Assembly: GCA_964387845.1 (NCBI GenBank)
Contig: CAYLXA010000003.1
Span: 64,001-128,000, forward strand
Direction: 5' to 3'
DNA length: 64,000 bases
Origin: an uncultured bacterium
GTDB lineage: Bacteria > Omnitrophota > Omnitrophia > Omnitrophales > Abzuiibacteriaceae
Shown here: in pieces, positions 1-64,000 of the stretch
Layout of the letters: each line of letters starts with the position of its first letter
Position numbering within the stretch: position 1 is the stretch's first letter
Notes under the pieces: generated by a model
What the model was told of the DNA's origin: nothing
The model's input: the letters and a program-made list of their open reading frames with translations, nothing else
Databases searched by the model: none
Program-made: the position numbers and the translations under genes

Positions 1-48
1 TCAGGTTCGATTAACTTTACCTGACCGCTGAGCGCTGCACGCTGAACG

Positions 49-699
49 CTAATATCCCATTCTTTGATGCAAAAAGTTTTGTAAATTGCCTGCCTGTAAA
101 TACGGATTGTGTTTCCGCTCCTGATCAATCGTCGACGATGTCGCTTCATCCGAATAATTGTGGCCGGGAAATAAAATCGTACTGCCGTCCAGTTCCGACA
201 AACGTTTCAAGCTGTGATACATTTCCTCCGCGTTTCCGCCCGGAAGATCGCAGCGGCCGCAAGCATTGATAAAAAGTGTGTCGCCCGAAATTAACCGGTT
301 TTGAACCAAGAAACATTGCGAGCCCGGCGTGTGCCCAGGCGTATGAAGCAGCGTGATTTCCACATCGCCGACGTTAATTTTATCGCCGCCCTCAACTTTC
401 TTCAAATTGCCGCTCATGCCTTTTAAATAGGGCGCTTCGGATTTGTGAATATACGCAACGCCGTCTGTGGCATTCAGAAGTTCTTCCAAACCATTCACAT
501 GGTCAAAATGCGCATGCGTAATAAGAGCGCCTTTGATTTTAAGGTCTTCTTTTTTGGCCTCTTTTAAGATGGTATCCACCTGCCAGGCGGGATCAACCAC
601 AAAAACTTCGCGCATGTTTGGGTCACCCACAAAGTAGACGAAGTTTTGCATGGGCCCGACTTCCATTTGCTTCAAGTAAAGGGTTCCGGAGATTGCCAT
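49..699 (-). CDS. MBL-fold metallo-hydrolase (glyoxalase II-like)
   Basis: THAHFDHVNG = HxHxDH zinc-binding motif; further downstream His and Asp in MBL-like spacing. Confidence 0.7.
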   Translation of the reverse strand: MAISGTLYLKQMEVGPMQNFVYFVGDPNMREVFVVDPAWQVDTILKEAKKEDLKIKGALITHAHFDHVNGLEELLNATDGVAYIHKSEAPYLKGMSGNLKKVEGGDKINVGDVEITLLHTPGHTPGSQCFLVQNRLISGDTLFINACGRCDLPGGNAEEMYHSLKRLSELDGSTILFPGHNYSDEATSSTIDQERKHNPYLQAGNLQNFLHQRMGY

Positions 700-757
700 A
701 GCAGAACATCATAATATGTGAAGGATTTACGGTCAATAAGGCGGCAAATGGGCAGAA

Positions 758-800
758 AAAAACCGCCCCGTTTAAGCTAAAAACAGGGCGGTTTTTTGTT
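758..800. terminator. bidirectional intrinsic terminator
   Basis: GC hairpin aaccgcccc...gggcggtt followed by a T-run; the reverse strand also ends in a T-run. Confidence 0.6.
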
Positions 801-1212
801 AAATTTTTTCGTACAAATATCCCGTCAGCGCACCGACTAAAATAAACTCGGCCATGCCCCAAACAAACCAGCTGAGCGCAAGCACGCCCGGAATCGGAAG
901 CACCACAAACCAAACCAAGTTCGGCATAATGGTCATCAGAAGCCCGACGAAAATACCGTAACACGCACCTTGCTGCACGGCTTCTTTTTTCGATTCGTGC
1001 CCCATTTCATAACCATAAACAAACACCGGCGCAAACAGCAAATAGCCAAGCCACATCATCCAGCAAACCTGTTTCATATTTTCCTGGGTCCGCCATATTG
1101 ATGCGGTTTGCTCGTACAGATCTTTCAAAACCATTCCGTGAACAAGATACTCAATCCCGGCCATGGCAATAAAAACGCCCACACTGATTTTCGCTAATTT
1201 ACCCAGCTTCAT
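799..1212 (-). CDS. hypothetical integral membrane protein
   Basis: 137 aa with several hydrophobic helices and no recognisable catalytic motif. Confidence 0.5.
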   Translation of the reverse strand: MKLGKLAKISVGVFIAMAGIEYLVHGMVLKDLYEQTASIWRTQENMKQVCWMMWLGYLLFAPVFVYGYEMGHESKKEAVQQGACYGIFVGLLMTIMPNLVWFVVLPIPGVLALSWFVWGMAEFILVGALTGYLYEKI

Positions 1213-1251
1213 TGGAGCCCCCCTGTTTTTGAAGTGATTGAGTATGAAATA

Positions 1252-1824
1252 TTAGGCAGAGATTGTTTGTTCTTTGAGGAGCTTCCGGTAGGAACGTTCT
1301 TCTTTGTGCTTGTCTTCGAACCCGAGTTTTTCCGCGATTGATTTAATACTTTTCGGAAACCCTTCGATTTCAACGAACCAACCGCAGGACGGCAAATGAT
1401 CGAGGCAAATCGTGGCGTCCTGCCATTTGAATTCTTCGCGGTTTTTCCCGTAAGATGCCGTCACTCGGAATCCCATTGCAACCAAAATCCGGCGCATACT
1501 TTCAAAATGAACCGGTGTTTCAATTTCGAGGCGGCGCTTATGCTCACCTTTCAGGCGTTTTCCTTTTAATGTGAGCCATGCCCCATAATCGCCGTGAAAC
1601 CGGAGCCGCACGATTTGTTTGCGCTTCCTGAATGTCTTTCCGATATCAAAAAGTTCGTTGTGTTCGTAGCCAACTTTGACGCGTTTAGCACCGAGTGCGC
1701 GAAGTGTTTTTCGGATTGAGTGAGGGTCTTCGACGCGGTATTTTTGCTCAACTTCAACATGCGTTGTGATCAGCCGTTCGTGAAGCTGTTCGGCCTGTAG
1801 TTCTTCAAATTTAGACTTTTTCAT
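1252..1824 (-). CDS. CYTH-domain protein (class IV adenylate cyclase CyaB-like / triphosphatase)
   Basis: N-terminal EVEQKYRV motif, interspersed acidic/basic residues and a C-terminal FVEIEG motif typical of CYTH. Confidence 0.6.
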   Translation of the reverse strand: MKKSKFEELQAEQLHERLITTHVEVEQKYRVEDPHSIRKTLRALGAKRVKVGYEHNELFDIGKTFRKRKQIVRLRFHGDYGAWLTLKGKRLKGEHKRRLEIETPVHFESMRRILVAMGFRVTASYGKNREEFKWQDATICLDHLPSCGWFVEIEGFPKSIKSIAEKLGFEDKHKEERSYRKLLKEQTISA

Positions 1825-1883
1825 CTTAAAAGAACTATCGGCAAAAGAAGAAAAGGAGTTAAGAAAGGGATTTCGAGAAGAAA

Positions 1884-1918
1884 TAAAAAAGGCAGCTTAT
1901 TGAAAGCTGCCTTTTTTA
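1884..1918. terminator. intrinsic terminator hairpin
   Basis: ggcagctt-attg-aagctgcc stem followed by tttttt; lies downstream of the minus-strand small ORF 1948..2118. Confidence 0.6.
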
Positions 1919-1947
1919 TTGTTACTAATCAATCTAAGTGCGGTGGT

Positions 1948-2118
1948 CTAGCCCTCTGCGCCGGATGTACCGTACGGTGTTTCAATGAGAGGTTCTTGGC
2001 CTTTCATATAAACCCACGCGCAATCAAGAAAAACTATTGGGTCGGTTGCCATTGCTGCTGATGGGGCTAAAGTCATAAATAATGACGCTGCAACAAAAAA
2101 CGCTGCGATTGTTTTCAT
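1948..2118 (-). CDS. small secreted peptide (56 aa), missed by the >=60 aa ORF track
   Basis: Strong SD gtGAGGAAtcc ATG. Signal peptide MKTIAAFFVAASLFMTLAPSAAMA with an AxA site. Mature 32 aa with a single Cys. The terminator lies directly downstream. Confidence 0.45.
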   Translation of the reverse strand: MKTIAAFFVAASLFMTLAPSAAMATDPIVFLDCAWVYMKGQEPLIETPYGTSGAEG

Positions 2119-2277
2119 GGATTCCTCACGGTTAATAAATGAACGGTTGCAAAATTCTTATACCGCCATAACTTGTGCTTGTCAACATTCAATTATCGGA
2201 CGCTGGCAGCTAGATATTGATCCAACAATACGCAACTGTCCTTATTTACGCATATTTCATGTTCGGCTTTTAAATGT

Positions 2278-2811
2278 TTAATTTTTTTCAAGAGCTTGAA
2301 GCTCACGGCCACAGTTCCTGGAAACCCGGACAAAATCGGATGCCTCGACCGGCAGCGTGACTATAATTTGGGGTTGGCCGATGTAGGCCTGATCGCCGTC
2401 AGTCAAAGCGTTTGACTGGGCATTGATTAGAAAATCGGCGTTGATGATAAAATTACCGCATTGTGGGACGATAACATTTTGCGCAACCGCAATCACGTTT
2501 GAGGAATGCGGCAGAACCGTTGCCCGGACCGCGTTAAGGTCAAATACGCCGTAGTTTCCGCTCGGTCCCGAGGCATCTTCGATGACCACTTGGCCGATTG
2601 TGTAACCCGGCGTCAGCTGAATACCGCTTTGATTTAAAATGTAGTTGCGGCCTGTGTCGTTATGCAATATGACAGTAACGACCGCCGGGCGATTGGCCGC
2701 TACGGGTTCTTCGATATTCACTTCGACTCTCAATCCATCGTACGCATAAGCTGAAACACTTGCCAAAAACAACAGGGCAAAACTAATGAACATTACATTT
2801 TTCGATTTCAT
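2278..2811 (-). CDS. secreted hypothetical protein
   Basis: N-terminal signal peptide (MKSKNVMFISFALLFLASVSAYA); no recognisable domain. Confidence 0.5.
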   Translation of the reverse strand: MKSKNVMFISFALLFLASVSAYAYDGLRVEVNIEEPVAANRPAVVTVILHNDTGRNYILNQSGIQLTPGYTIGQVVIEDASGPSGNYGVFDLNAVRATVLPHSSNVIAVAQNVIVPQCGNFIINADFLINAQSNALTDGDQAYIGQPQIIVTLPVEASDFVRVSRNCGRELQALEKN

Positions 2812-2893
2812 GATTTCTCCTTTGATGACTGAAATATCAACGAATCTGGGTTTAACTATCGGCTAAAAATGTAATTCTAAATAGAATTTTTGA

Positions 2894-3223
2894 CTACCAC
2901 TTTTTGAATACAAAGAAAACAGCGCCGGCCATGAGCGCAAATCCGACGAGATAATTCCAACGAAGCTCTTCTTTTAAATAAACGACGGAAAAAACGCAGA
3001 ACACGGCAAGCGTGATAACTTCCTGAATGGTCTTAAGCTGCGCCGTTGTAAAAGTTTCAGAACCAATGCGGTTGGCAGGCACTTGAAAGCAATACTCCAA
3101 AAAAGCAATTAGCCAACTAATGACGATCACGCGCCACAGTGCGACATTCTTAAATTTTAAATGGCCGTACCAGGCAAACGTCATGAAAATATTGGAAATC
3201 GTAAGAAGGATAATGGCTCTCAT
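2894..3223 (-). CDS. small membrane protein
   Basis: 109 aa with 3-4 hydrophobic helices; its start abuts the TfoX-like gene stop. Confidence 0.5.
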   Translation of the reverse strand: MRAIILLTISNIFMTFAWYGHLKFKNVALWRVIVISWLIAFLEYCFQVPANRIGSETFTTAQLKTIQEVITLAVFCVFSVVYLKEELRWNYLVGFALMAGAVFFVFKKW

Positions 3224-3529
3224 TTATAAAACCCTGGCTTTGTCAGCCCATTCAGTGAATAAATCTGAATTTTCGATGATATCGACCGGGACTTCGTAAT
3301 AATTCTTGAAGGTCGCGTCTTTGGAAGGCTTGAAAGGCTTCATGCCGTGCTCTTTGTGCCGCTTCTTTGCGGCGTCATCCGTCTTAAAATAAATCCGGCC
3401 ATTATAAATAATGCCGAAAAACTTGCCTTCCGAATAAACACCGTAACCGCCGAACATGCGCTTGGCTTCAATGTCCTTGACGCTGTGCAGTTGGTCTAAA
3501 ATAAAATCCTTAAACGTCTCGTCTTTCAC
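3224..3529 (-). CDS. TfoX N-terminal domain protein
   Basis: MFGGYGVYSEGKFFGII...YFK matches the TfoX_N signature. Confidence 0.6.
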   Translation of the reverse strand: MKDETFKDFILDQLHSVKDIEAKRMFGGYGVYSEGKFFGIIYNGRIYFKTDDAAKKRHKEHGMKPFKPSKDATFKNYYEVPVDIIENSDLFTEWADKARVL

Positions 3530-3551
3530 CGGTTTCAGCCGCCCAACTTAA

Positions 3552-5111
3552 TTAAAGTGTCCTAGCGTACTCATTCCGCTTGAGTTTCCAAACGGGGACG
3601 CCGCAGAAGCGGTCGCCTTCGGGGCAAAAGGGCTTAGTGCCGCCGCGCTCGCGAAGGCCGCAAGGCGGAAGAATGAATTGGGTGATGCGGGGATGGATTT
3701 TGGCGACTTCCTCGACTTCGTCCAAACACATGCGCCAAATTTCTTCCTGTGCTGTGTAACAAAGCCGCGTCGTCCATTTGTGGTGAAGGTTCAAAAGATC
3801 GCCCGATTCTTCGAAGCGAATCGGAAACGCGTTCGGCAGCAAATACATCGCAAATTCGGGCTTCACACCTTGCCCGAGCAAAATATTAATGTTCTGCCAA
3901 ATAACGGACATTGTTTTTACGTATAAATCGTTTGCTTCGGCGCATTCGGCAATTAATGGCGGCGTGATAAAATCAGGAATCTCGGCTTGGAAATGCGAAA
4001 ATAAAATCGGCCGCGAGCCGGGCGTCATGCGGTGGCGCTGGTCTTGAGAGTCAGCCGTATGTGAGAGTTTTTTCATGAATGTGTAATGCGGATGCGAAAG
4101 TGTGCGCGTGAGTTTCGATAAGGAAGACAAATTCAAAGCTTCTTTAAAATACGTATTTTTCTGCGGATCCAAAACCGCCAAAATCGCGTCCGAATCGCTC
4201 AAATCCCGCTTCGTTAAACCCAAAATGCTGCGGACCGACTGTGCCAGCACCGCTTCGGAATTTACTTTATAATCCACAAGTTTCGATGTTTTATTCCCGA
4301 GCCGTTCGTCAAATTCCTTCACAAACGCGTTTTCGGGAACTTCCGTGATGCTCCGCTCGTAAACGGAAAACATTTTGTATTCCGGCGTTTCCGTGAGAGG
4401 AATCGGGTCTTCGATATTTTTAAAGAAAAGCGGATCGATTTCGTTCACAGCATCGATCATTTTTCCGACGACGAGATTTTGTTCGTATGGCGTATCGAAA
4501 ACGTTCTTTAATTTATTGTAACGGTGCAAAGTCAAGCCGCTAATCGTGTGATACAAATGCGCATAAGTCGCGATCGGCAGAATGTAGCGCGCAACTTCCT
4601 GCACTTTTTTCTTGATGGGGCCTTTCCATTTTTCGGGATCTTTCGAACGCACCGGAAAGATTTTAAAATAGTGTTTCTCCGTATCCTTCCACAAAATTTC
4701 AATCAACTTGTGATACACATCCATCTGTAAATTGGCTGTTGCGTGATACGTCTCAAGCAAATGTTCCGGAAGAGGCGGCGTAAAATAAGTGCCGGGCTTT
4801 ACGGCCACATAGCGCTGGCTCACCTGTTCGGAATTATAGAAAGTGTGATTGTGAAGAAAGCTCCAGATAAACTGGCGTGAGATTTTCTCGAGCGTAAATT
4901 GAAATGTGGAGTGCTGAATCGTTGTGTGGTGACCGGCTTGATAAATGGATTCGGCGATTTTGTCGCGCAGAGCAACCGCTTTATCGTCTTTGTCGACTTC
5001 TTCCGTGGAAATCACGCGCGAAGAATAGCAAGTCCGCGCCGTTGCGACCGCGTTATTGAACGGCTCTTTGAAGGAATTGATAAGGGTTACGACAGGCTGT
5101 TCTGAATTCAT
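3552..5111 (-). CDS. tandem ThyX-like (FAD-dependent thymidylate synthase fold) protein
   Basis: First half (GHHTTIQHSTFQF...LHNHTF..SEQVSQRY) aligns to the ThyX core (GHETPFEHIVFTF...RHR..SGRY) but has HNH in place of RHR. Second half (HPHYTFM...QRHRMTPGS) keeps RHR but lacks S-x-RY. Confidence 0.5.
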   Translation of the reverse strand: MNSEQPVVTLINSFKEPFNNAVATARTCYSSRVISTEEVDKDDKAVALRDKIAESIYQAGHHTTIQHSTFQFTLEKISRQFIWSFLHNHTFYNSEQVSQRYVAVKPGTYFTPPLPEHLLETYHATANLQMDVYHKLIEILWKDTEKHYFKIFPVRSKDPEKWKGPIKKKVQEVARYILPIATYAHLYHTISGLTLHRYNKLKNVFDTPYEQNLVVGKMIDAVNEIDPLFFKNIEDPIPLTETPEYKMFSVYERSITEVPENAFVKEFDERLGNKTSKLVDYKVNSEAVLAQSVRSILGLTKRDLSDSDAILAVLDPQKNTYFKEALNLSSLSKLTRTLSHPHYTFMKKLSHTADSQDQRHRMTPGSRPILFSHFQAEIPDFITPPLIAECAEANDLYVKTMSVIWQNINILLGQGVKPEFAMYLLPNAFPIRFEESGDLLNLHHKWTTRLCYTAQEEIWRMCLDEVEEVAKIHPRITQFILPPCGLRERGGTKPFCPEGDRFCGVPVWKLKRNEYARTL

Positions 5112-5265
5112 TGGACGCGTATTATATCAGTATCTGGTATCTCGTATCTAGTATCTAGTCCACCGCACCTCCTCACCCTATCCCTCTCCCCCTCTAAGGG
5201 GGAGAGGGTAAAGGAGAGGGGGTTTGTAAAACGAGATACTAGATACCAGATACTAAATACGGAAG
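5110..5265. repeat. complex palindrome: GTATCT hexamer runs flanking a CCCTCTCCCCC-TCTAA-GGGGGAGAGGG hairpin (repeat family 2)
   Basis: gtatctggtatctcgtatctagtatctag ... agatactagataccagatactaaatac inverted arms around a GC-rich hairpin; it sits directly after the transketolase stop. Confidence 0.6.
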
Positions 5266-6228
5266 TTAGGATTTTTTTCGGGCAAGAACTTTTTCGACTG
5301 CTTTGAGGATACCGGCGGCGGTGAGGCCGTACTTTTCCATCAAACCATCCGGCGATCCGGATTCGGCGTAAGTGTCTTGAACGGCCACATATTCAATTGG
5401 TGTCGGACATTCCTCGGAAAGCACTTTCGCGACCACGCTTCCGAGGCCGCCGTAAATGGAATGTTCTTCTGCCGTCACAACGGCGCCGCATTTTTTGGCT
5501 TGAGCAACGACCAGCTCACGATCAAGCGGCTTAATGGTGTGAATGTCCACGACGGAAGCGTTAATTCCCTTTTCAGCCAATTTGTCCGCCGCAACAAGCG
5601 CTTCAAATACAAGAAGGCCGTTCGCAAAAATCGCGACGCTTGTGCCGTCTTTCAGCAAAACACCTTTTCCGATTTCAAATTTGGACACATCTGAGGCCGA
5701 ATAAACAAGCGGCGCTTTCGGACGCCCTGTGCGCATGAAAACCGGGCCTTTGTGTGCAACCATTTTCGCTGTGAGTCCCGCGGTTTCAAATTCATCGCAA
5801 GGGCCAAGCACAACAAAATTGGGCAAAGAAGCCGCGAGCGCGATATCTTCGATTGATTGCTGCGAAGCGCCGTCTTCGCCGATGGAAATACCGCAATGAG
5901 AACCGACGGCTTTTACATTTAATTCCGGAAATGCGACCGACATTCGAAGTTGGTCGTAAGTTTTACACATCAGAAACGTCGCGAAGCTGCTCATGCACGG
6001 AATAAATCCCGTAGTTGCAAGGCCTGAAGCGATACCCGCCATATTGGCTTCTTGAATGCCGCAATCAAAGAAACGATCCGGATGCGCTTTTGCGAAAACA
6101 TCGGTCTTTGTGGATTTTGCAAGATCGGCGTCCAGGACGATTACATTCGGGTTTGATTTGCCGACTTCGGCGATCGCCTTGCCGTACGCATCACGCGTTG
6201 CGGCGCCCATTTTACGTTCGCGGCTCAT
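5266..6228 (-). CDS. tktB: transketolase, C-terminal (pyrimidine-binding) subunit
   Basis: Transketolase Pyr and C-terminal domains; 4-nt overlap with the upstream N-terminal subunit gene. Confidence 0.85.
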   Translation of the reverse strand: MSRERKMGAATRDAYGKAIAEVGKSNPNVIVLDADLAKSTKTDVFAKAHPDRFFDCGIQEANMAGIASGLATTGFIPCMSSFATFLMCKTYDQLRMSVAFPELNVKAVGSHCGISIGEDGASQQSIEDIALAASLPNFVVLGPCDEFETAGLTAKMVAHKGPVFMRTGRPKAPLVYSASDVSKFEIGKGVLLKDGTSVAIFANGLLVFEALVAADKLAEKGINASVVDIHTIKPLDRELVVAQAKKCGAVVTAEEHSIYGGLGSVVAKVLSEECPTPIEYVAVQDTYAESGSPDGLMEKYGLTAAGILKAVEKVLARKKS

Positions 6229-7070
6229 AACTTCACCGCATTGAGTTCGGCTAAAGCTTTCTTTTCTTCTTCAGCCGTCGGCGCGACACCGTGGAAATGA
6301 TTGTTATTTTCCATAAACGAAACGCCCTTGCCTTTGACCGTATGCGCGATTAAGCAAATGGGTTTGCCTGATATTTTCTTCGCTGATTCCAAAGTTTTCA
6401 CAACTTCTTCCATGTTATGGCCGTCAAATTCGACGACATGCCAATTAAACGAGCGCCATTTGTCCGCGAGCGGTTCCATGTTGAGAATTTTCTCGGTAGA
6501 GTCCGAAAGCTGATATTTGTTGTAATCAATGATCAAAACCAAATGATCGATTTTGTGGTGCCACGCAAACGCAGCGCCTTCCCAGGTTTGGCCCTCGTCC
6601 ATTTCACCGTCCGACATCATGACGTAAGTCCAATAATCTTGCTTGCGAAGTTTTCGCGCAAGTGCCATTCCGATTCCGATCGATAAACCTTGGCCCAGCG
6701 AACCTGTGGATGCTTCAACGCCCGGCACGCGGCGGCGGTCCGGATGGCCCTGCATCGGGCTTCCGAGCTCGCGAAATGTCAAAAGCGTGTCGACTGAAAA
6801 ATATCCCGTACGCGCAAGAGCCGAATATAAAACCGGCGACGCATGGCCTTTGCTTAATATGAAGCGATCGCGGTCCGGCCATTCGGGATTTTTGGAATCA
6901 TGTTTGAGAATATTGAAATAGAGCGCGGTCAAAATATCAGTCGCAGAAAGCGAGCCGCCGGGATGTCCGGAGCCTGCTTTTGCCGTCATGCGGATGATGT
7001 CTTTTCGGATTTCGAGGGCGTGCTTTTTTAAATCCGGAATTGATACTTTTTGCATCTCTTTTGCTTGCAT
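6225..7070 (-). CDS. tktA: transketolase, N-terminal (TPP-binding) subunit
   Basis: GHPGGSLS...DGE..EG TPP-binding motifs; split-transketolase architecture. Confidence 0.85.
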   Translation of the reverse strand: MQAKEMQKVSIPDLKKHALEIRKDIIRMTAKAGSGHPGGSLSATDILTALYFNILKHDSKNPEWPDRDRFILSKGHASPVLYSALARTGYFSVDTLLTFRELGSPMQGHPDRRRVPGVEASTGSLGQGLSIGIGMALARKLRKQDYWTYVMMSDGEMDEGQTWEGAAFAWHHKIDHLVLIIDYNKYQLSDSTEKILNMEPLADKWRSFNWHVVEFDGHNMEEVVKTLESAKKISGKPICLIAHTVKGKGVSFMENNNHFHGVAPTAEEEKKALAELNAVKL

Positions 7071-7120
7071 ATAGTTACAGAAAAATATAAAAACGTTAAA
7101 TTGGCAAAAATTAGGTGATT

Positions 7121-7149
7121 AATATAGCTTTTTTTTATCTGCACGTCAA
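7121..7149 (-). promoter_or_regulatory. sigma70-like promoter for the transketolase operon
   Basis: Read on the minus strand: TTGACG - 17 nt - TATATT, about 50 nt upstream of the tkt N-subunit ATG. Confidence 0.45.
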
Positions 7150-7194
7150 CATTCTGTTTTTCCCTCCTCCACCTCCCCCTTTTCCGGCGCAATA

Positions 7195-7640
7195 ATTTCG
7201 CCGGATCTAAAATATATGCTGCTCTGCTTCGTTGCGCTCCGGCAATTCTAGGCGGAAGGCCTAAACAGAATTGCCGGTGCTCACTGTCCCAATTCTCATT
7301 GATTTTCCCGAAGCGCTTACTAATTGAAAATTGGGACTGCCCTCACTACCGATTAGAATACAATCGGGCTTTAATGAAAGTGATGGGCTGCTAGTTTCAC
7401 TACGAGCCGAGCTGGACTCTCCGTTCAACTAATGCCGCTCCGCAGCATATATTTCGACCCGGCGAAGAAAGTTGTTTCTCAAAGCGCCTTACGGAGCGAG
7501 GATTCAGGTCGAATCATCGCGGAGTCAGGACGAGCACGGCAAATCATTGGCCAGTTCGCCAATAGATTGCCGGCGGAGTGAAGCGGAGAGAAACAACTTT
7601 CTGAGCAATGCATGAATAAGGCTATATATTTTGCGGTGGG
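7195..7640. other. highly structured intergenic region (candidate ncRNA or MITE-like elements)
   Basis: Nested long-range inverted repeats: aaatatatgctgc (7213) pairs with gcagcatatattt (7443); agaaagttgtttctc (7470) pairs with gagaaacaactttct (7600); internal 9-13-bp stems. Confidence 0.3.
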
Positions 7641-7660
7641 GAACAGTATAATAGCGGGCT

Positions 7661-8788
7661 ATGAGCGAACAAAAGCAGGCGATTTTGATTATCGATGACA
7701 GCGAACGCAATGCAGACATGTATTACGCCACGAAATTTATTGCGCCGGATCCTTTCATCTTCATTCAAATCGACGGAAAAAAGACTTTGCTCGCAAGCGA
7801 CCTAGAGCTTGACCGTGCAAAAGATCAATCAATTGCCGATGAAGTGCTTTCCACTTCTGAAATCGCAAAAACCCTGAAAGCAAAAGGTATTGCGCCGAAC
7901 AGCATTGAAATCACCGATTGGGTTTTGAAAAACCGCGGGATTCAGAATATTTTGGTTCCGGCCAGCTTCCCCGTTCAATATGCCGACGCGCTCCGTAAAA
8001 AAAGTTACACGCTTGAATGGAAACGCGATCCTTTTTTTGATGCGCGCGTGATTAAAACAAAAGACGAGATCAAGGCCATCACACAAGCGCTGCGCCATAC
8101 CGAAAATGCGATTCACGCGGCTGTTGAAGTCCTCAAAAAATCCAAAATCAGCGGAAAATATTTGATGTACAAAGGCAAAAAACTGACTTCGGAAGATATT
8201 AAAAAAGTCATTAACGTCAAATTAATGGAAGCGGGCTGCATCGCGGCTCATACAATTATTTCCTGCTTCAATGATTGCGTCGACCCGCACAATCAAGGCT
8301 CGGGGCCTTTATTAGCCAATCAATCGATCATCATGGACGTGTTTCCGCATTCATCCGAAACACGCTATTTCGCGGATATCACACGGACATTCGTGCGCGG
8401 GAAAGCGTCTGATAAATTAAAGCAGATTTATAAGACGGTGAAAGAAGGCCAAGAGATCGCATTCCGCCAAGTGCGAAACGGCGCGGACGGCTCCAAAATT
8501 CATTCCGACATTATGAAATATTTTGAAAGTTTGGGATTCAAAACCGGTGTTCAAGACGGCCGCATGCAGGGATTTTTCCACGGAACGGGCCACGGCGTCG
8601 GAATCGAAATTCACGAGCCGCCGCGGATTTCCGTATCAAAAGACATTCTCAAAACCAACCAAGTCGTGACAGTCGAACCCGGGCTTTATTATTGGAATAC
8701 GGGCGGTGTCCGGCTGGAAGATATGGTTGTCGTTGATGAGAATGGATGTACGAACCTCACCAAATTTCCCAAACAACTTGAAATCTAG
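7661..8788 (+). CDS. pepP: M24 family Xaa-Pro aminopeptidase/dipeptidase
   Basis: Creatinase-like N-terminal domain plus HGTGHGVGIEIHEPP metal-binding motif. Confidence 0.8.
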   Translation: MSEQKQAILIIDDSERNADMYYATKFIAPDPFIFIQIDGKKTLLASDLELDRAKDQSIADEVLSTSEIAKTLKAKGIAPNSIEITDWVLKNRGIQNILVPASFPVQYADALRKKSYTLEWKRDPFFDARVIKTKDEIKAITQALRHTENAIHAAVEVLKKSKISGKYLMYKGKKLTSEDIKKVINVKLMEAGCIAAHTIISCFNDCVDPHNQGSGPLLANQSIIMDVFPHSSETRYFADITRTFVRGKASDKLKQIYKTVKEGQEIAFRQVRNGADGSKIHSDIMKYFESLGFKTGVQDGRMQGFFHGTGHGVGIEIHEPPRISVSKDILKTNQVVTVEPGLYYWNTGGVRLEDMVVVDENGCTNLTKFPKQLEI

Positions 8789-8866
8789 TGATAAGTTGTA
8801 AGTGGTAAGTGCTAAGTTGTTCGATTTTCACTTTCTTAACACTTACAACTTATCACTTAAAACTGA
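8789..8866. repeat. palindromic repeat family 1 (GTGATAAGTT/GGTAAGTG), terminator-like
   Basis: Perfect 17-bp inverted repeat gtgataagttgtaagtg...cacttacaacttatcac between convergent genes. Confidence 0.6.
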
Positions 8867-8867
8867 A

Positions 8868-9227
8868 TTAACGTCCTGTCCAGCCAAAATCCCCGAGCGT
8901 ACACTGACTCACCGGCTCTGTCGGTGACGGCGGGAGCCAAAACAAAATTACTTCCCCAGCGCCCTGGAATAATCTTAGGAAAAAATAGCCGAACCCTTTT
9001 CCGATTCCGCTTACAACATCCGGCTCTTTAAACGGCTGAACAAATATTTCCGCCCAGCTGAGACCGATATTGGTGATACCGCGCGTGAGTTTTCCCGGTG
9101 CGCTAACGGCCCAATTGCGCGATTCAGCGATATTGCAAACCCCGCAGCTTCCCTGAGGCGCAGCAAGTGCAACCCCGGAACCGGCGGCCAGAATTAAAAC
9201 CAAAGCAATGGCGATAACTTTTTTCAT
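8868..9227 (-). CDS. small secreted protein (possibly exosortase-associated TIGR04073-like)
   Basis: Signal peptide; KLTRGITNIGLSWAEI resembles the KLxRGxxNxxxGWxEIP motif of that family (recalled from memory, tentative). Confidence 0.4.
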   Translation of the reverse strand: MKKVIAIALVLILAAGSGVALAAPQGSCGVCNIAESRNWAVSAPGKLTRGITNIGLSWAEIFVQPFKEPDVVSGIGKGFGYFFLRLFQGAGEVILFWLPPSPTEPVSQCTLGDFGWTGR

Positions 9228-9345
9228 GTGACTTTCCTCCTCGTGTGTTTTCCTCTTATTTGTCGGCGCAGGCAGCTTTAAAGTTTAAATTGATAACACC
9301 GATACATCAACAATCGGAAATTCGCATCTTCGGGAGGATGTGACC

Positions 9346-9822
9346 ATGACGATTCTAAAGTTCGTCCGCCGAAAAAGATCAAGCGGCATATACGGAGGCC
9401 TCGAAAAACGCAGGCATGAGCGGTTTTCCTTCGAACTTCCGCTTCGTTTTCAATCCGCAGGGCCCGAATCTCACGGCCCGCTTCAAATGGGAAAAGCCAG
9501 AGACGTCAGCCAGGGCGGCATGTTGTTTAAGGCCGTTAATCCACTTGCCCGCAAAACAACCGTTTTAATTGACCCCAATACCAAGCTGCTTTCCAAATTA
9601 ATCCGGATCGAAAAGGAACTTGTCACAATCGGCGGGAAAATTTTGGCGCGCGTCATGCGCACACATCTGAATCTTAATAATGGCTTGTTCGAAATCGGTG
9701 TGGAGTTTGTGAAAGTTAATGCAAAAGAAAAGAAATTTGAAGAAGAATCTGTCCGGGAAATCGGACAAAAGTTAGAAACCAAGCACAACCGTTTAGACAA
9801 ACGACGGTTTGGGTTTGCCTGA
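9346..9822 (+). CDS. PilZ-domain protein (c-di-GMP effector)
   Basis: RRHERF...DVSQGGMLF matches the RxxxR...D/NxSxGG PilZ motifs; SD gggagga before the ATG at 9346. Confidence 0.6.
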   Translation: MTILKFVRRKRSSGIYGGLEKRRHERFSFELPLRFQSAGPESHGPLQMGKARDVSQGGMLFKAVNPLARKTTVLIDPNTKLLSKLIRIEKELVTIGGKILARVMRTHLNLNNGLFEIGVEFVKVNAKEKKFEEESVREIGQKLETKHNRLDKRRFGFA

Positions 9823-10632
9823 AATAATTTTGTTTTTCTGTGCCAGTTGAAATAGTTTTTTAATTGCCGCCTTGCCCTTCTTTCCCATTTCAACCGTATA
9901 ATCGTTCACATACATGCCGACAAACTTGTCGTTCAAATCCGGTTTTAAGCCGCGGCCGAACTTAATTGCGTAATCGAGTGCGGGTTTTCGGTTTTCAAGC
10001 CCGTGGACAATGCTTTCTTTAAAAATCTTCGATATCTTTTTTACTTTGTCTTTCCCGAGATTTTTCCGGACCACATCAACACCTAAAGGCAGAGGCAATT
10101 TGGTTTTCTTCCACCACCACTCGCCTAAATCGACGATTTTGTAGAGTTTTTTATCTTTATAAGTTAACTGGCCTTCATGAATTACAACGCCGGCATCGAC
10201 TTTGCCCTTCGCGACAAAATCCAAAATCTGGTCAAACGGAACAATCTGCGTTTCCACATCTTTTTTGAACAATTTGAGGACAAGTGCTGCGGTCGTGAGA
10301 ATCCCGGGAATCGCAACTATTTTTCCGGAAAGCTCGGATGGTTTCATGGGTTTTTTAGAAATTATGATGGGCCCGTATTTATCACCGATACTCGCTCCGG
10401 CACGCATAACGGAATAATGATTCGTCAGATAGGCATACGCGTGAACCGAAACGGCTGTGGCTTCAAGCTCGGCTTTGAGCGCGCGCTGATTCAGGGATTC
10501 GATATCTTCCACCACGTGATCAATTTGGAGGCCATGTGTATCGATCTTATCCTTCGCGATTGCGTAAAACATAAACGCATCGTCAGGATCCGGCGAATGG
10601 CCAAAGCGTATCTTGGTTTCAGCAATTTTCAT
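9793..10632 (-). CDS. mqnD: 1,4-dihydroxy-6-naphthoate synthase-like (futalosine pathway, MqnA/MqnD family)
   Basis: HSPDPDDAFMFYA (cf. SPCPNDTF), DIESLN and GDKYGPIII motifs of the VitK2_biosynth family. Confidence 0.6.
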   Translation of the reverse strand: MKIAETKIRFGHSPDPDDAFMFYAIAKDKIDTHGLQIDHVVEDIESLNQRALKAELEATAVSVHAYAYLTNHYSVMRAGASIGDKYGPIIISKKPMKPSELSGKIVAIPGILTTAALVLKLFKKDVETQIVPFDQILDFVAKGKVDAGVVIHEGQLTYKDKKLYKIVDLGEWWWKKTKLPLPLGVDVVRKNLGKDKVKKISKIFKESIVHGLENRKPALDYAIKFGRGLKPDLNDKFVGMYVNDYTVEMGKKGKAAIKKLFQLAQKNKIISGKPKPSFV

Positions 10633-10659
10633 AGGAGAGGCGTTATATCACGGTTTCCA

Positions 10660-10730
10660 TTTTCGATCTAGTGGTAAGTGATAAGTTGGTCGATTAACTT
10701 ATCACTTATGACTTAGCACTTACCACTGAA
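10660..10730. repeat. palindromic repeat family 1 copy, terminator-like, after the giant gene
   Basis: agtggtaagtgataagtt...aacttatcacttatgacttagcacttaccact; shares GGTAAGTG / GATAAGTT / TCGATT with 8789-8866. Confidence 0.55.
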
Positions 10731-10731
10731 A

Positions 10732-13700
10732 TTACGCCGCTTTTCCAAGTACGGCGCGGCTAAAGAGCGTATGCATGAGTGAGCTGATAAATTCCGAGCT
10801 CGGATCGATCACGTCGCCCAACGAACGGAAATTGAACGAATCATTATGAGCGATTAGAAGCTGCGCAGCCTCAACGGCTCCCGGTCGGCCCAAAACTTTT
10901 GGAATATCACGCCGCGTGAGTTTTGAGAATAAATCGTGCTCGCCAATGGCCACAATCCGAGTCGTATCGCCTTTTGCATTGAGTTCATGTTTTAAGCGGT
11001 CGATTAAAATATTGTACGCTTGATCCGCCGAAAGTTCGCGGCCGACACTCAAACGCTCGCGCGTATAAAGCTGCAAGCGCGATCTTTGCCCGCTTTGCTT
11101 GCCAAAAATGTCGGCGTTTGGAAATAACTCTTCAACAGCCCTTTCGGCAACAAATGTGTTATCAAATTCGGAAGCGACAACCGAAAATTCGATTTTTGAA
11201 CCGGGATTTGCACTCATATCCGCCAAAATCGCTTCGCGCAATTCCGAACGGTTCTTCAATTCCTCAAACGAGATTACAATATTCCCCTTCACGTTTGACG
11301 GAATGCTTGCTTGATTCGCTTCACGCCTCAATTCAGACCGGGATTCTTGAGTTTCACCAAAAACCGCCTTAAGTCGATCCAAATATTGTGTCCGGTAAGC
11401 GCCCTCCGGAAAGTCTTCCAACTCGTCGGGATGGCTGCGGGCGGCGTCTGCTTCCTGTTCGACCTCATCGCCAACCCGTTCATCCTCTAAATATTCTTTG
11501 ATCACCTTCGTGGCCGCTTCAAGCTGTGCTTGGGTAATTCCCAATCGTTTAGGTGCTTCCAAATAAATTGCGATCGGTGTTTCATATATTGTGAAAAGCG
11601 TGGTGGCGGTTATCCGGCTTGAAAAATGATTCGCCGGATTATTTTCTTCACCAATCCAATAACGGACACCTGCCTCGATCAAAGGCAGTGTCAAGCCGAG
11701 CAATATTCGGCTTGGGCCTTCATGCAAGCCGGCAGCGTGATTTAAAACTGCGTGTTCAAGATGAAAAGAACTGTTGTCCAAACGGCTTTCAAAATGATCT
11801 TTAAATTCATTCCGGATATGCTCGATCAATGCCTCATCGCTTGTGCGCAATTCAGAGCGGGATTCGTCCTTTCGTACAAGAGCGCTCTTCCAGCCTCTTG
11901 ATTTTTGGCCGTCAGCGCCAACCGCCATCAGCATGTTGCCAAGTTCGTACGTTTGTAAATTGGTCCTGCCAAATACAGCATTTGTTAAAATTTTTACTTG
12001 CACACTTTTATCTTCGATTTCTGAAATTACTTTTAAGATTGGATTAGCATTGGTTAAAGCATCTTTAATGATCCACCTCGCTAAATATTTTGGAAACTTT
12101 AAGAAAAATTCTTCTTGTTCCAGAAAAGTCAAATCAGAAAATTTTTCATCCAAAATTCTGATCAATTCATCCGTTGTTTTGACCTCGCCAAATCTTGGCC
12201 AAGCCGGGAAGTTTTCCTGAATAAATTCTTGTATTTTTAAAACTCTTTGTGCATCGTTAGAAAATTTTTGTCCTTTTGTTGCTTCTGAGATTAACTGATT
12301 TGTCAGAAGGCGTGGATTTTCTATTTGATATAAATTCGAAATTTGAATTCTTTCATCTTTGGATAATTCCGATATTTTCTGCCGAAGACGGCGTTCTAAA
12401 TCCATATCTTTTTCAGGATCAATAAAGGGCAATTCGTAGAATGAGGCGTCTGCTAAATCAGGATGATGACGGGTTAAATAAGTCAGTAAAATATCTTGGA
12501 TGCTTCTGTTTTCCAAAGGTACGTTGCCATCGCCAAATTCCCGCACTAAGAGTTCTTTTTTATTTGAATCACCAGATATTAATAATCTATTCGAGGCATC
12601 AATAAAAACTTCCGGAATAATTCCGGGGAATGCGAGAACAATCTCTCGTCCTTGCCGGAAACTATTCGGCTGAAATTTTTCCTGTGCCCAATCCGGAATA
12701 TCAGTTCTTCCCCAAAGTCCGCCTGCTTCACCCATAAAATCCCGTTTTAATTCTCTTTCTAAAGACTCAAATGAAACACCAGCGCGCAAAAGCCAGCTTA
12801 ATTTGGTCCGCGCTTTCGAGAAAGTCATGTGATAAGGAATATTAATGGCGCCTGATTGCGAAACATTTGAAACAACAGGGATTTTCTTCCTTTTCAAACT
12901 TTGAATAGTAGCCCTGATATATTCGATCTCGGGGTTCTTTGAAAAATCGCCCTGGATAACAAGTCCTGCCCGAACGCCGGCTTGCTCTGCGTGCCGCTCG
13001 ATTCGATTGCCGGCTTGAAAGAGCACCAGCGCAGGCGTTGTTTCATCTATAAGCAAATGCTCAACATAACCAAATTCTTCATTTTTATGAAACTTTGGTT
13101 GTTTTTCTAGATTGGCCAATTTGCTGCTTACTGTTTGTAAGAAATCCATATCGAAACTGATATTTCCCTTGGAATCAACGGCGCCGATTGCTTTTCCATA
13201 ACTAGCAAAAAGACTCCCTTTTGAAGACGAGTCCGTTCTGATCTTCGAAATAAGACTTCCGAGATAGATTTGACTGTCAATGACAACATAGACCAAATTT
13301 GGAATATCTGTACGTTTTGCAACTTCTTCAGCTGCTTTCAAATTTAATATCTTTTCCTTTTCATTAACCGTGGAAGATCCTGTTAAAACAATTCGTGTCG
13401 GTAATGATCCATCAAATTCAAGCGAAAGAACCAGGCCTGTTTCTGCCAAGGTGTCGGTTCCGTGCGTGAGGATAATTCCACCCATTTCTCTTTGAGAAAC
13501 CTTGATCTCTTCGGCTAATGTCGTCTTCCTCGAGATTTCATCTTTGATATGATCAATTATTTTTTCCCATTCTTTCGGGCCAATATTCGTACTATCCGGA
13601 TTTTTATCGAAAACACTTTTGTAAAAAACAGTATTCTTTAAATGCGTTAATAAAACTCTTACCGCATCAACAGTCTTCCGCGCAAATTCGCCGATCATAT

Positions 13701-16700
13701 CAATCGTTCCGCCGGCATTTAAGATTGAAACGCCGGACAATTCTTTCTGAAGTTCTGCAATACTTTGCCCGCTGCGCAATTCGGATCTCACGTTTTCTTC
13801 AACCGGCTCTTCGGCATTCGGCTCATCGAGCTGTTTCAAGACGCGGTTTGTGGTAGCAATCGAATCTTCAAAAACGCCCAGCTCTTCCTTCGCTTTTTTC
13901 AATTCTAATAATTCCCTTGCCTGATCTTCAGGAAGTTCGACAATCCGGTCTTTGATTTCCAAAATCTTTTCAAGTCTGTCCGGACTAACGCCCAGCGCTT
14001 TCCTTAAAAATGCGGAATCTTTTAAATAATCAAAGAGCTTTTCGACCGCTTTGGCCATATCAAAAGGAGGAAGGATTTTGATGTATTGATCAATGTCGGG
14101 TGTTTTGTTTTCCCATGCATCTTTCAAGATCGTCACATTCTGGACTATTTTTTTCTTCGTTCCCTTTCCTCCCTTCACCGGAGCATCCACAATCTTGGGT
14201 GCCAATTCGATGCCGGTTAAACGAGCTATTTCCGGCATCCTGGATTCTTTGTTATAAAGCTCTTTTCTAACCCGGTAAGGCAGCCGCATAACCAGATCTG
14301 CATGAATACGAGCTCTTAATAGTGCTTTATACTCAGGGCTTCCGAATTCAATCGGTTTTTCGGGTTCAGGCTCTTGCGTGACAGAGGAATTTTCGAATGA
14401 ATCGACTAATGGGGTTTTTCCTATGATCGCCCGGGGTATCTCCAAACGCCTATTCGTTACCGCTGCCTGGCGAGCGTTTTTAGGTAAAAATTTATCGGCG
14501 AAATGCGGCGGATACGGATCCGCATTAAGTTCTAGAACCGTTTCGCGCCTAATCCCATAAATTAAATCTGAAGTCACATTCAATATTCTCGCCAACTTGC
14601 CCACTAATCTAGTAACTTCGGTGAATTTGACTTGTTTACTCCCGGAAAGCACTGCGTGAACATGCCCATAGGTTTCTTGTATTTGATTAAAAAGCTCGCT
14701 GGTAGTGATATGAGTAATGCCTCTTGCTTCAACAATGATTCTAATTCTGTCCCAATATGTCAAACTTGGATCAAACAAAGATTCGATAATGGCTGGCGTA
14801 AGAGCATAAATCGTCCATTGATCAACCGGAGATGCTCTTTCAATTTCCGAGACAAATGGTGGTTGCTGTTCTGGTTGGGGCGCTTCGGAAGCAGTTTCTG
14901 GAGTACTATCAATGTTTTTTAGCATTTCCGACAATCTAAGCGGCAACATTTCTTCTGCAGTTTCTTCTATCGTACCCGTCAGGGGTTGTTCTTCTGTTTC
15001 TGAGGGTTTAGCTTCAGTCAAAACTTCTTGTTTTACCAACTCAAGTTCTTGCTCGGTAGTCAAACCCAATCGTATGGAAAACTGTTCAAAGAGCATGATT
15101 TCTGGCCCTAAGATCCTTCTGATTTCTTTACCCTCTTCGCTTTCAGGAGTGTGGAGCAATTGTGCAAACTCCAAAGTATCTACTAACACTTCCCGGCTGG
15201 CAATACGCGGCCCCCCAAATGCGGGGTTGGTCGGCGGTACAAACAATAAACCTCGGTCAATCATATGCTGCAATGCTTCACCCATACGGGCTCCGCCGAT
15301 CGTGGTACCGAGCCGCGGATGCCAAACGACGTCCTGCGATTGGCCTTCCGATTTCGTATAAATTTCTTCCCAAAGAATCAATGCAATCAAGAGAGGCGCC
15401 ATTATCCTGCCTTTGTTCGGCCCGCTTTTGTATTTGAAAAGAACGTCGGGATCCTTCAGTAAAGTATCGGGAAGCAGATATTCTTTCACTGAAAATTTCA
15501 AATATTCTTTCAATGCGGCTTGATCCACGGAAAGATTTTCAAACGGTTGGTCTGGATTTCTGTTTAAGATTGCTTCTTCAATTTTTTTGCGAACCTCCGC
15601 ACCCATTTCATGATCAACTTCGAGCTGATTTTTGCTGTTAAACAATGATTCAAAATCCAACCCCACATGATTCGTGTATTCAGACATAGCTTCTACTTGC
15701 CATGGCTCTAGCTTTTCTGAAAGCCATTCGTGCACTTGCCCTACTCGAATGGTAACGTCCCGGTATTTTTCATCAGAATAAATTTGGTCAACTAATTTGC
15801 TAATTTCTTGAGGGTCTTCTTCTTTGATTGTCTTGAAAAATAAGTTTTCAAGATCGGCATCTCCCGTCAAATGATGAAGCAGCATATACCGAAGAATTGT
15901 TTTTTGCGTATTGCCTGCAAACCGCATTCCTCTCACAGTATCTGAATCCCTCATCTTAGTAATCGCTTTCATGGAGGAGCGCCGGATATTACCATGCATG
16001 CGCTCGACTGCCTGGCGATTAAGTCCGAAAATCAAATAAAGATCGATGATCATAAGCTGGGTTTCAACTGGAAGAGCTCCGCTTTGCTCGAAGCTTCTCT
16101 CAACAGCTTTATCAATCAATCCAATTTGACCTTCAATCAACAAATGTGTACGCCGGCTCGAATCCATCATCGATTTCAAAAGCTTCAATCGGTGGCCTTC
16201 GGCTAACGCTAAATCACGAAATTCGATCTGAAGCGTTGTGCTGCGATTCATTTCTATCTGGCGTGAAAAAACTTTGTCCAGTTTTTCAAACGCTTTTTCC
16301 AAGTCTATCTTTGCCTGGCCGATCAACTCTTCCGCAAGCTCCGGTTCGACTTGATCCACCAAGTGATCGGCTTGGTTTAGTTTTGCTTTTGCCTGGCCTA
16401 AATAATATTTAAACCATTGCTTATAAACTTGGGTTGAAATGTCTTCATAGATAGAACGTAAACGCCAATAAGCTTCTCCCCATTTGCTGGATGTTTGGCT
16501 CTCTTTAAATGAATCATCGTCCAAGAATGTTTTTACGGTTACGGCAACCTTCATCATGGTTTCGTAAAATAAATTAATTCTTGCTTGTTGAATGGAAATA
16601 TCCGATGCGCCGGATAGTGACTTGAAGTCTTTGTGCAAACGCCCGTAAACAGGAGATGTTCTGCTTTCAAAAAATATAGACTCTTTATTTTTAATATCCA

Positions 16701-19700
16701 AAAGAGAAAGCAAAACATCCAACTTTTTTAAGACGGTGTTGAGATGTCTGTTTTGAAGAATGGGCGGGATTCTGGCCGTTAAAGCATGGGCGCCTTCCAA
16801 CCATGAATAAAACGCATTCCGCTCATCAGAAGTTCCCATTAAATCGATAAATTCATCTAATTCCTTTTTTAACTTTACCAAGCTATCAAAGTGGCGAACC
16901 AGGTCGGAATTCTTCAAATCCGAAAGAAATGCATCTAGAAAAGCAGATGATTGAGACGCTATTTTCAACTGCTCTTCAAGTTTCGCCCGGCTTTCGGCAG
17001 TATTTTCGGAGGCCAATGCAGTCAAGGCAGTTTGGCGTAAAGCAGAAATGGATTCTACCTCGATAAACTTTTTGGCCAACTCGTCAATTTTCTGGATTCT
17101 CTGAATAATTTTTTCACTGCGGGTTTTCCGAACAAAAGAAACGGTTTCATTTTCATTTGATTTAACAATCAAATTTAAAATTAACGGCAGGGCTTCCTTT
17201 CTGAAGAATTTGCCCACGATTTTCCGGATCTCATCCAGTTTTTCTGACCGTCCTTTTTCCGGATTATTGGCAAGTTGATTAATGCTCAAAATTCCTTCGT
17301 CAACTTCAAGAAGCCACGAAAATACAGTTTCTATTTCACTTGCGGTGCCTAGATCAGAAATAAATTTTTCAAACCGGCTTTGGATTTCTCTCAGTTTGTG
17401 ATAAGCATCCCTGTTCTCACTTTCGGTAAGACCGTCAAATATTTTTTTCAGAATTTCAAAAGATTTTCTTGCTTCCGATCCAATATTTTTAAGATCTTCA
17501 AACCCTGCAAACGCCGTTTCGATGTCGAATTCCCCGTCACTTGAAGCAGGAATTAATTTGGATAAAACAAATGAGTCTAGATCGGAAAACCATGCGTCTG
17601 AAAAAAATGCTGCATATTGGGGCGCTGCGGCCGCATAAGTAGTTTTGCTGCGTGTGATTTGAGACAGTAATAAATTCCCGCGGCTATTCGCTGATTTCCA
17701 GCTGTTCATATTCATGCTTTCAAGCGAACGCAATTCTGATTTCTTGCTTTCAGCCGCATTCAACGTTTCGGCAATGAACGTTTTCATTACGCGATAGACA
17801 TATTCGGTTTGCTCTTGGGTAGGTTCGCTATTAAGAAAACGATCATAGAATTTGGCGGGATCCGAACCGCGCGGGTAAGCCTGTGAATAAGACAAAAGCC
17901 AGGCGCCAATAATAGATTGTCTAAACGTTGGAAGAGGAAGTTTTTTTAATTGTACGCCGCGGAGGCCGATGTTGACGAAAATAGCCGGCACATTTGCATC
18001 AAATTCTTTCCAACGGCGAAGGCGATGAATCGGCGCAAACCGGTCAAGCTCGCCCTTCCAAGGAATATAATCAATCTTCAAATCCTGCCCGTCGACCGTA
18101 ATTTTTTTCAAATCTTTGAGCAATTCCATAGCTTTAGAAGTGGCAATAATGCGGATCGGAGCGCGCGTTTCGCGAGGGCGTCTTTCCATAAACGTGATAT
18201 GCCAATCCATCATAAACGGAATATCGGGAAATTTTTGATGCAGGACCTGCATGAATTTTTCTCCGATTGGCGCCGGAATAGATTCAAAATTAGGCTGTGA
18301 ATCCGGTTTAATCTCGGCTATCAATTCTTCCGAAAATGCAGCCAACATTTTTTTGAATAACTTGTCCCGCTCTCCATGAAATTCGAGACGTTTTTGAAAA
18401 TCTGCGGCGCCTGCCGACATTTTTCGTTTCGTGCTCAAGCGCCGCTTTTTTCTTTCAGAAGGCCAATCTTTTTCTGCGTCATTTGTGATACGCTTTTGAA
18501 CAATATGCAGCAAGCGACTATTGATTTCATTACCGATTAAACCTTCCCGATCGGAAGCTTTGCTGAAATGAAAGTCGATCAAATTTAAACTGCTCTGGTC
18601 ATCACTTGTTTCAATTGCACGATCAATATCTTCTATCACTTTTTCCAATGTTTCAACAAACCACCGTTCTTTATCTTTGGAATATCGCTTTGACGCGGCC
18701 CCGTGCTCAAAAATTCTTCTCCCTTCTCTTCTATAAGCTTCGAGCATCCGCATAACACCCCGGTAAATCAAGTTGGTCTCGCCGACCGGCGTAAAAGACG
18801 ATCTCCACCTGCCGATTGCAGCATACCCGCCAAATTCTTGTTTCAAATCACGAATCATTGCTGCCGTGCGCTCCAAAGGATAATCACGATCAGTCAAGAT
18901 AAGCGGTGCTGTTCCTTCGGAGGATTTGACCGATTCCAGCAATTGAATTGCAGAACCAATGCTTTCCGGGAACAAATCTTCCGGAGCAAGCAGGCCCAGC
19001 TCAAACATGATTTGATTAAAAATGGTGCGCTGAGGGCCTCTCAGGCCTTTTATCCATGGATCTTTTTCGTAAATGGGCCGGATGCTTTTTGCGGTGATAT
19101 TGCCGTCTTCATCGCGATATTGATTGAATATATCGTTTTCGATTAAATATTCGATCGTGTTGTTTAAATAATCATACTGACGTAGCGTATCGGTCCATAA
19201 CAATAGAAGAAAAACAAGTTCGGGAGCCGGTTTTTGAAAGGGCATGAGCTGCTCGATTAATTCGTCGGATTCAAGAACTTTTCGGTAATAATCGACTAAA
19301 TTTTCAAATTTGGGATCTTTTATTTTATATTCTCCGCGATCAAACTTGCGAATAACTCTCCTAAGCACTATTCGAACGTCGTGCTTGAGCAGGGCTTCAT
19401 ACGCATACAACACACGTGATATTTTGTTGTCATAATCCCACGACGGATTTTTAGCAAAATCACTCTCGATCGCGATAAGGGTCCTAGCAATCAAACTTGC
19501 TGCATACATATTAGACCCCGGCAGCGGGTTGCCATACATGAGATCGGTTACATTTGGATGGACAATGTTTCCTGCGCGATCTGTCTCATCATTGGAAACA
19601 ACTTCATTGGGGAACACCTGATCCATAATAGCTTCACGGCTTCGAGTCCTCCGGTATTCTTCCCGTGCCCATTCTAAACGTTTTTTAAGTTGCCACCCTT

Positions 19701-22700
19701 TCGACCCTATTCCCAAAACAGACAACAACATCGCAATTGCATAATCCCGATAACCGACGTTTCCGACCATTTCAAACCGCAGCCTTGGATTGATTGCACG
19801 ATTCAGCCGGCGTACTACTTTTCGAAGAGAATGTTCATTTGCGTATTGAAACGCCGGAATTTTAAGTGCGATCGTGCTTGGAAGGCCCGCCTTCTCTTTA
19901 ATAGCACGCTCGTAATGATTTTCTTGCTCGTTTTCCGCTAATCCTGATAAAGCATGAAATATTTTCCTTTCGGCAGAATCCTCAGACTCCAAATAAGCAT
20001 GCCAAGCACGAGATTCAAATCGCCCCCACAAGTTTCCAAGTCCATGAAATTGGCTTTGAAATGCAAAAACCTGGCTTGCGCTCGCCATTTTATTTAGATG
20101 ATAACTGGCTTCGACAAGTTGACGATAAATATCGGGCAGGCCTTTTGAAGGCGTCATTTTGTACCGTTCTAGAGTTTCAAATGCGGCGTTCTTATGATAA
20201 TCAAAATAGAATTCGTGAATGCTTATGATTAACTCTCTGGTTTTTTCTTTAAAAACATCAATGGCGTGCGATTTCCCAAGCCCCATTGCGAGATCATAAA
20301 ACGATTGGAAGTACCGCGATAACCCCTCTGAGACTGCAAACCGGAGTCTCGCGTCGGTCTTGGATTTTTCGAGCAACGTATTTGTTATATCGCGAACAGG
20401 TTCAAAGAACACTTCCAACTTTGATTCGACGTTACTCTTTTTATTTCTTTTTGTACTGCCCTTTTTGATGTTGGCTGTCGCCAAACTAATTAAAAATTCT
20501 TGTGCGGTCTTTTGAGAAAAAGAATTGATGATGTGTTCCCACAAAAATATTGGTACTTTGATTTTAGATTTTGCACTCTGCACTAAATCTAAAAACATCC
20601 TTTCGGTCATTCTTTTATGATTGAAATTTTTTACGGGCAATACACGCACGCCGGGAATCGACTGAATTAAGAAATAGCTTTCTCTTTGGTCCTTATCTCC
20701 GCTTGTTTCTAACTTGCGGCTCGTAATGAGTTTGACTCTCGCAATAATTTTTAAGTCTGTTTGTTCTCCTCCGCGTGCAATCAAGAAACCATCTTCACGG
20801 CTTGGATTTAGTTTTATATCAAATTTTAAATCGTTTTGATTCTTTTCGCCGATGATCTGTTGGATTTTGTCCAAATCTTTCTGCCGATGCCATGCGGATC
20901 TGATTCCGACAAGAGAACCGCCCACCGATTCAACTCGCACTCTTGATATTTGTTTAGGGACAGATTCAACACGAATATGCATTGATTCGGTATTGCCATC
21001 CTCGTCAAAAACAACTGTAAATGTGCGACCGTGGCCAACTGAAACTAACTGCCGACCCACAAATCTTTTGGTACCAATCCGCTTCGCTTGAGAGATCAAT
21101 GCATCATCCGATCTGAGTTCAGACTTTTTTGTGGCCTGTCTTATTTCAAAATACTGCTGATAAAGTTCCTGAAAACTCGGCGTTTCCTGGATTTCAAGTT
21201 CGATTTCTCTAGCCATGTCCACTGCAGTGTCATTCAGAATATTTTCGTATGCACCAGCATCATAAGCTTTCTGTGAATCCTTACCGATTTCGTCCAGCCA
21301 TTTCCTCTCTGCCGGAATCCAGTCTTTATAATCATAAAAAATACTTTCGACATCCTCATAGGCCGTGAAGCGGATTAATTGTTTAAGAATAGCTAAAACC
21401 GCAGGGCTTACCGCAACGCTAATTGGAACATTGGCGTATTTACCTTTCATGTAGATTAAAAACAGCATGAACCGCCGCCAGCCAGCCATTTCGCCGCAGA
21501 TACTGACTTCCAACCCTGCCGCGCTCGCATGCTCAATGATTGTTTCGATCTTTTCAAGAAATGTGGAAAGCAATTCTGTGTACAATCTTCCGCCATATTC
21601 ACGGTCCCGGCCGAATGTTTGTTGCAATAAATCATTGGTGCCGATAGAAATAAAATCGACGTATTTCTTCTGTGCGATCACCGGAAGATTTTCAATGGCT
21701 TTGTTGGTTTCGATCATAATTCCGAACGGAATTTTGATCCGGAAGCGATTAAGATCGTGACGAAATTTTTCTAACTCCTGATCAAAGATAGTCCGGACAA
21801 ATATTACGTCATCCTCAGTTTGAACCATCGGTACAAATACTTTGACCGCAGATTCTCTTCCGGTTTCTCCTTCGGCGTGAAAATGCTCTGCAGCCATAAT
21901 GCTCGCGCGAATTGCCGCTCGAATTTGAGCTCTCAAGATCGGTTCGCCTTCCGTAGGATCCCTGTAAAGATCGAACCCGATTTTTGTATTCGTTTCTGAA
22001 ATGGCTGAAACAGGCTTGTCCAGCTGACGGTCTAACGTTCTTACCGCAAATGCGCCACGTAAGATAATCCTGCCCTGAGATAATATTTGAGTAAGATCGT
22101 CTTCATATTCTTTTATATTTGCTTCCCAGGATTCGTGGCGGTAGAAATGCGTAGGGAAATTGACTTCGGTTCGATAGAGCCGCACACCATCCGTATCTGC
22201 GGAAAGCTCTTGAATATGTTCAAGCGCATCCGCACTTCCGCTAACTTCCATCAACAGTGAAGCAACGCTGTCTTTCTTTGCAAACACAGGTTCTAGTGCG
22301 AGGGTTTTTGCCAATTGCAAATACGCTTCTTCCTTGACGATTTTCTGTTCATATTCGGCAGCATCTTTTTGTGAAGGATTGGCATGCAGCATTCCGTTTT
22401 CCCCGTCCGCATAAATGATTTGCCCTGACTTGATATCTGCAAACTTACCTAGTTTGGCCTTGAGCGCGGTAAGAACTAAGATCCCGTAATTAGCGCCGAC
22501 AATAACCCAATGTTCGGTGGGAGATCCAAACTCGGCTACAACCGCACCCAAATTTGGGTAAGCTTTTTTTAGACTTAAGAGAGTCGGCGCATTCATCGCT
22601 CCTGCCAAATACGGCTGTTCTTTTGAGACTTTTAAAATAACCACCAAATGATCAACTTTATCCGTCGTAAATTGCTGATCCGACACCAATTGCCGCGCCA

Positions 22701-25700
22701 TTTTTTCGTTTAGAATCAAAACTGCGTCTTTTAAAAGAACTAAAATATTTAGCAGCGTTTTCTCCTGAAGATCGGATGTGTCTTCAGAACTCATCTTGGT
22801 GCCGATATCCAAAATCAACTTTTGATAAGCATATTGGAGCGCAACATCAGGATACACATTTTTTGTATTGATTAACCAGCTGGTTTCTTCTTGAAATCGA
22901 TCAAGAAGCTCTTGAAATGAATACTTATCCGGCATGTTGTCGACAGGCGCTTGATCAACTAATTGGTCAGCCGCTGATTGAAATGCGCTTGCTATTTGAT
23001 CGTTGTATTCTTTGATTTTCTCTTGATAGAGTTCCTCGGACATTCCTTCCATTTTAAAAGACTCGCCATAGCTCAAAAAACTCATCATCCGGTAGAGCGT
23101 GGAAAGGATTTCCCTATTTCGAGCCTTGATCTGTTTTTCTTCATCCGTGCCCTCGGTTCCCTTGAGAGATTCGATGGCATTATGGATATCTTTAACAATT
23201 CTAGGAATTGGCTGGCCGGCTTTTTCAAGCTGTGTATAAGCATTGGGGTGCGCATACAACTTAAACGCATCGAAATATGAGATTTTTTTGTCCTTCAAAG
23301 ATTCCATCACTAATTTTATTGAATCGGTGTTATATTTAAAAAATTGCCATGTGATTTCTAATGCTTTTGCATCACGCAGACGCCCTTTTTGCTTTAGATC
23401 CCGAATTCTAATTTGAAAATCGAAATTAAAAATATCTAGAATCGCTTTAAAATGTTGCACATCACGTTCGGCAGCTTCAGGGCTAAGAATGGCAGGCTGT
23501 TTAAATTTGCTGCTAAATTTTTCCAAACTCTCTCCTAGCGCTCTGCTCGACCACAAATAGTAAATCTGAAAACCAACGCTATTCACTTTTGATTTAATTT
23601 CTTCTTCAAGAAGATGATCCGCTCTTTTCCCTTCGCTTTCTATTTTTTCCAGAACAGAATCTTTCAATTCGTCTAAAACTTGCAGTAAATTTTTGTTCGA
23701 TTGGTCTTCTTCCAAAATCATCCTGTCTATCTTTTCTGAAAATTTTACCTTTTCGATTCTTATCTTTTCTTGAACATCTGGTTCTTCATCCAAATTCGAT
23801 CTCAACGAATAAGCAGCTGTAAAAAAGTCGTCTGCCTGGAAAAGCATCGTGGTGCCTCGAAATACACGCCGGGCCTGATTTTTATTGCCCTGCATCAGAA
23901 CGGTTCGAAGTTCTGATCTTTTTTCCGATTCGCCTTCGGCATCACTTGTTTTGCTTTTGGATTTTTTCTCTTCGATCATTTCTTCAATGAGATCCAGCAG
24001 ATCTGTTAGTTGAGGGGGCAAAACTCCTTCGATTGCGTCCATGCTCAGCCCTGTATTCGCAATCACTCTTGCGATTATTTCGAGAGCGCTGTTTCCTGTA
24101 GAAACCGGATTTGCATTTATAATTGCCGCTATTTCCTCGTCATTTACTGATTCTTCTTTCGGGTCAAAATAAGAAGCGATTCCGGATTGCGCAGCAGGTT
24201 TTTCGGATTTGTTTTCTGCTGCTTGAGGTTGGGTTTGCGGCTCTGCCGGCTGTGCTGATTTGGCTTTTTCAATGACGAGTTGAAAAAAAGCGTCTCTCTG
24301 GTTTTGCTTTATCGATTTGAATTGATCATTTATAAACTTAGCGAAGGTCGATCCTGCTCTTAAGGGAAATTTATTCACGCTCGGATTCCCTTGTTTATAT
24401 TCGCTTGCCAATGCGCCACTCTTGTTAGCGTCTGTGATAATTGTCCGCTCAATTTCTGTTAGGTTGCCTTCCTTCCCCTCGGCAAGTTTCACAACGCCGG
24501 AAAAAAATGCTTCCACGTTTGCCTGCTGCGTCATATCTGCCGGAACTCCCGCCGCCCAATCGATCAATTTTTGGATTTGCGAATTGACAGCCCGCAATTC
24601 AGAACGATCGTTCTTCTCAGATTGTTGAGAAGGTTGTATAGAAACTGCATACGAGGCCAATTTCGAATCATCAAAATATGCCCTATCAATAAACTTTTCA
24701 AAAGTGGCTTGCCAACCGTCAGGGTTGTAGTAATACTCGGGCAACGATTTTCCTGATTTTGCTTGCACTTCGGATGCAAACCTGAGCAAAGCTTGTTGGA
24801 TAGGAACAAGAAACCGGTTATCAAAATTCTCCGCCGCTGTCCCCGGATTATTTTTGTTGATCAACGCACGCGTATATCCCAATTGCAGCGTCATTAGTTT
24901 CAAAATGTATCTTGATTTTTTCCAGTTCTTATCATTTGCGGCATCACGAAATCTCGATGAATCATAATGAAGGCGCGTTAATGTTGCCGCAAGTGATTCC
25001 GGATATTGATCCCTGGAGACATAGCGGACTTTAAGCCAATCAGATGCAACATCATCTAAAAATACCGAAACAACTCTGTGGGGAGTTTGTTCAATAACAA
25101 CCGACTCTGGATCCTTGAAACCAACCACCCCATTCTCATAAGCAAGATGGCCGACTTCGTGATACACATGATAATCGCTTACCCATTCAAATAACCGTGC
25201 CCTGTCTTCCTTATTTCCAATCTCACCGTGGTGGATAATTTGATGCTGGAGCATTGCCATTCTGAGTGAAATTCGGAGTCTGCGATAAGTTTCGTCATAA
25301 ATTAACGAAAATCCTGTATTGTCAGCCATAGATTCCGAATCTTTCATTTCAGCCGAAAAATTGATAGAGGGTGTCTCTAAAAATTTCTTCAACTCTGCCG
25401 GTAACTTTTCATAACTCTCAGAGGTTCGGCTTATCATCAAAAACGAATCCAAAATCTCTTCCATACTTAAATTGAGCTTCTTGAGTTCGCGATAAATCAT
25501 GATTAGCATAGAAAAAATATTTTGGCTTAATTTGTCAGGAAATTTACTTGTTGAAGATGGGATATAAAGGAATGATGATTGACCGCCTCGATAGGCCGAA
25601 ATAATAACATCAATTGGCCTTGCAAAAAGCCATCTTGAAAAGTAAATAAGCATCACTTGTGTAAGTTTTTTGATTTGAGACAGGTTGGGAAATTCTGGTT

Positions 25701-27243
25701 GTAAACGCAATTCCGATCTGTGTGAAATTGGATCTGCAGAATTAAAATATTCCTGCGGATTAAAATCCGAATTAAAAACTTGAAGCGGATTTGAGATGGC
25801 GGAAGATTTTAGAAACTCTTCGAACTTGGGTTTTAGTTTCTCAAAAGTTGGTGTTTCACCGTTCATGCGTTCGTAATAGCGGTCGTAATCCGTTTCCGGA
25901 GAAACTTGCGGCGAAATCAAAACAAACGGAATGTTTTCCTTTCGGAATTTTTCGGTTAGGTCTTCGGCATGAAAACCGCCGGTGACGAGGATAATGCCGG
26001 AGCCCGGCGGTAAAGGGTAAGCGTTAGGCGTTAAGTCTGACTTATCGCTTAACGCGTAACGCTTAACGCTATTTAAGAATGCTTCATCGCGTCTTTTGCT
26101 GGTGGTATAAAACTGTTCAGCAACATTGAGTTTTTTCGGATCTAGTTTTCCTTTGAGAAATTTTGTAATTTCTTTTTTGTGCTGTTGGTAAAATAGAAAG
26201 TCTTCCGGAGTTGCCTGCAGCGAAACGAGCGCTTTAACGGATTTTAAATATTCGCCTTCTTCATGAAGCCCTTCCTCACCTTTTCCGGAAAACAAACGCT
26301 CACGGACACGGTCTTTGAAAAGACTAATTTCACGAAACAAATTTACAGCACCGATTTCGCGGCTGATTCTTTCAAATTCTTTCTTCTCATCTATTTTTTC
26401 GCCGGCTTTCACACCCGTTAAACTGCGCTCCAATAGAACAAGCGATATTAATTTCTCAATCTCATACAAATCCGAGCGCTTGACGCCTTCGTTGCGCCCA
26501 ATATTCGCTAAATGAGAGATCAGCGAAATTAATTCGCCGCGCTGTTCGTATAAGCCCGTTTTTGTTTCGAATTCGAGCAAGCGCTTGTTGTACGTTTTCT
26601 CTTTCGCTTCCTGATTTTCTTTAAAAAGAAAATGGACGGCGGGCAAAAGTTCTTTTTGCACTTCAAGTGCTTTTAAAAATTCCTTCCGGTTTGAATCATA
26701 AAGTGCCGCATCTTCGGCCCCGATTAACTCATAGGACTTGGGGTTTAAAACGGCTTCTGCTTCAATGCCGGTTAAAATAACCTGCTCAAGCCAAAATCGG
26801 GTGGCGAGTTCTTTTACTTTTTGGTTAGGATAATTACGAAATCTGAAAAGATCTGCAGTGCCGGATGCGCCCTCGGCTAAAATCGTGCGGACGCCGAATT
26901 TTTCCGATATAAGCCTTGCGATCTTCTGAATATTCTGCTGAGCGCCCAGGTTTGCGTGAGCATCTTGGATGTAAAAAACTATAGGGGCAAGGGTCATGGG
27001 TCCAGGGTCAAGGTTCGTTCCTTGACCCTTGCTACTTGCTACTTGACCCTTCGGAATAAAGACTTCCGAGACACGCCCCAGAGCTTCTGGAATTAAATTT
27101 CCAAAATCCTGTTGATTAGATATGGGTCTTTGGTAATCAAGAGGCGCTGCATGAGAGATGTCTGCCCAGATAAACGCCACGATTAGGACAAACGCAATAA
27201 TGCGGAGAGCCGGAGAATATTTTTTGTTTTGGGGGAAAAACAA
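10732..27243 (-). CDS. giant (5503 aa) membrane-anchored multidomain protein of unknown function
   Basis: Uninterrupted 16.5-kb ORF. TTG start preceded by SD gaggtg and an in-frame TGA just upstream. N-terminal hydrophobic anchor. Recognisable modules: PEP-utilizing phosphohistidine (GSPTEHWVIVGANYG) and TIM barrel (RTLD...ISIGTNDLLQQTFGRDREYGG...VSICGEMAG), asparaginase signature GGIILTHGTDTL, HEVGH, and tentative Tiki/ChaN-like N- and C-terminal domains. Confidence 0.8.
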   Translation of the reverse strand: MFFPQNKKYSPALRIIAFVLIVAFIWADISHAAPLDYQRPISNQQDFGNLIPEALGRVSEVFIPKGQVASSKGQGTNLDPGPMTLAPIVFYIQDAHANLGAQQNIQKIARLISEKFGVRTILAEGASGTADLFRFRNYPNQKVKELATRFWLEQVILTGIEAEAVLNPKSYELIGAEDAALYDSNRKEFLKALEVQKELLPAVHFLFKENQEAKEKTYNKRLLEFETKTGLYEQRGELISLISHLANIGRNEGVKRSDLYEIEKLISLVLLERSLTGVKAGEKIDEKKEFERISREIGAVNLFREISLFKDRVRERLFSGKGEEGLHEEGEYLKSVKALVSLQATPEDFLFYQQHKKEITKFLKGKLDPKKLNVAEQFYTTSKRRDEAFLNSVKRYALSDKSDLTPNAYPLPPGSGIILVTGGFHAEDLTEKFRKENIPFVLISPQVSPETDYDRYYERMNGETPTFEKLKPKFEEFLKSSAISNPLQVFNSDFNPQEYFNSADPISHRSELRLQPEFPNLSQIKKLTQVMLIYFSRWLFARPIDVIISAYRGGQSSFLYIPSSTSKFPDKLSQNIFSMLIMIYRELKKLNLSMEEILDSFLMISRTSESYEKLPAELKKFLETPSINFSAEMKDSESMADNTGFSLIYDETYRRLRISLRMAMLQHQIIHHGEIGNKEDRARLFEWVSDYHVYHEVGHLAYENGVVGFKDPESVVIEQTPHRVVSVFLDDVASDWLKVRYVSRDQYPESLAATLTRLHYDSSRFRDAANDKNWKKSRYILKLMTLQLGYTRALINKNNPGTAAENFDNRFLVPIQQALLRFASEVQAKSGKSLPEYYYNPDGWQATFEKFIDRAYFDDSKLASYAVSIQPSQQSEKNDRSELRAVNSQIQKLIDWAAGVPADMTQQANVEAFFSGVVKLAEGKEGNLTEIERTIITDANKSGALASEYKQGNPSVNKFPLRAGSTFAKFINDQFKSIKQNQRDAFFQLVIEKAKSAQPAEPQTQPQAAENKSEKPAAQSGIASYFDPKEESVNDEEIAAIINANPVSTGNSALEIIARVIANTGLSMDAIEGVLPPQLTDLLDLIEEMIEEKKSKSKTSDAEGESEKRSELRTVLMQGNKNQARRVFRGTTMLFQADDFFTAAYSLRSNLDEEPDVQEKIRIEKVKFSEKIDRMILEEDQSNKNLLQVLDELKDSVLEKIESEGKRADHLLEEEIKSKVNSVGFQIYYLWSSRALGESLEKFSSKFKQPAILSPEAAERDVQHFKAILDIFNFDFQIRIRDLKQKGRLRDAKALEITWQFFKYNTDSIKLVMESLKDKKISYFDAFKLYAHPNAYTQLEKAGQPIPRIVKDIHNAIESLKGTEGTDEEKQIKARNREILSTLYRMMSFLSYGESFKMEGMSEELYQEKIKEYNDQIASAFQSAADQLVDQAPVDNMPDKYSFQELLDRFQEETSWLINTKNVYPDVALQYAYQKLILDIGTKMSSEDTSDLQEKTLLNILVLLKDAVLILNEKMARQLVSDQQFTTDKVDHLVVILKVSKEQPYLAGAMNAPTLLSLKKAYPNLGAVVAEFGSPTEHWVIVGANYGILVLTALKAKLGKFADIKSGQIIYADGENGMLHANPSQKDAAEYEQKIVKEEAYLQLAKTLALEPVFAKKDSVASLLMEVSGSADALEHIQELSADTDGVRLYRTEVNFPTHFYRHESWEANIKEYEDDLTQILSQGRIILRGAFAVRTLDRQLDKPVSAISETNTKIGFDLYRDPTEGEPILRAQIRAAIRASIMAAEHFHAEGETGRESAVKVFVPMVQTEDDVIFVRTIFDQELEKFRHDLNRFRIKIPFGIMIETNKAIENLPVIAQKKYVDFISIGTNDLLQQTFGRDREYGGRLYTELLSTFLEKIETIIEHASAAGLEVSICGEMAGWRRFMLFLIYMKGKYANVPISVAVSPAVLAILKQLIRFTAYEDVESIFYDYKDWIPAERKWLDEIGKDSQKAYDAGAYENILNDTAVDMAREIELEIQETPSFQELYQQYFEIRQATKKSELRSDDALISQAKRIGTKRFVGRQLVSVGHGRTFTVVFDEDGNTESMHIRVESVPKQISRVRVESVGGSLVGIRSAWHRQKDLDKIQQIIGEKNQNDLKFDIKLNPSREDGFLIARGGEQTDLKIIARVKLITSRKLETSGDKDQRESYFLIQSIPGVRVLPVKNFNHKRMTERMFLDLVQSAKSKIKVPIFLWEHIINSFSQKTAQEFLISLATANIKKGSTKRNKKSNVESKLEVFFEPVRDITNTLLEKSKTDARLRFAVSEGLSRYFQSFYDLAMGLGKSHAIDVFKEKTRELIISIHEFYFDYHKNAAFETLERYKMTPSKGLPDIYRQLVEASYHLNKMASASQVFAFQSQFHGLGNLWGRFESRAWHAYLESEDSAERKIFHALSGLAENEQENHYERAIKEKAGLPSTIALKIPAFQYANEHSLRKVVRRLNRAINPRLRFEMVGNVGYRDYAIAMLLSVLGIGSKGWQLKKRLEWAREEYRRTRSREAIMDQVFPNEVVSNDETDRAGNIVHPNVTDLMYGNPLPGSNMYAASLIARTLIAIESDFAKNPSWDYDNKISRVLYAYEALLKHDVRIVLRRVIRKFDRGEYKIKDPKFENLVDYYRKVLESDELIEQLMPFQKPAPELVFLLLLWTDTLRQYDYLNNTIEYLIENDIFNQYRDEDGNITAKSIRPIYEKDPWIKGLRGPQRTIFNQIMFELGLLAPEDLFPESIGSAIQLLESVKSSEGTAPLILTDRDYPLERTAAMIRDLKQEFGGYAAIGRWRSSFTPVGETNLIYRGVMRMLEAYRREGRRIFEHGAASKRYSKDKERWFVETLEKVIEDIDRAIETSDDQSSLNLIDFHFSKASDREGLIGNEINSRLLHIVQKRITNDAEKDWPSERKKRRLSTKRKMSAGAADFQKRLEFHGERDKLFKKMLAAFSEELIAEIKPDSQPNFESIPAPIGEKFMQVLHQKFPDIPFMMDWHITFMERRPRETRAPIRIIATSKAMELLKDLKKITVDGQDLKIDYIPWKGELDRFAPIHRLRRWKEFDANVPAIFVNIGLRGVQLKKLPLPTFRQSIIGAWLLSYSQAYPRGSDPAKFYDRFLNSEPTQEQTEYVYRVMKTFIAETLNAAESKKSELRSLESMNMNSWKSANSRGNLLLSQITRSKTTYAAAAPQYAAFFSDAWFSDLDSFVLSKLIPASSDGEFDIETAFAGFEDLKNIGSEARKSFEILKKIFDGLTESENRDAYHKLREIQSRFEKFISDLGTASEIETVFSWLLEVDEGILSINQLANNPEKGRSEKLDEIRKIVGKFFRKEALPLILNLIVKSNENETVSFVRKTRSEKIIQRIQKIDELAKKFIEVESISALRQTALTALASENTAESRAKLEEQLKIASQSSAFLDAFLSDLKNSDLVRHFDSLVKLKKELDEFIDLMGTSDERNAFYSWLEGAHALTARIPPILQNRHLNTVLKKLDVLLSLLDIKNKESIFFESRTSPVYGRLHKDFKSLSGASDISIQQARINLFYETMMKVAVTVKTFLDDDSFKESQTSSKWGEAYWRLRSIYEDISTQVYKQWFKYYLGQAKAKLNQADHLVDQVEPELAEELIGQAKIDLEKAFEKLDKVFSRQIEMNRSTTLQIEFRDLALAEGHRLKLLKSMMDSSRRTHLLIEGQIGLIDKAVERSFEQSGALPVETQLMIIDLYLIFGLNRQAVERMHGNIRRSSMKAITKMRDSDTVRGMRFAGNTQKTILRYMLLHHLTGDADLENLFFKTIKEEDPQEISKLVDQIYSDEKYRDVTIRVGQVHEWLSEKLEPWQVEAMSEYTNHVGLDFESLFNSKNQLEVDHEMGAEVRKKIEEAILNRNPDQPFENLSVDQAALKEYLKFSVKEYLLPDTLLKDPDVLFKYKSGPNKGRIMAPLLIALILWEEIYTKSEGQSQDVVWHPRLGTTIGGARMGEALQHMIDRGLLFVPPTNPAFGGPRIASREVLVDTLEFAQLLHTPESEEGKEIRRILGPEIMLFEQFSIRLGLTTEQELELVKQEVLTEAKPSETEEQPLTGTIEETAEEMLPLRLSEMLKNIDSTPETASEAPQPEQQPPFVSEIERASPVDQWTIYALTPAIIESLFDPSLTYWDRIRIIVEARGITHITTSELFNQIQETYGHVHAVLSGSKQVKFTEVTRLVGKLARILNVTSDLIYGIRRETVLELNADPYPPHFADKFLPKNARQAAVTNRRLEIPRAIIGKTPLVDSFENSSVTQEPEPEKPIEFGSPEYKALLRARIHADLVMRLPYRVRKELYNKESRMPEIARLTGIELAPKIVDAPVKGGKGTKKKIVQNVTILKDAWENKTPDIDQYIKILPPFDMAKAVEKLFDYLKDSAFLRKALGVSPDRLEKILEIKDRIVELPEDQARELLELKKAKEELGVFEDSIATTNRVLKQLDEPNAEEPVEENVRSELRSGQSIAELQKELSGVSILNAGGTIDMIGEFARKTVDAVRVLLTHLKNTVFYKSVFDKNPDSTNIGPKEWEKIIDHIKDEISRKTTLAEEIKVSQREMGGIILTHGTDTLAETGLVLSLEFDGSLPTRIVLTGSSTVNEKEKILNLKAAEEVAKRTDIPNLVYVVIDSQIYLGSLISKIRTDSSSKGSLFASYGKAIGAVDSKGNISFDMDFLQTVSSKLANLEKQPKFHKNEEFGYVEHLLIDETTPALVLFQAGNRIERHAEQAGVRAGLVIQGDFSKNPEIEYIRATIQSLKRKKIPVVSNVSQSGAINIPYHMTFSKARTKLSWLLRAGVSFESLERELKRDFMGEAGGLWGRTDIPDWAQEKFQPNSFRQGREIVLAFPGIIPEVFIDASNRLLISGDSNKKELLVREFGDGNVPLENRSIQDILLTYLTRHHPDLADASFYELPFIDPEKDMDLERRLRQKISELSKDERIQISNLYQIENPRLLTNQLISEATKGQKFSNDAQRVLKIQEFIQENFPAWPRFGEVKTTDELIRILDEKFSDLTFLEQEEFFLKFPKYLARWIIKDALTNANPILKVISEIEDKSVQVKILTNAVFGRTNLQTYELGNMLMAVGADGQKSRGWKSALVRKDESRSELRTSDEALIEHIRNEFKDHFESRLDNSSFHLEHAVLNHAAGLHEGPSRILLGLTLPLIEAGVRYWIGEENNPANHFSSRITATTLFTIYETPIAIYLEAPKRLGITQAQLEAATKVIKEYLEDERVGDEVEQEADAARSHPDELEDFPEGAYRTQYLDRLKAVFGETQESRSELRREANQASIPSNVKGNIVISFEELKNRSELREAILADMSANPGSKIEFSVVASEFDNTFVAERAVEELFPNADIFGKQSGQRSRLQLYTRERLSVGRELSADQAYNILIDRLKHELNAKGDTTRIVAIGEHDLFSKLTRRDIPKVLGRPGAVEAAQLLIAHNDSFNFRSLGDVIDPSSEFISSLMHTLFSRAVLGKAA

Positions 27244-27252
27244 CCGCGCACC

Positions 27253-27313
27253 TCAAGATAAATTTAATAACCACAACTGCTAGTGGTTATTAGTACCAAA
27301 GTTTATCTTAAAG
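27253..27313. promoter_or_regulatory. nested palindrome in the giant-gene upstream / GH1 downstream region
   Basis: taataaccac-aactgcta-gtggttatta hairpin flanked by aagataaa/tttatctt arms; candidate terminator and/or operator. Confidence 0.3.
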
Positions 27314-27391
27314 TACCGGATATTTCAAGTTTATAACCGTTAATTTATTAGACTGTATAATAAAGATACAATTTTATCTGTAAAATATAGT

Positions 27392-28693
27392 CTATTTCGG
27401 GTCATTTAAGTTGATTTGATTAGATTGACACACTTTTGAATAATAACGGGCACTTTCGCGGATCCGGCGCTCTTGTGTCGTATAGTTCACATCGATCAAA
27501 CCAAAGCGCGGCCCGAAGCCATAAGCCCATTCAAAATTATCCAAAAGTGACCAATACAAATAACCGATTACCGGCACCTTTTTTTCGATAGCGCGCGAAA
27601 CTTCGACTAAATTGCGGTGAATAAAGAATTTCCTTTGCGTGTCATCATCCGTGCAAATTCCATTTTCCGTAACGATGACGGGAACTTCATAGCGCTTCAG
27701 CTGCAGCAGGATATCGAATAACCCTTTCGGATAAATTTCCCAACCCATTTTGTTCCGAGGGCCTGAAGATTCATGATGTTTAATCGAGCAGACATCCCCG
27801 AAAATTTCGGGGAAACCGAAACCGGCAAAGTGAACATAATCACGTGTGTAATAGTTAAGCCCCAGAAAATCAAAACTTTTCGGCAATGCAAGCGGCTCGC
27901 AATAAACCCCCGGGATAAATAAAAATCCGCGGTAAAGCGCGTCTGAGAACAAATGATTAAACATTTCGTTCCGGAGCCATGCGGATAACTTGTCGAACAT
28001 GGATTGAGGCCTGCACGGCGTCGCTACCATCATGTGCTGCGCAAAACCAACCTGCGGTTTTTTCATGCCGCGGCCTTTGGATGCTTCGTGAATTATTTTG
28101 TACGCACGCACATGCGCCAGCAGAAAATGTTTGAGGACTTTCAGCGCATTCCGGGATGAACGGCCTCCCGGCGGCCACTCACCGGTGATGTAGCTTAGAT
28201 AAATGTAAACCATCGGTTCGTTAATCGTAACCCAGTAAGTCACGTCTTTTCCGAATGCATGCACGCACCGCTTCACATATTCGCCGAAATAATCGACGGA
28301 ACGCGGATTCGTCCAGTCACCGATTTTGGAAAACCAGGTGGGATTCGTAAAATGATGCAGCGTCACGACGGGTTCGATGCCGCGGTCTTTGAGCGCTTTA
28401 ATCACTTGCGCATAGTGCGCAAATTCGGATTGATTCCAGTGGTGACGGGCAGGCTGCAGGCGGCTCCATTCGATAGAAAACCGGTGCGCATTGTGAGAAA
28501 TCTCTTTCGCCAGATCGAAATCGGATTCGAAGCGTGCGTAATGATCGCAGGCATCCAGCGAACGGGTTTTAACTTTATGCTCTTTTTCCCATTGCCACCA
28601 GTCGTTCAGGGTGTTATTGCCCTCAACCTGATGGGAAGAAGTGGCGGCGCCCCAGAGGAAATTTTTTGGAAATGTATAAACGTTTTCAGACAT
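27392..28693 (-). CDS. bglA: GH1 beta-glucosidase
   Basis: LWGAATSSHQVEGNN, TINEP acid/base and VTENG nucleophile motifs. Confidence 0.85.
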   Translation of the reverse strand: MSENVYTFPKNFLWGAATSSHQVEGNNTLNDWWQWEKEHKVKTRSLDACDHYARFESDFDLAKEISHNAHRFSIEWSRLQPARHHWNQSEFAHYAQVIKALKDRGIEPVVTLHHFTNPTWFSKIGDWTNPRSVDYFGEYVKRCVHAFGKDVTYWVTINEPMVYIYLSYITGEWPPGGRSSRNALKVLKHFLLAHVRAYKIIHEASKGRGMKKPQVGFAQHMMVATPCRPQSMFDKLSAWLRNEMFNHLFSDALYRGFLFIPGVYCEPLALPKSFDFLGLNYYTRDYVHFAGFGFPEIFGDVCSIKHHESSGPRNKMGWEIYPKGLFDILLQLKRYEVPVIVTENGICTDDDTQRKFFIHRNLVEVSRAIEKKVPVIGYLYWSLLDNFEWAYGFGPRFGLIDVNYTTQERRIRESARYYSKVCQSNQINLNDPK

Positions 28694-28760
28694 AGTGTGT
28701 GTTTCTCTATGGAGAAAACGGCTAAATGGGCCGGAAAATTAAGGGGTGATTCGCCGGGCG

Positions 28761-29108
28761 TTACCGGCTATGGCGGGCGTCTTCAATGCGCTGTTTCAGC
28801 ATGGTGTCGCTCGTCTGAAACTCTTCAAGCCGTTTGAGCCGTTGGATGCGGAAGTCTTCTAACAACTTGTCTTTCTCTTCCTGGCTGATCTCTGACCCCA
28901 TCTGTGCATGGACTTCTTTGCCTTCGTCGTACAATTCATCCAAAAACGATTTCCGGAGCTGGTCTTGTTCGGTTAACAGATCCTGAACTTCCTTTGGCTC
29001 CTGATTTCTGGGAACCGGCGCCGCATTTTCGGCCAAAAGAGGCGCGGGTAGCAAAAGGGCCGAAACAATCCATAGAACACTGATTTGCCTGAGGGTTATT
29101 TTTTTCAT
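28761..29108 (-). CDS. secreted coiled-coil protein, unknown function
   Basis: Signal peptide followed by a charged helical region. Confidence 0.4.
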   Translation of the reverse strand: MKKITLRQISVLWIVSALLLPAPLLAENAAPVPRNQEPKEVQDLLTEQDQLRKSFLDELYDEGKEVHAQMGSEISQEEKDKLLEDFRIQRLKRLEEFQTSDTMLKQRIEDARHSR

Positions 29109-29170
29109 AAACTTGCTACTATTCTAACTGATAACCCGCCTTTTGCAAGATTGCCAAAAATCACCGGATT

Positions 29171-29938
29171 GTGCTATATAAGTCAGCCATGATTATGCTT
29201 CGAGCCGTTTTCCTGACGTTTTTTTCATTTTTTACCTGGTTTTTGGTGGCGACTTGGACAATTTTGGTTTCCATTCCTATTGTTTTGATTTCACTTTTGC
29301 TTGCACCGATTGACCCGGACCGCCGAATTGCACACAGACTTGGCACAATCTGGGGCCAAGGTATTTTCTTGATGAATCCGCTTTGGAAATTAAAAATTTC
29401 TGGAAAAGGGTTTGTCCGGAAAAACAAAGCTTACGTTTTGGTCGCAAATCACCTGAGTCTTGCCGACATCATTTGCATTTATTGCCTGGACCGGCAGTTT
29501 AAATGGATCGCAAAAGAAAGTTTGTTCAAAATTCCGTTTTTCGGATGGGCGATGAGCGCCATGCGATATGTGCGTTTGCGTCGCGGCGAATTGGGAAGTA
29601 TTCGCGAAAGCTTTGACGAGTCATTCCGGTGGCTCAAGCGGGACATGTCTCTTTTGATTTTTCCGGAAGGAACCCGCAGCAAGAGCGGCCAGCTGGGCAC
29701 GTTTAAAAACGGGGCCTTTAAACTGGCGATCCGGGCCAAAAAACCTGTCGTCCCGATTGTATTGGCAGGGACCAATCGCGCAATCCAGAAAGGAAAGAAA
29801 GTAATGTCGACTGAGGTCAAATGCCGATTGAAAGTTTTAAAACCGATTCCGACGGATCAATATAAAGAGGAAGATTTTGCGAAACTTCGGGATTTGGTCC
29901 GGTCTAAAATGTCGGAAGCAATCGGACAACTAACATAA
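29171..29938 (+). CDS. plsC: 1-acyl-sn-glycerol-3-phosphate acyltransferase
   Basis: NHLSLAD (HxxxxD) and FPEGTRS acyltransferase motifs; N-terminal TM segments. Confidence 0.8.
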   Translation: MLYKSAMIMLRAVFLTFFSFFTWFLVATWTILVSIPIVLISLLLAPIDPDRRIAHRLGTIWGQGIFLMNPLWKLKISGKGFVRKNKAYVLVANHLSLADIICIYCLDRQFKWIAKESLFKIPFFGWAMSAMRYVRLRRGELGSIRESFDESFRWLKRDMSLLIFPEGTRSKSGQLGTFKNGAFKLAIRAKKPVVPIVLAGTNRAIQKGKKVMSTEVKCRLKVLKPIPTDQYKEEDFAKLRDLVRSKMSEAIGQLT

Positions 29939-29939
29939 A

Positions 29940-30000
29940 TTAAAATCTCAAATATCAAACTGGAAATATGATTTTGAATTTTGATATTTGAATTTATATT
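29940..30000. repeat. AT-rich palindromic repeat family 3 (CAAATATCAAAA)
   Basis: ctcaaatatcaaa...tttgatatttga between convergent genes. Confidence 0.55.
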
Positions 30001-31274
30001 AATTTTTTAATGACGGCTTCTTTTTGCCGTGCATCATCCGCCAACTCCGGTGGAAATTGCACTTTCTCAAGCGCCAAAAGCGCTTCCTGCCATTTTTTAT
30101 CCCGGATTGCCGCGATGGCTTTACTATATTCTTCCTGAATAACGCGCAAACTGGCCGGCAAATTTTGGCTCAAAACCTTTTTCTTGATCCGCAGGTCGGC
30201 CGCAACCGATGTCAGCTTCACCGAAACCGGCTCAAGTAATTCGTCTTGAATATCAATGCCGCGCCTAATATCGGAATCGATTTGTGCAACTTCAGGCGGA
30301 TAGTCGATTTGCACTTGCTTGGCTACATTGTTCGTGAGTTCAATATCTCTTTCGAGGGATTCCGCAAGCTGAAACGCCTCTTCTATTTTGTTGTCTTTCA
30401 CCAAATCAAACAATGTTCCATATTTTGTTTCCACCGGTTGCATGGAATTTCGGACACGCGCCATCAATAAATGCATATTGAGCTGGTGAATTTTGCCGAG
30501 CACATCATTGATATACGGCTGAAGCATCACCAGCGCTACGGCTTTGTGATGCAAAGGATTATTCGAATAAACCGGAAAAACGAGCGACTGAATAAACTCA
30601 TACCGAGCGGTTTCGTAATCATTTTTGGCAAGCGCTTCACCGGCCTTTAAATAATGCTCCTTGAAAAGCTGGATTAATTTGCGCTCATAGCCCCAACTAA
30701 AATAGATGCCTCTTGCTTTTTGCTGTTTCACCAAAAAAGCTTCAAAATCATCCTGTGTCCACATTTTTGACAGTTGGGGCTTTTCGGTTTGAAAAGGAAA
30801 ATCAACCCGTTGATTAAAAATTTGAAGCTCATCTTGCCCGAATGGCCGCGGAATCTCTAATTTGACTTCGCGCGCAAGAATTTGGGCTTCCGCATCGCTC
30901 AAAACAGGTTCTGCAGGCATCTCGGAAACAGGCGTCTTTTGCACATCCGGCTTCGGTTTGTCTTCTTCGGACAAACGGGTTTTCACATTGTCTACAATGC
31001 CGGAGGTTTGCTGTACGATGCTTTTTAAAACCCAAACAGCCGCAATAATAATTACGAGTGCTGTAATGATTTTGAAAATTTTTGGAGAAATATTCGGAGA
31101 TTTCAGCTTAGGCAGAGGCGGTTTTATGTCTTTTGTAAGATCAACTTTCTTGGGCGAATCCGGCTCACCCACCAAATGAACCGAAGTTGTCCAAAAACAG
31201 GACGGGCAGCGCTGGACAATCGTTTCGGGCGCATCAAATTTTTTACCGCAGTGTTCGCAATAATATTGAGCCAT
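29994..31274 (-). CDS. zinc-ribbon membrane-anchored protein, unknown function
   Basis: N-terminal CxxC...CxxC ribbon, one TM helix, C-terminal helical domain. Confidence 0.5.
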   Translation of the reverse strand: MAQYYCEHCGKKFDAPETIVQRCPSCFWTTSVHLVGEPDSPKKVDLTKDIKPPLPKLKSPNISPKIFKIITALVIIIAAVWVLKSIVQQTSGIVDNVKTRLSEEDKPKPDVQKTPVSEMPAEPVLSDAEAQILAREVKLEIPRPFGQDELQIFNQRVDFPFQTEKPQLSKMWTQDDFEAFLVKQQKARGIYFSWGYERKLIQLFKEHYLKAGEALAKNDYETARYEFIQSLVFPVYSNNPLHHKAVALVMLQPYINDVLGKIHQLNMHLLMARVRNSMQPVETKYGTLFDLVKDNKIEEAFQLAESLERDIELTNNVAKQVQIDYPPEVAQIDSDIRRGIDIQDELLEPVSVKLTSVAADLRIKKKVLSQNLPASLRVIQEEYSKAIAAIRDKKWQEALLALEKVQFPPELADDARQKEAVIKKLI

Positions 31275-31355
31275 AAAATCAAATTCAAAATCTAAATTTC
31301 AAATATCAAAACTGAAAATACGGTTGTTTTGAATTTTGATATTTGAGATTTGAAA
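31275..31355. repeat. AT-rich palindromic repeat family 3 copy
   Basis: tttcaaatatcaaaactg...gaattttgatatttgagatttgaaa. Confidence 0.55.
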
Positions 31356-31754
31356 TTAAACCGCAGGTTTTAAAAGCCGTTCGACTTCTTCGAGTAAAAC
31401 AGAAGTGTTAACCGGTTTTGGGATCAAAGAATACGGTGCGCTTTCCATTTGACGCGCAAAGGTTGGCGGAATTCCTTCTCCGAGTGCGGTAAAGAAAATA
31501 ACGGGGATTTTCGCCGTCGGTTTCTTAGATCTCAGGTCTTCATAGACGCTGACACCATCGAGATCCGGTAGAATAATATCGAGCATCACGAGATTAGGTT
31601 TGAATTGTTCGACCAATTTAAGCGCCGTACTTCCGGAATCTGCATCCTGAACTTCATAGCCGGAATCGCGGAGAAAATCCGCAAGCATGTCTCGGATGTC
31701 TTTTTCATCGTCGACAACGAGAATTTTAATTTGATTTTTTTTGGAAGACAGCAT
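31356..31754 (-). CDS. stand-alone response-regulator receiver (CheY-like)
   Basis: ILVVDDE...MLDIILPDLDG...K receiver motifs, 132 aa. Confidence 0.75.
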   Translation of the reverse strand: MLSSKKNQIKILVVDDEKDIRDMLADFLRDSGYEVQDADSGSTALKLVEQFKPNLVMLDIILPDLDGVSVYEDLRSKKPTAKIPVIFFTALGEGIPPTFARQMESAPYSLIPKPVNTSVLLEEVERLLKPAV

Positions 31755-32147
31755 TTATTTGGGCAGATGTTTTGAAATCGTTTTCCACAAACTCGATAAA
31801 TCGGATGATTTCACAACGTAATCCTGGATACCTTCTACATTAAACAAATCGCGCATTGGTTCATAAGAAGTTAAAACAATGACGGGAATTGTTTTGGTTT
31901 TGTCGTCATGCTTAAGCTCTCGGACAAACAAATAGCCGTCCATGCGCGGCATTTTGATATCAACCATGATTAAATCCGGCAGGATCGCCTTTGCTTTTTC
32001 AAGTCCGGCTTCGCCGTCGTTGGCGGTAATGAATTCGCAGTTTTCCTTTTCAAACCGATAACGCAACAACTCTAAAAAATCTTTGTCATCATCAATGGCC
32101 AAAACGCGGGAACGTTTTTTCTGCCCTTGCGGCGCGCCTGCTTCCAT
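31755..32147 (-). CDS. stand-alone response-regulator receiver (CheY-like)
   Basis: VLAIDDD...MVDIKMPRMDG; directly abuts the previous REC gene. Confidence 0.75.
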   Translation of the reverse strand: MEAGAPQGQKKRSRVLAIDDDKDFLELLRYRFEKENCEFITANDGEAGLEKAKAILPDLIMVDIKMPRMDGYLFVRELKHDDKTKTIPVIVLTSYEPMRDLFNVEGIQDYVVKSSDLSSLWKTISKHLPK

Positions 32148-32288
32148 GTAGATTCCTCCGGAAATATGGTTTAGTAACTACTTATGTATCGACTACGCGC
32201 GGAAAATCATTTACTCCAGATTTGAATTTGATACTTAACGGGGAGTATAGTATAGTACTTGACCAATTTCAATAAGGAGATCGGCCGC

Positions 32289-33236
32289 GTGGTTACACAG
32301 CAAAAAACGGGTTCGGTTTTTGACTTACTGGTTAAGAAAATCATGGGTCAATTGATTCAATCGAACTTTCTTAAAAAGCAATCGGTGATCTTGGTTAACG
32401 GGCTTGCCGAACAATACGAAAGCTGGTTTTTCAATGTTGGGCCTCTCGGAAAAGATTTTGTCGTTCATTGGCCGAATTTGTATTGGTACCAGAATGAGGC
32501 TTTTCATCAAGAGATCCGGCAAGTATCTGTCCCGTGGGTCGCTAAAAAACTCGAAAATTATTTAAACAATTACGTACAAACACCTCCTTACAATCTCGTC
32601 GGAAGTTCGAGCGGCTGTCAAACCATCGTTACTTACACGTCTCAAAACCCCCAGTTGGTTTCCAAGCTGATTTTAATATGCCCTTCGGGTTTAGGCGGTG
32701 AGGAAAATCTTCCGATGGTAGACGGTGTCGGCCGGCGCGATCTAGCAGCGCTGATTGGAGCCATTTTTTACGACAAAAAGTTTTATGTTCTGGATGAGAT
32801 CGTTCAGATTTTGAAGGAACGGTTTGACAATCGGAAATGGCGGCAGGGGTTCGTCCGGATGGCGCAAGTCACCAAGCGGAATTCTATTTTAGACAACCTT
32901 GTTCGATTAAAATGCCCGGTTTTATTTATTTGCGGTGAGGAAGACGAAATTGTGCCGACGTGGCAGGCTTACCGGGCCGTAAAAGCAATGCGCGATAACG
33001 GCTGCAATGTGCAAATGATCACATTCCCTAAATGCGGCCACGCACCGCAGATTGAGCGCGCGCAACTGACGAATAAATATATTGCCGATTTCTTGAGGGA
33101 TAAACTTCCAAAGCCGGGTGGGTTCTGGCGTCATCAAGCTGGCGGCCTTCGTCCGTTTGATTTGGATAAAATTGCTCGACAGCATTCCGAAAAACCCACA
33201 AAAACTGGTAAGTCCGCGCTGCCTGTTTTGGTTTAA
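32289..33236 (+). CDS. alpha/beta-fold hydrolase
   Basis: GSSSG nucleophile elbow and late CGHAPQIE His; probable GTG start after SD aaggaga (the track began at an upstream TTG). Confidence 0.7.
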   Translation: MVTQQKTGSVFDLLVKKIMGQLIQSNFLKKQSVILVNGLAEQYESWFFNVGPLGKDFVVHWPNLYWYQNEAFHQEIRQVSVPWVAKKLENYLNNYVQTPPYNLVGSSSGCQTIVTYTSQNPQLVSKLILICPSGLGGEENLPMVDGVGRRDLAALIGAIFYDKKFYVLDEIVQILKERFDNRKWRQGFVRMAQVTKRNSILDNLVRLKCPVLFICGEEDEIVPTWQAYRAVKAMRDNGCNVQMITFPKCGHAPQIERAQLTNKYIADFLRDKLPKPGGFWRHQAGGLRPFDLDKIARQHSEKPTKTGKSALPVLV

Positions 33237-33246
33237 CTTTCCCGCA

Positions 33247-34836
33247 CTACTTCTCAAGAACAGAAAAGCTGCTCAACATATCGGAAATCACTTCGCGGCT
33301 CGCGGAAATCCGCGGAACTTTATACTGTCCGCCGAGTTTTCCTTTTTTGCGCATCCATTCCTTAAAAAATCCGCTCTGTACCGCAATAATTTCCGGCTCA
33401 TCCATTCCAAAACCGCCCGAACGGTGCTGGGCGTAATCCTCGTTTAATCTTTGAAGCTCGGCGTCAAATTTCCCCGAAAATTCTTTTAAATTCTGCGGTT
33501 GTTTCGTGAATTCAATCAAATATTGATGTTTCCCTTTCGGATGGACGGAATCCGGGAAAATAGGCGCCGCGTGATAATCCGTATAGCCCGTACCAAACGC
33601 GAGGCACGTCTCGTGAAGCGCTTTTTCGATTTCTTCCTGGATTAAATGCTCGCCGAACGCGGACAAACAGTATTTCGTCCGGCCCGTGATTTTCAGAAGG
33701 AGCGGTTCCTTCGAAACAAACCGTACCGTGTCGCCCAAAATATAACTCCAGAGGCCGCCGTTCGTGGTTAAGACAATCGCATAATTTTTCCCGACTTCGA
33801 CATCGCGAACGGTGAGACGTGTCGGTGCTTTTGAGGAAATTTCTTCGACCGGCACAAATTCGTAAAACGTGCCGTAATCGGTCATGAGCCGGAGTTCGTT
33901 TTCGCGCGGGTCTTCAATTGCGATAAATGCCTCGGACGCCGGATAGACTTCAAGATAATCCGCATCCGGTCCCAACCATTCTTCGAATTGTTTTTGATAC
34001 GGCTCAAACGGAATGCCGCCGTGAACAAAGAGTTCGAAGTTGGGCCACAAGCTTTTAATATTGCCTTTGATTTTTTTCTTTTCGTTTAATTTTTCCAAAA
34101 ACAAAATCATCCAGGTCGGCACACCGCTCAAGATCGAAAGATTCTGGCTGAGCGCCGCTTCGGCGATGCGGTCGATTTTTTCTTCCCACTGCGGAATAGA
34201 CGCAAGTGCCATGCCCGGGAAATAAGAAGTACAGAAAAGAAACGGAAGGTGATGAATGATGACACCGCTTAAGTCACCGCTTTTGACGCTGCCTTTCCAG
34301 TCTTCCCTTAGAATTGGATTTCCGCCTAGAAGCAGTGTCCGGCCGGCCAGTATTTTGCTGTCGGCTTTTTGAATATAATGAAAAAGCGCGGCATCGACAG
34401 ATGCTTTCCGGTTGGATCTCAACAGTTCGCGCGTCATCGGGATAAATTTCGTGGTACCGCTCGTAGTCCCCGATGAAAGCGAAAAATAACGGATGAGGCC
34501 CGGCCAAATAATGTTGTCGAGATGAGGGCTGTTTAACTTCGGGTCATAATCCGACTTAACTTTCTTTGCGGCTTCAATACTTGAAGGCAAAAAATAATCG
34601 TTAAAAAAATCTTCGTAAGTCCTGAGTTTGACCCGTTTTTGATAGTCGGCGGCTCCGCGAATTTCGGAAAAACCGTGATCAACGCCGAATTTGGTTTTCC
34701 TGGCAGATTGAAGAAGAGAACTTAGCGTTTTTTCCTGCTCCCGCATGCTCTCATCGATATTCTTTAATCGATCGATCGCGGGCTTCCGGAATTTTTCAAG
34801 CGATGATTTGGCAATAGAATTAAAAAGACTCATGGC
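33247..34836 (-). CDS. GH3 auxin-responsive-promoter family (acyl-adenylate/amido synthetase-like) protein
   Basis: SSGTTSGTTKFIPMT adenylation motif. Start moved to the internal Met (MSLFNS...) to avoid a 125-nt overlap with the upstream gene. Confidence 0.65.
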   Translation of the reverse strand, partial: AMSLFNSIAKSSLEKFRKPAIDRLKNIDESMREQEKTLSSLLQSARKTKFGVDHGFSEIRGAADYQKRVKLRTYEDFFNDYFLPSSIEAAKKVKSDYDPKLNSPHLDNIIWPGLIRYFSLSSGTTSGTTKFIPMTRELLRSNRKASVDAALFHYIQKADSKILAGRTLLLGGNPILREDWKGSVKSGDLSGVIIHHLPFLFCTSYFPGMALASIPQWEEKIDRIAEAALSQNLSILSGVPTWMILFLEKLNEKKKIKGNIKSLWPNFELFVHGGIPFEPYQKQFEEWLGPDADYLEVYPASEAFIAIEDPRENELRLMTDYGTFYEFVPVEEISSKAPTRLTVRDVEVGKNYAIVLTTNGGLWSYILGDTVRFVSKEPLLLKITGRTKYCLSAFGEHLIQEEIEKALHETCLAFGTGYTDYHAAPIFPDSVHPKGKHQYLIEFTKQPQNLKEFSGKFDAELQRLNEDYAQHRSGGFGMDEPEIIAVQSGFFKEWMRKKGKLGGQYKVPRISASREVISDMLSSFSVLEK

Positions 34837-34840
34837 TCGA

Positions 34841-35818
34841 TTAAGCCGGAAATTTGATCCAGCCCTTCTCTTTTGCTTGCTTAAGCATAGCGTCTGTTTC
34901 TTTAAAAATGGTCTTACTGTCTTCGGCTGTGAGTTGATGCACCCATTGATTGCGCCATCTGGCATCCGCCGTTGCTTTCATTAAACCGGCAGTAGATTGA
35001 AATGCATCTTCCAAAATTGATTTTGAGATGACATCAAAAAAGTGAGTGCGCACATCAAGAACTTCCAGCTTCGATTTCACAAAACTCAAACCGTTTGTAA
35101 GCAAATTTCCCTTTTCGTCTTTCTTTTCTTCCTCTACCGGCGCTTTGATCGGAATAATTCCCGTGTTCGGCAAAGTAAACATACCGCCGACATAAAGCGT
35201 TTTTCCGTCATCAAGGCTTTGAATATATTCAAAACCTTCCATTTCCTGCATGATATCGCGAGCGCCGGCTTTTCCGCCATCGAGCATCAGACTGGAACGG
35301 GTTAACAGATATTTGCCGTCCTTGATTGTTATCTCGCTGCGGATTTTATAATCGGCATCTTTTAATCCGGCAAGAAGCGGCGGCATTTGGCGCTTTCGGT
35401 TAATGATGAGGGTCGATTTTTCGGGTGTTAGGCGTTTTCGCTCGATTATCTTCGTTTCAAGAAGGCCGGGCGTAAATTTTGAAGTGTCCTGGTAAGCCGA
35501 GAGCGCTTGTTGAACCCGGAAAAAAGGCGCATCTACCCGTACAAACGTGAAAAATCCGATATAGCTGGTGATTTTCGAAATGTCTGTATCTTTTACCCAC
35601 TGTTTCGGATCCAGCCACACAACTCTGACTTCGCGGTCCGGCGTTTTGGATATTGGAAACGAGAAAATTTTATCCGGATTTTCGCCGGATACCAATTCAT
35701 GCGTGATTTGATCAACTGTTTTGACGAGCGGCGATGCAGGTTCGGTGAAAGAATTCAAAGAAATAAAAAAATTGAATATAACAAAAAAGGATGTGATTCG
35801 GATAAAACGGGACGTCAT
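34841..35818 (-). CDS. secreted hypothetical protein
   Basis: Signal peptide; no recognised domain. Confidence 0.45.
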   Translation of the reverse strand: MTSRFIRITSFFVIFNFFISLNSFTEPASPLVKTVDQITHELVSGENPDKIFSFPISKTPDREVRVVWLDPKQWVKDTDISKITSYIGFFTFVRVDAPFFRVQQALSAYQDTSKFTPGLLETKIIERKRLTPEKSTLIINRKRQMPPLLAGLKDADYKIRSEITIKDGKYLLTRSSLMLDGGKAGARDIMQEMEGFEYIQSLDDGKTLYVGGMFTLPNTGIIPIKAPVEEEKKDEKGNLLTNGLSFVKSKLEVLDVRTHFFDVISKSILEDAFQSTAGLMKATADARWRNQWVHQLTAEDSKTIFKETDAMLKQAKEKGWIKFPA

Positions 35819-36939
35819 GACAATGTGCCGGATTCGCTCTCGATCGATTCTCTTTGCGCGGTTTCGCCTTTTTTGTAGCGTTCGATTTTATCGATTTTCG
35901 AGCTTATTTTCTGATAACTTGTTTTCGCAATTTTCTCGTAAGCTGTTTTTAAATGATCGATTGATTCGCCGAATTCTTCGAACCGCTCTTTAAAACGGAC
36001 CAGGTCTTCATCTAATTTTTCGATCAGCGCCACGATTTCCTGAATTTTTTCTTCAAAATGAAAATAACGGAACGACTGATAAATCACTTTCAAAATCGCA
36101 ATGAGGGAAAACGGCGCTGCTAAAACGACTTTTTTGGATTCCGCAATTTCAAAAAGTCGGCGGCAGTGCGTGAAGATAAGCGCATAAACGCTTTCGCTCG
36201 GCACAAACAAAATGGCGTAATCAAGCGTGTTTTCATCCGGATTGATATAATCCCGGCCCGCGACTTCATCAATGCGCCGCTTCACATCCTGCTCAAAATC
36301 AGTTAGAAATCTCTTTTGTTCTGCCTGATCCTGAGAATCCTGCGCTTTCATTAAATTTGCAATAGGAAATTTGACATCGAGACTGACTTTGTGCTGATCG
36401 GGAAGAAAGATCGTAAAGTCCGGGCGGTTGGCGCTCGTTTCCATTTGCTTGTTCTTTTGATAATGAAGCCCTTCGATCAGCCCGGAAGCTTTCAAAATAT
36501 CATCCGCGATCCGCTCGCCCCACTGTCCGCGCAGATTGTTGGTGTGAAGCACCTGATTTAATTTAGTTGCCGAATTGGTAAGGTTTGATACGGCTTGTTT
36601 TTGTTCGTTCAGAAGCGTTGAAAGTTCGCTGAACTTTCCGACCCGGTCTTTCTCGGTGGCTTTGATTTCCTGTTGATAAGTTTTGACGAGTGATTCAACG
36701 TTTGAGATCAGGGACTTAAAGGATTGTTCCTTGTCATTTAATGTTTCGTGAATTCGCGTGGTTTTCTCTTCAAGCGATTTCCCCGCGAGCGTCAGGATTG
36801 ACTCGAGGTTGTCTTTGACCATCTTCGCACTTGCCTGCTCCAGTTTTTGAGCCATCATGCGCTCAAAGGACTTTTGCAGCCAAAAACCGAAAATAACCAG
36901 GAATAAAAGCCCGATTAACAGATAAATAAGGGTTGCCAT
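35815..36939 (-). CDS. rmuC: DNA recombination protein RmuC
   Basis: N-terminal TM, long coiled coil, C-terminal RmuC nuclease-like region (RPDFTIFLPDQHKVSLDVKFP). Confidence 0.7.
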   Translation of the reverse strand: MATLIYLLIGLLFLVIFGFWLQKSFERMMAQKLEQASAKMVKDNLESILTLAGKSLEEKTTRIHETLNDKEQSFKSLISNVESLVKTYQQEIKATEKDRVGKFSELSTLLNEQKQAVSNLTNSATKLNQVLHTNNLRGQWGERIADDILKASGLIEGLHYQKNKQMETSANRPDFTIFLPDQHKVSLDVKFPIANLMKAQDSQDQAEQKRFLTDFEQDVKRRIDEVAGRDYINPDENTLDYAILFVPSESVYALIFTHCRRLFEIAESKKVVLAAPFSLIAILKVIYQSFRYFHFEEKIQEIVALIEKLDEDLVRFKERFEEFGESIDHLKTAYEKIAKTSYQKISSKIDKIERYKKGETAQRESIESESGTLS

Positions 36940-36999
36940 AGCACAAAAGTTTCTAACTTTTGAGTTCGAATGTCAAGAGCACTATGATAAAATTCCGCC

Positions 37000-37833
37000 A
37001 TGAGAAGTTCCTCTTTCGACTCGGTTATTTTTGATATCGATAACGTTTTAATCGATACACGCGCCTCTTACACCGACTGCATCCGCGAAACCGTCCGGCG
37101 CTATCTGGGCAAACACCTTAAGTTAAAGAATCAAAAGGACTTACTGCTTTCACGCGCGGATGTGGAGCAATTTAAACTCTTGGGCGGATTTAACGACGAT
37201 TGGGACACCTGTTACGGATTATTACTTTTTCTTTCTAGTTCAAAAGTAAAAACTAAAAATTTGAAAGCTTTTTCAAAAAAAGTCGGGAAACCTTTATTTG
37301 TGAAAGGGATTGAACGAATTTGCGGGAAAAATTCAAAAATAAACATGAAAAAAGTTGCCGCGATTTTTCAAAAACTTTATTGGACAAAATATATCAAGCG
37401 CGAAAAATTAATTGTTCCAAAAAATGTAATCCGGGATTTGGCGGAGTCAGGCATCAAAATCGGGATCGCAACAGGCCGAAACCGGAAAGAAGCTTACTAT
37501 GCGCTTAGAAAAGCCGGGATTTCGAAATATATGTCCAAAGTGATGACTTTGAACGATTTGCCGTCCGCGAAATTCAAAAAGCCGCATCCCTATTTGCTTG
37601 AGAAAATTTCTGAAAAATTCGGAAAGGATCTTCGGTATCTTTACGTCGGTGATTTGCCGGATGATATTCAAATGGCGCGGAATTTAGATTCCCGAATTAA
37701 AATATCCACGATCGGATTTTCTTACTCGGCTGTTTCGGAAAAGGATGCGAGGCGCGCTCTTTTAAAATCCGGCGCCGTTTGCGTGATACGCTCCGCCAAA
37801 TCACTTTCCACCTTCCTCCGTCATAATTTGTGA
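37000..37833 (+). CDS. HAD-superfamily hydrolase
   Basis: FDIDNVLIDT (DxD) and VGDLPDDI motifs. Confidence 0.7.
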   Translation: MRSSSFDSVIFDIDNVLIDTRASYTDCIRETVRRYLGKHLKLKNQKDLLLSRADVEQFKLLGGFNDDWDTCYGLLLFLSSSKVKTKNLKAFSKKVGKPLFVKGIERICGKNSKINMKKVAAIFQKLYWTKYIKREKLIVPKNVIRDLAESGIKIGIATGRNRKEAYYALRKAGISKYMSKVMTLNDLPSAKFKKPHPYLLEKISEKFGKDLRYLYVGDLPDDIQMARNLDSRIKISTIGFSYSAVSEKDARRALLKSGAVCVIRSAKSLSTFLRHNL

Positions 37834-37844
37834 CGGAAGATACC

Positions 37845-37900
37845 GTCATTCTGCCTCCGGCCTTTCAGGCCGATAGGCCCGGAGAGAGCGAAGCGAAGAA
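37845..37900. repeat. repeat family 2 copy (CTCCGGCC-TTTCA-GGCCGATAGGCCCGGAG)
   Basis: Near-identical to the core at 39598-39632; both are followed by gcgaagcgaa. Confidence 0.5.
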
Positions 37901-38084
37901 TCTCAGCTCAATTTATTTCTCTCCGCTTCCCTGCGCGCGTTGATTTTTAGCCGAGTGGGCTAAACAAAAATCATCGTGCTCGGCCCACGTCAAAAATTTG
38001 AGCCATTCAAATTTTTGCCGTGATGGCGCTCCGAGAAACAAATTGATCTTCGATTCTTCGTCAGTCTGACACCTTGTTATAGTG

Positions 38085-38627
38085 TTAATCGGTGTTTTTC
38101 AACTGAACAAATTCTTTCAAAAAGTCGGCAAGTTCGGCGTAAAAATCGGAAAAAAGCCCCGAGTATAACATGATGATTCTAACGTCCATGCCATCGTGAT
38201 TACCGAAAGCGCCAATCGATGCCTTTTTGCTTATGCAATATAAAGGGTTATTTAATGTAGATTTATCATTAACTTCTTTTGACCTCTTGAGTGAGTCATT
38301 CCATACCTCCATGTATTCAATCATTCTTATGTGATGCACGGCTATCGCGGCTGGAAATTGTTCCTTGGCAAATCTCTGATTTCTTAACCTACTATTTAAA
38401 TTGGAGCGAAATGTCTTAATAACAGATTCAAACTGACTTGGGAAAATCTCTTTAATAGCTAAATAAATTCCATACACATACAGGTGCGATAACTCTTCAA
38501 AGAATCTTCTCTTATCTATTTCAAAATCAATTTTAATAGATTTCTGCTCTTTAATTCGGCTTAGTAATGCTTCTATTAGGAAGTCAACTAATTCTGGTTT
38601 TGAATATTTATCACTGTCATTGGACAT
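38085..38627 (-). CDS. hypothetical protein in an AT-rich islet
   Basis: 180 aa, no recognised motifs; local composition is more AT-rich than flanking genes. Confidence 0.4.
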   Translation of the reverse strand: MSNDSDKYSKPELVDFLIEALLSRIKEQKSIKIDFEIDKRRFFEELSHLYVYGIYLAIKEIFPSQFESVIKTFRSNLNSRLRNQRFAKEQFPAAIAVHHIRMIEYMEVWNDSLKRSKEVNDKSTLNNPLYCISKKASIGAFGNHDGMDVRIIMLYSGLFSDFYAELADFLKEFVQLKNTD

Positions 38628-38751
38628 GATGATTAGCCATGATTTTACGCTTTGTTTACCGGATACCCTCCGGTTGGGAGAGATTAGCTCCTTAAAAATG
38701 ATGCATTTTATGCCTCAAATAAGGAAGTGTCTAGGGGAACGAAATTTGAAT

Positions 38752-39030
38752 TTAGAAGTTCTTAAGAAAGCGCTTCACGTCGTCGTGATTGCCGGCGAGG
38801 ACAAACTCGACCAAGTCGCCTGTCCATCTAAACAAAATGCGGGCTTTAATTCCCTTCCGGACTTCCCACAAATCTCCCGCGAGGCGCTTGAGGCCCAGGC
38901 CTTGGTAGATTTGTCTATCTTTAGAAAGTACATCGATCAATTGAGAAGCCGCATGCTTCACTTCGGATTTTTCAGATAGCGGCAACGACTTAATGGAACG
39001 TTCAAAGGATGGCTTGAATTCAAACCGCAT
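38752..39030 (-). CDS. type II toxin, RelE/ParE family
   Basis: IKSLP...LKRLAGDLWEVRKGIKARILFRW...VLAGNHDD matches the RelE/ParE fold pattern. Confidence 0.65.
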   Translation of the reverse strand: MRFEFKPSFERSIKSLPLSEKSEVKHAASQLIDVLSKDRQIYQGLGLKRLAGDLWEVRKGIKARILFRWTGDLVEFVLAGNHDDVKRFLKNF

Positions 39031-39138
39031 GAAAATACTTTCTAGTGGTAACCCCGCGTCGCCAAAAAGCGGCTCATGGGGCGACTATCTCCCTAGATAA
39101 ATAGCAACTTGAGTCTTCATAGGTAGGAGATAGTCGTC

Positions 39139-39408
39139 TCATAATCCGGCAAGGTGCTTTTTAGCAGCGACCTCGTCGGTGAAAGTTTTTCCTTTTTCAG
39201 ACGCCAGCTTCTCAATTTTTTTCCATTGTTTCGGGCTGTAAGGCAAACGGGCGGTCATTTCGCACGGCAAAAGAAGGATGCCTTCTTTGGTAACGCCGAA
39301 AGCGACAGCGGAGCCCGCTTCCAGATGAAGGAGCTTTCTCACACGATTTGGAATGGTCACTTGTCCTTTAGATGTCATTTTGGTTGTTTCAATAATGGTC
39401 ATGGCCAA
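39139..39408 (-). CDS. AbrB/MazE/SpoVT-family antitoxin
   Basis: SKGQVTIPNRVRKLLHLEAGSAV swapped-hairpin motif; sits upstream of the RelE-like gene. Confidence 0.6.
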   Translation of the reverse strand: MAMTIIETTKMTSKGQVTIPNRVRKLLHLEAGSAVAFGVTKEGILLLPCEMTARLPYSPKQWKKIEKLASEKGKTFTDEVAAKKHLAGL

Positions 39409-39584
39409 TCTCCTTTTGTATGCATTCCTTACTTCCTTACAAAAGGATAGCAGACGTACTACCAGAAATCAAGATTCAAGATAGGTTTTATCTGTTCATG
39501 AGCCGGTTACTAACGTGGAAGGCTTGGGTGGAGATTTGTATGACGATTATGATATTGGATTATTATTTTATGTCAATATAAATT

Positions 39585-39690
39585 ATCCCCCCTCACCCCC
39601 TCCGGGCCTAAGGCCCGATAGGGCCGGAGCCTGCCCTCTCCCAAAGGGAGAGGGGAAAAGCTTTGAAGAAGCACCGAAGCGAATTGGATT
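39585..39690. repeat. repeat family 2 copy (CTCCGGGCC...GGCCGGAG plus CCCTCTCCC-AAA-GGGAGAGGG hairpins)
   Basis: Shares both sub-motifs with 5110-5265 and 37845-37900. Confidence 0.55.
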
Positions 39691-39914
39691 CGCATATGAG
39701 AAATCATGTGCGGAAGCATTGGAAAGCCGATGGCCTGCAGCGATTTGTAGGGCAGGAACAGCGGAAGGTGTTCCAATGCCGGAGCGAATAGATTTCTTAC
39801 AATGAATCCACTGAGCGGAGGGCTTCTTCAAAGCTTTAAACGGAGATTGCTTCGACGACAAATAATGCGTCTTCCGCCAAAAAGCGCGGCGGACAGGCGC
39901 AATGACGGTAAATG

Positions 39915-40361
39915 TTAGTCCGCTAATTTGCCGTTTATTTTGACGCGCATCATCTGTCGCCCCCACCGGAGCGCGGCCTTGTGGCCGCCCATGGAATCGG
40001 GAATAAATAAATCAATGTGCCGGCCGCGGATTTTCCCGCCGCGGTCTTTGACCGTAAATTCCGTCCGGTTTTTTAGGATGCTATAAACTTTCCAGAATTC
40101 CCACGGCCACACGCGCATCAACTTGACTTCGGACCCGAACGGCACATTTTTGGAAGCTGCAATGCCGCCCCAGCTTACTTTTTCGCCGTTTGCAAATTTT
40201 CCGTCTCGAAATTCAGGCACATTAATGCAAATCGGGCAATTGCAATACGCTGTCACAATATAAAGATGTTTGCCCCAAAGTTCGTGATAAGAAACAGCGC
40301 CTACCAAAAAAATCAAAAGCCAAGTGATGATTTTGGCTTTCCACTTTTTAATAATGCCCAC
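39915..40361 (-). CDS. 3D-domain (MltA/YuiC-like) cell-wall-associated protein
   Basis: TAYCNCPIC...GGIAAS...KDRGGKIRGRHIDLF matches the 3D domain; N-terminal TM helix. Confidence 0.65.
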   Translation of the reverse strand: MGIIKKWKAKIITWLLIFLVGAVSYHELWGKHLYIVTAYCNCPICINVPEFRDGKFANGEKVSWGGIAASKNVPFGSEVKLMRVWPWEFWKVYSILKNRTEFTVKDRGGKIRGRHIDLFIPDSMGGHKAALRWGRQMMRVKINGKLAD

Positions 40362-40369
40362 GCTTTGCC

Positions 40370-40573
40370 CTATCCGCCGCGTTCTTCAAGCCACGCCATT
40401 TGGATGGCTTCCAGGATCTTTTCGTTGGAGTTTTTGGGATCATCTGAAAAATCGGCAAGCTCGGTGATCCATTTGTGCAAATCGGTAAAACGAACGGTTA
40501 GAGGGTCAATCTCCGGAAATTTCTCTGCCAGCTGGATGCCGATCTCTTCCGTGTCGGTCCATTTAAGTTTCAT
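40370..40573 (-). CDS. iscX: Fe-S assembly protein IscX
   Basis: 67 aa, [36 protein letters not shown]...[16 protein letters not shown] is near-collinear with IscX/YfhJ. Confidence 0.8.
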
Positions 40574-40938
40574 CAGTGCGACCCCGAAATTTGGTTGATT
40601 GTATATTTCGGAATTTCGACGATAATTTCACCGCCCTTAACGACCGACTGGCATGCAAGACGCGAAGACAGCGTGGCACCGGATGCTTTATCAACCAAAT
40701 CCGCTTCACGGTCTTCCATTTCGGTCAAATTCTCCATGCCTTTTTTGATAATGATGTGGCATGTGGTACAGGCACAATTGCCGCCGCAGGCGTGTTCTAA
40801 ATCGATGCCGTTTGCAAGCGCGATAGACAAAATGGAACCCGGCTCGCCATCGTGGCCTGTTACGGGGGTGTTGGAATCTACCTCGACGGTTTTATTGAGA
40901 GGAAGAAAAGTAACTTTTGCTTTAGCCATTTTGGTCAA
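40573..40938 (-). CDS. fdx: [2Fe-2S] ferredoxin of the ISC system
   Basis: [11 protein letters not shown]...C adrenodoxin-type cysteine motif; ATGA overlap with iscX. Confidence 0.85.
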
Positions 40939-42742
40939 TCCGTTTTCCGACGACCGACTTTTTCAATACGTCATTCATCACAATTTCGGCCAAATGTTCG
41001 GTAGTTTTATTTAAAATTTCGGTCGCGTCTTTGATTTTTTTCCGGTCATTGCCGGAAAGCTCTGTTTTTAAGACCTGAAGTGCATCTTCGATCTTTTTCT
41101 TTTCTTCTTTTGAAACTGCACTACCAGCCTGCACGAGTCCCTTTTCCGTCGCGCGGATAATCAAATCTGCTTCATTCTTAGCATCGATTAAAAGATGCGC
41201 GTCGAAATCTTCTTTGGCTTTCGAGTAAGATTCCTGAACGATATTCTGAATTTCCTGTTCTGTCAATCCATAGGTGGGTTTCACCTCGATCGACTGCTCC
41301 TTACCGTTTCGTTGGTCTTTTGCCTTCACCTGCAAAATTCCGTTTTCATCAATTAAAAACGTAACCTCAATGCGCGGCATACCGGCCTGCATCGGCTCAA
41401 TTCCCTTTAATTGAAACCGCGCAAGACTCCGGCAGTCCTTCGCCAGTTCGCGCTCGCCCTGAACAATGTGAATATCGACCGAAGTTTGGCCGTCTACGAA
41501 AGTTGTGAACACATCGTTGGCACGTGCCGGGATCGTTGAATTCCGCTCGATGATCCTTGCTACCGCACCGCCGTAAGTTTCGATTCCAAGACTGAGCGGG
41601 GTAACATCCAGCAGCAGCATGTCTTTCAGCTGCCCCGTTAAAATATGAGCTTGCACGGCAGCGCCCAAAGCCACAACTTCATCGGGATTCAAGTCGCAGT
41701 GCGGCTCTTTTTCGAATATTCCCTTTACGATTTCTCTGACGATCGGCATGCGCGTCGAGCCGCCGACTAAAATCACTTCATCAATGTCGCTTGCGGAAAG
41801 TTCGGCGTCTTTGAGCGCCTGCTTGCACGGCTTGACGGTCCGTTCCACAATCGGCCTGATGATGGTTTCGAATTCTTTGCGTGTGAGAAAATACTCAAAG
41901 CTCATTTCGGAATTTTTGATTTGAATCGTGGCTTTTTCTTTTATCGAAAGCTCTATTTTTGCCTTCTCGGCCGTTTCGACAATAAGTTGTGTTAACTCCG
42001 GGTTGCCGGCAGCTTTGCTTCCGATTTTTTCGATCAGCATTTGCGCAAGCTTCCAATCCACATCGTCACCGCCCAAATGCGTATCGCCTGCGGTGGCAAG
42101 GACTTCGAAAATTCCGTCATGCAGGTTTAAAATCGAAATATCAAACGTGCCACCGCCCAAATCGTAAACCGCGATTTTGCCGCGGTCTTTTTTATGAAGC
42201 CCGTAAGCAAGGCTCGCCGCGGTCGGTTCGTTAATGATCCGCATCACGTGAAACCCGGCAATTTTCCCCGCGTCTTTTGTGGCTTGCCGCTCTGAATCAT
42301 TAAAATAGGCCGGAACCGTAATGACGGCAGATTTAACGGGTGATTTGAAGAAGGTTTCTGCGCGGGTTTTCAAATTTTTAAGCACAAGCGCCGAAATTTC
42401 CGGAGGTGTTAAAAGCTGATCACCCAATTTGATTCGAATAATTTTTTCATCCGAAAGATCGACGGGATACGGAATGTATTCGGATTTCAAATCGACTTCG
42501 CGCGAGCCTTTTCCCATGAGACGTTTAACGCTCGAAATGGTTAAAGCCGGCTTCGAAACACGCTGATGTTTGGCTTCGTTACCAACCAAAATTTCGCCTT
42601 TCGCGCCGATCGAAACAACGGACGGCAGCAGGATGGTTTTCTTTGAATCCGGAATCGCTTTCGGTTTTCCGGATTCATCCACATAAGCTGCAACGCTAAA
42701 TGTTGTTCCTAAATCAATGCCGATGACTGGTTCCATAATCAA
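40922..42742 (-). CDS. hscA: Fe-S chaperone HscA (Hsp70 family)
   Basis: [29 protein letters not shown] Hsp70 motifs in an isc-operon context. Confidence 0.9.
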
Positions 42743-43311
42743 CTTTCAAGCGCGGTTTCAACCGTTTGGCGCGCCGTTTCTAAATATTTTCGCTCGTGAA
42801 TCAATTTTTGAATTTCTAACGCAAGATTTTCATGCTTCGACCCGCCGGAGTCCCATTCGCGGAATATATCCTGAAGTCTTTCTTCAACGTTTTTGATTTT
42901 ACCCTGCACGGTTTTAAGCGACTCGTTCAGTCCTTGCTCAATCGCTTTCAATTCCTCGGCAGAAACGTTGGATTGCTTTGCTTGCTTCAAGTTATCCACA
43001 TGCTCTTGAATTTCAAACATCTCCGCCAAAAGCTCGGGGGGTGTTTTTTGATCCGTATTCTTTTTGGAAAAACCCTCAATATCCATCATATAACCCGCAC
43101 GAAGCCAAGGATCTTTGATGGTTTCGTAGGCTTTGTTAAGGACGGATGACTGTTCAAGCGCGTTTTGCTTTTCCTGCGGCGTTGCCTGCTGATGATAATC
43201 GGGGTGAAGTTTTTTGGACAGTTCGTAGAATTTTTTTTCGAGCGATTTGGTATCGACCGTTAATTTTTTAGGAAAGCCGAAAAAAGTGAAATAATCCAAA
43301 GTTTTATCCAT
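42739..43311 (-). CDS. hscB: co-chaperone HscB
   Basis: J-domain with HPD (KKLHPDYH) plus a C-terminal helical domain. Confidence 0.8.
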
Positions 43312-43338
43312 GCGAATATCATAGAAAATTTGGGCAGA

Positions 43339-43686
43339 TTAAACCGAAAAGGACTCGCCGCAGCCGCAGCTTTTGGAGGCGTTTGGATTGACGAATTTAA
43401 ATCCGCGGCCTTCAAGGCCGTCTACGAAATCAAGATGAGTGCCGTTCAAATATAAATAGCTCTTAGGATCGACAAACACTTTGACGCCGTTGAAATCAAA
43501 TTCGTTATCGCCCTGCTGTTTCTTATCGAATGCCATATTGTAGGACAAGCCCGAACAGCCGCCGCCCTTGACGCCGAGTCTTAAGCCTAATTCGGCGTTA
43601 TTTTGCTTTTCGAGCAGCCGTTTTACTTCTGCTTGGGCAGATTCGGTGAGAACAACACTGCCCGATGTTTTTTCTGTTTTATCCAT
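43339..43686 (-). CDS. iscA: Fe-S carrier IscA (HesB family)
   Basis: GGGCSGLSY...GCGESF cysteine motifs; start set at MDKTEK. Confidence 0.85.
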   Translation of the reverse strand: MDKTEKTSGSVVLTESAQAEVKRLLEKQNNAELGLRLGVKGGGCSGLSYNMAFDKKQQGDNEFDFNGVKVFVDPKSYLYLNGTHLDFVDGLEGRGFKFVNPNASKSCGCGESFSV

Positions 43687-44089
43687 GAGACACCTTACTT
43701 TCCGCCTGCAAATCTGATTTCTTTTTATAGTCTGAAATGGCTGCTTTGATCGCATCTTCGGCCAAAACCGAACAATGGATCTTAATCGGAGGAAGCGACA
43801 ATTCCTTCACGATATCCGTATTCTTAATCTTGAGCGCATCCTCTACGGTTTTGCCCTTGATCCATTCCGTTGCAAGACTTGATGATGCGATCGCGGAACC
43901 GCAGCCGAACGTTTTGAACTTCGCATCTTCTATAATTCCCTTTTCGTTGACGCGGATCTGCAGTTTCATCACGTCACCGCACTCCGGAGCGCCAACCACA
44001 CCAGTGCCGACATCCTTCGACGTTTTTTCGAAACTCCCGACATTTCGCGGGTTATTGTAGTGATCTAAAACTTTGTCTGAATAAGCCAT
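43679..44089 (-). CDS. iscU: Fe-S scaffold IscU
   Basis: GAPECGDVM, FKTFGCGSAIASSS and HCSVLA motifs; SD gggaga before the MAYSDK start. Confidence 0.9.
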   Translation of the reverse strand: MAYSDKVLDHYNNPRNVGSFEKTSKDVGTGVVGAPECGDVMKLQIRVNEKGIIEDAKFKTFGCGSAIASSSLATEWIKGKTVEDALKIKNTDIVKELSLPPIKIHCSVLAEDAIKAAISDYKKKSDLQAESKVSHG

Positions 44090-44100
44090 TTTATTCTCCC

Positions 44101-45327
44101 TTAATGCGACCCGGTCCACTGGACCGATTTAATGTCTACGCCTTCTTTAAACATTTCATACAGCGGTGATAATTCGCGAAGCCGCGAAACCACTTTCACC
44201 ACTTTTTCAATCGTATAATCGACTTCTTCCTGAGTATTAAACCGGCCCAAGCCGAAACGAATCGATGTGTGCGCCAAATCTTCGCCGACACCGAGCGCTT
44301 TCAATACATAAGAAGGCTCGAGACTTGCTGATGTGCAAGCAGAGCCCGATGAAACCGCGATTTCTTCGTTGATGCCCATCAAGAGCGATTCGCCTTCCAC
44401 AAATGCGAAACTGATATTCAGATTTCCGGGAAGCCTTTTCTCTAAACTTCCGTTTAAATAAACTTCTTCCAACTTTGCGTTGATTCCGTTCCGCAAACGC
44501 TCACGCAATTCGAGTAATCTCTTCGATTCTTGCGGCATATCCTGAACCGCAATTTCGATCGCTTTTCCGAATCCGACAATTCCGGGAACATTCAAAGTGC
44601 CTGAGCGCATGCCTCGCTCATGGCCACCGCCGTGAATAATGGGCGACAATCTCACGCGCGGGTTCTTCTTTCTGACGTAAAGCGCCGCGATGCCTTTTGG
44701 GCCGTACATTTTATGCGCCGATACCGACAATAAATCAACGCCCATCGCTTGAACATCCACCGGGATTTTCCCGACGGCTTGCACGGCATCACAGTGAAAC
44801 AGAATTCCTTTTTCCTTCGCGATTTTCCCGATTTCTGCGACCGGCTGCACAACGCCGATTTCATTATTAGCATGCATAATCGAAATCAAAATTGTCTTGT
44901 CGGTAATCGCCGCTTTTAATTCATCCAACCGAATCAAACCGTCTTTTCCGACCGGCAAATAAGTAACCTGAATGCCTTGGCTTTCCAAATATTTACAGGT
45001 ATCAAGAACGCATTTATGTTCGATCACGCTCGTAATAATATGATTGCCGCGCTCCTTGTACATATCCGCGACACCCTTGATTGCAAGGTTGTTGGATTCT
45101 GTAGCGCCGCTCGTGAAAATAATTTCTTTCGCATCGATCGCGTTAATTGTTTTTGCGATTTTCTCGCGCGCAGCTTCAACAGCAGCCTCAGCGTGCCAGC
45201 CGAACGGATGATTGCGGCTTGCCGCATTTCCGAATTCATTTTTCAAATATGGGAGCATGGCTTCGAGCACACGCGGATCGACCGGCGTTGTTGCTTGATT
45301 GTCCATATAAATCGGTAATTTCACCAT
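44101..45327 (-). CDS. iscS: cysteine desulfurase IscS
   Basis: Class V aminotransferase; SGSACTS active-site Cys loop, SAHK PLP lysine. Confidence 0.9.
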
Positions 45328-45329
45328 GT

Positions 45330-45851
45330 TTACCCCTTCAAAGATTTTTTGGCCGATTTCACTGCGGTTTTGCTGCGGCCGTTATTTTCAACATCCAATA
45401 AATTAAAAGTTGATAAATTCCATTGCTTTTGCAAGTCATCCTCACCTTCGGCGAGCGACGCGAGCGTTACGCTGCTGCAAAAATCATCGATCAATTGCTT
45501 CAGCTTCCGCCAAAACGGCCGGACGCTACAGCTTGAGAAATGCTGGCAAACAATCCGTTCGCGAAGCCTCGGCGAACAAAACACTTCAAATATGTCGCCT
45601 TCTACCGATTCAATAACTTGCTTCAATGTGATTTGTTCGGGTTCTTTTGCAAGCACAAACCCGCCGTAAATTCCCTTAACACTTTTGATAATGCCGCCCT
45701 TGCGGAGCTTCACGAAAATCTGTTCTACATAATCCTTGGGCAGATGTTCGGCATCGGACACTTCCGAAACCGAAATCGGGTTGCCGTTTGCATGATCGCA
45801 AAGGTACTTTAAACTGACTAATGCGTATTCGCTTTTGGTGGTTAGCTTCAT
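45330..45851 (-). CDS. iscR: Rrf2-family regulator IscR
   Basis: Rrf2 HTH ([12 protein letters not shown]) and C-x-x-C/C spacing; SD aagga before MKLTT. Confidence 0.75.
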
Positions 45852-45981
45852 AGATTTATCCTTAAACCCGCAAAACCCACTAAAATTGTACAATATATGA
45901 CTGTTTTAATCAAGATTTATTAAAAAAGTCTCAAAATTTATCTTAAGTTGTTTAATTATAATAATTTATAACTATTACGAA

Positions 45982-46551
45982 TTATTCTAAAGCAGCTTCG
46001 ATTTGACGTTTTACAGAGAGAAAATCAGGATCCGAAATTTTCGCTGCCGGCTCGCGGACTTCTAAAAAACGGTCCAATTCTACCCATGATTTACAGCCGG
46101 CATACTGAGAAGTCATTGAAATAATGTGCGGGTACAAAAGCTCAAAAGTACGGACCAAAATCAGATAAATTCCCTTCTCTTTTCCATAATGAAAACGCTT
46201 TTCAATCTCCCGGTCAGACCAAATGTGAAACGGTGAAATGTGCGGAATTCGTTTTTCGTCCGAAACGCGGAATATTTTTTCAACTTTCACATAATACCGA
46301 AGCGCTGCCTGATCAGGCTCTCCTCGATTTTGGATTACCTGCTTCAAATCTTCATGAAATGCGGATTTCAAATCAGCCGGCTCCTGATGTTCATAAGTGG
46401 GAAACAGGAAAAACTCTTCGTGTTCTACGCGAAATTCTCTATTTTTTTCCTGAATGCCGCCCTTGCGCAAAATAATGCTTTGCTTGCCCTGTGCCAGCGC
46501 GTTGATCACAACGGCCCATTCTTTGAATGCGTTTTTGTTTTCGGCAAGCAT
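45982..46551 (-). CDS. hypothetical protein (DUF1802-like)
   Basis: KEWAVVINALAQGKQSIILRKGGI...FPTYEHQ resembles the DUF1802 N-terminus (recalled from memory). Confidence 0.4.
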   Translation of the reverse strand: MLAENKNAFKEWAVVINALAQGKQSIILRKGGIQEKNREFRVEHEEFFLFPTYEHQEPADLKSAFHEDLKQVIQNRGEPDQAALRYYVKVEKIFRVSDEKRIPHISPFHIWSDREIEKRFHYGKEKGIYLILVRTFELLYPHIISMTSQYAGCKSWVELDRFLEVREPAAKISDPDFLSVKRQIEAALE

Positions 46552-46555
46552 TGAT

Positions 46556-46918
46556 TTACTTCAAATATTTTTTAATGATTTTCGGAAGAGTTTTTGAAAA
46601 TGCGGATTTGGGAAGCACGGAATCACAGCCTGCGGATTCGGCACGGGCTTTTTCAGCTTCCATGACATGCGGAATAAATGCCACGATCGGAAAACTCGGG
46701 TCGCGGTCTTTGATGTCGCCGATGTGTTTATAAATCCACTCGGAATCGGTCCCCGACAAATCCAAAATCAAAAGGAAAGGTTTAAAATTACGGACAATCT
46801 GCGCCAAATGCTCGCCGCGCGTCACAAACTCGCACCGTGCACCTTCGGCTTTGGCGGCCAGTTCGATTTGGGATTGAAAAAAAAGATCATTGACTGCAAC
46901 CAGAACCAAATCATCCAT
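46556..46918 (-). CDS. atypical CheY-like receiver domain protein
   Basis: Receiver fold with LILDLS Asp and conserved Lys, but the acidic pocket reads ND instead of DD. Confidence 0.5.
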   Translation of the reverse strand: MDDLVLVAVNDLFFQSQIELAAKAEGARCEFVTRGEHLAQIVRNFKPFLLILDLSGTDSEWIYKHIGDIKDRDPSFPIVAFIPHVMEAEKARAESAGCDSVLPKSAFSKTLPKIIKKYLK

Positions 46919-46936
46919 CTCGGCACCCGATAAGCG

Positions 46937-47533
46937 TCAAAACAAACTGGTAGGAAATGCGGTTTCTTTCTTGGCCGTTTCAGCTTCCGACCAATTCACG
47001 GGAACTTCATACTTTTGCCAATCGCGCGTCGAAATAAAGTACACTTTGTTTTTCTTTTTCCCGTACTCGTACAAATCTTTTGTGATCCGGACGTCATCCA
47101 GGCAATATTTTTTGAGCAGATCCATCTGACCTCGCTTGTACATTTCAACCGCATCAATACCTTGCCCGCTTTTGCTGATTTCGAGGCTCGCTTGCGCCAA
47201 ACTCTGAAGACTGACGCGATGGCCCCGGACCCGCTCGATCTCATCCAGCAAATCCAAGACCGGAATAGAGTCGGCTTGTGTAAACAGATAAGGCTGCAGG
47301 ACAGGCAAATCAAACCGACGGATATTAAACCCGATAAGAAGGTCGCAAGATTTTAGCCGTTCTTCCAATTGATGAATTTCCCGCTCTTCGTAGCAGACAT
47401 ATTCATCCGTCAGATAATCGTAAGTGCCCACTACCGACACTTTGAGCTTATGAAGATTTTGCCTTCCGACTTCGTCGAAGGTTTTTTGGGTTTCCAGATC
47501 GAGAACTAAAATATTAGGGCGATGTTTAGACAT
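46937..47533 (-). CDS. RNase H-like 3'-5' exonuclease (PolB-exo-like, PF10108-type)
   Basis: ILVLDLETQ (DxE) motif plus downstream acidic residues; start taken at the internal MSKHRP. Confidence 0.5.
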   Translation of the reverse strand: MSKHRPNILVLDLETQKTFDEVGRQNLHKLKVSVVGTYDYLTDEYVCYEEREIHQLEERLKSCDLLIGFNIRRFDLPVLQPYLFTQADSIPVLDLLDEIERVRGHRVSLQSLAQASLEISKSGQGIDAVEMYKRGQMDLLKKYCLDDVRITKDLYEYGKKKNKVYFISTRDWQKYEVPVNWSEAETAKKETAFPTSLF

Positions 47534-47598
47534 GAATAACGGATAGTGTTGCAAAAAAAATCTCAAAACTCAAGTATAAATTCGGGAAATTACGGCGA

Positions 47599-47627
47599 TT
47601 GACAAAAAAGCTTTGCTTCATTATATT
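47599..47627 (+). promoter_or_regulatory. sigma70 promoter for the S-box leader
   Basis: TTGACA - 17 nt - TATATT immediately upstream of the riboswitch. Confidence 0.55.
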
Positions 47628-47635
47628 ATCCGCTC

Positions 47636-47806
47636 GTATATCTTCTTATTGCGAGCGGTTGTCTCCATGAAATGCGTGATTTGGAGGCATCTTCGCCCAA
47701 AAGGCGGAGAAATTGAGGGACAGGCCCTATGAAACCGCGGCAACCAATTCGCTCAAAAGCAGGCGAATCCGGTGCCAACTCCTGAGAGCTGATGATTACT
47801 AGAAGC
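47636..47806 (+). ncRNA. SAM-I (S-box) riboswitch
   Basis: cttcttat... ggcggag...gagggacaggccctatgaaaccgcggcaacc...ggtgccaactcctgagagc...agaag matches the SAM-I conserved core (GGNGGAGGGACUGGCCCGAUGAAACCCGGCAACC...GGUGCCAAUUCCUGCA). Confidence 0.75.
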
Positions 47807-47841
47807 CCGGCTCTAAAATAAGGGGAGGAAAAGTTTTGATT

Positions 47842-47880
47842 AAACCTCTTCTTGAATGCTCAAGAAAGAGGTTTTTTTAT
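47842..47880 (+). terminator. riboswitch expression-platform intrinsic terminator
   Basis: aaacctcttcttg-aatgct-caagaaagaggttt followed by tttttatttt, then RBS taggggg and the ATG at 47899. Confidence 0.7.
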
Positions 47881-47898
47881 TTTTAGGGGGTTTTACAA

Positions 47899-49128
47899 AT
47901 GAGTTTTGTCAGAGGCCTTAAGTGCCGCGAATGCGGAAAAATTTACCCGAAGCAGGCGCTCTATGTTTGCGAATTTTGCTTTGGTTCTTTGGAAGTTGAC
48001 TACGATTACGACGCGATTAAAAAAGCCGTCACACGTGAAAAAATCGAAAAAGGCCCCAGGAGCCTTTGGCGCTACAAAGCGCTTCTTCCCATAGACAACG
48101 AACCGACGGTCGGATTTCATTCGGGATTTACGCCGCTCGTGAAAGCCAACCAACTTGCCAAAACTTTGGGTGTTTCCGAGCTGTATATTAAAGACGATAC
48201 CGTTTGCCATCCGACATTTTCATTCAAAGACCGCGTCGTATCCGTTGCGCTCTCGAAAGCCCGCGAGCTCGGTTTCGATACGGTTTCCTGCGCTTCGACC
48301 GGAAACTTGGCGAACTCGGTTGCGGCCCACGCCGCCGCCGCAGGATTGAAGCGCTACATCTTTATCCCTCACGATTTGGAATACGCCAAAGTGCTCGGCA
48401 GTTTGATTTATCAGCCCAATTTAATTGCCGTGAAAGGCAATTATGACGACGTGAACCGGCTTTGTTCTGAAATCGCAGGCAAATACAAATGGGCTTTTGT
48501 GAACGTCAATATTCGCCCTTACTACGCGGAAGGTTCCAAAACTTTCGGATATGAAATAGCCGAACAGCTCGGCTGGAAAACGCCGAAGCATTTAGTCTGC
48601 CCGGCCGCAAGCGGTTCGCTGCTCACCAAAATCTGGAAAGCGTTTAAAGAATTTCACAAACTGGGATTCATCGAAAAACCGGAAACGAAGCTTTATTGCG
48701 CGCAGCCCGAAGGCTGTTCGCCGATTTCGGCTGCGATTAAAAATAAATCGGATGCGATCAAGCCTGTCAAGCCGAACACGATCGCCAAGTCGCTTGCGAT
48801 CGGAAATCCGGCGGATGGTTATTATGCCAAAGATGCCGTTTTGGAATCAGGCGGCGCTTCGATGATCGCCACAGACGATGAAATCCGGGAAGCGATTAAA
48901 CTGCTGGCGCAAACCGAAGGCATTTTCACGGAAACCGCGGGCGGCGTTACGGTTGCGTGCGCGAAAAAATTGATCGAACAGGGCGTCATTCCAAAAAATG
49001 AATCCATTGTGATTTCAATCACCGGAAACGGGCTCAAAACACAAGGCGCCATCCGGGATTCTGTCGGAGAGCCATCAATGATCGAGCCGAACTTAAAATC
49101 ATTTGAATCGATTCTGAACAAAAAATAA
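47899..49128 (+). CDS. threonine-synthase-family PLP enzyme with N-terminal zinc ribbon (ThrC, or MetM-like homocysteine synthase)
   Basis: CRECG...CEFCFGSL ribbon; SFKDR PLP-lysine motif; fold-type II PLP core. Confidence 0.8.
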   Translation: MSFVRGLKCRECGKIYPKQALYVCEFCFGSLEVDYDYDAIKKAVTREKIEKGPRSLWRYKALLPIDNEPTVGFHSGFTPLVKANQLAKTLGVSELYIKDDTVCHPTFSFKDRVVSVALSKARELGFDTVSCASTGNLANSVAAHAAAAGLKRYIFIPHDLEYAKVLGSLIYQPNLIAVKGNYDDVNRLCSEIAGKYKWAFVNVNIRPYYAEGSKTFGYEIAEQLGWKTPKHLVCPAASGSLLTKIWKAFKEFHKLGFIEKPETKLYCAQPEGCSPISAAIKNKSDAIKPVKPNTIAKSLAIGNPADGYYAKDAVLESGGASMIATDDEIREAIKLLAQTEGIFTETAGGVTVACAKKLIEQGVIPKNESIVISITGNGLKTQGAIRDSVGEPSMIEPNLKSFESILNKK

Positions 49129-49165
49129 CGTATACTATCCAGACTTCACAAGGAGACAATAAATC

Positions 49166-49447
49166 ATGGCTGTCAAAGTAAGAATCCCGACACCTTTGCA
49201 AAAACTCACCAAAGATCAAGAAGAAGTAGAGTTAAAAGCAGCTTCTATTAAAGAAATGATTAACAGCCTTGAAAAACAATTCCCCGGAATCAAAGACCGG
49301 CTTTGTGATGAATCCGGCAACATCCGCCGCTTCGTCAACATTTTCCTCAACGAAGAAGACATTCGCTTCTTGAATAAAGAAGAAACTGTTTTGAAAGACG
49401 GCGATGAAGTTTCGATTGTCCCCGCAATTGCCGGAGGCGCAAGGTAA
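49166..49447 (+). CDS. MoaD/ThiS-family sulfur-carrier protein with GG-AR C-terminus
   Basis: 93 aa beta-grasp-like; ends ...SIVPAIAGGAR, i.e. Gly-Gly plus two extra residues. Confidence 0.6.
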   Translation: MAVKVRIPTPLQKLTKDQEEVELKAASIKEMINSLEKQFPGIKDRLCDESGNIRRFVNIFLNEEDIRFLNKEETVLKDGDEVSIVPAIAGGAR

Positions 49448-50430
49448 TGACGGTCACCACAAGCTTGATCGGTGACTTACGGGACCGCGTGCTGTTGGGC
49501 GGTGAAATTACGCGCGAAGAAGCGTGTTCATTAATTGAAATTCAGGATGAACAGCTTTTAAACGAACTCGTCAACGCCGCTCACGAAATTACGGTTTTCT
49601 TCAATTCCGAGCAGGCTCACCTTTGCTCGCTCATCAACGCAAAAAGCTATCTTTGCAGTGAAGACTGCGGATTTTGTTCCCAATCGACTCATTTTAAAAC
49701 CGAAGCCTCGCGCTACGAATTGCTCTCGGCAGATGAGATCGTCAAATCCGCGAAAAATGTAGAAGCACAAGGGATCGAAAATTTCTGTATCGTGACAAGC
49801 GGCGGTTCTTTAAATGAAAAGGAGTTTGAGCATATCATCGAAGCGGTTAAACGCTTGAAAGCCGAAACCAAACTCAACATTGACGGCTCGCTTGGTTTTC
49901 TGACGCCTGAACGCGTCGAAAAATTGAAAGAAGCCGGTATGCGGCGCTTCAACGATAATTTACAGTCCTCACGCGAATTTTATAACAAGATCGTTTCCAC
50001 ACATTCCTATGATAAACGTCTTGAGACCTTGGATTTCCTGCGCCAGGGTGATATGGATTTGTGTTCGGGCGGTATTTTCGGCATGGGCGAAACACGCGAA
50101 GACCGCGTGAATATGGCATTTGAACTAAAACGTTTTACGCCCGAATGCGTTCCGGTTAATATTTTAAATCCCCGGCCCGGGACACCGCTTGAGAATGCGC
50201 CCAAAATTGACCCGATGGAAGTTGTCAAAGCCATCGCGGTTTACCGCTTCATCCTTCCTAAATCCAATATTAAACTCGCCGGCGGCCGCGAAATTAATTT
50301 GGGTGAATTTCAAAAACTTGCTTTAAAAGCCGGTGCCAATGGCCTTGTCTCGGGCGGTTACCTCACAACAGGCGGAAACTCCTTCGACACCGACAAGGCC
50401 ATGCTCAAAGAAGCCGGTTACGACGTTTAG
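49447..50430 (+). CDS. bioB: biotin synthase
   Basis: CSEDCGFCSQS radical-SAM triad; YNHNL-like, CSGGI.G.GET and NILNPRPGTPLE blocks collinear with E. coli BioB; TAATG start/stop overlap with the carrier gene. Confidence 0.85.
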   Translation: MTVTTSLIGDLRDRVLLGGEITREEACSLIEIQDEQLLNELVNAAHEITVFFNSEQAHLCSLINAKSYLCSEDCGFCSQSTHFKTEASRYELLSADEIVKSAKNVEAQGIENFCIVTSGGSLNEKEFEHIIEAVKRLKAETKLNIDGSLGFLTPERVEKLKEAGMRRFNDNLQSSREFYNKIVSTHSYDKRLETLDFLRQGDMDLCSGGIFGMGETREDRVNMAFELKRFTPECVPVNILNPRPGTPLENAPKIDPMEVVKAIAVYRFILPKSNIKLAGGREINLGEFQKLALKAGANGLVSGGYLTTGGNSFDTDKAMLKEAGYDV

Positions 50431-50441
50431 CTTTCCTTTCG

Positions 50442-51170
50442 ATGGAAGTTTCTCTCGCTGGAAAAACCATTTTAATCACCGGCGGAACAAGCGCGCTGGG
50501 ATCCGAATTCGTTAAACGAGCGCTCAAAGAAAATGCCAAAATTTTCTTCACCTACTACACGAATGAAACCAAAGCCCGCGAACTTTCGGATTTGGGCGCA
50601 ATTGGTTTTAAAATCGACCTGTCAAAAATTGCTGAAATCAAATCTCTGGCTGCACAACTAAAAGCCCATACAAACGCGCTTGATGGCTTAATCAACAATG
50701 CTGCGTCCGTTAAAGACAGGACGGTTCAAAATATGTCGGATGAAGAATGGGATGAAGTGTTAAACACCGATCTAAAAGCAGCTGCTTTTATGGTCAAAGA
50801 AATGCTCCGATTTTTATTTAAAAAGAAACCGAGCAAAATTTTAAATGTGATCAGCCGCGTCGGTGTTCAAGGCGCTTTCGGCCAGGCCAATTACGCGGCG
50901 GCAAAAGGCGGACTGATTTTGCTCACGAAAAGCCTGGCCAAAGAACTCGGGAAAAAGAAAATTCTGATCAATGCTCTCAATCCCGGATTCATGAAATCCA
51001 AAATGACAGACGTGCTGCCTGCTGAGGTTATTGAGCGCAACCGACATGAAAGCGTCTTGGATGAAATCTCGAATCCTGAAGAAGCCGCGGATTTTATGAT
51101 TTATTTAATGTCGGACAAAATGACGCTTGTGAGCGGCCAAATTTTTAACATCGAGTCGAGATTGCGATGA
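50442..51170 (+). CDS. SDR-family 3-oxoacyl-ACP reductase-like
   Basis: ITGGTSALG Rossmann motif, NYAAAKGG (YxxxK). Confidence 0.75.
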   Translation: MEVSLAGKTILITGGTSALGSEFVKRALKENAKIFFTYYTNETKARELSDLGAIGFKIDLSKIAEIKSLAAQLKAHTNALDGLINNAASVKDRTVQNMSDEEWDEVLNTDLKAAAFMVKEMLRFLFKKKPSKILNVISRVGVQGAFGQANYAAAKGGLILLTKSLAKELGKKKILINALNPGFMKSKMTDVLPAEVIERNRHESVLDEISNPEEAADFMIYLMSDKMTLVSGQIFNIESRLR

Positions 51171-52363
51171 ATCGTGTTGTGGTTACCGGCATCGGCTGCG
51201 TAGCGCCCATCGGAAATAATCAAAAAGAGTTCGCCAAAAACCTGAGCGAAGGAAAATCGGGAGCTGGGCCAATTTCAAAATTTGACACGTCAAACTTCCC
51301 CGTTAAAAAAGCGTTTGAAGTCCGTTCGTTCTCACCTGTGCCCGCTTCTAAAGCGCTCGATCCTTTCATTCAATACGGCCTCACAGCCGCTGAAGAAGCG
51401 ATTCGGGACAGCAAGCTCGATATTCCATCGATGGACCCTTATCGAGTTGGAATCGCGGTTAGTTCCAGCAAAGGCGGCATGACAACGCTCGAAAAATTCC
51501 GTGATCGATTCTTGAAACGGCCAAGCGCGCTTCTCGGAGCCCGGATTTACGCCAATACCGTTCCGAATATTTTGTCGCAGTGGATCGCGAGGCGTTGGGA
51601 ACTCAAAGGCCCCGCAAAACCTGCCGTGGCAGCCTGCGCAACCGGAACTTACGCAATTATTGAGGGCATCCGGATGATCGAGGATGATGAAACGGATGTC
51701 TGCATCGCCGGCGCAAGCGATGCGTCGATCACCAAACTAATGCTTGCCGGATATCACCAAATGGGCGTTCTTTCACCGAACGGTGTTTCTCCGTTTGATA
51801 AAACGCGCGGCGGATTTTTGGTCGGTGAAGGCGCGGGTGTTGTTATTTTAGAAAAGGAAAACCACGCGAAAGCCAGACATGCACAAATTTACGGGCGGAT
51901 TTTGAGCCATACATACGGAAATGAATGCCGGCACTTAATTTCGTTTCCGGTTGAAAGCGACGGCCTTTCATCGACGCTTATGCGGTCTATCAAAAGTGCT
52001 AATATTACGCCTTGTGACATTGATTCGCTTCAACTCCACGGAACCGCAACAGTTTCCGGTGATTTATATGAAACCGCCCAAATTAAAAAAGCATTTGGCA
52101 AGGATGCTTACAAGATTTCGATGAGCGCCATCAAATCCATGATCGGACACACGGCCGGTGCGGCAGGCGCTTTTTCATTTATCGCAAACTTGCTTTCGCT
52201 GCGCGACCAAATCATTCACCCGACGATTAATTTGAATTCGCCGGATGCCGAATGCGATTTAGACTATACGCCTTGTTATTCTAAAAAGAAAAAAATTAAA
52301 GTCGCCGGTTCGATCAGCATGGGTTTCGGCGGCCACATTGGGGCTATTTTGGTGGGAAAATGA
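51167..52363 (+). CDS. beta-ketoacyl-ACP synthase I/II-like
   Basis: Active-site Cys (AACATG), HGTAT and IGHTAGAAGA His motifs. Confidence 0.8.
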   Translation: MNRVVVTGIGCVAPIGNNQKEFAKNLSEGKSGAGPISKFDTSNFPVKKAFEVRSFSPVPASKALDPFIQYGLTAAEEAIRDSKLDIPSMDPYRVGIAVSSSKGGMTTLEKFRDRFLKRPSALLGARIYANTVPNILSQWIARRWELKGPAKPAVAACATGTYAIIEGIRMIEDDETDVCIAGASDASITKLMLAGYHQMGVLSPNGVSPFDKTRGGFLVGEGAGVVILEKENHAKARHAQIYGRILSHTYGNECRHLISFPVESDGLSSTLMRSIKSANITPCDIDSLQLHGTATVSGDLYETAQIKKAFGKDAYKISMSAIKSMIGHTAGAAGAFSFIANLLSLRDQIIHPTINLNSPDAECDLDYTPCYSKKKKIKVAGSISMGFGGHIGAILVGK

Positions 52364-53508
52364 AAACCGATCAGGAATTTTCCAGTATTTCAGAAGAACT
52401 TCAATTCTTAAAAGATAGTCATCTGTTCCGAAAATTAAGAACCCTGGAAAGCATTGACTCGACTCATGTGTTATTAAATGGGAAAAAGGTTTCTTTGTTT
52501 TGTCATAACGACTACCTGGGCCTAAGCAAACACCCTGATGTTGCAGAAGCCTTCTCACAAGGTGTCCGTGATTTTGGCGCCGGCTCGGGCGCTGCGCGGC
52601 TCATCACCGGCAATACAACCGTATTTGAAAAATTAGAAGAGCGTCTCGCCCAGTTTAAGAAAAAAGAACGCGCACTTCTGTTTTCGACCGGTTATTTGGC
52701 TAATCTCGGCATCATCTCGGCCTTTTGCGAGAAAGAGGATGTTGTGATTGTCGATAAGCTTAATCACGCTTCAATCATTGATGCCTGCAAGCTTTCGGGC
52801 GCAACCATTCGTGTTTATCCGCACAAAGATTTGGATTATTTGGAGAAAATTCTCAAGCAATCTGATCGATTCCGAAGAAAATTAATCGTTACGGATTCTG
52901 TTTTCAGCATGGACGGCGACTTGGCCCCGCTGCCTGAAATTGTAAAGCTTAAGAACCGCTACGGCGCTTATTTAATGATTGATGAAGCGCATGGAACCGG
53001 CGTTTTTGGAAAGTCAGGACGCGGAGCAGCGGAATATTTGAACGTAGAGGATGAAATCGACATTTCGATGGGAACTTTGTCAAAAGCGTTTGGGACGCAC
53101 GGCGGATTTGTGGCGGGGAGTTCTGAGCTCATCGAATTTTTAATCAACCGGAGCCGTAGTTTTATATTCTCAACCGCCCTTCCGCCCGCGGTTTGCGCGG
53201 CAAGCTTGAAATCGTTGGAATTAATCGAACAAAAGCCGGAGCTAAGAGATCGTTTGTGGAAAAATATTAAAAGCACGGTAGACAACCTAAAACTTTCCGG
53301 CACTTCACCGATTATCCCTGTCATGATTGGCGATGAGCAAAAAGCGATGAATTTATCCGAAAAACTACTCGAAAACAGCATTTTGATCCCGGCAGTTCGG
53401 TATCCGACAGTCCCTAAAAAATCCGCGCGTCTTCGCTTAACTGTTTCGGCTGCTCACAGCCAAAGCGACCTGGAAACCCTGATTTCTACACTTAAAAAAC
53501 ACCTTTAA
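52360..53508 (+). CDS. bioF: 8-amino-7-oxononanoate synthase (alpha-oxoamine synthase family)
   Basis: Class II aminotransferase; GTLSKAFG PLP lysine; in the bioB cluster. Confidence 0.7.
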   Translation: MKTDQEFSSISEELQFLKDSHLFRKLRTLESIDSTHVLLNGKKVSLFCHNDYLGLSKHPDVAEAFSQGVRDFGAGSGAARLITGNTTVFEKLEERLAQFKKKERALLFSTGYLANLGIISAFCEKEDVVIVDKLNHASIIDACKLSGATIRVYPHKDLDYLEKILKQSDRFRRKLIVTDSVFSMDGDLAPLPEIVKLKNRYGAYLMIDEAHGTGVFGKSGRGAAEYLNVEDEIDISMGTLSKAFGTHGGFVAGSSELIEFLINRSRSFIFSTALPPAVCAASLKSLELIEQKPELRDRLWKNIKSTVDNLKLSGTSPIIPVMIGDEQKAMNLSEKLLENSILIPAVRYPTVPKKSARLRLTVSAAHSQSDLETLISTLKKHL

Positions 53509-53520
53509 CCCCTAATTTTC

Positions 53521-53549
53521 TCGACATTCGTTTTTTGCATCGATATAAT
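53521..53549 (+). promoter_or_regulatory. sigma70-like promoter
   Basis: TCGACA - 17 nt - TATAAT upstream of the small secreted protein gene. Confidence 0.4.
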
Positions 53550-53606
53550 GACGTCCTTGCTTCACATAACTCTCAAGAGATTCCACGCAGAAGACGAAAC
53601 TTACTC

Positions 53607-53975
53607 ATGATGACAAAACGATTTTGGATTAGCTTAACTGCATCTATTTTCTTATTCGCAAGCATCCCTGCTTCGGCAAATCCTGTCCTGCAAACCTTAA
53701 GCGGACTTGTGCTTTCGGTCAATTTAAATACCAGCCAGCTTCATGTCAAATTCGAACATCCTGTGACCGGTGAAAGCGAATTGAAAATTTTTGATGTCGA
53801 CAATAGGACCGGATTTAAACATGTGAAGGGTCTTAATCAAATCAAGCCGCAAGATCCGGTGAGTATTGATTACGAAGAAAAAACGCCGGATCAATTAAAA
53901 GCCGTTTACATCGAAGTTGTCCGTCTCAATGATGTTCCTTTTACCAAGGAACAAATTCAAAAAGCAATTCTTTAA
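53607..53975 (+). CDS. small secreted protein
   Basis: Signal peptide MMTKRFWISLTASIFLFASIPASA; start moved to the internal Met. Confidence 0.4.
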   Translation: MMTKRFWISLTASIFLFASIPASANPVLQTLSGLVLSVNLNTSQLHVKFEHPVTGESELKIFDVDNRTGFKHVKGLNQIKPQDPVSIDYEEKTPDQLKAVYIEVVRLNDVPFTKEQIQKAIL

Positions 53976-53999
53976 TCTTCCGCTGTACTTGAAATATCC

Positions 54000-54863
54000 A
54001 TGAAGTGTTTTCTGGTTTTTTTTCTAGCTTTCCTTCTTCTGAATACACCGCTCGGATTTTCCGAATCAAATCCCGATACCGAAGCCGATGCTTTGATTCA
54101 AGAGGCAAACCGCTTGATGGCTGAGCGGCAATGGGACACTTCGGCTGAAAAATATGAAGAAGCGCTTAAACTGAACCCTGATTTGACCGAAGCGTTGTTT
54201 GGTTTGGGGTTAATTGCCGAAACAGAAAATGATTTCAACGCAGCGCATGATTATTTTCGCTCTGTCATTCAGCGGAATCCAAGGCATGTAGATTCGCTTT
54301 TTCATTTGGGCGCTATCGCTTATTCACGCGAGCAGCCCTCCGAAGCGCGCGATTATTTCCGGCTCGCAGCCGAATCCAGCCCGAATATGATTCCCGCCCA
54401 TTACAATTTGGGCCTTTGTTATACTGAACTTTATGAACTTGAAAAAGCCCGCGAATCTTTTAAGCAGGCTATTATTTTGGACGCTAAAAATCCGTGGCCT
54501 TTTTACCAAATCGGAAGGACTTACGAAATGCAGGGTTTTGCGCGGGAAGCCAGAATGGGATATGAGGAAGCGTTGAAATTAAACCCAAATTTTCCCGAAG
54601 CACGGGAAGGTTTTGAACGGCTCTCCGGCATCAATCCGGCAAGAGGAGAAGATTCAATCGGTGAAATGCGGCAGAAAGCCAATCGGCAGGTTTCATTGAT
54701 CGGCGGGTCTTTCGGAAGCGGGGGTTTTAAACCGGTGACGCCCCTTGATTCATTCCGCGATTTGGCTTACCCGGCTCAATCTACCAACAACAAGGCAATG
54801 CTCATGCAGCTTGGCGCTCAACTTGTCCAAGGATTTGTAAACTCCCGGCGCCAGCAAAGTTAA
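54000..54863 (+). CDS. secreted TPR-repeat protein
   Basis: Signal peptide plus 5-6 TPR units (W-LG-Y-A-F-A-P spacing). Confidence 0.7.
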   Translation: MKCFLVFFLAFLLLNTPLGFSESNPDTEADALIQEANRLMAERQWDTSAEKYEEALKLNPDLTEALFGLGLIAETENDFNAAHDYFRSVIQRNPRHVDSLFHLGAIAYSREQPSEARDYFRLAAESSPNMIPAHYNLGLCYTELYELEKARESFKQAIILDAKNPWPFYQIGRTYEMQGFAREARMGYEEALKLNPNFPEAREGFERLSGINPARGEDSIGEMRQKANRQVSLIGGSFGSGGFKPVTPLDSFRDLAYPAQSTNNKAMLMQLGAQLVQGFVNSRRQQS

Positions 54864-54865
54864 AT

Positions 54866-54960
54866 TTCAAATATCAAAATCTAAATATCAAAACAAATTC
54901 AAAAGTTCAATATTAAATACTTTTGAATTTTGATATTTGAGTTTTGAATTTAAACTTACA
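54866..54960. repeat. AT-rich palindromic repeat family 3 copy (bidirectional terminator-like)
   Basis: tcaaatatcaaaatctaaatatcaaaa...ttttgaattttgatatttgagttttga between convergent TPR and fabI genes. Confidence 0.55.
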
Positions 54961-55771
54961 TGCCCATTATTCTATAACCGGCATCCACATAAATAATTTC
55001 GCCGGTAATACCGCTTGAAAGCGGGCTTAGAAGAAAAAGCGCCGTGTTCCCCACTTCTTCGACCTCGATATTCCGGCCAAGCGCAGCTTTTTGGCGGTGA
55101 ATTTCGAGCATTTTCGTAAATCCCGAAATACCGCGCGCCGCCAGCGTATTGACAGGCCCTGCGGAAACTGCATTCACACGGATATTTTTTTTACCAAGCT
55201 CGGAAGCTAAATAACGAACGCCGGATTCGAGGCTTGCTTTTGCCATTCCCATCACGTTGTAATGCGGAACGGCTTTTTCAGAGCCCAAATACGTGAGTGC
55301 TAAAATACTGCCGCCTTCCTTCTCCATCAAAGGCTCAGCTGCCTTTGCAAGCGCCAAAAGCGAATAGGCGCTTACATCTTGCGCAAGATGAAACCCTTCG
55401 CGGGAAGTGTCAATGGTGCGGCCTTCCAAGTCTTCTTTTTTGGCAAACGCGATGCAATGTACCAAAAAATGCAGCGCGCCGAATTCTTCTCCGATGCGGC
55501 CGAAAACATTCTTAATTTCGTCATCTTTTGTCGCATCACAAGGAAGAACCAGCGATTTTTGAGACAAAGTCGCGGTCAACTCTTCGACGCCTTCTTTCAA
55601 GCGCTCGCCCTGGTACGTAAATGCCAATTGTGCGCCGTGATTGGCAAGCGCTTGCGAAATCGCCCACGCGATGCTGCGTTTATTGGCAACGCCGACAACC
55701 AATCCCTTTTTCCCGGCCAAAAGATTGGAGGTGAACGCCGGTTTTTTGTTTTCGGTTTGTGGTAATGACAT
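54956..55771 (-). CDS. fabI: enoyl-ACP reductase (NADH)
   Basis: LAGKKGLVVGVANKRSIAWAI N-terminus and Y-x6-K catalytic spacing of FabI. Confidence 0.8.
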   Translation of the reverse strand: MSLPQTENKKPAFTSNLLAGKKGLVVGVANKRSIAWAISQALANHGAQLAFTYQGERLKEGVEELTATLSQKSLVLPCDATKDDEIKNVFGRIGEEFGALHFLVHCIAFAKKEDLEGRTIDTSREGFHLAQDVSAYSLLALAKAAEPLMEKEGGSILALTYLGSEKAVPHYNVMGMAKASLESGVRYLASELGKKNIRVNAVSAGPVNTLAARGISGFTKMLEIHRQKAALGRNIEVEEVGNTALFLLSPLSSGITGEIIYVDAGYRIMGM

Positions 55772-55870
55772 AAATTAATTCCTCCTATTTTATAGATCCT
55801 TTCCGCCACAAAACTTTGGCGGACCTGCCGCGATTTATGGCGGGCGCTACGCTCTCAGAATGACAGTAAA

Positions 55871-57049
55871 TTACGACGTCACTTTCGACCGCATAGCTTC
55901 GATTAAAATTTCAGCAACTTCGGGCCGCGTGATTTCAATCGGCGGAATTTCACCGTTCCGAAGCATTTCGCGAAGCTTTGTGCCCGAAACGTTAAAAGCA
56001 TCTGCATTCGGCGGCGCGGTTTTAAAACTTACCATTCCGCCTGTCTTTTTATCAAAAAATGTGTGTTCAAATTTGAAAAGCTCGATTCCGATATCCTTCG
56101 GATCAAACTTATCGAAAATAAGCTGCGCATCATAGGAACCATAATAAGACTTTCCGTCCGGTTTGCTTGCGCCTGCGTGGTCACGGCCGACGATAAAATG
56201 CGTGCAGCCGTAGTTTTTACGCACAATCGCGTGCCACACGGCTTCGCGCGGCCCCGCGTAACGCATCGCGGCAGGAAATACGGCTAGTATTGAGCGGTCT
56301 TTCGGATAATATTTGTCGAGAAGCACTTGATAACATTTCATACGCACATCGGCCGGAACATCGTCGCCTTTTGTCTGCCCGACCAGCGGATGAATTAAGA
56401 GGCCGTCTACACATTCAAGCGCCACTTTTGTTAAATATTCATGCGCGCGATGAATCGGATTACGCGTTTGGAAAGCAACAATAGTGCGCCAATTGCGTTT
56501 CTTGAATTCTTCACGGGTTTCGGCGGGGCTTAAACGATATTCCGTAAAATCTTTGTGTTTCGGCTGATTAAATAACGAAACCTTGCCCCCGACAAGCCAG
56601 TTGCCCATGAGCCCGATTTGGACATTGCCGGGATGTGCAGCATCATCCGTTCCGTAGAGCAGCATTGAATGTTTCTGCTTGTCGTGTTTATAAATACCTT
56701 CGATTTCTAAAATCGCAAGCGGGTGGCCTGAAGCATCTTTCAGCGCAACTTCCTTTTGGTTTGCCACTTTTGATTTTTCATCATCCGTCAGAGACTTGAC
56801 GACCGGAATTGTCCAAGGAAGACCGCTTGTTAAAACTAAATTATCCAGACAGGAATTAAAATCATCTTCACTCATGAAGCCATCCAACGGACTCATGGCG
56901 CCGGATGCGATCATTTCAAGATCACAGAGTTCGCGCTCAGATAGCGCAAGCGCAACTAGCTTGCTTGCTTTGCTTTCCGCTTCGTCGCGTTTCTTGCCTT
57001 TTAATTCACGGTTAATTAAGGTTCCGCCGTGTGCTGCAATGCTACTCAT
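55871..57049 (-). CDS. sat: sulfate adenylyltransferase (homo-oligomeric Sat type)
   Basis: QTRNPIHRAHE and HFIVGRDHAG motifs. Confidence 0.85.
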   Translation of the reverse strand: MSSIAAHGGTLINRELKGKKRDEAESKASKLVALALSERELCDLEMIASGAMSPLDGFMSEDDFNSCLDNLVLTSGLPWTIPVVKSLTDDEKSKVANQKEVALKDASGHPLAILEIEGIYKHDKQKHSMLLYGTDDAAHPGNVQIGLMGNWLVGGKVSLFNQPKHKDFTEYRLSPAETREEFKKRNWRTIVAFQTRNPIHRAHEYLTKVALECVDGLLIHPLVGQTKGDDVPADVRMKCYQVLLDKYYPKDRSILAVFPAAMRYAGPREAVWHAIVRKNYGCTHFIVGRDHAGASKPDGKSYYGSYDAQLIFDKFDPKDIGIELFKFEHTFFDKKTGGMVSFKTAPPNADAFNVSGTKLREMLRNGEIPPIEITRPEVAEILIEAMRSKVTS

Positions 57050-57819
57050 ATATCACTTCCCCCGTCTGTTGATTTGTCTGCTTTTTCTGTTTTTGCCGAA
57101 GGTTTCGGTTTCATGAATGTATGAAGGCCGCATTCGGTTTTATCTTTGCCTGCCCAGCGGCCCGAACGTTCGTCATCGCCCGGCTGAACTGGTTTCGTGC
57201 ACGGCCAGCAGCCGATGCTTAAATATCCTTTTTCAAAAAGCGCGTGAATCGGCAGTTTGTGCTCTTTGATGTACCACCAAATGTCGCCTGAGGTGACATT
57301 GGCAAATGGGTTGATTTTATAAAGACCGCCTTCATATTCTTCAACAATCTGGATTTCTTTGCGTGTCTTGGATTGTGAGCGGCGGATCCCGGAAATCCAG
57401 GCATCGAGGCCCTTCAAAGCTTCCTGCATAGGCTCTACTTTGTTAATTTGGCAGCAAAGATCCGGATTTTTTTCGTAGGGTTTCCCGTCATAATCCTTCA
57501 CCAATTGTTCCCGGCGCTTGGGGTCCGCTCTTAAGTCAACCACGTTGGTCAATTTGAGCCTGTCTGTAACCAATTTTTTGAAATCAAGCGTTTCCTGAAA
57601 ATGAAAACCGGTCTCAAGAAAGAAGATTTTAATCACGGGATCAATTTTGGAAACCATGTCGAGAAGGACGATGCTTTCGGTCTGAAATGAGGAGCTCACG
57701 GCAATCTTTGGGCGAAATTCTTCAATCGCCCAGCGCAGAATCACCTGCGGCTGTTCTTTTTCAAACTTTTCGTTTAATGCCGCTAAATCCAGCTTTTTAC
57801 TCACCAGCATGCCTTTCAA
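57046..57819 (-). CDS. cysH: adenylylsulfate/phosphoadenylylsulfate reductase
   Basis: PAPS-reductase fold, ECGLH C-terminal motif, plus a CC...CxxC cluster (SIGCWPCT) typical of APS reductases. Confidence 0.8.
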   Translation of the reverse strand: MKGMLVSKKLDLAALNEKFEKEQPQVILRWAIEEFRPKIAVSSSFQTESIVLLDMVSKIDPVIKIFFLETGFHFQETLDFKKLVTDRLKLTNVVDLRADPKRREQLVKDYDGKPYEKNPDLCCQINKVEPMQEALKGLDAWISGIRRSQSKTRKEIQIVEEYEGGLYKINPFANVTSGDIWWYIKEHKLPIHALFEKGYLSIGCWPCTKPVQPGDDERSGRWAGKDKTECGLHTFMKPKPSAKTEKADKSTDGGSDI

Positions 57820-58697
57820 GATTCCTTCGTGTTTAACCGCAAACGCAAACGATCGATCGTGTCATAATACAAACAAGCGCCTTCGCCCATCCAGCCCAAA
57901 TCAACATTGGGCCGGTTATCGCCGTGAAAATCGCTGCCGCCGGTTGTAATGAGACTGAATCGATCCGCTACTTTCTTATAATAAGAAGCTTCTTCCCTGG
58001 ACTGGCAGCTCGAAAATACTTCCATGCCGTCTAGGCCTTGATCGACAAGCTTTGAAATTTCCGTTTCAAATTCCTTTTCGCCTTTTAATTTCAGCTGCTT
58101 CGGATGCGCCAAAGAAGCCACACCGCCTGCCGCATGAATCATCCGGATCGCGGTTTCGCTTGTGATGTTGCGCTTATCCACATAAGCCGGGGCGCCTTTT
58201 GCCAAAAAGCGGTTGAACGCATCCTGCGAATCTTGCGCGTAGCCTTTTTTGACCAGCACGCGCGCAAAATGCGGCCGGCCGATTTGATCACCGCCCGACT
58301 CTGCGGCAACTTCATCCAGCGTGATTTTAACGCCAAGCTTGCCCAATTTTTCAATGATCTGCGGATTGCGCTTTGAGCGCGCATCCTGAACTAATTTCAA
58401 ACCACTCAACAACTCTTGATTCGCCGTGTTGATGAAATAGCCGAGAATATGCATCGTACCCGGCGGAAAAATGACGCTGATCTCAACGCCGGCAATTACT
58501 TCAACGCCCAGCTTTGCGCCGGCGTCTTTCGCTTCGCGCACGCCGCTCACCGTATCATGATCGGTAAGCGCGATGCAATCTACCCGGCGCGACTTTGCAC
58601 GCGCAACCAGCTGTTCGGGCGTTAAGGTGCCGTCTGAATGCGTGGTATGCATATGCAAATCCACGCGCTTCAGAAATTTTTCTTCGGAAGAAATCAC
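57816..58697 (-). CDS. PHP-family phosphoesterase, probable 3',5'-bisphosphate nucleotidase (pAp phosphatase)
   Basis: [12 protein letters not shown]...ALTDHDT PHP motifs; embedded in the sulfate-activation operon with 4-nt overlaps. Confidence 0.55.
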
Positions 58698-59245
58698 TTT
58701 GCGGCTGCCAATTCGTCCTGTGTCACAAACCCAAGCTCTTCTAACTTCTGGAGAACTCTTTCGGCGGATTGTTCCGGCGTTTCTTTGTGAGTTTCACAAA
58801 CCACTTCGGCACTCAGCGGCTCTTCGTAAGGATCGTCAACACCTGTGAAACCTTTTATTTCTCCGGCCATGGCTTTTTTATAAAGCCCTTTGGTATCGCG
58901 CTCTGCGCAAGTCTCAAGCGGGCATTTCGCGTAAACCTCGATAAAATTTCCGATCAAAGAACGGTTATAATCGCGCACTTCGCGGTACGGCGAAATCGCG
59001 GCCGACAAAACAATGACGTCGTTGCGCGTGAGCAAATCGCAAACAAAACCGATGCGCTTGATATTGGTATCGCGGTCTTCTTTTGAAAACCCGAGCCCTT
59101 TGCTAAGATTGGTACGGACAACATCGCCGTCCAAAATTTCCACTTTACGGCCTGCTTTTTTGAGCCGTTTCTCAACAATTCGAGCGATGGTTGACTTGCC
59201 AGAACCCGATAAACCGGTAAACCATACTGTGACACCTTTTGACAT
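58694..59245 (-). CDS. cysC: adenylylsulfate kinase
   Basis: [17 protein letters not shown]-loop and the APS kinase core. Confidence 0.85.
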
Positions 59246-59338
59246 TCTAAAATCCTCCTAACCTTATATTTGACAATTAGTTACATAAAATTTAATTCGG
59301 CGGCGAAATATTGATTATAGCCCTAAAAATTCCGAACG

Positions 59339-60076
59339 TCAATCACGCTTCCGGTCAACCAAACGCGAAACCAGCAAGCTGATTTCAAACAAAATCCATA
59401 GCGGAACCGCAAGCGCGCATTGGCTGAAAGGGTCCGGCGACGGTGTCACCACGGCAGCAAAAATAAAAATGACGACAATGGCATATTTCCGCAATGATTG
59501 AAGCTGACCTGACTTCAGAACACCAAGATGCACCAGACCGACCAAAAGTACCGGCATCTGAAATGCGATGCCAAAACTAAGCGACATCCAGACAACAAAA
59601 TTAAAATATTTTTCGACGGACAAAAGCGGCTGCAAAACAGGGCTCGAAAAACTCAGGAAAAAAGAAAGTGCGGCCGGTACAATCCAAAATAACGAGAGTG
59701 CTACGCCGGTTAAAAAAAGTACAATCACCGGGAATAAAATCATTAAAAAAACGGCTCTTTCCTTTTTATACAGCCCGGGCGCAATAAAAAACCAAAACTC
59801 CGTTAAAAGCAGGGGGCTGGTAATAAAAATCGCGCTCCAAAACGAAACTTGCAGCTTAATCACAAAAGCGTCGTACGGTGAGGTGAAATAAACTTTCTGG
59901 GAAAGCTTTTCGAGAGGACTCGTAATCACCAAAAGAATCGTGTCAGAAAAAAAATAACAGCCGACGGAAGCTGCGATTAAAACAAAAATCGTCAAAAGAA
60001 GCCGGTTCCTGAGCTCATCGACATGATCCCACACCGAAGATCCCTGGTTGTAGAAATCAGAAATTTGTTTAAGCAT
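59339..60076 (-). CDS. tatC: twin-arginine translocase subunit TatC
   Basis: Six TM helices, HVDELRNRLL N-terminal motif. Confidence 0.85.
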   Translation of the reverse strand: MLKQISDFYNQGSSVWDHVDELRNRLLLTIFVLIAASVGCYFFSDTILLVITSPLEKLSQKVYFTSPYDAFVIKLQVSFWSAIFITSPLLLTEFWFFIAPGLYKKERAVFLMILFPVIVLFLTGVALSLFWIVPAALSFFLSFSSPVLQPLLSVEKYFNFVVWMSLSFGIAFQMPVLLVGLVHLGVLKSGQLQSLRKYAIVVIFIFAAVVTPSPDPFSQCALAVPLWILFEISLLVSRLVDRKRD

Positions 60077-60143
60077 GGTTGAATAAAAAAGCCCTCAATC
60101 GTGGCGACTGAGGGCTTTGGTTTGATAAATTAACGAGTTAAAC

Positions 60144-61436
60144 TTACGCTTGCGCAAAAACTTCGCGTGCAACAATGCCGACAACGCCGAGCGCGACCGC
60201 ATTTTCACCGAAAGCAGACGGAATAATCTTCACCTGGCTCGAAGCTTCTTCGACCGACCACTCTTTAACAGATGCCTTAATCGCATCCAAAAGCGGCGCG
60301 CCGCAGTCCTCGATACCGCCGCCGATCACGACAATTTCGGGGTTAAATAAATTGACGAGAAACGCTACTTTTTTCCCAAAAAGATTCGCATGCTCTTCCA
60401 CCAATTTAAGCGCAAGCGGGTCTTTGTCCTTGGTTGCACGAACTACTTCTCTAAATGTAACTTTCGATAAATCTCCCGAAACATAATCCTTAATGAGCGA
60501 TGAAGATCCCTTCTTGATCATTTCAACCGCATGCGCGGTCATGCCGAGGTCCATTTCCCAACGGCCGATCCCAGTCGACATTTCCAGAATTTCTTCTTTA
60601 GACGCTTTCATGCTGGAGATGCCGAGTTCGCCGGCTGCGCCGGTTGCGCCGCGGTAAATTTCGCTGTTAATCAAAATGCCGGAACCGACGCCCGAGAACA
60701 TATAAATCATGTGCCGGACATCGCGGTCAAGGCCGAGCCACTTCTCGCCCAATACGGCTGCGTTCGCATCATTTTCCACAAACGTCGGAATATTAAGGCG
60801 CTTTTCAAAGGTATCTTTAATAGAAAGACAAACTGAAATATCTTTTTCGCCGAGACTTTGCGGCCATCGGATAGTCCTTCCTTTTTCGTCGATAATTCCC
60901 GGCACACCGACGCCTGCGCCTAAAATTTTTGATTTATCAATTTCTGATTTTTCGATAATTTCAACCGCCAAATCCACCATTTTTTGAATCATGGCTTCGG
61001 AGTTTTCAGGGATGCGTTCGCGCTTAATTTCGGAAATCACGTTAATTTCCAAATCTACGAGCACTGCAACCGTGCTGAGCATGTTAAGCCCGACGCCGAC
61101 GATATAACCGGCTTTGGGGTTCAATTCAACCAGGACCGGCTTACGGCCGCCCGTCGATTCATCCAGCTCGCCTTCTACAACCAATCCTTTTTTGATGTAG
61201 TGGCTGACATAGTTGGATACCGTGACAATGTTGAGCTCTGTGATTTTTGAAATATCGGTTCTTGAAATCGGGCCATTTTTCCGGATGACTTCAAGAATCG
61301 CAAGGTTTTTGCGCTCCTTGTCCGTCAAAATCCGATCTTTCAACATCTGCTTAATCACGGTAGCCTCCTTTGCAATAAATTTTTTGACAACATCTGCGTT
61401 CTGTTTTTCCAAACTTTCCACTATCTTCACCCTCAA
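60144..61436 (-). CDS. ROK-family transcriptional regulator / sugar kinase-like
   Basis: N-terminal winged HTH plus ROK domain (GVGVPGIID, CxCGxxGC-like region). Confidence 0.75.
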   Translation of the reverse strand: MRVKIVESLEKQNADVVKKFIAKEATVIKQMLKDRILTDKERKNLAILEVIRKNGPISRTDISKITELNIVTVSNYVSHYIKKGLVVEGELDESTGGRKPVLVELNPKAGYIVGVGLNMLSTVAVLVDLEINVISEIKRERIPENSEAMIQKMVDLAVEIIEKSEIDKSKILGAGVGVPGIIDEKGRTIRWPQSLGEKDISVCLSIKDTFEKRLNIPTFVENDANAAVLGEKWLGLDRDVRHMIYMFSGVGSGILINSEIYRGATGAAGELGISSMKASKEEILEMSTGIGRWEMDLGMTAHAVEMIKKGSSSLIKDYVSGDLSKVTFREVVRATKDKDPLALKLVEEHANLFGKKVAFLVNLFNPEIVVIGGGIEDCGAPLLDAIKASVKEWSVEEASSQVKIIPSAFGENAVALGVVGIVAREVFAQA

Positions 61437-61490
61437 AACAAACGCCTAAAGATTTAAGCCGATTAAATCTAGAAGCGCAATGATTCGGTC

Positions 61491-62132
61491 TTATTCCGCA
61501 GAAACGCTGACGTTATCCAAATAAACCGAGCCGGCTTTTGGATTGCTGTTGATGTCGTCAAAAACAAGCACAAACTCTGTAAGCTGTTTCCAGTCACTGA
61601 TTTTTCTAAATTTTTCAAACGGAATCGAAAACTTCTGCCACTGATCCGTAATACCGTTCAAAATGTACGGCGAAGACCCCTTTGAATCTTTCACTTCCAC
61701 TTTTATCCTTTTCGTGAAACCTTTCTCAGCGTCACCTTTCAAATAAAAGTTTAGTGTGTTGTAGGATGTTGCATCCAGATTATTGAAACGCATCCAAAAT
61801 CCGTTGTAAGCCGGATTCGGAGAATCAACGTCATAGTCAAACCGAAGCGCGTATCCTGTCTTATCGCCCAAAGCATCGTCAGATTCAAAACTCATGCGGC
61901 AGCCTTGTGTTTCGTCATTGGGGTCCTTGTCCCATGAGCCAAAATCGCCGCCTAAATTGTTTGGCTTGTCCCCTGTATCAAAATCCGCCACCATCAACTC
62001 ATCGCTTCCTGAAGCAGCTTCTGCTCCGGATCCCGTTGAATCGCCATATTCCACTGCAAAAACAGACGCTGGGCCTGCAATGCAAAACAGAAAAATAAAT
62101 GCCGTAACCATCAACAAAGCTAACTTTTTCAT
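61491..62132 (-). CDS. secreted beta-sandwich (CBM-like) protein
   Basis: Signal peptide; YLDNVSV C-terminal strand reminiscent of carbohydrate-binding modules. Confidence 0.4.
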   Translation of the reverse strand: MKKLALLMVTAFIFLFCIAGPASVFAVEYGDSTGSGAEAASGSDELMVADFDTGDKPNNLGGDFGSWDKDPNDETQGCRMSFESDDALGDKTGYALRFDYDVDSPNPAYNGFWMRFNNLDATSYNTLNFYLKGDAEKGFTKRIKVEVKDSKGSSPYILNGITDQWQKFSIPFEKFRKISDWKQLTEFVLVFDDINSNPKAGSVYLDNVSVSAE

Positions 62133-62524
62133 ATTGCCTCTCCTTTACGTTATTTGAATGACGCCAGCAAATTTGAAAATGCGACTGACTTCTTCGTTAT
62201 CAAGGTAACGCTTCTATTTAAATTGATGTGTATTAATTGATTAATTGAATGCAGGAATTTTTTGAAATGATTTAATTGGGATAAGGCAACGGAAGCACTC
62301 GAAACTTTTTCCACGGGACTCCAGGACTCACTTGGTTTTTTAGAACACTTGAACAATTTACCGCCCCCAGGTTAAAGCTAAGGAAAATATGCGGTTTAAA
62401 ACCACGTACAATCGGGACCAAAAAAAAGTCTTTAAAAAGCACTAAAAATTATATGCCTCTCAAAATTTGAAGTCAATAGAAAATTGATTAAAAAACTTTC
62501 TTAAAGCTTTTTGGGCAAAAAACA

Positions 62525-62566
62525 ACCCAAGGCAAATATTTAAAATTCACCTTGGGTTGTTATAAC
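62525..62566. terminator. intrinsic terminator after the GH94 gene
   Basis: aacaacccaagg...ccttgggttgtt hairpin in an A/T context. Confidence 0.55.
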
Positions 62567-62569
62567 TGC

Positions 62570-64000
62570 TTAACCTAAAACAACTTCGACAACATGAGGT
62601 CCTTTTCCTTTTTGAGGAGGAATCACATTGCCGTCTATTTTTTTGCCATTTACCTTAAGTACCCGGACTCCCGAAGACACGCCATCAGGGTTCTTGACCT
62701 TAATATCGTAAGTTGCCCCTCTGAAAAGACGGCGCATTCTGAAACCATCCCATTTTCTTGGGATAACCGGGTTAATTTTAAGGCCTTTCACGCTCGGTTG
62801 AACGCCTAAAACATAATTGAGTGCGACCCGGTAATTCCAGCCGGCGGCGCCGGTATACCAAGTCCAAGCAGCACGGCCCGGATGTGGGGATTCGGGGCCG
62901 TCTACGTTGCCGGGAAGTACATAAGGCTCGCCGTAGTAGCTATCGGCATCTTTGCCGCGAATTGCCGGCGAAAAGCTTTGATAGCATTTATGGGCCTTAT
63001 CACCTTCGCCCATAATGGCAAGTGCTTGAATCGCCCAATTGCCTGCATGTGTATACAAACCGCCGTTTTCACGAACCGCCGGCGCGTAGCGCGTAATATA
63101 GCCGATGGTCGGATCTGTTTTTGTGTAAGCCGGCGTTAACAGCAATGGGCCGTACGGCTTAAATAATTTGTGCTCCGCGGACTTCATGCAGATCTTTGCG
63201 CGTTCAGGCGTTGCAACGTCATTGATAACTGCCCAAGTCTGCGTATTCAGGAAGATCTGCCCTTCACCGCTCGTTTTGCTTCCAAGCGGACGGCCGTCGT
63301 CGCGTGTCGCGCCAATGTACCATTCGCCGTCCCAACCGTGCTTGTTGATGGCTTCTTTAAGCGCGGCGGCACGTTTTGCATAATACTTGGTACGCTTCGA
63401 GTCTTTCTTGTTCGGGCAAACCGTATCGGAGAAGCGCATTAAAATTCCGTAAAGGAATTGGCCCAACCAAACTGATTCACCTTTCCATTTAAGACCAACG
63501 TGGCTCAAGCCGTCGTTCCAATCGCCTTCGCCGATCAGCGGCAATCCGCGCTTCGACCAACGAGAGAAAACTTTGTCAATCGCACGGTTGCAATGATCAT
63601 ACAAAGTGCCTTTTGTGACTTTTTTGGTTTTGGGATCCGGCAAAAATTCGACAACTTGATTCAAAATCGAAAAATCGGCCGTTTCATCAATATAGTGGAC
63701 CGTTAAAAACGCAAGCCACAACAAATCGTCCGTCATGTGCGTAATAGCGCCCATGCTGGTTCCCGGATGCCACCAGTGATACACGGTTCCGTCCGGAAAT
63801 TGCTGTGAAGCGTGAAGCAAGATCTGCTTTTTGGTCAGTTCCGGCTTGATCGGTAAGAAAACGTGGCTGTCTTGCAGCTGATCTCTGAATCCGATTCCGC
63901 CTGAGGATTGATAGTAACCGCATTTTGCCCACAACCGGCCCGAAATGGCTTGGTACTTCAGCCAAATATTGGTGAAGAAGTTCATCGCATCGTCCGGCGT
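62570..64000 (-). CDS. GH94 glycoside phosphorylase (cellobiose/chitobiose phosphorylase-like), 5'-partial at the window edge
   Basis: GIGFRDQLQD motif and (alpha/alpha)6 catalytic domain; the ORF runs off the window end, so the N-terminus is missing. Confidence 0.7.
   Translation of the reverse strand, partial: TPDDAMNFFTNIWLKYQAISGRLWAKCGYYQSSGGIGFRDQLQDSHVFLPIKPELTKKQILLHASQQFPDGTVYHWWHPGTSMGAITHMTDDLLWLAFLTVHYIDETADFSILNQVVEFLPDPKTKKVTKGTLYDHCNRAIDKVFSRWSKRGLPLIGEGDWNDGLSHVGLKWKGESVWLGQFLYGILMRFSDTVCPNKKDSKRTKYYAKRAAALKEAINKHGWDGEWYIGATRDDGRPLGSKTSGEGQIFLNTQTWAVINDVATPERAKICMKSAEHKLFKPYGPLLLTPAYTKTDPTIGYITRYAPAVRENGGLYTHAGNWAIQALAIMGEGDKAHKCYQSFSPAIRGKDADSYYGEPYVLPGNVDGPESPHPGRAAWTWYTGAAGWNYRVALNYVLGVQPSVKGLKINPVIPRKWDGFRMRRLFRGATYDIKVKNPDGVSSGVRVLKVNGKKIDGNVIPPQKGKGPHVVEVVLG

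Follow-up and report, generated by a model that had tools for sequence, protein, structure and literature searches.

An S-box (SAM-I) leader with a two-hairpin insertion in P2 upstream of a ThrC-like/ThiS-like gene pair in an Omnitrophota genome

S-box (SAM-I) riboswitches (Rfam family RF00162), such as those of Thermoanaerobacter tengcongensis metF and Bacillus subtilis yitJ, combine a four-way junction of helices P1 to P4, a kink-turn GA motif and a pseudoknot with a terminator/antiterminator platform that turns sulfur and methionine genes off. The kink-turn is needed in SAM-I for docking of the P2 loop (PMC4316175). In the k-junction, an elaboration of the kink-turn that the Lilley laboratory described for TPP riboswitches and DUF-3268, the non-bulged strand carries a third helix, which enters across from the bulge (A1n to -1n) and is stacked on the C helix; the tandem G-A pairs are preserved (PMC10573300). 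Rare variants of the SAM-I fold that sense spermidine, and that standard annotation can mishandle, have altered ligand-contacting nucleotides and sit with polyamine genes (Cell Rep 2023, PMC10853860). In the thiocarboxylate-dependent MetM/MetO route to homocysteine, the name "threonine synthase" is often given to MetM in error, and Mec and MoeZ serve the maturation and the thiocarboxylation of the carrier, respectively (GapMind 2026). A SAM riboswitch has been reported upstream of Streptomyces albulus metM (Hasebe et al. 2024, as relayed in GapMind 2026 and PMC12172450).

The leader described here lies in a 64,000-nt stretch of Omnitrophota DNA, the whole of which is referred to as the window. 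It shares with SAM-I riboswitches the four-way junction, the sequence motif of the kink-turn GA, the pseudoknot, the nucleotides of the SAM pocket, the predicted off-switching platform and the position over sulfur and methionine genes, and it differs in host phylum, in a low score of 38 bits and in a 54-nt, two-hairpin branch that enlarges the interior of P2 to 74 nt. As in a k-junction, an extra helix leaves the non-bulged strand and the tandem G-A/A-G pairs are kept. However, the predicted branch, in these leaders usually made of two hairpins, enters 5' of G2n (47715) on the side of the NC helix (P2a), as judged from the sequence and from comparison with the insert-free relative L084, and the leader was not assigned to the k-junctions. 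The operon resembles that of S. albulus, as far as the sources relay the latter, in having a gene for a ThrC-homologous pyridoxal phosphate (PLP) enzyme, a ThiS/MoaD-type carrier gene next to it, a SAM riboswitch upstream and a pipeline annotation as threonine synthase. It differs from the system so relayed in phylum, in the expanded P2 of its SAM-I leader and in its extension by bioB, fabG-like, fabF-like and bioF genes; no MoeZ- or Mec-like genes were found among the window ORFs scanned (those from about 27.4 kb on, plus a giant ORF), and the likeness to MetM is one of gene context and description. The class of riboswitch and its regulatory logic are already known, and the structural variant of the aptamer is new.

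Table 1. Features of the leader and of the downstream operon (window positions; RNA letters for transcribed elements)
Feature	Position	Strand	Description and basis
Sigma-70-type promoter	47599-47627	+	-35 TTGACA 47599-47604; 17-nt spacer; -10 TATATT 47622-47627
P1, 5' strand	47641-47650	+	UCUUCUUAUU; MFE folds, pair counts, full-length R1 match
J1/2	47651-47655	+	GCGAG with invariant GAG; invariant alignment columns
P2a, 5' strand	47655-47660	+	GCGGUU; core CGGU (47656-47659) pairs with ACCG (47734-47737)
Inserted hairpin A	47661-47688	+	GUCUCCA / UGGAGGC, 7 bp, 14-nt loop
Inserted hairpin B	47690-47710	+	UCUUCGCC / GGCGGAGA, 8 bp, loop CAAAA
Insert tail	47711-47714	+	AAUU, from hairpin B to the kink-turn GA; boundaries from insert-free L084
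Kink-turn and P2b	47715-47732	+	G2n-A1n 47715-47716; P2b GGG 47717-47719 / CCC 47725-47727
P2b loop, bulge and second G-A	 	+	Loop ACAGG; three-base bulge UAU 47728-47730; G1b-A2b 47731-47732
P2a, 3' strand	47733-47738	+	AACCGC; MFE folds, pair counts
P3	47739-47776	+	GGCAACC 47739-47745 / GGUGCC 47771-47776; distal stem AUUCGCU / GGCGAAU
J3/4	47781-47784	+	CCUG; pseudoknot partner of P2b-loop CAGG (47721-47724)
P4	47785-47814	+	AGAGCUG / CGGCUCU, 16-nt loop; Rfam alignment, MFE folds
P1, 3' strand	47817-47826	+	AAUAAGGGGA; folds, pair counts
Antiterminator	47819-47854	+	UAAGGGGAGG (47819-47828) with CCUCUUCUUG (47845-47854), 10 bp
Intrinsic terminator	47842-47884	+	Stem AAACCUCUUCUUGA / UCAAGAAAGAGGUUU (47842-47855 / 47860-47874); U-run to 47884
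Ribosome-binding site	47885-47890	+	AGGGGG; ATG at 47899
ThrC-like PLP enzyme	47899-49128	+	409 aa; Cys-rich N-terminal extension of about 55 aa; candidate MetM
ThiS/MoaD-like sulfur carrier	49166-49447	+	93 aa; C terminus ...AGG-AR; candidate MetO
bioB, fabG-like, fabF-like, bioF	49447-53508	+	Co-oriented

A sequence-only reading of the window had proposed a promoter, an S-box core, an intrinsic terminator directly before the ribosome-binding site and an extra hairpin, and all of these were located within positions 47599-47884 (Table 1). The promoter matches the consensus at 11 of 12 positions. By chance about one such site is expected in an 800-nt stretch (mean of 1.0 in shuffled sequences), and a TTGACA-17-TAnAnT arrangement recurs at the equivalent place in seven relatives (L081, L083, L084, L086, L087, L089, and L092), which bears out the assignment; transcription would start at about 47634-47636. 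The terminator was likewise confirmed ahead of the ribosome-binding site as a 14-bp stem with a one-base bulge followed by UUUUUUUAUUUUU (about -16.5 kcal/mol), with a homologue in all of the relatives, and a simple terminator scan missed it because of the bulge. The proposed identity as a SAM-I riboswitch held on the combined evidence of the leader's own promoter and terminator, its pairing and covariation, and a local match to RF00162 at 47707-47817 (E = 3.7e-7, 38.0 bits) that covers only model positions 11 to 100. The score falls short of the curated gathering threshold, 44.4 bits, at which a scan of the whole window returned no match to RF00162. The match is partial and below threshold because of the 54-nt insertion in P2, and since the insertion explains the shortfall, the failure at the curated threshold does not refute the riboswitch. 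The leader of L084, which lacks the insert and is nearly identical on both of its flanks, matches RF00162 over its full length with 83.4 bits, whereas insert-bearing relatives score 38.8 to 46.2 bits or go undetected, and of the six distinct leaders with an insert, four fall below the gathering score, the window's included. A model of our own (R1), which was trained on leaders with the inserts excised and is therefore biased towards the proposed structure, matches the intact window leader over its full length at 47641-47827 with 70.8 bits.

The unconstrained minimum free energy (MFE) structure of the intact leader contains P1, P2a, both inserted hairpins, P2b, P3, P4 and the terminator (z = -3.9 against shuffled sequences). 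The four-way junction of P1 to P4 in this fold is also supported by pairing and covariation in 15 aligned leaders, the window's and those of 14 relatives. Across the core helices, which here are P1, P2a, P2b, P3 and the pseudoknot, 95.3% of cells pair, compared with 42 to 53% when the partners are slid, and changes on both sides of a pair occur in 34 cells, compared with 9.9 expected; the inserts were cut out in silico for this alignment (A3) by our own choice, which favours the proposed structure. P2a is paired in all sequences (100%), with three of its four pairs changing on both sides, and P2b is invariant and always paired (100%). P3 is also 100% paired, and its base covaries, with the 46/91 pair changing from G-C to A-U. 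In the pseudoknot that joins the P2 loop to J3/4, 95% of cells are paired, and the second pair changes from A-U to U-A. The P4 stem is retained with a variable loop in L081 and L092 and is absent from L083, L086, L087 and L093; P4 and distal P3 are out of register in the alignment and were left out of the column-wise pair tests. Two further alignments were of limited use, as a MAFFT alignment of the intact leaders (A2) misplaces GAG-CGG across the insert and cannot be used for P2a, and an Infernal alignment (A5), used for segment lengths only, shifts the inserted bases to the P2b loop and anchors L089 and L093 locally.

The ligand pocket appears to be that of a SAM-binding aptamer. We take the SAM-contacting positions of the T. 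tengcongensis structure to be an A-U in P1, the GAG of J1/2, the A of GCAACC and the U-G of GGUGCC, whose counterparts in the window are A-U 47648-47649 (A6/U7), the J1/2 GAG, A 47742 in P3 and U-G 47773-47774 in P3. None of these columns varies among the 15 aligned leaders. The kink-turn is also intact in sequence (GA, the UAU bulge, GA and a GGG/CCC C helix; nomenclature after PMC4316175 and PMC10573300), with the 54-nt branch interrupting the NC helix directly 5' of G2n.

The expression platform is of the attenuator type, with mutually exclusive pairings for P1 (the anti-antiterminator), the antiterminator and the terminator. Positions 47819-47826 of the antiterminator are common to the 3' strand of P1, and the antiterminator is the MFE structure of transcripts ending at 47856 or 47860, while P1 with the terminator is that of the full leader. 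This arrangement very probably represents an S-box riboswitch that switches expression off through transcription termination, with SAM binding and the off response presumably operating in vivo. Transcription would begin a few bases past the -10 box. With ample SAM, the ligand would be bound by the four-way-junction aptamer (47641-47826), P1 would be locked, the terminator and its U-run would form, and transcription would halt ahead of the operon. When SAM is scarce, the segment at 47819-47828 would instead pair with the 5' arm of the terminator as the antiterminator, and RNA polymerase would read through. The insert leaves P2 on the non-bulged 5' strand, where P2a gives way to the G-A dinucleotide of the kink-turn, and makes this part of the arm a multi-helix junction; the practical effect of the insert is that the curated covariance model falls short of its threshold.

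The 54-nt insertion (47661-47714) consists of two hairpins inside P2, between the 5' strand of P2a and the kink-turn GA. The window's own insert type is represented by three sequences only (window, L081, and L092), among which the stem of hairpin A is kept with a variable loop, three pairs of hairpin B change on both sides, and 98% of insert-hairpin cells are paired, compared with 39 to 54% when slid. Alone, the insert also folds better than its shuffled versions (z = -3.9), as do all six distinct inserts (z = -2.8 to -5.8). Inserts of 53 to 61 nt and of unrelated sequence occupy the identical site in L087, L089 and L093, which gives four types in Omnitrophota including that of the window, and insert-bearing leaders occur in at least four diverged lineages. 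In 24 insert-free aptamers, the interior of P2 invariably measures 20 to 22 nt. Both hairpins are single-copy in the window with three mismatches allowed, which argues against a dispersed repeat or mobile element, and an Rfam scan of the insert at E values up to 10 found no known RNA motif. A pattern scan of metagenomes saw the feature only in this clade; the pattern requires an exact TTAT..GAG.GG and is blind to leaders with a CCG-type P2a such as that of L093, so that the apparent rarity of the insert should be read as a lower-bound impression rather than a census.

The insert is best regarded as a tolerated peripheral expansion that is structurally neutral and leaves the SAM pocket intact, although its position near the kink-turn, which SAM-I needs for docking of the P2 loop, might impair folding. 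Alternatively, it could be a functional module that assists or replaces the kink-turn, tunes the decision window by slowing the folding of the nascent transcript, or binds a protein as a second input. Several of the observations above are in line with such a role, including the narrow size span and stable stems of same-site inserts of unrelated sequence, the covariation of hairpin B, the otherwise fixed length of P2, which indicates that the site is not generally permissive, and the restriction of the feature to this clade in the pattern scan. However, the nearly identical leaders of L083, L084 and L086 do without the insert, which indicates that it is dispensable, the four types share no loop or stem sequence and lack any Rfam motif match, and short flanking direct repeats and duplicate-like 3' ends point to local duplication as the source of the inserts; a functional role is therefore considered unlikely. 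At a similarly low probability, the Omnitrophota leaders might constitute a distinct structural subclass of SAM-I in which an insert held to a size of about 55 nt rebuilds the kink-turn-bearing P2 and the branch actively aids folding. Such a subclass would have a three- or four-way junction with the insert on the side of the NC helix, unlike the k-junction, and the branch may stabilize or replace the kink or time the co-transcriptional decision.

The sequence-only reading had also noted that S-boxes normally control Met/Cys/SAM genes, as opposed to canonical threonine synthase, and had placed the downstream enzyme in a methionine pathway. This fits the ThiS-like neighbor, the adjacent sulfate-assimilation genes, the recurrence of SAM-I across phyla and the MetM/MetO literature. 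In a search of genome contigs (best identity of 73% among the matches listed; the closest Omnitrophota relatives were collected separately), the ThrC-like gene has a ThiS-like gene downstream in 72 of 80 loci and a SAM-I element upstream in 20 of 80, in each case in several phyla and among the matches listed, with SAM-I over the gene pair in at least six phylum-level groups. Homologs of the enzyme with 63% identity occur in Actinomycetota metagenome-assembled genomes (L063) among the matches listed. Since the locus places a ThrC-homologous PLP enzyme next to a ThiS/MoaD-type carrier ending in Gly-Gly, with a SAM riboswitch upstream of the candidate metM, the first two genes of the operon most likely encode a MetM/MetO pair that would form homocysteine from O-phosphohomoserine and the carrier thiocarboxylate. 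The GG-AR tail of the carrier implies that a trimming protease would be needed. The start of bioB (49447-50430) overlaps the stop codon of the carrier gene, and the logic of placing bioB under SAM-off control is not obvious.

The enzyme could instead be an ordinary threonine synthase, with SAM control balancing the O-phosphohomoserine branch point. It scores 276.5 bits against the NCBIfam thrC equivalog TIGR00260 (cutoff, 167.1), its relatives are so named in the sources, and its best matches among solved structures are genuine threonine synthases. However, TIGR00260 evidently also captures MetM-type proteins, which are often misannotated in this way (GapMind 2026), and the structural matches cover residues 55 to 390 or so, leaving the N-terminal extension unmatched. 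Switching off at high SAM would moreover be in the wrong direction, taking O-phosphohomoserine away from threonine when methionine is plentiful. Together with the carrier gene found downstream in most of the listed loci, these points make a threonine synthase quite improbable, and assignment to MetM/MetO activity is preferred.

It is very unlikely that the aptamer is a decaying S-box relic whose P2 was broken by the insertion, with the operon constitutive or otherwise regulated. The sub-gathering score, the partial covariance-model alignment, the abutment of the insertion on the kink-turn and the lack of a riboswitch in some Omnitrophota relatives (L097, L099, and L001 to L007) are compatible with decay, but all ligand-contacting and junction nucleotides are kept, compensatory changes maintain the insert stems as well as P1, P2a, P3 and the pseudoknot, the terminator is intact and conserved, as is the antiterminator, and insert-bearing leaders persist in diverged lineages. 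A SAM-I look-alike with an altered ligand has hardly any likelihood: spermidine-sensing variants exist and the aptamer is atypical and under the curated threshold, but those rare variants mutate the SAM contacts and sit with polyamine genes (PMC10853860), whereas here the contacts are invariant, the departure lies in an inserted peripheral helix and the regulated genes are those of sulfur and methionine metabolism, so that the leader was not placed among spermidine riboswitches.

The topology given by the sequence-only reading, in which GGCGG (47703-47707) pairs with CCGC as P2 and a single extra hairpin lies in J1/2, is equally improbable: the window and L081 both allow GCGG to pair with CCGC, and the local Rfam alignment likewise starts near 47707, but L092 reads CAGCAAAG there and cannot form the pairing, hairpin B is kept by compensatory changes, all 15 leaders pair the trinucleotide after the J1/2 GAG with the strand before GGCAACC in a covarying manner (CGG/CCG, CCG/CGG, and UGG/CCA), and the insert-free relatives define the junction. 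Of the proposed core, GAGGGACAGGCCCTATGAAACCGCGGCAACC and GGTGCCAACTCCTG are thus present at the expected place, while GGCGGAG is the 3' arm of hairpin B and the true 5' strand of P2 is the CGGU after J1/2. The extra hairpin (hairpin A) is real, but it is one of two and lies within P2 after the 5' strand of P2a, not between P1 and P2.

The leader shows that a genuine riboswitch can be missed by curated covariance-model thresholds through a helix insertion, and riboswitch censuses of candidate phyla would accordingly undercount cases of this kind. In SAM-I, the arm of fixed size is P2, which holds the kink-turn, and the matched natural leaders, which either have or lack a branch near the G-A pairs and either have or lack P4, are ready material for testing how far a kink-turn tolerates elaboration in a functional RNA. 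For the enzyme family, the recurrence of SAM-I over the ThrC-like/ThiS-like pair across phylum-level groups is independent regulatory evidence for a methionine-pathway enzyme of the MetM/MetO type and, on that evidence, indicates that the widespread "threonine synthase" of this type is misannotated.

The leader ahead of the thrC-like gene contains a complete SAM-I aptamer, since all of the helices form in an unconstrained fold (47635-47885; -85.3 kcal/mol, z = -3.9); its P2 5′ strand is lengthened by 54 nt (47661-47714), which separate P2a from the kink-turn G-A. Every element listed in the sequence-only reading was found within 47599-47884, including the S-box core strings and the strong intrinsic terminator directly before the ribosome binding site (RBS). 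The promoter that it proposed is present as well; about one such match is expected by chance in this stretch, but seven relatives also have TTGACA-17-TAnAnT ahead of their homologous leaders. The extra hairpin (tctcca...tggagg) that was placed between the P1 and P2 strands exists, but it belongs to the P2 5′ strand.

Elements of the riboswitch leader and the genes that follow it in the window
Feature	Position	Strand	Basis or detail
Promoter TTGACA-17-TATATT	47599-47627	+	11/12 consensus matches
P1, UCUUCUUAUU / AAUAAGGGGA	47641-50 / 47817-26	+	MFE fold
J1/2, GCGA		+	MFE fold
P2a, GCGGUU / AACCGC	47655-60 / 47733-38	+	MFE fold
Hairpin A	47661-47688	+	MFE fold
Hairpin B	47690-47710	+	MFE fold
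AAUU tail, then GA-GGG...CCC-UAU-GA (kink-turn motif and P2b)		+	MFE fold
P3	47739-47776	+	MFE fold
P4	47785-47814	+	MFE fold
Antiterminator, UAAGGGGAGG / CCUCUUCUUG	47819-28 / 47845-54	+	MFE of shortened transcripts
Terminator	47842-47855 / 47860-47874	+	14-bp hairpin, then UUUUUUUAUUUUU, immediately 5′ of RBS
RBS, AGGGGG	47885-47890	+	ATG at 47899
ThrC-like PLP enzyme	47899-49128	+	NCBIfam thrC equivalog, 276.5 versus cutoff 167.1 bits
ThiS/MoaD-type carrier, C-terminus ...AGG-AR	49166-49447	+	Family matches

The nearest homologues of the window enzyme (74 to 95% identity) are named as Candidatus Omnitrophica or Omnitrophota MAG proteins, and their contigs, together with one leader from a metagenome pattern scan, supplied the related leaders compared here (L handles). 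L084 lacks the insert and is nearly identical to the window on either side of the insert site (...CUUAUUGCGAG-CGG-UG-GAGGGACAGGCCCUAUGAAACCGCGGCAACC...); L083 and L086 also lack it, and their P2a reads CCG/CGG in place of CGG/CCG. The insert occupies one common site in all of the leaders that bear it, and the insert types, 53 to 61 nt long, show no sequence relationship. The type of the window is also found in L081 and L092, that of L087 consists of CCCC-AAAA-GGGG and a long second hairpin, that of L089 of CCCC-N8-GGGG and CCCUCGCUU...AAGCGAGGG, and that of L093 of one long hairpin (CCCUGACUUU...AAAGUCAGGG). Each insert folds better than its own shuffles (z = -2.8 to -5.8).

After the inserts were excised in silico, at boundaries chosen by us with L084 as a guide, 15 leaders aligned cleanly. 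Across P1, P2a, P2b, the P3 base, and the pseudoknot, standard pairs filled 95.3% of the cells, versus 42 to 53% with the partners slid by 1 to 3 columns, and double-sided changes occurred in 34 cells versus 9.9 expected from shuffles, and none of 500 shuffles gave as many. P2a forms in every one of the 15 sequences, with covariation in three of its four pairs. Within the insert shared by the window, L081, and L092, 98% of the cells are paired (39 to 54% when slid), and hairpin B has three double-sided pair changes, two from C-G to U-A and one from C-G to G-C. GGCGG had been read earlier as a P2 strand; the equivalent segment of L092, CAGCAAAG, cannot pair with CCGC yet keeps hairpin B, and that assignment was therefore rejected.

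The Rfam scan of the whole 64-kb window at the gathering threshold gave no match. A permissive scan of 47500-47950 returned RF00162, the Rfam SAM-I model, at 38.0 bits (E = 3.7e-7), compared with a gathering score of 44.4. That alignment spans only model positions 11 to 100, leaving out P1 and flagging the outer P2 pairs as broken. The sequence-only reading had held that a covariance model failing to score the region would count against it; the score does literally fall short, but given the comparative evidence this is not a refutation. The insert-free L084 scores 83.4 bits over the full model, and the insert-bearing L087, L089, L081, and L092 score 46.2, 44.6, 42.6, and 38.8 bits, respectively; L093, which also bears an insert, gave no RF00162 match at E ≤ 0.001. 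A covariance model of our own matched the intact leader of the window over its whole length (47641-47827, 70.8 bits), partly by construction because it was trained on insert-excised versions of the same sequences. The P2 branch suffices to conceal the riboswitch from scans at curated thresholds.

Segment lengths were measured on 30 aptamers aligned to our own model. The P2 interior is 20 to 22 nt in 24 insert-free aptamers from several phyla and 74 to 79 nt in the insert-bearing leaders that were anchored correctly; the P3 loop ranges from 16 to 98 nt and the P4 segment from 10 to 49 nt. Local anchoring affected L089 and L093, for which adding the insert length to 20 nt gives true P2 interiors of 81 and 73 nt, respectively. 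A metagenome scan with TTAT-N3-GAG-NGG / 38-68 nt / GAGGGA-NN-GGCCC-NN-TGA retrieved three contigs only, all of this clade, a rarity that is an impression and not a census since the pattern is context specific. A literature search found no mention of SAM-I riboswitches together with Omnitrophica and, in the papers examined, no description of a SAM-I aptamer with a P2 insertion.

The P4 helix is absent from four Omnitrophota aptamers (L083:7831-7924, L086:2751-2852, L087:2781-2943, and L093:658-810), in which J3/4 (...UCCUG) leads directly into the P1 3′ strand, AAAAUAAG. L083, L086, and L087 still score 46 to 71 bits on RF00162, and L093 is undetected. Among close relatives the presence of P4 is independent of that of the P2 insert, all four combinations being seen. 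The L093 leader also contains ~45-nt palindromic repeats (810-1025; AAACCAGATGCCAGTTACCAG...CTGGAAACTGGATTCCGGTATCTGGTT) that look like small hairpin-forming repeat elements inserted in the expression platform; one copy separates the P1 3′ strand from the terminator, and another follows the terminator.

In a k-junction, as defined by Lilley, a third helix leaves the non-bulged strand across from the bulge and is coaxial with the C helix (PMC10573300). Going by the sequence and the K-turn consensus, we assign the SAM-I P2 5′ strand as the non-bulged strand, running through the NC helix (P2a), G2n, A1n, and the C helix GGG. The Omnitrophota branch is likewise carried by the n strand of a k-turn motif, but its entry point lies 5′ of G2n, between the NC helix and the G-A pairs and not opposite the bulge; therefore, it was not classed as a k-junction. 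Direct repeats of 2 to 3 nt flank the inserts (UUG...UUG in the window, 47661-47714; UGA...UGA in L089:2760-2821; CAG...CAG in L093:679-732), and the insert 3′ ends mimic nearby aptamer sequence (GCGAGGGAUU-GAGGGA in L089 and CAGGGACAG-AGGGACAGG in L093), hints that the inserts may have arisen by local tandem duplication and then compensatory drift. This mimicry led Rfam and our own model alike to start the L089 match within the insert.

In transcripts ending at 47856 or 47860, the MFE structure swaps P1 for a 10-bp antiterminator, and it returns to P1 plus the terminator once the terminator 3′ arm is present. The pyrimidine-rich P1 5′ strand and the terminator 5′ arm thus compete, in these modeled folds, for the same purine-rich segment, which matches the classical S-box design and is kept in all relatives. 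From this competition, high SAM would be expected to terminate transcription, making the element an OFF switch. The SAM-contacting positions of the solved Thermoanaerobacter tengcongensis SAM-I structure (the P1 A-U, J1/2 GAG, the GCAACC A, and the GGUGCC U-G) are all invariant among the 15 leaders. Spermidine-sensing SAM-I variants are described in a passage of PMC10853860 as altered at such positions and associated with polyamine genes; neither feature occurs here, and this type was rejected.

The thrC-like gene had been suggested to have a methionine-pathway role, which is probable given its neighbors, its regulation, and the literature. Among the 80 thrC-like genome loci in the matches listed, a ThiS-like gene follows in 72, from many phyla and directly downstream in most, and a SAM-I aptamer precedes the thrC-like gene in 20, including Planctomycetota, Verrucomicrobiota, Zetaproteobacteria, Binatia, Deltaproteobacteria, and others, mostly within ~300 nt (about 0.9 to 1.2 kb upstream in L016 and L071). 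Adjacent sulfate assimilation genes occur both on the minus strand of the window (55871-59245) and in relatives. The nearest solved structures are canonical threonine synthases, covering residues ~55 to 390 only, with the ~55-residue Cys-rich N-terminal region unmatched. As summarized in the GapMind 2026 preprint, Hasebe et al. (2024) found that MetM of Streptomyces albulus turns O-phosphohomoserine into homocysteine with thiocarboxylated MetO; the same summary calls MetM a threonine synthase homologue "often misannotated as such," and a passage of PMC12172450 places a SAM riboswitch upstream of S. albulus metM. The regulatory logic agrees with homocysteine synthesis, for which shutdown at high SAM is the expected direction; for a true threonine synthase it would be the wrong one. 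On family, context, literature, and regulatory logic, the pair was therefore assigned as likely MetM/MetO-like. The window ORFs that were scanned, which apart from the giant ORF (10732-27243) lie beyond ~27.4 kb, yielded neither a Mec nor a MoeZ gene.

Only in Omnitrophota do bioB, fabG-like, fabF-like, and bioF genes come after the pair (window 49166-53508; also L081 and L083-L097). A bioB homologue is nearby in just 3 of the 80 listed loci, 2 of them among the closest relatives of the window enzyme. The bioB start overlaps the stop codon of the carrier gene at 49447, the two being translationally coupled in Omnitrophota, and biotin synthase, a SAM-consuming, sulfur-inserting enzyme, shares a predicted SAM-OFF transcription unit with the sulfur carrier protein. 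In one Omnitrophota lineage (L095:3899-4138 and L096:1931-2170), a gene for a 79-aa NIL-domain protein separates the ThiS-like gene from bioB; the other known settings of this domain are the methionine transporter MetN and methanogen homocysteine synthesis proteins. At L099:1865-4080, where no riboswitch was detected, the thrC-like gene is preceded, at a distance of 11 nt, by a second PALP gene (318 aa, CysK/CysM size) that lies behind APS kinase and PAPS reductase genes.

The operon stands in a sulfur metabolism neighborhood. Judged by synteny with the L081 gene table, a complete isc-type Fe-S assembly cluster (Rrf2/IscR, IscS, IscU, IscA, HscB, HscA, ferredoxin, and IscX) lies upstream (39583-45893, minus), and ATP sulfurylase, PAPS reductase, PHP phosphatase, and APS kinase genes lie downstream (55871-59245, minus); the direct scan covered ATP sulfurylase and a few flanking ORFs. 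In L083-L089, the sulfate genes instead immediately precede the riboswitch and share its strand. The window also contains a single 5,503-codon ORF (10732-27243, minus) with two Pfam domains, a PEP-utilizing enzyme PEP-binding domain (residues ~1,700-1,900) and an asparaginase N-terminal domain (residues ~4,500-4,670), and no family match in the rest.

The riboswitch is real and functional-looking. Its SAM-I class, its terminator/antiterminator mechanism, and the metM association are already known; the novelty is a structural aptamer variant with a ~55-nt branch in the otherwise invariant P2 arm beside the kink-turn, which, as far as seen, is confined to a clade of Omnitrophota.

Follow-up and report, generated by a model that had tools for sequence, protein, structure and literature searches.

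Homocysteine synthesis in Wolinella succinogenes depends on a protein thiocarboxylate, as we propose here for a gene pair from an uncultivated bacterium. The genes involved (HcyS/HcyD/HcyF/MetY) lie in a cluster that includes a ThiF-type E1 and sulfite reductase. Residues beyond the Gly-Gly of HcyS are removed by a JAMM protease, and the sulfur acceptor, MetY, is a fold-type I O-acetylhomoserine sulfhydrylase. A different route, from O-phosphohomoserine to homocysteine, has been described in Streptomyces albulus, where the ThrC homolog MetM and the carrier MetO act with Mec and MoeZ (Hasebe 2024, AEM; bioRxiv 10.1101/2024.10.14.618325, PMC12172450). In the preprint's account, MetM takes its sulfur from the MetO thiocarboxylate (Hasebe 2024, via bioRxiv 10.1101/2024.10.14.618325). 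The first-pass annotation of the present DNA had named a MetM/MetO route in Streptomyces; it does exist, and metM is there described as carrying a SAM riboswitch (Hasebe 2024, via PMC12172450).

We analyzed an enzyme gene and a carrier gene in a 64-kb stretch of DNA (the window, meaning the whole stretch at its full length). The two genes probably encode a homocysteine synthase system of the MetM/MetO type, as the first-pass annotation had proposed, and its interpretation is supported by the analysis. Most likely, the pair is another example of the known 2024 pathway, in an uncultivated Omnitrophota-like bacterium. The features of the locus are as follows.

47599–47627, plus strand: promoter-like element TTGACA-17-TATATT, with 11/12 consensus matches; its function is read from the consensus alone.
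47641–47826, plus strand: variant SAM-I (S-box) aptamer, predicted from a sub-threshold RF00162 match, the fold and orthologs.
~47661–47712, plus strand: two extra hairpins in the 5' strand of aptamer P2, predicted from the fold as an insertion of ~52 nt.
47843–47884, plus strand: predicted intrinsic terminator (expression platform), with hairpin AAACCUCUUCUUG...CAAGAAAGAGGUU and a U-tract, read off the sequence and recovered in the centroid fold.
47885–47890, plus strand: ribosome-binding site AGGGGG, directly past the terminator.
47899–49128, plus strand: gene for a MetM-like PLP enzyme of the ThrC family, 409 aa, an open reading frame with PALP and TIGR00260 profile matches.
49166–49447, plus strand: gene for a MetO/CysO-like β-grasp sulfur carrier, 93 aa, C-terminus ...PAIAGGAR, with a ThiS profile match and a CysO match.
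49447–50430, plus strand: bioB, for a radical-SAM biotin synthase with unusual auxiliary-cluster ligands (TIGR00433, 381 bits).
50442–51170, plus strand: FabG-like gene, in the same tightly packed transcription unit.
51167–52363, plus strand: FabF-like gene, in the same unit.
52360–53508, plus strand: bioF, in the same unit.

The 409-aa enzyme belongs to the ThrC family of PLP enzymes, as first annotated. It scores 225.7 bits against Pfam PALP and 276.5 bits against TIGR00260 (thrC), the latter above the cut-off of 167.1 for the canonical-ThrC equivalog; PRK08197 reaches 298.5 against a cut-off of 303. The PLP lysine, Lys110, lies within HPTFSFKDRV, and an N-terminal zinc ribbon (C9-x2-C12-x11-C24-x2-C27) is kept in homologs, all named members of which carry the label 'threonine synthase'. 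The TIGR00260 pass counts against the MetM reading; the model does not separate MetM-like paralogs from ThrC. Cysteate synthase was considered as an identity for the enzyme and rejected (TIGR03844, 71 bits; cut-off 325).

For comparison, we used four solved threonine synthases (B. subtilis 6cgq, A. aeolicus 2zsj, T. thermophilus 1uim and M. tuberculosis 2d1f), to which the window enzyme is 34–38% identical. The solved enzymes have in common the motifs NPTGSFKDRG, CASTGNTSAS, SVNPxRxEGQKT and PVGNAGNI, whereas the window enzyme, its orthologs and an actinobacterial clade share xPTxSFKDRV, CASTGNLANS, NVNxRPYYAEGSKT and PxASGSLL. All five of the canonical substrate- and phosphate-loop motifs examined differ in the window enzyme, with STGNL in place of STGNT and PAASGSL in place of PVGNAGN. 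The zinc ribbon is likewise absent from the solved canonical enzymes. Fold, PLP lysine motif and probably the substrate, O-phosphohomoserine, are common to both, yet the gene context of the window enzyme is sulfur metabolism rather than threonine synthesis: searches of the 64-kb window turned up neither a homoserine dehydrogenase nor a homoserine kinase family, and the enzyme's neighbors are sulfur and biotin genes.

The nearest relatives outside the enzyme's own clade are actinobacterial ThrC paralogs, at 51–57% identity. In the main neighbor-joining tree, the smallest clade containing the window enzyme and the actinobacterial protein P0126 comprises 19/84 sequences, and in 100/100 bootstrap trees such a clade excludes P0269, P0231 and P0165, zinc-ribbon proteins with canonical-type motifs. 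The first-pass annotation had asked for phylogeny against verified ThrCs, and both clade and motifs, along with the low identity, set the enzyme apart from the solved ones. A profile comparison gave 259 bits for the actinobacterial clade versus 233 bits for the four canonical ThrCs, a narrow and weakly discriminating margin on which we do not rely, since the canonical profile, built from four sequences, is far broader. Judged by sequence, the window enzyme is a ThrC paralog and not a canonical ThrC, and the motif differences provide a practical sequence test to separate MetM-like enzymes from ThrC.

These actinobacterial paralogs, which have SAM riboswitches, served as our proxy for MetM, in place of the S. 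albulus protein itself; a genome scan seeded with P0126 returned 80 loci, none from Streptomyces. The clade's identity to B. subtilis ThrC (34–36%) agrees with the published value for MetM (33%). A SAM-I riboswitch lies directly upstream of the enzyme gene in 21/21 of the actinobacterial loci scanned, with scores of 56–87 bits.

The carrier gene follows the enzyme gene after a 37-nt spacer (49129–49165). Its product scores 64.2 bits against Pfam ThiS and matches, over its full length, the CysO chains 4n6e_B (E 3.6e-19) and 3dwg_C (E 1.9e-17); the closest solved structures are CysO of M. tuberculosis and Amycolatopsis. An AlphaFold model of the carrier (pLDDT 80.6, residues 90–93 disordered) superposes on 3dwg_C/4n6e_B with TM of 0.88–0.89 and rmsd of 1.5–1.8 Å. 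On this model, the carrier is a CysO-type β-grasp protein with a flexible C-terminal Gly-Gly, and coordinates, ThiS match and superposition all agree with its earlier description as a β-grasp protein of 93 aa ending in GGAR. One homolog, P0414, is 100% identical to it. The residues beyond Gly-Gly had also been read as implying proteolytic trimming. That reading fits the GG-AR tail of the window carrier, but the tail is not conserved, and in half of the orthologous carriers Gly-Gly is the very C-terminus, so trimming appears to be a local need and no hallmark of these systems.

Upstream of the enzyme, the first-pass annotation had placed an S-box. An Rfam scan of the window gave no riboswitch match at the gathering score; the local RF00162 match at 47707–47817 reached 38 bits against a gathering score of 44.4 and covered model positions 11–100 only (E-value 5e-7 when 601 nt were searched and 5.3e-5 for the window as a whole). 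The low score can be attributed to the two extra hairpins inside P2. In the predicted MFE fold (z –3.1), the aptamer forms a four-way junction of P1–P4 plus the two inserted hairpins, with P1 made by 47641–47650 and 47817–47826; the centroid fold agrees on the junction with its conserved core and also predicts the terminator. The riboswitches of orthologous loci L087 and L091/L092 carry the same two-hairpin insertion, and the alignment shows compensatory changes in hairpin 2 in L087 and L091. SAM-I scores of 46–83 bits are seen in orthologs L002, L088–L092, L094 and L103, the terminator is conserved in the ortholog alignment, and a TTGACA...TATAGT element of L002 aligns with the promoter-like site of the window. 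Among Omnitrophota-type orthologs, a SAM-I riboswitch is present whenever the enzyme gene heads its own unit; many orthologous loci have no riboswitch, which counts against the MetM reading. SAM control is thus upheld by the full SAM-I fold, the terminator and the full-scoring orthologs, though not by a match at the Rfam gathering score, and the predicted S-box is real but atypical. It resembles RF00162 in its P1–P4 four-way junction, conserved core, terminator expression platform and potential pseudoknot between the P2 loop and J3-4 (CAGG/CCUG), and differs in the ~52-nt insertion at the P2 kink-turn bulge strand. The 3' strand of P1, AAGGGGAGG, could pair with CCUCUUCUU as a putative antiterminator.

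Gene order in relatives links the pair to sulfur transfer. The carrier gene lies directly 3' of the enzyme gene in 66/68 related metagenomic loci. In 48 loci, the next gene past the carrier encodes a ThiF-type E1, with no bioB near; TusA is encoded upstream of the enzyme in 49, and sulfite-reductase-like, CysM-like and JAB (JAMM) genes are also found upstream. The conserved cluster consists of JAMM, CysM with fused ThiS, sulfite-reductase-like, TusA, MetM-like, carrier, E1 and NIL genes, and NIL can be taken as its boundary because the genes downstream are unrelated among loci. The JAB protein of the cluster is Mec-type; a search with the one from a related locus returned few close relatives, none named Omnitrophota. 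Sulfate-activation genes are located at 55871–59245 in the window and directly upstream in orthologs. No E1 (ThiF/MoeZ) or JAMM gene was found in the 64-kb window. This bears out the earlier expectation that both would be unlinked to the pair, although they are linked in most relatives, and it counts against the MetM reading.

The CysM-like genes raise an alternative that we consider unlikely, in which the carrier is a CysO for a CysM-type cysteine synthase, and the ThrC-like enzyme is independent or uses O-phosphoserine. Besides the structural match of the carrier to CysO, a CysK/M-like gene is present directly upstream of the pair in L003–L005, L095 and L097–L100; the CysK/M-like proteins there have no carrier domain of their own, which would allow a single carrier to supply both enzymes. 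Yet no CysM-like gene neighbors the pair in the window or in L002, and SAM riboswitches point to methionine rather than cysteine control. Moreover, in most relatives a ThiS domain is fused to the CysM-like enzyme itself (28/45 such clusters) while a second carrier adjoins the ThrC-like gene, which leaves the free-standing carrier for the ThrC-like enzyme.

Under the MetM/MetO reading, and by analogy with the S. albulus pathway, Ala-Arg would be cut off the carrier to leave Gly-Gly, a step that presumably falls to an unlinked JAMM/Mec-type peptidase. The trimmed carrier would then be adenylated and turned into a C-terminal thiocarboxylate by an E1 of the ThiF/MoeZ type, also unlinked. The ThrC-like enzyme would eliminate phosphate from O-phospho-L-homoserine and transfer sulfur from the carrier to the gamma carbon, and release from the carrier would give homocysteine, from which methionine and SAM are made. 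Transcription would start at the sigma-70-like promoter and pass through the SAM-I riboswitch; the predicted terminator lies 15 nt ahead of the enzyme's ATG, so the unit should be switched off when SAM is high. The same transcript would go on through bioB, two fatty-acid-synthase-like genes and bioF. Counting against this reading, a cyanobacterial MetM-like homolog is reported to act mainly as a threonine deaminase and not to increase methionine (PMC12172450), so that function may differ across the clade.

The sulfur could also come from another source. If the ThrC-like enzyme were an O-phosphohomoserine sulfhydrylase acting on free sulfide in vivo, the carrier would be dispensable or have another client, in keeping with the sulfate-reduction genes that accompany the cluster and with the absence of a carrier within 3 kb at 79/81 actinobacterial loci. 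At actinobacterial L085 and L086, a carrier gene does adjoin the enzyme gene. (An apparent enzyme–carrier fusion in L086 was rejected: it proved to be an incorrect reading frame that lacks stops in GC-rich DNA, and enzyme and carrier are encoded there by separate, neighboring genes.) Near-universal carrier adjacency in the window's own clade, with E1 beside the carrier, and the use of MetO thiocarboxylate by MetM in the published account make a free-sulfide enzyme quite improbable.

Beyond the carrier, the unit continues into biotin genes. The bioB ATG overlaps the carrier TAA by 1 nt (TAATG junction), no strong internal promoter or terminator was found within the unit, and the FabG-like, FabF-like, bioF order recurs in L002–L005 and L087–L098. 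The riboswitch would also govern the co-transcribed biotin genes, and the unit is therefore not simply a compact met operon. Riboswitch control of biotin genes was counted against the MetM/MetO reading. The bioB product has type II BioB (8vdw, 8vcw) as its best PDB matches, but its ligand set is that of neither type I nor type II: Cys occupies positions S43/C52 and C97/S106 alike but is missing at C128/C138, and Lys replaces the conserved Arg260/268.

We weighed the idea, very improbable in our view, that the carrier passes sulfur to this non-canonical BioB, either in addition to the ThrC-like enzyme or in its place. The carrier, with or without NIL, is followed by bioB in the window and in 16 Omnitrophota-type loci, and none of the BioBs of these loci has a Cys at the position of E. 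coli C128 / B. obeum C138, while all have Lys for the conserved Arg. On the other hand, the carrier–bioB link is limited to one lineage, the 48 loci with carrier–ThiF order have no bioB near, and no carrier occurs without the ThrC-like enzyme. To our knowledge, no BioB depends on a sulfur carrier. The literature leaves unexplained how type II BioB regains its fifth sulfide (PMC10813225), and this counts in the idea's favor, as does the overlap of the carrier stop with the bioB start. There is a slim chance that in this Omnitrophota lineage the MetO-like carrier, whose gene is coupled to bioB in translation, has a second client, its thiocarboxylate supplying or replenishing the sulfur for insertion into dethiobiotin by BioB; if so, this would be a SAM-riboswitch-controlled sulfur-delivery operon for both homocysteine and biotin synthesis.

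Least probable is the current annotation, an ordinary threonine synthase beside a MoaD molybdopterin-synthase subunit by chance: the TIGR00260 score and the labels of homologs ('threonine synthase' and, for some carriers, 'molybdopterin synthase sulfur carrier subunit') favor it, but active-site motifs and clade are unlike those of solved ThrCs, a SAM riboswitch lies upstream, the carrier scores 22 bits on the MoaD equivalog model, below its cut-off of 66, no MoaE gene is near the carrier, GapMind describes MetM as frequently misannotated as threonine synthase, and the 66/68 adjacency together with the ThiF, JAB, TusA and sulfite-reductase-like genes is no coincidence.

The MetM reading corrects a systematic misannotation, of the enzymes as 'threonine synthase' and of some carriers as 'molybdopterin synthase subunit'. 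With it, the MetM/MetO route of Streptomyces would also be present in Omnitrophota, Margulisiibacteriota and further lineages without cultivated members. For metabolic reconstruction, it matters in that methionine synthesis in such genomes may otherwise score as missing. The pathway concept itself is unchanged by the window pair.

Among known systems, the S. albulus one is similar to the window pair in its ThrC-homologous PLP enzyme, routinely annotated as threonine synthase, its ThiS/MoaD-type carrier and its SAM riboswitch, and it depends on an E1 of the ThiF/MoeZ type and on a Mec/JAMM peptidase, as we propose here. The window pair differs from it in phylum (Omnitrophota-like, with only ~51–57% identity to the actinobacterial proxy clade), in the GG-AR tail of the carrier, in having neither E1 nor JAMM within the window, in co-transcription with bioB, fabG-like, fabF-like and bioF, and in the two-hairpin insertion of the riboswitch. 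CysO of the M. tuberculosis CysO/CysM/Mec/MoeZ pathway is 44% identical to the window carrier, and Mec-type JAB and CysM-like genes cluster with the pair's relatives; however, the window carrier's partner is of the ThrC family rather than CysM/CysK, and control is by a SAM riboswitch. Unlike W. succinogenes MetY, the window enzyme, a ThrC paralog, is of fold type II, and its substrate is presumably O-phosphohomoserine.

Two ORFs on the plus strand, found where the first-pass annotation had placed them and separated by 37 nt, probably constitute a MetM/MetO-type system, in which O-phosphohomoserine and a carrier thiocarboxylate yield homocysteine. This sequence-based reading draws on the pair's protein family, fold, clade, motifs and riboswitch, and on the conserved linkage in relatives to genes for a carrier, an E1 (ThiF/MoeZ-type activator), a JAMM peptidase and sulfur reduction. 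The relevant features of the window are:

10732–27243, minus strand: giant single ORF, 5503 aa
40573–45893, minus strand: complete isc-type Fe–S operon (Rrf2/IscR, IscS, IscU, IscA-like, HscB-like, HscA, ferredoxin), on the strand opposite to the riboswitch and ending ∼2 kb upstream of it
47599–47627, plus strand: promoter-like site, TTGACA-17-TATATT (consensus match)
47661–47712: two-hairpin insertion of ∼52 nt in the riboswitch P2 5′ strand, at the kink-turn bulge position
47843–47884, plus strand: terminator (hairpin and U-tract), ending 15 nt before the ATG
47899–49128, plus strand: candidate MetM-like ThrC-family enzyme, 409 aa
49166–49447, plus strand: candidate MetO/CysO-like carrier, 93 aa
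49447–50430, plus strand: bioB, its ATG overlapping the carrier TAA (TAATG)
50442–52363, plus strand: FabG-like (242 aa) and FabF-like (398 aa) genes, between bioB and bioF
55871–59245, minus strand: sulfate-activation cluster (ATP sulfurylase, PAPS reductase, PHP-domain protein, APS kinase)

The enzyme is a fold-type II PLP protein (Pfam PALP, 225.7 bits) that scores 276.5 bits against TIGR00260 thrC (cut-off 167.1) and 298.5 bits (versus 303) against PRK08197. It has the ThrC-family features noted earlier, with the PLP lysine at Lys110, within HPTFSFKDRV, and an N-terminal zinc ribbon of C9-x2-C12-x11-C24-x2-C27. Of the nearest database proteins (74–95% identity), those that have a name are all called 'threonine synthase'; nearly all of these come from Candidatus Omnitrophica metagenome-assembled genomes, a few being of Margulisiibacteriota or unclassified bacterial origin. 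The solved threonine synthases of four species (B. subtilis, A. aeolicus, T. thermophilus and M. tuberculosis) align with residues 53–401 only (166–205 bits, 34–38% identity) and, unlike the window enzyme, have no zinc ribbon.

Among 50%-identity cluster representatives, which were searched exhaustively, a Micromonosporaceae homolog, P0126, is 51–52% identical to the enzyme; directly 5′ of its gene lies a SAM-I riboswitch (77 bits). A genome scan seeded with P0126 gave 80 actinobacterial loci, our proxy for MetM of Streptomyces albulus; in a taxonomically spread sample, 20 of 20 had a SAM-I riboswitch immediately 5′ of the gene (56–87 bits). The actinobacterial proteins share only 34–36% identity with the ThrCs of M. 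tuberculosis and B. subtilis and are therefore paralogs of canonical ThrC. This level of identity agrees with the 33% quoted for B. subtilis ThrC versus MetM in a 2026 preprint. In a neighbor-joining tree built from 84 members of the family, the smallest clade uniting the window enzyme with P0126 had 19 sequences (window type, actinobacterial type and a small number of further representatives), and excluded zinc-ribbon proteins with canonical-type motifs in 100/100 bootstrap replicates. Five motifs of the active-site region also tell the groups apart. Canonical ThrCs have NPTGSFKDRG, CASTGNTSAS, SVNPxRxEGQKT, PVGNAGNI and ATAIRIGNPAS, whereas the window enzyme and the actinobacterial clade have xPTxSFKDRV, CASTGNLANS, NVNxRPYYAEGSKT, PxASGSLL and AKSLAIGNPAD. 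The tree and the motifs set the enzyme apart from canonical-type ThrCs and with the actinobacterial clade. Profile comparison favored the actinobacterial clade over canonical ThrC by a narrow margin (259 versus 233 bits), to which we give little weight, one profile being far broader than the other.

The carrier belongs to the ThiS/MoaD family (PF02597, 64 bits) and aligns end to end with CysO chains 4n6e_B (E 3.6e-19) and 3dwg_C (E 1.9e-17). Its AlphaFold model (36 homologs; mean pLDDT 80.6, residues 90–93 disordered) superposes on CysO with a TM of 0.88–0.89 and an rmsd of 1.5–1.8 Å, so the beta-grasp fold on which the proposal hinged is adopted in the model. A database carrier, P0414, encoded on a contig of 228 kb, is 100% identical to it. 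The C-terminus reads ...PAIAGGAR. Orthologous carriers have no residues past Gly-Gly in 32 loci and 1–6 in 31, the commonest tail being R (10 loci), then SK, AQ and SR; the AR of the window occurs once. Proteolytic trimming, suggested earlier from the GG-AR end, would therefore be needed in the window organism, where Ala-Arg would be removed, but is no conserved feature of the system.

SAM control of the pair had also been proposed. At the Rfam gathering score, nothing in the window matched. A search by E-value threshold gave a SAM-I match at 47707–47817 (model positions 11–100) of 38 bits versus 44.4 for gathering, with E 5e-7 for the 601 nt searched and 5.3e-5 for the whole window. Alignment with orthologous leaders attributes the low score to an insertion: both UCUUCUUAUU, the 5′ strand of P1, and CGGU, the P2a strand, are kept in the leader, and ∼52 nt lie between the latter and GAGGGAC of P2b. 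Folded alone, 47641–47828 (–67.7 kcal/mol, z-score –3.1) forms the SAM-I four-way junction of P1 (47641–47650 with 47817–47826), P2, P3 and P4, with two small extra hairpins branching off the P2 5′ strand. A 93%-identical relative, L087, shares the insertion, with compensatory changes in the second hairpin (UUCGCC/GGCGGA in the window, UUUGCUG/CAGCAAA in L087). Loci L091 and L092 likewise carry a pair of hairpins at this site, unrelated in sequence, and still score 46.2 bits. The insertion could convert the kink-turn to a junction. SAM-I riboswitches with full scores precede the orthologs that head a transcription unit of their own (70.6 bits at L002; 68–83 bits at L088, L089, L090, L094 and L103). 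Despite the sub-gathering Rfam score, we take the SAM control to be real and the aptamer to be an insertion variant.

A metagenome scan gave 80 more loci with 68–93% identity to the enzyme. Where enough downstream sequence was present (68 loci), a CysO-type carrier lay directly 3′ of the ThrC-like gene in 66, and the same holds at two actinobacterial loci; an apparent enzyme–carrier fusion in L086 was a frame artefact. The next gene past the carrier was ThiF (48 loci), bioB (8) or a small NIL-domain gene (6), and the gene 5′ of the enzyme was TusA (49), CysK/M-like (12) or ATP sulfurylase (8). A Margulisiibacteriota homolog (74% identical) sits in the order Prok-JAB, sulfite-reductase-like, ThiS-PALP fusion, TusA, ThrC-like, thioredoxin, ThiS, ThiF. 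JAB genes are frequent in these clusters; a database search with one of them places it in the Mec type (M67 peptidase), and some of its homologs are named CysO-S-L-cysteine hydrolase. The carrier cluster consistently ends with a stand-alone NIL-domain protein of ∼80 aa, as ThiS-ThiF-NIL or ThiS-NIL-bioB (L004 11610–11852, L005 11581–11823, and past ThiF in most ThiF-type loci of L099–L163); the window has no such gene.

For loci with an unfused CysK-like gene upstream, it is plausible that the carrier serves, additionally or instead, as a CysO for a CysM-like enzyme, but the window offers a ThrC-like partner only, which this alternative leaves unexplained. Moreover, in 28 of 45 related clusters a ThiS domain is fused to the N-terminus of the CysK/M-like protein itself; such clusters thus have two carriers, the free-standing one being placed with the ThrC-like enzyme. 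These fusions (L001, L101, L106, L109, L114–L120, L123 and others) run ...YYMGGG- and then a PALP domain, e.g. L001 8687–9796, and an adjoining JAB peptidase could release the fused carrier. A further, improbable alternative is that the enzyme uses free sulfide. Motifs, riboswitch and neighborhoods all speak against the default annotation of ThrC plus MoaD.

Omnitrophota-type loci (L002–L005, L087–L098, L100) begin with sulfate-activation genes, sometimes a CysK-like gene, then ThrC-like, carrier and sometimes NIL, and continue with bioB, fabG-like, fabF-like, bioF and sometimes bioA, bioD and mnmA. The window shares this order except that its sulfate-activation genes are displaced; they are inverted relative to the met/bio unit, and in orthologs lie directly upstream on the same strand. 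The PHP-domain protein among them is possibly a PAP phosphatase. The window showed no sulfite reductase, and no ThiF or JAB family protein was found among scanned ORFs of at least 70 aa across its 64 kb (all but the giant ORF and five short ORFs). The carrier would be activated by unlinked enzymes.

Given the TAATG overlap, and as no convincing internal promoter or terminator was found up to the end of bioF, the SAM riboswitch presumably also controls the biotin genes, an odd arrangement physiologically. In the window and the Omnitrophota-type loci, bioB always directly follows the carrier (with or without NIL). The window BioB is nearest to the type II (4Fe–5S) structures 8vdw (273 bits) and 8vcw (231 bits), with E. 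coli 1r30 at 172 bits. Its auxiliary-cluster ligand set fits neither type I nor type II as defined in PMC10813225: Cys occupies the S43/C52 position and also C97/S106, with Asp at C138 (C128) and Lys at R268 (R260), where C52, S106, C138 and R268 are B. obeum residues and S43, C97, C128 and R260 their E. coli equivalents. The pattern recurs in each of the 16 Omnitrophota-type BioBs that were aligned. The pattern and the coupling to the carrier gene raise the idea that the carrier also feeds sulfur to BioB, which we regard as very improbable. The FabG-like/FabF-like arrangement is conserved across Omnitrophota-type loci, with no bioC, bioH, bioW, bioI or bioZ seen, and this dedicated pair may represent an undescribed route to the pimeloyl moiety.

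The MetM/MetO pathway to which the first-pass annotation pointed does exist: it was published in 2024 and is included in GapMind. GapMind 2026 (bioRxiv 10.1101/2024.10.14.618325), citing Hasebe et al. 2024, describes conversion of O-phosphohomoserine to homocysteine in S. albulus by way of the MetO carrier, Mec maturation, the MoeZ sulfur ligase and MetM, a MetO-thiocarboxylate-dependent homocysteine synthase. By analogy, the window enzyme would take O-phosphohomoserine as substrate and catalyze gamma-replacement with the carrier thiocarboxylate. According to PMC12172450, a SAM riboswitch precedes metM in S. albulus, metM homologs adjoin metO-like genes in cyanobacteria, and a Microcystis homolog acts mainly as a threonine deaminase. 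The last is a reminder that the biochemistry of the clade rests on a single characterized member. Particular to the window lineage are its presumably unlinked E1 and JAMM genes, its GG-AR carrier tail, its insertion-bearing SAM-I riboswitch and the joining of the pair to a biotin operon.

Follow-up and report, generated by a model that had tools for sequence, protein, structure and literature searches.

A SAM-I riboswitch-associated sulfur-carrier gene pair abuts a biotin cluster with probable pimelate-adapted KAS and SDR genes in Omnitrophota

Results

Genes and junctions of the locus

The window, a 64-kb stretch of DNA from an uncultured Omnitrophota bacterium, was annotated with Pfam and NCBIfam over all ORFs of at least 70 aa. 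On its forward strand, a gene for a ThrC-like PLP enzyme whose N-terminus carries a CxxC...CxxC zinc ribbon (47899-49128; ORF and family match) is followed by one for a 93-aa sulfur carrier of the ThiS/MoaD fold and CysO/MetO type (49166-49447). Then come the genes for biotin synthase BioB of an Omnitrophota subtype (49447-50430; TIGR00433), a FabG-like SDR (50442-51170; Pfam adh_short/KR), a FabF-like KAS II paralogue (51167-52363; Pfam, TIGR03150) and 8-amino-7-oxononanoate synthase BioF (52360-53508; TIGR00858). The SDR is proposed to be a 3-oxo-(omega-carboxy)acyl-ACP reductase and the KAS a condensing enzyme of the pimelate pathway. A convergent neighbour on the reverse strand (54956-55771) encodes a FabI-like enoyl-ACP reductase (Pfam adh_short_C2, 301 bits; NCBIfam FabI, 349 bits vs a cut-off of 370), a possible helper, and the same strand carries genes for ATP sulfurylase, PAPS reductase CysH, a PHP-type bisphosphate phosphatase and APS kinase (55871-59245).

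The 3' end of the carrier gene reads GCC GGA GGC GCA AGG TAA, and the last A of the stop codon is the first base of the bioB ATG. This confirmed the TAATG overlap (49443-49447, + strand) by direct reading of the sequence. The Gly-Gly codons of the carrier supply a GGAGG that lies 9 nt 5' of the ATG and resembles a Shine-Dalgarno sequence for bioB. The sequence-only reading had described bioB-SDR-KAS-bioF as an operon of overlapping genes; the SDR/KAS and KAS/bioF junctions indeed overlap by 4 nt each (ATGA), but bioB and the SDR gene are separated by 11 nt. Coding density in the window was about 92% and 11 of its 39 same-strand neighbouring ORF pairs overlapped. Since overlaps are this common, the one between carrier and bioB most likely reflects co-transcription and tight packing and no special link.

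Promoter-like site, riboswitch and terminator

Upstream of the ThrC-like gene, a promoter-like site, TTGACA-17-TATATT (47599-47627, + strand), matched the consensus at 11 of 12 positions, a consensus match only. It is followed on the same strand by a divergent copy of the SAM-I (S-box) riboswitch aptamer (47690-47830; Rfam RF00162). The RF00162 match itself covered 47707-47817; its 38 bits (E 3.7e-7) fall short of the gathering score, 44.4. However, the homologous element in the related locus L004 (6566-6654), also located before a ThrC-like gene, scored 70.6 bits, and nhmmer linked the copies of the window, L001 and L004 at E about 1e-25. An equivalent site, TTGACA...TATAGT, precedes the riboswitch of L004 as well. 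The expression platform is an intrinsic terminator hairpin with a U-tract (47842-47886, + strand), whose folding energy was -16.5 kcal/mol (z = -4.4 vs shuffles) and whose arrangement is repeated in L004. By eye, AAGGGGAGG (47820-47828) could pair with CCUCUUCUU (47846-47854) as an antiterminator. The other loci with the ThrC-like gene and the carrier that were scanned yielded no riboswitch, and a search for a BirA operator found none.

Family assignment of the carrier, the ThrC-like enzyme, BioB and BioF

The carrier scored 64 bits on Pfam ThiS and 53 bits on the TIGR01687 MoaD family (cut-off 49.5). Its top PDB matches were CysO proteins, 4n6e_B (72 bits) and 3dwg_C (66.5 bits), while MoaD/SAMP-type matches stayed at or below 36 bits. 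The protein ends in ...AIAGG-AR, that is, two residues (Ala-Arg) past the diglycine, a detail absent from the sequence-only reading. L001 likewise has two residues after GG, and the more distant relatives L004-L006 end exactly at GG. The ThrC-like enzyme matched Pfam PALP and TIGR00260 thrC (276 bits), with threonine synthases as its top PDB matches; by analogy, we propose that it is a MetM-type homocysteine synthase. Neither an E1-like enzyme nor a JAMM protease was found within the 64-kb window.

BioB scored 381 bits on TIGR00433 (cut-off 225) and was closer to the Type II structures 8vdw and 8vcw (274 and 231 bits) than to E. coli 1r30 (172 bits). Its auxiliary-cluster positions are C60/C114/D146/C206/K276, a non-canonical Cys/Cys/Asp/Cys/Lys set. 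E. coli reference sequences of FabF, FabG and BioB served for the numbering, and the BioB positions match HMMER alignments to PDB chains. BioF reached 473 bits on TIGR00858, over the cut-off of 426, and stayed under the KBL, SPT and ALAS cut-offs. The reported absence of bioC, bioH, bioW, bioI and bioZ held for the whole window by this annotation, and bioA and bioD were not found there either. The only alpha/beta hydrolase of the window (32259-33236) was rejected as BioH: it scored 25 bits on BioH and is OlsI-like (267 bits, OlsI cut-off 385).

Active sites of the KAS and the SDR

The KAS has both Pfam ketoacyl-synt domains (N and C) and scored 368 bits on TIGR03150, vs a cut-off of 494. It retains the C157/H291/H328 triad and the gate residue F387. 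In FabF, Phe202 and the highly conserved Ile108 form a gate near C7-C8 of the acyl chain (PMC9006962). Among 50 KAS sequences, however, Ile108 is replaced by Lys102 (100%), Phe202 by Tyr196 (100%) and Phe132 by Arg126 (91%). Judged from these residues, the Lys/Tyr/Arg pocket would suit a chain with an omega-carboxyl end. The SDR matched FabG TIGR01830 best (188 bits vs a cut-off of 298), remained under every FabG cut-off and retains the Ser138/Tyr151/Lys155 triad. In 51 sequences, it carries conserved Arg at positions corresponding to 139 (90%) and 240 (98%) of E. coli FabG. Of the stand-alone representatives, 13, each from a different 50%-identity cluster, share an SSSKGG motif; in the three that lack it, this stretch reads GSGIGG or GTGVGG. 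The Lys signature also occurs in one KAS, P0211, that is not part of a bio cluster.

Synteny across Omnitrophota

Sixty Omnitrophota loci were compared, of which 34 have the carrier. The order bioB, SDR, KAS was found in 56 of the 60. In relatives, bioA-bioD usually lie downstream of bioF, with a BioU-like gene instead in some. Only the window, L001 and L004 have the FabI-like gene next to the cluster. In many loci without the carrier, bioB directly follows a ROK-family gene and the backbone is otherwise conserved.

Of the 34 carrier-bearing loci, 32 have the ThrC-like gene as the next gene upstream of the carrier (32 of 33 once an uninformative locus is dropped). In relatives, the two genes are embedded in clusters of APS kinase, PAPS reductase, sulfurylase and CysK genes; in L004 and most relatives, the sulfate-assimilation genes immediately precede the ThrC-like gene and share its strand. 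The sulfate-assimilation block of the window forms the second half of the sulfur module and is inverted relative to L004. In seven loci, CysD and CysN/C genes are inserted within the bio cluster, so sulfur supply and the bio cluster may have some functional connection.

Discussion

Taken together, these data make it likely that the locus consists of two functionally separate modules, a SAM-riboswitch homocysteine pair and an Omnitrophota biotin cluster with a pimelate-adapted KAS and SDR, which became one transcription unit in this lineage. In the first module, the promoter-like site, the riboswitch and the terminator would control the ThrC-like enzyme and the carrier. By analogy with Streptomyces MetM/MetO, the carrier would lose its Ala-Arg tail, after which its Gly-Gly end would be adenylated and thiocarboxylated, and the ThrC-like enzyme would use the thiocarboxylate to convert O-phosphohomoserine into homocysteine. 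SAM would switch this unit off through transcription termination. The position behind a SAM-I riboswitch resembles that reported for Streptomyces metM/metO: an upstream SAM riboswitch was reported for S. albulus metM (PMC12172450), and the MetM/MetO/Mec/MoeZ pathway was described in a preprint (10.1101/2024.10.14.618325). The second module would comprise bioB-SDR-KAS-bioF, with bioA-bioD elsewhere in the genome. Cys157 of the KAS would hold an omega-carboxyacyl chain, glutaryl or, in the first round, malonyl. Lys102, Tyr196 and Arg126, which stand where FabF has its hydrophobic back gate, would bind the free carboxylate of this chain. After condensation with malonyl-ACP, the Arg-bearing SDR would reduce the 3-oxo product, housekeeping FabZ and FabI, the latter with its gene adjoining the cluster, would complete the round to pimeloyl-ACP, and BioF would join this to alanine. 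The overlap between carrier and bioB would then be a by-product of genome compaction where the two modules meet. However, no gap or terminator lies between carrier and bioB, so the bio genes would come under SAM control as well, which has no obvious logic and counts against this explanation.

The overlap had earlier raised the possibility that the carrier supplies or regenerates the sulfur that BioB inserts. The thiocarboxylated carrier would then be a dedicated donor or regenerator that reloads the auxiliary-cluster sulfur inserted into dethiobiotin, with translational coupling setting the stoichiometry. The overlap is real, the carrier stands upstream of bioB, directly or across one NIL-domain gene, in 34 of the 60 loci, and in L008 it stays beside bioB although a ThrC-like gene is absent within 6.5 kb. 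The ligand set of this BioB is non-canonical, and the field has yet to settle where non-Type-I BioBs obtain their sulfur; a published hunt for the missing factor came up empty (PMC10813225). However, such a role finds no support in the comparative data. In 25 of the 60 loci, the same BioB subtype and the whole bioB-SDR-KAS-bioF cluster are present and at least 3 kb of upstream DNA lacks a carrier gene, and the BioB ligand pattern is identical in loci with and without an adjacent carrier. The carrier tracks the ThrC-like gene rather than bioB, and the NIL-domain gene intervenes between carrier and bioB in 17 loci. Nor is the overlap conserved: the gap was at most 10 nt in nine of the carrier loci, 11-110 nt in six and more than 110 nt in 19. 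In addition, CysO-like carriers serve PLP sulfhydrylases, SAM-riboswitch control suggests methionine synthesis, and gene overlaps are frequent in this genome. We therefore regard a donor role for BioB as highly unlikely.

For the KAS and SDR, it could be argued that they are housekeeping FabF and FabG parked in the bio operon, with pimelate made by a canonical route elsewhere. Their catalytic residues are intact, the top PDB matches of the KAS are FabF proteins, the nearest family models of the SDR are those of FabG, and the window holds no fab cluster for comparison. This is nevertheless very unlikely: both proteins fall well under the FabF/FabG equivalog cut-offs, whereas an Omnitrophota FabB, encoded separately in the MAG of L047, passes its own (657 bits vs 630). 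The invariant Lys/Tyr together with Arg at the back gate should also hinder long acyl chains, judging from the FabF gate (PMC9006962), and about 50 species keep the two genes in this same place, between bioB and bioF. Alternatively, they may be dedicated elongation enzymes of the classical methyl-ester (BioC-type) route, with a BioC-like methyltransferase and an esterase encoded elsewhere. For example, L083 has two methyltransferase genes after bioF, and the top NCBIfam match of the first is BioC, but at 68 bits vs a cut-off of 185. The window contained no such gene, and neither did the interior of the cluster in those loci for which unlabelled genes were searched with Pfam; flanking genes in other loci were mostly sorted into unnamed families only. 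The Lys/Tyr/Arg pocket would also favour a free carboxylate over a methyl ester, and we consider this route unlikely. The sequence-only reading had further suggested that the alpha-oxoamine synthase, KAS and ketoreductase could make another acyl-amino product. One candidate is a capnine-like sulfonolipid, with the ThrC-like enzyme forming cysteate from the sulfite of PAPS reductase. A PLP beta-replacement enzyme, an alpha-oxoamine synthase, an SDR and sulfate-activation genes are all present, a set that we take to resemble the capnine pathway. Such a product is disfavoured to the point of being scarcely credible: the synthase passes the BioF equivalog cut-off and fails those of SPT and KBL, and in relatives the next genes are bioA-bioD, as in most of them, or a BioU-like gene. 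Moreover, the ThrC-like enzyme scored 71 bits on the cysteate synthase model (cut-off 325), the CysK-like gene of relatives scored 217 bits on CapA (cut-off 600) and passes the cysK cut-off, and the bio cluster occurs in 25 species without the sulfur module.

A dedicated KAS/SDR route to pimeloyl-ACP, proposed earlier for this locus as a possibly different way of making the primer, thus gains partial support from conserved synteny and the active-site changes. The concept, however, is not new, since Desulfovibrio has an analogous extended bio operon, proposed in 2004 and followed by fitness data in 2023 (PMC545781, PMC10102598). Its FabF-, FabG- and FabZ-like and ACP genes are needed for biotin-free growth (PMC10102598). 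Whereas that operon has its own ACP and FabZ-like genes, the cluster in the window has no ACP or dehydratase gene; it is a variant of its closest precedent, the Desulfovibrio operon, reduced to two genes.

Organization of the locus

In the window, a promoter-like site followed by a SAM-I riboswitch-like leader and a terminator was recognised 5' of the ThrC-like gene, at the head of a + strand block in the region of 47.6-53.5 kb. The block encodes a ThrC-like PLP enzyme (47899-49128), a ThiS/MoaD-fold carrier of 93 aa (49166-49447), BioB (49447-50430), a FabG-like SDR (50442-51170), a FabF-like KAS (51167-52363) and BioF (52360-53508), all on the + strand. Read directly, the bioB ATG and the TAA stop of the carrier have one A in common (TAATG), and ATGA overlaps were found at both the SDR/KAS and the KAS/bioF junctions. 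The TAATG overlap and all other sequence features noted in the sequence-only reading were confirmed, and the absence of bioC, bioH, bioW, bioI and bioZ was borne out within the 64-kb window; bioA and bioD were also not found among the window ORFs by family-model annotation. Downstream of bioF, a 146-aa ORF that is preceded by its own promoter-like site encodes a small secreted protein, which was rejected as a pathway enzyme; the gene of a TPR protein follows. Beyond it, on the opposite strand, come a FabI-like gene and genes of sulfate assimilation, which encode ATP sulfurylase, CysH, a PHP-type bisphosphate phosphatase and APS kinase. An isc operon is upstream and divergent from the ThrC-like/bio block. 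Named homologues and related contigs place the organism in Omnitrophota.

The window arrangement is a compacted, partly inverted version of that in the relative L004. When the window (47899-59245) was compared with L004 (3158-14739), an inversion was seen in the window and in L001, another relative. It leaves the sulfate-assimilation genes 3' of the block running from the ThrC-like gene to FabI, in the reverse orientation to it, and brings the isc operon upstream.

The SDR and KAS of the biotin cluster

One genome per species was scanned with a BioB alignment, yielding 75 loci, 60 of which were non-redundant and had an Omnitrophota-type BioB. The SDR and KAS genes came after bioB in 56 of these 60; the order was KAS and then bioF, usually followed by bioA-bioD, with a BioU-like gene instead in one diverged relative. 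The window BioF scored 473 bits on TIGR00858 (cut-off 426) and fell under the cut-offs of the KBL, SPT and ALAS models, which makes it unlikely that the cluster yields some other acyl-amino product, as had been proposed as an alternative. A capnine/sulfonolipid reading was rejected as well, on model scores and gene context.

Both fatty-acid-type proteins were distant from their housekeeping counterparts. The KAS gave 368 bits on the FabF model TIGR03150 (cut-off 494) and lacks the hydrophobic Ile108/Phe202 back gate of a housekeeping FabF, and the SDR gave 188 bits on the FabG model (cut-off 298). The FabB in the MAG of the related locus L047 passed its own cut-off (657 against 630 bits), indicating that the low KAS and SDR scores are not mere phylum-wide divergence and that the bio-KAS is not the sole elongating KAS in that genome. 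A FabH-like (KAS III) fold was not found for the KAS, which had Pfam ketoacyl-synt N and C domains and FabF as best PDB matches.

When 50 KAS sequences from Omnitrophota were aligned, with E. coli FabF included for numbering only, both the Cys-His-His triad and the gate residue Phe400 proved to be retained. At other FabF positions the residues were changed: Ile108 to Lys and Phe202 to Tyr in 50 of 50 sequences, and Phe132 to Arg in 91%; the back-gate residues of the window KAS are Lys102 and Tyr196. In FabF, the back gate consists of Ile108, which is highly conserved, and Phe202, and it lies near C7-C8 of the acyl chain that the enzyme binds (PMC9006962). A Lys/Tyr/Arg group at this depth would hold the terminal carboxylate of a glutaryl, possibly a malonyl, chain, and we infer that the back gate of this KAS may be adapted to a carboxylate-ended chain. 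The SDR kept Ser-Tyr-Lys and had a conserved Arg beside the catalytic Ser and another near the C-terminus. Together with Lys102, Tyr196 and Arg126 of the KAS, these two reductase Arg residues could explain how a fatty-acid-type enzyme takes a carboxylate-ended chain.

A search for KAS representatives was dominated by giant polyketide synthases and left 16 usable stand-alone proteins. The motif SSSKGG was present in 13 of them, each from a separate 50%-identity cluster, while the other three (37-42% identity to the window KAS) had GSGIGG or GTGVGG there. One KAS with the SSSKGG lysine signature, P0211 (locus L082, 10001-11197), is encoded after prmC on a 4.5-Mb contig, outside any bio cluster.

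Comparison with known pimelate routes

The closest precedent, by gene content and proposed role, is the extended bio operon DVU2558-DVU2565 of Desulfovibrio vulgaris, which has been proposed to make pimeloyl-ACP without a methyl ester (Rodionov 2004, PMC545781; Trotter 2023, PMC10102598). A role of its FabF-, FabG- and FabZ-like and ACP genes in making a pimeloyl thioester was proposed in 2004 (PMC545781), and in 2023 these genes were shown to be needed for growth without biotin (PMC10102598). Both clusters have FabF-like and FabG-like genes between bioB and bioF, and both are proposed to elongate a dicarboxylate thioester to pimeloyl-ACP. The Desulfovibrio operon is likewise in an anaerobe that lacks bioC, bioH and bioW, whose absence here was checked within the window. 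However, that operon also has a dedicated ACP, two FabZ-like genes and a requirement for a nitroreductase-like protein, none of which is in the Omnitrophota cluster: neither ACP nor FabZ-like dehydratase genes were found in the bioB-bioF interval of the window or adjoining it, or among the recurrent and intervening gene families of the relatives that were run against Pfam. Omnitrophota are not among the phyla reported for the Desulfovibrio-type pathway (PMC545781; PMC10102598). In two homologue searches, one of them started from a GC-rich member, only Omnitrophota-type relatives and one TA06 relative were recovered.

BioZ of the alpha-proteobacteria condenses glutaryl-CoA with malonyl-ACP to 3-oxopimeloyl-ACP (PMC7645780, PMC8024396). 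Similarly, a dedicated condensing enzyme would here join a glutaryl primer and malonyl-ACP, the enzymes of fatty-acid synthesis finishing the round. However, BioZ is a KAS III (FabH-like), whereas the Omnitrophota enzyme is a KAS II (FabF-like) with a Cys-His-His triad and its own ketoreductase.

The suggestion that the KAS and SDR form a dedicated pimelate route is supported in outline, by conserved synteny and active-site changes, but as a concept it was already published. The cluster bears on how pimelate is made in organisms without BioC/BioH, BioW, BioI or BioZ. The support for the Desulfovibrio pathway consists of fitness data only (PMC10102598), and the Omnitrophota cluster cuts the candidate machinery to two genes, a minimal module with a predicted carboxylate-adapted back gate, which opens the pimelate question to direct complementation and mutagenesis tests.

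Several relatives have other genes around bioF. In L083 (12370-13689), two methyltransferase genes follow bioF, the first having BioC as its best match (68 bits, cut-off 185). In L084 (7545-8537), the gene after the KAS is BioU-like (382 bits, cut-off 600). In L060 (10959-11933), a gene of 324 aa with an NAD-binding-type domain stands between bioB and bioF and bioA is lacking; calling it BioU-like is a guess.

BioB ligands and regulation of the bio genes

The window BioB (49447-50430) has the radical-SAM CxxxCxxC motif and a BATS domain. Its auxiliary-cluster residues are C60, C114, D146, C206 and K276, corresponding to E. coli positions 43, 97, 128, 188 and 260, and the same Cys/Cys/Asp/Cys/Lys pattern was seen in about 64 related BioBs (L001-L079); Asp at 128 and Lys at 260 were present in all Omnitrophota-type BioBs examined. 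The auxiliary ligands are Ser/Cys/Cys/Cys/Arg in Type I and Cys/Ser/Cys/Cys/Arg in Type II enzymes (PMC10813225). The window protein departs from the Cys97/Cys128/Cys188/Arg260 set of the [2Fe-2S] Type I in having Asp at 128 and Lys at 260, and from the Cys43/Ser97/Cys128/Cys188 set of the [4Fe-5S] Type II in having Cys, Cys, Asp and Cys. It is overall nearer to Type II structures, yet its ligand set lies outside both described types, and by sequence the Omnitrophota BioB may represent a third way of cluster coordination.

In the window lineage, the bio genes lie 3' of the predicted SAM-off riboswitch with no recognisable internal promoter. BirA-type operators (TTGTNAACC-N14-16-GGTTNACAA) were found just 5' of bioB in the outgroup loci L060, L061, L063, L072 and L073, and the identical search found none in the window or in the main Omnitrophota loci bearing the SDR and KAS.

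The carrier and the ThrC-like gene

The best solved relatives of the carrier were CysO proteins, from Amycolatopsis (4n6e_B, 72 bits) and M. tuberculosis (3dwg_C, 66.5 bits), while the MoaD, SAMP and ThiS types gave at most 36 bits. The window carrier ends in GG-Ala-Arg, so trimming of the residues past Gly-Gly should be needed; more distant relatives stop at GG, indicating that the two-residue extension is peculiar to the lineage in which carrier and bioB overlap. An E1-like activating enzyme (MoeZ) and a JAMM protease (Mec) were not found among the window ORFs.

A carrier was present upstream of bioB in 34 of the 60 loci, with a ThrC-like gene immediately 5' of it in 32. The remaining two were a locus without upstream sequence and L008, so that the pairing is kept in 32 of 33 informative loci. 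L008 is the sole true exception: at 6527-7812 the carrier is directly 5' of bioB, and the 6.5 kb upstream has no ThrC-like gene and a glycosyltransferase-like gene instead. The pair usually stands at the end of a series of genes for APS kinase, PHP phosphatase, PAPS reductase, ATP sulfurylase and CysK; in many relatives the CysK gene is immediately 5' of the ThrC-like gene, and the cysK model fits it better than the cysM model.

The stretch between the sulfurylase and ThrC-like genes of L004 contains a full SAM-I riboswitch (RF00162, 70.6 bits) with promoter and terminator, and a copy homologous to it occurs in the window and in L001 (nhmmer E ~1e-25). The window copy scored 38 bits on RF00162 (E 3.7e-7), under the gathering score, with a terminator of -16.5 kcal/mol behind it, and was detected only with an E-value threshold. 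The Rfam gathering threshold gave none, and at gathering thresholds positions 1-64000 held no RNA gene or element at all, tRNAs included. Among 13 further related loci scanned, a SAM riboswitch was found in L004 only, and none was found in the more distant loci.

On this pattern, the carrier appears to belong with the upstream ThrC-like gene. In Streptomyces albulus, homocysteine is reported to be made from O-phosphohomoserine by the carrier MetO and MetM, a ThrC homologue for which annotation as a threonine synthase is a frequent error, with the helpers Mec and MoeZ (Hasebe et al. 2024, via 10.1101/2024.10.14.618325; PMC12172450), and metM is reported to have a SAM riboswitch upstream (PMC12172450). 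By analogy, the Omnitrophota pair seems to match these reports: a ThrC homologue adjoins a small carrier with a C-terminal Gly-Gly, which in the window is followed by further residues as in the Streptomyces carrier, and a SAM riboswitch lies upstream (70.6 bits in L004). It differs in that no Mec or MoeZ gene is nearby and that the pair is fused to a biotin operon, beside sulfate-assimilation genes. In CysM/CysO of M. tuberculosis (3dwg) and CysO/BexX of Amycolatopsis (4n6e), too, a thiocarboxylate carrier feeds a dedicated sulfur-transfer partner, although the partner here is ThrC-like rather than CysM.

Is the carrier tied to BioB?

The carrier had been suggested to supply the sulfur that BioB inserts, and adjacency is all that the comparison offers in favour of it. 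Overlaps are frequent in the window (11 of 39 same-strand neighbouring ORF pairs, coding ~92%), and the TAATG junction is therefore weak evidence. The carrier was not present in 25 of the 60 loci, for each of which 3 kb or more upstream could be read, yet these loci kept the bioB-SDR-KAS-bioF(-bioA-bioD) cluster unchanged; in many of them bioB is immediately 3' of a ROK-family gene in an otherwise conserved backbone, and in two further loci CysK runs straight into bioB. Where the carrier was present (34 loci), its gap to bioB was at most 10 nt (9 loci), 11-110 nt (6 loci) or more than 110 nt (19 loci), the larger gap in 17 loci being a NIL-domain gene. The BioB auxiliary-site residues were identical with or without an adjacent carrier. 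Carrier-less loci, variable gaps, NIL insertions and unchanged BioB residues indicate that the sulfur module behaves like a block inserted or deleted next to a bio module that is independent of it. It is highly improbable that a CysO-type carrier thiocarboxylate, fed by the sulfate-assimilation neighbours, is the physiological sulfur source in Omnitrophota for a third kind of biotin synthase with its auxiliary cluster held by Cys/Cys/Asp/Cys/Lys, in which case the repeated intermixing of sulfur and bio genes would reflect a real functional link. The gene overlap with a sulfur carrier is a tempting false lead and no evidence for a BioB sulfur donor. Given the sulfur-gene insertions, the position of the bio genes behind a riboswitch and the lack of BirA operators in the main group, sulfur supply and the bio cluster may be connected in some way; however, gene order retained in highly compact genomes is a simpler explanation.

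The NIL-domain gene (family u6, ~80 aa) was observed between carrier and bioB in L018 (9730-9987) and 16 other loci, and not in the window. Domains of this kind have been associated with the uptake of methionine and, in archaea, with homocysteine synthesis. The ~240-nt carrier-bioB spacer of many relatives was considered as a regulatory region and rejected, the alignment showing this gene in it. Sulfate adenylyltransferase genes, for CysD and a CysN/APS-kinase fusion, sit between the SDR and KAS genes in L015, L017, L018, L038, L039, L044 and L047 (for example, L018 11781-14518).

Other observations in the window

Elsewhere in the window, a 519-aa protein (3552-5111, - strand) gave two ThyX (Thy1) domain matches, as if a flavin-dependent thymidylate synthase had been duplicated. 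In a giant ORF (5503 aa; 10732-27243, - strand), PEP-utilizers_C and asparaginase were the only recognised domains; giant ORFs are a known trait of Omnitrophota (PMC10066038).
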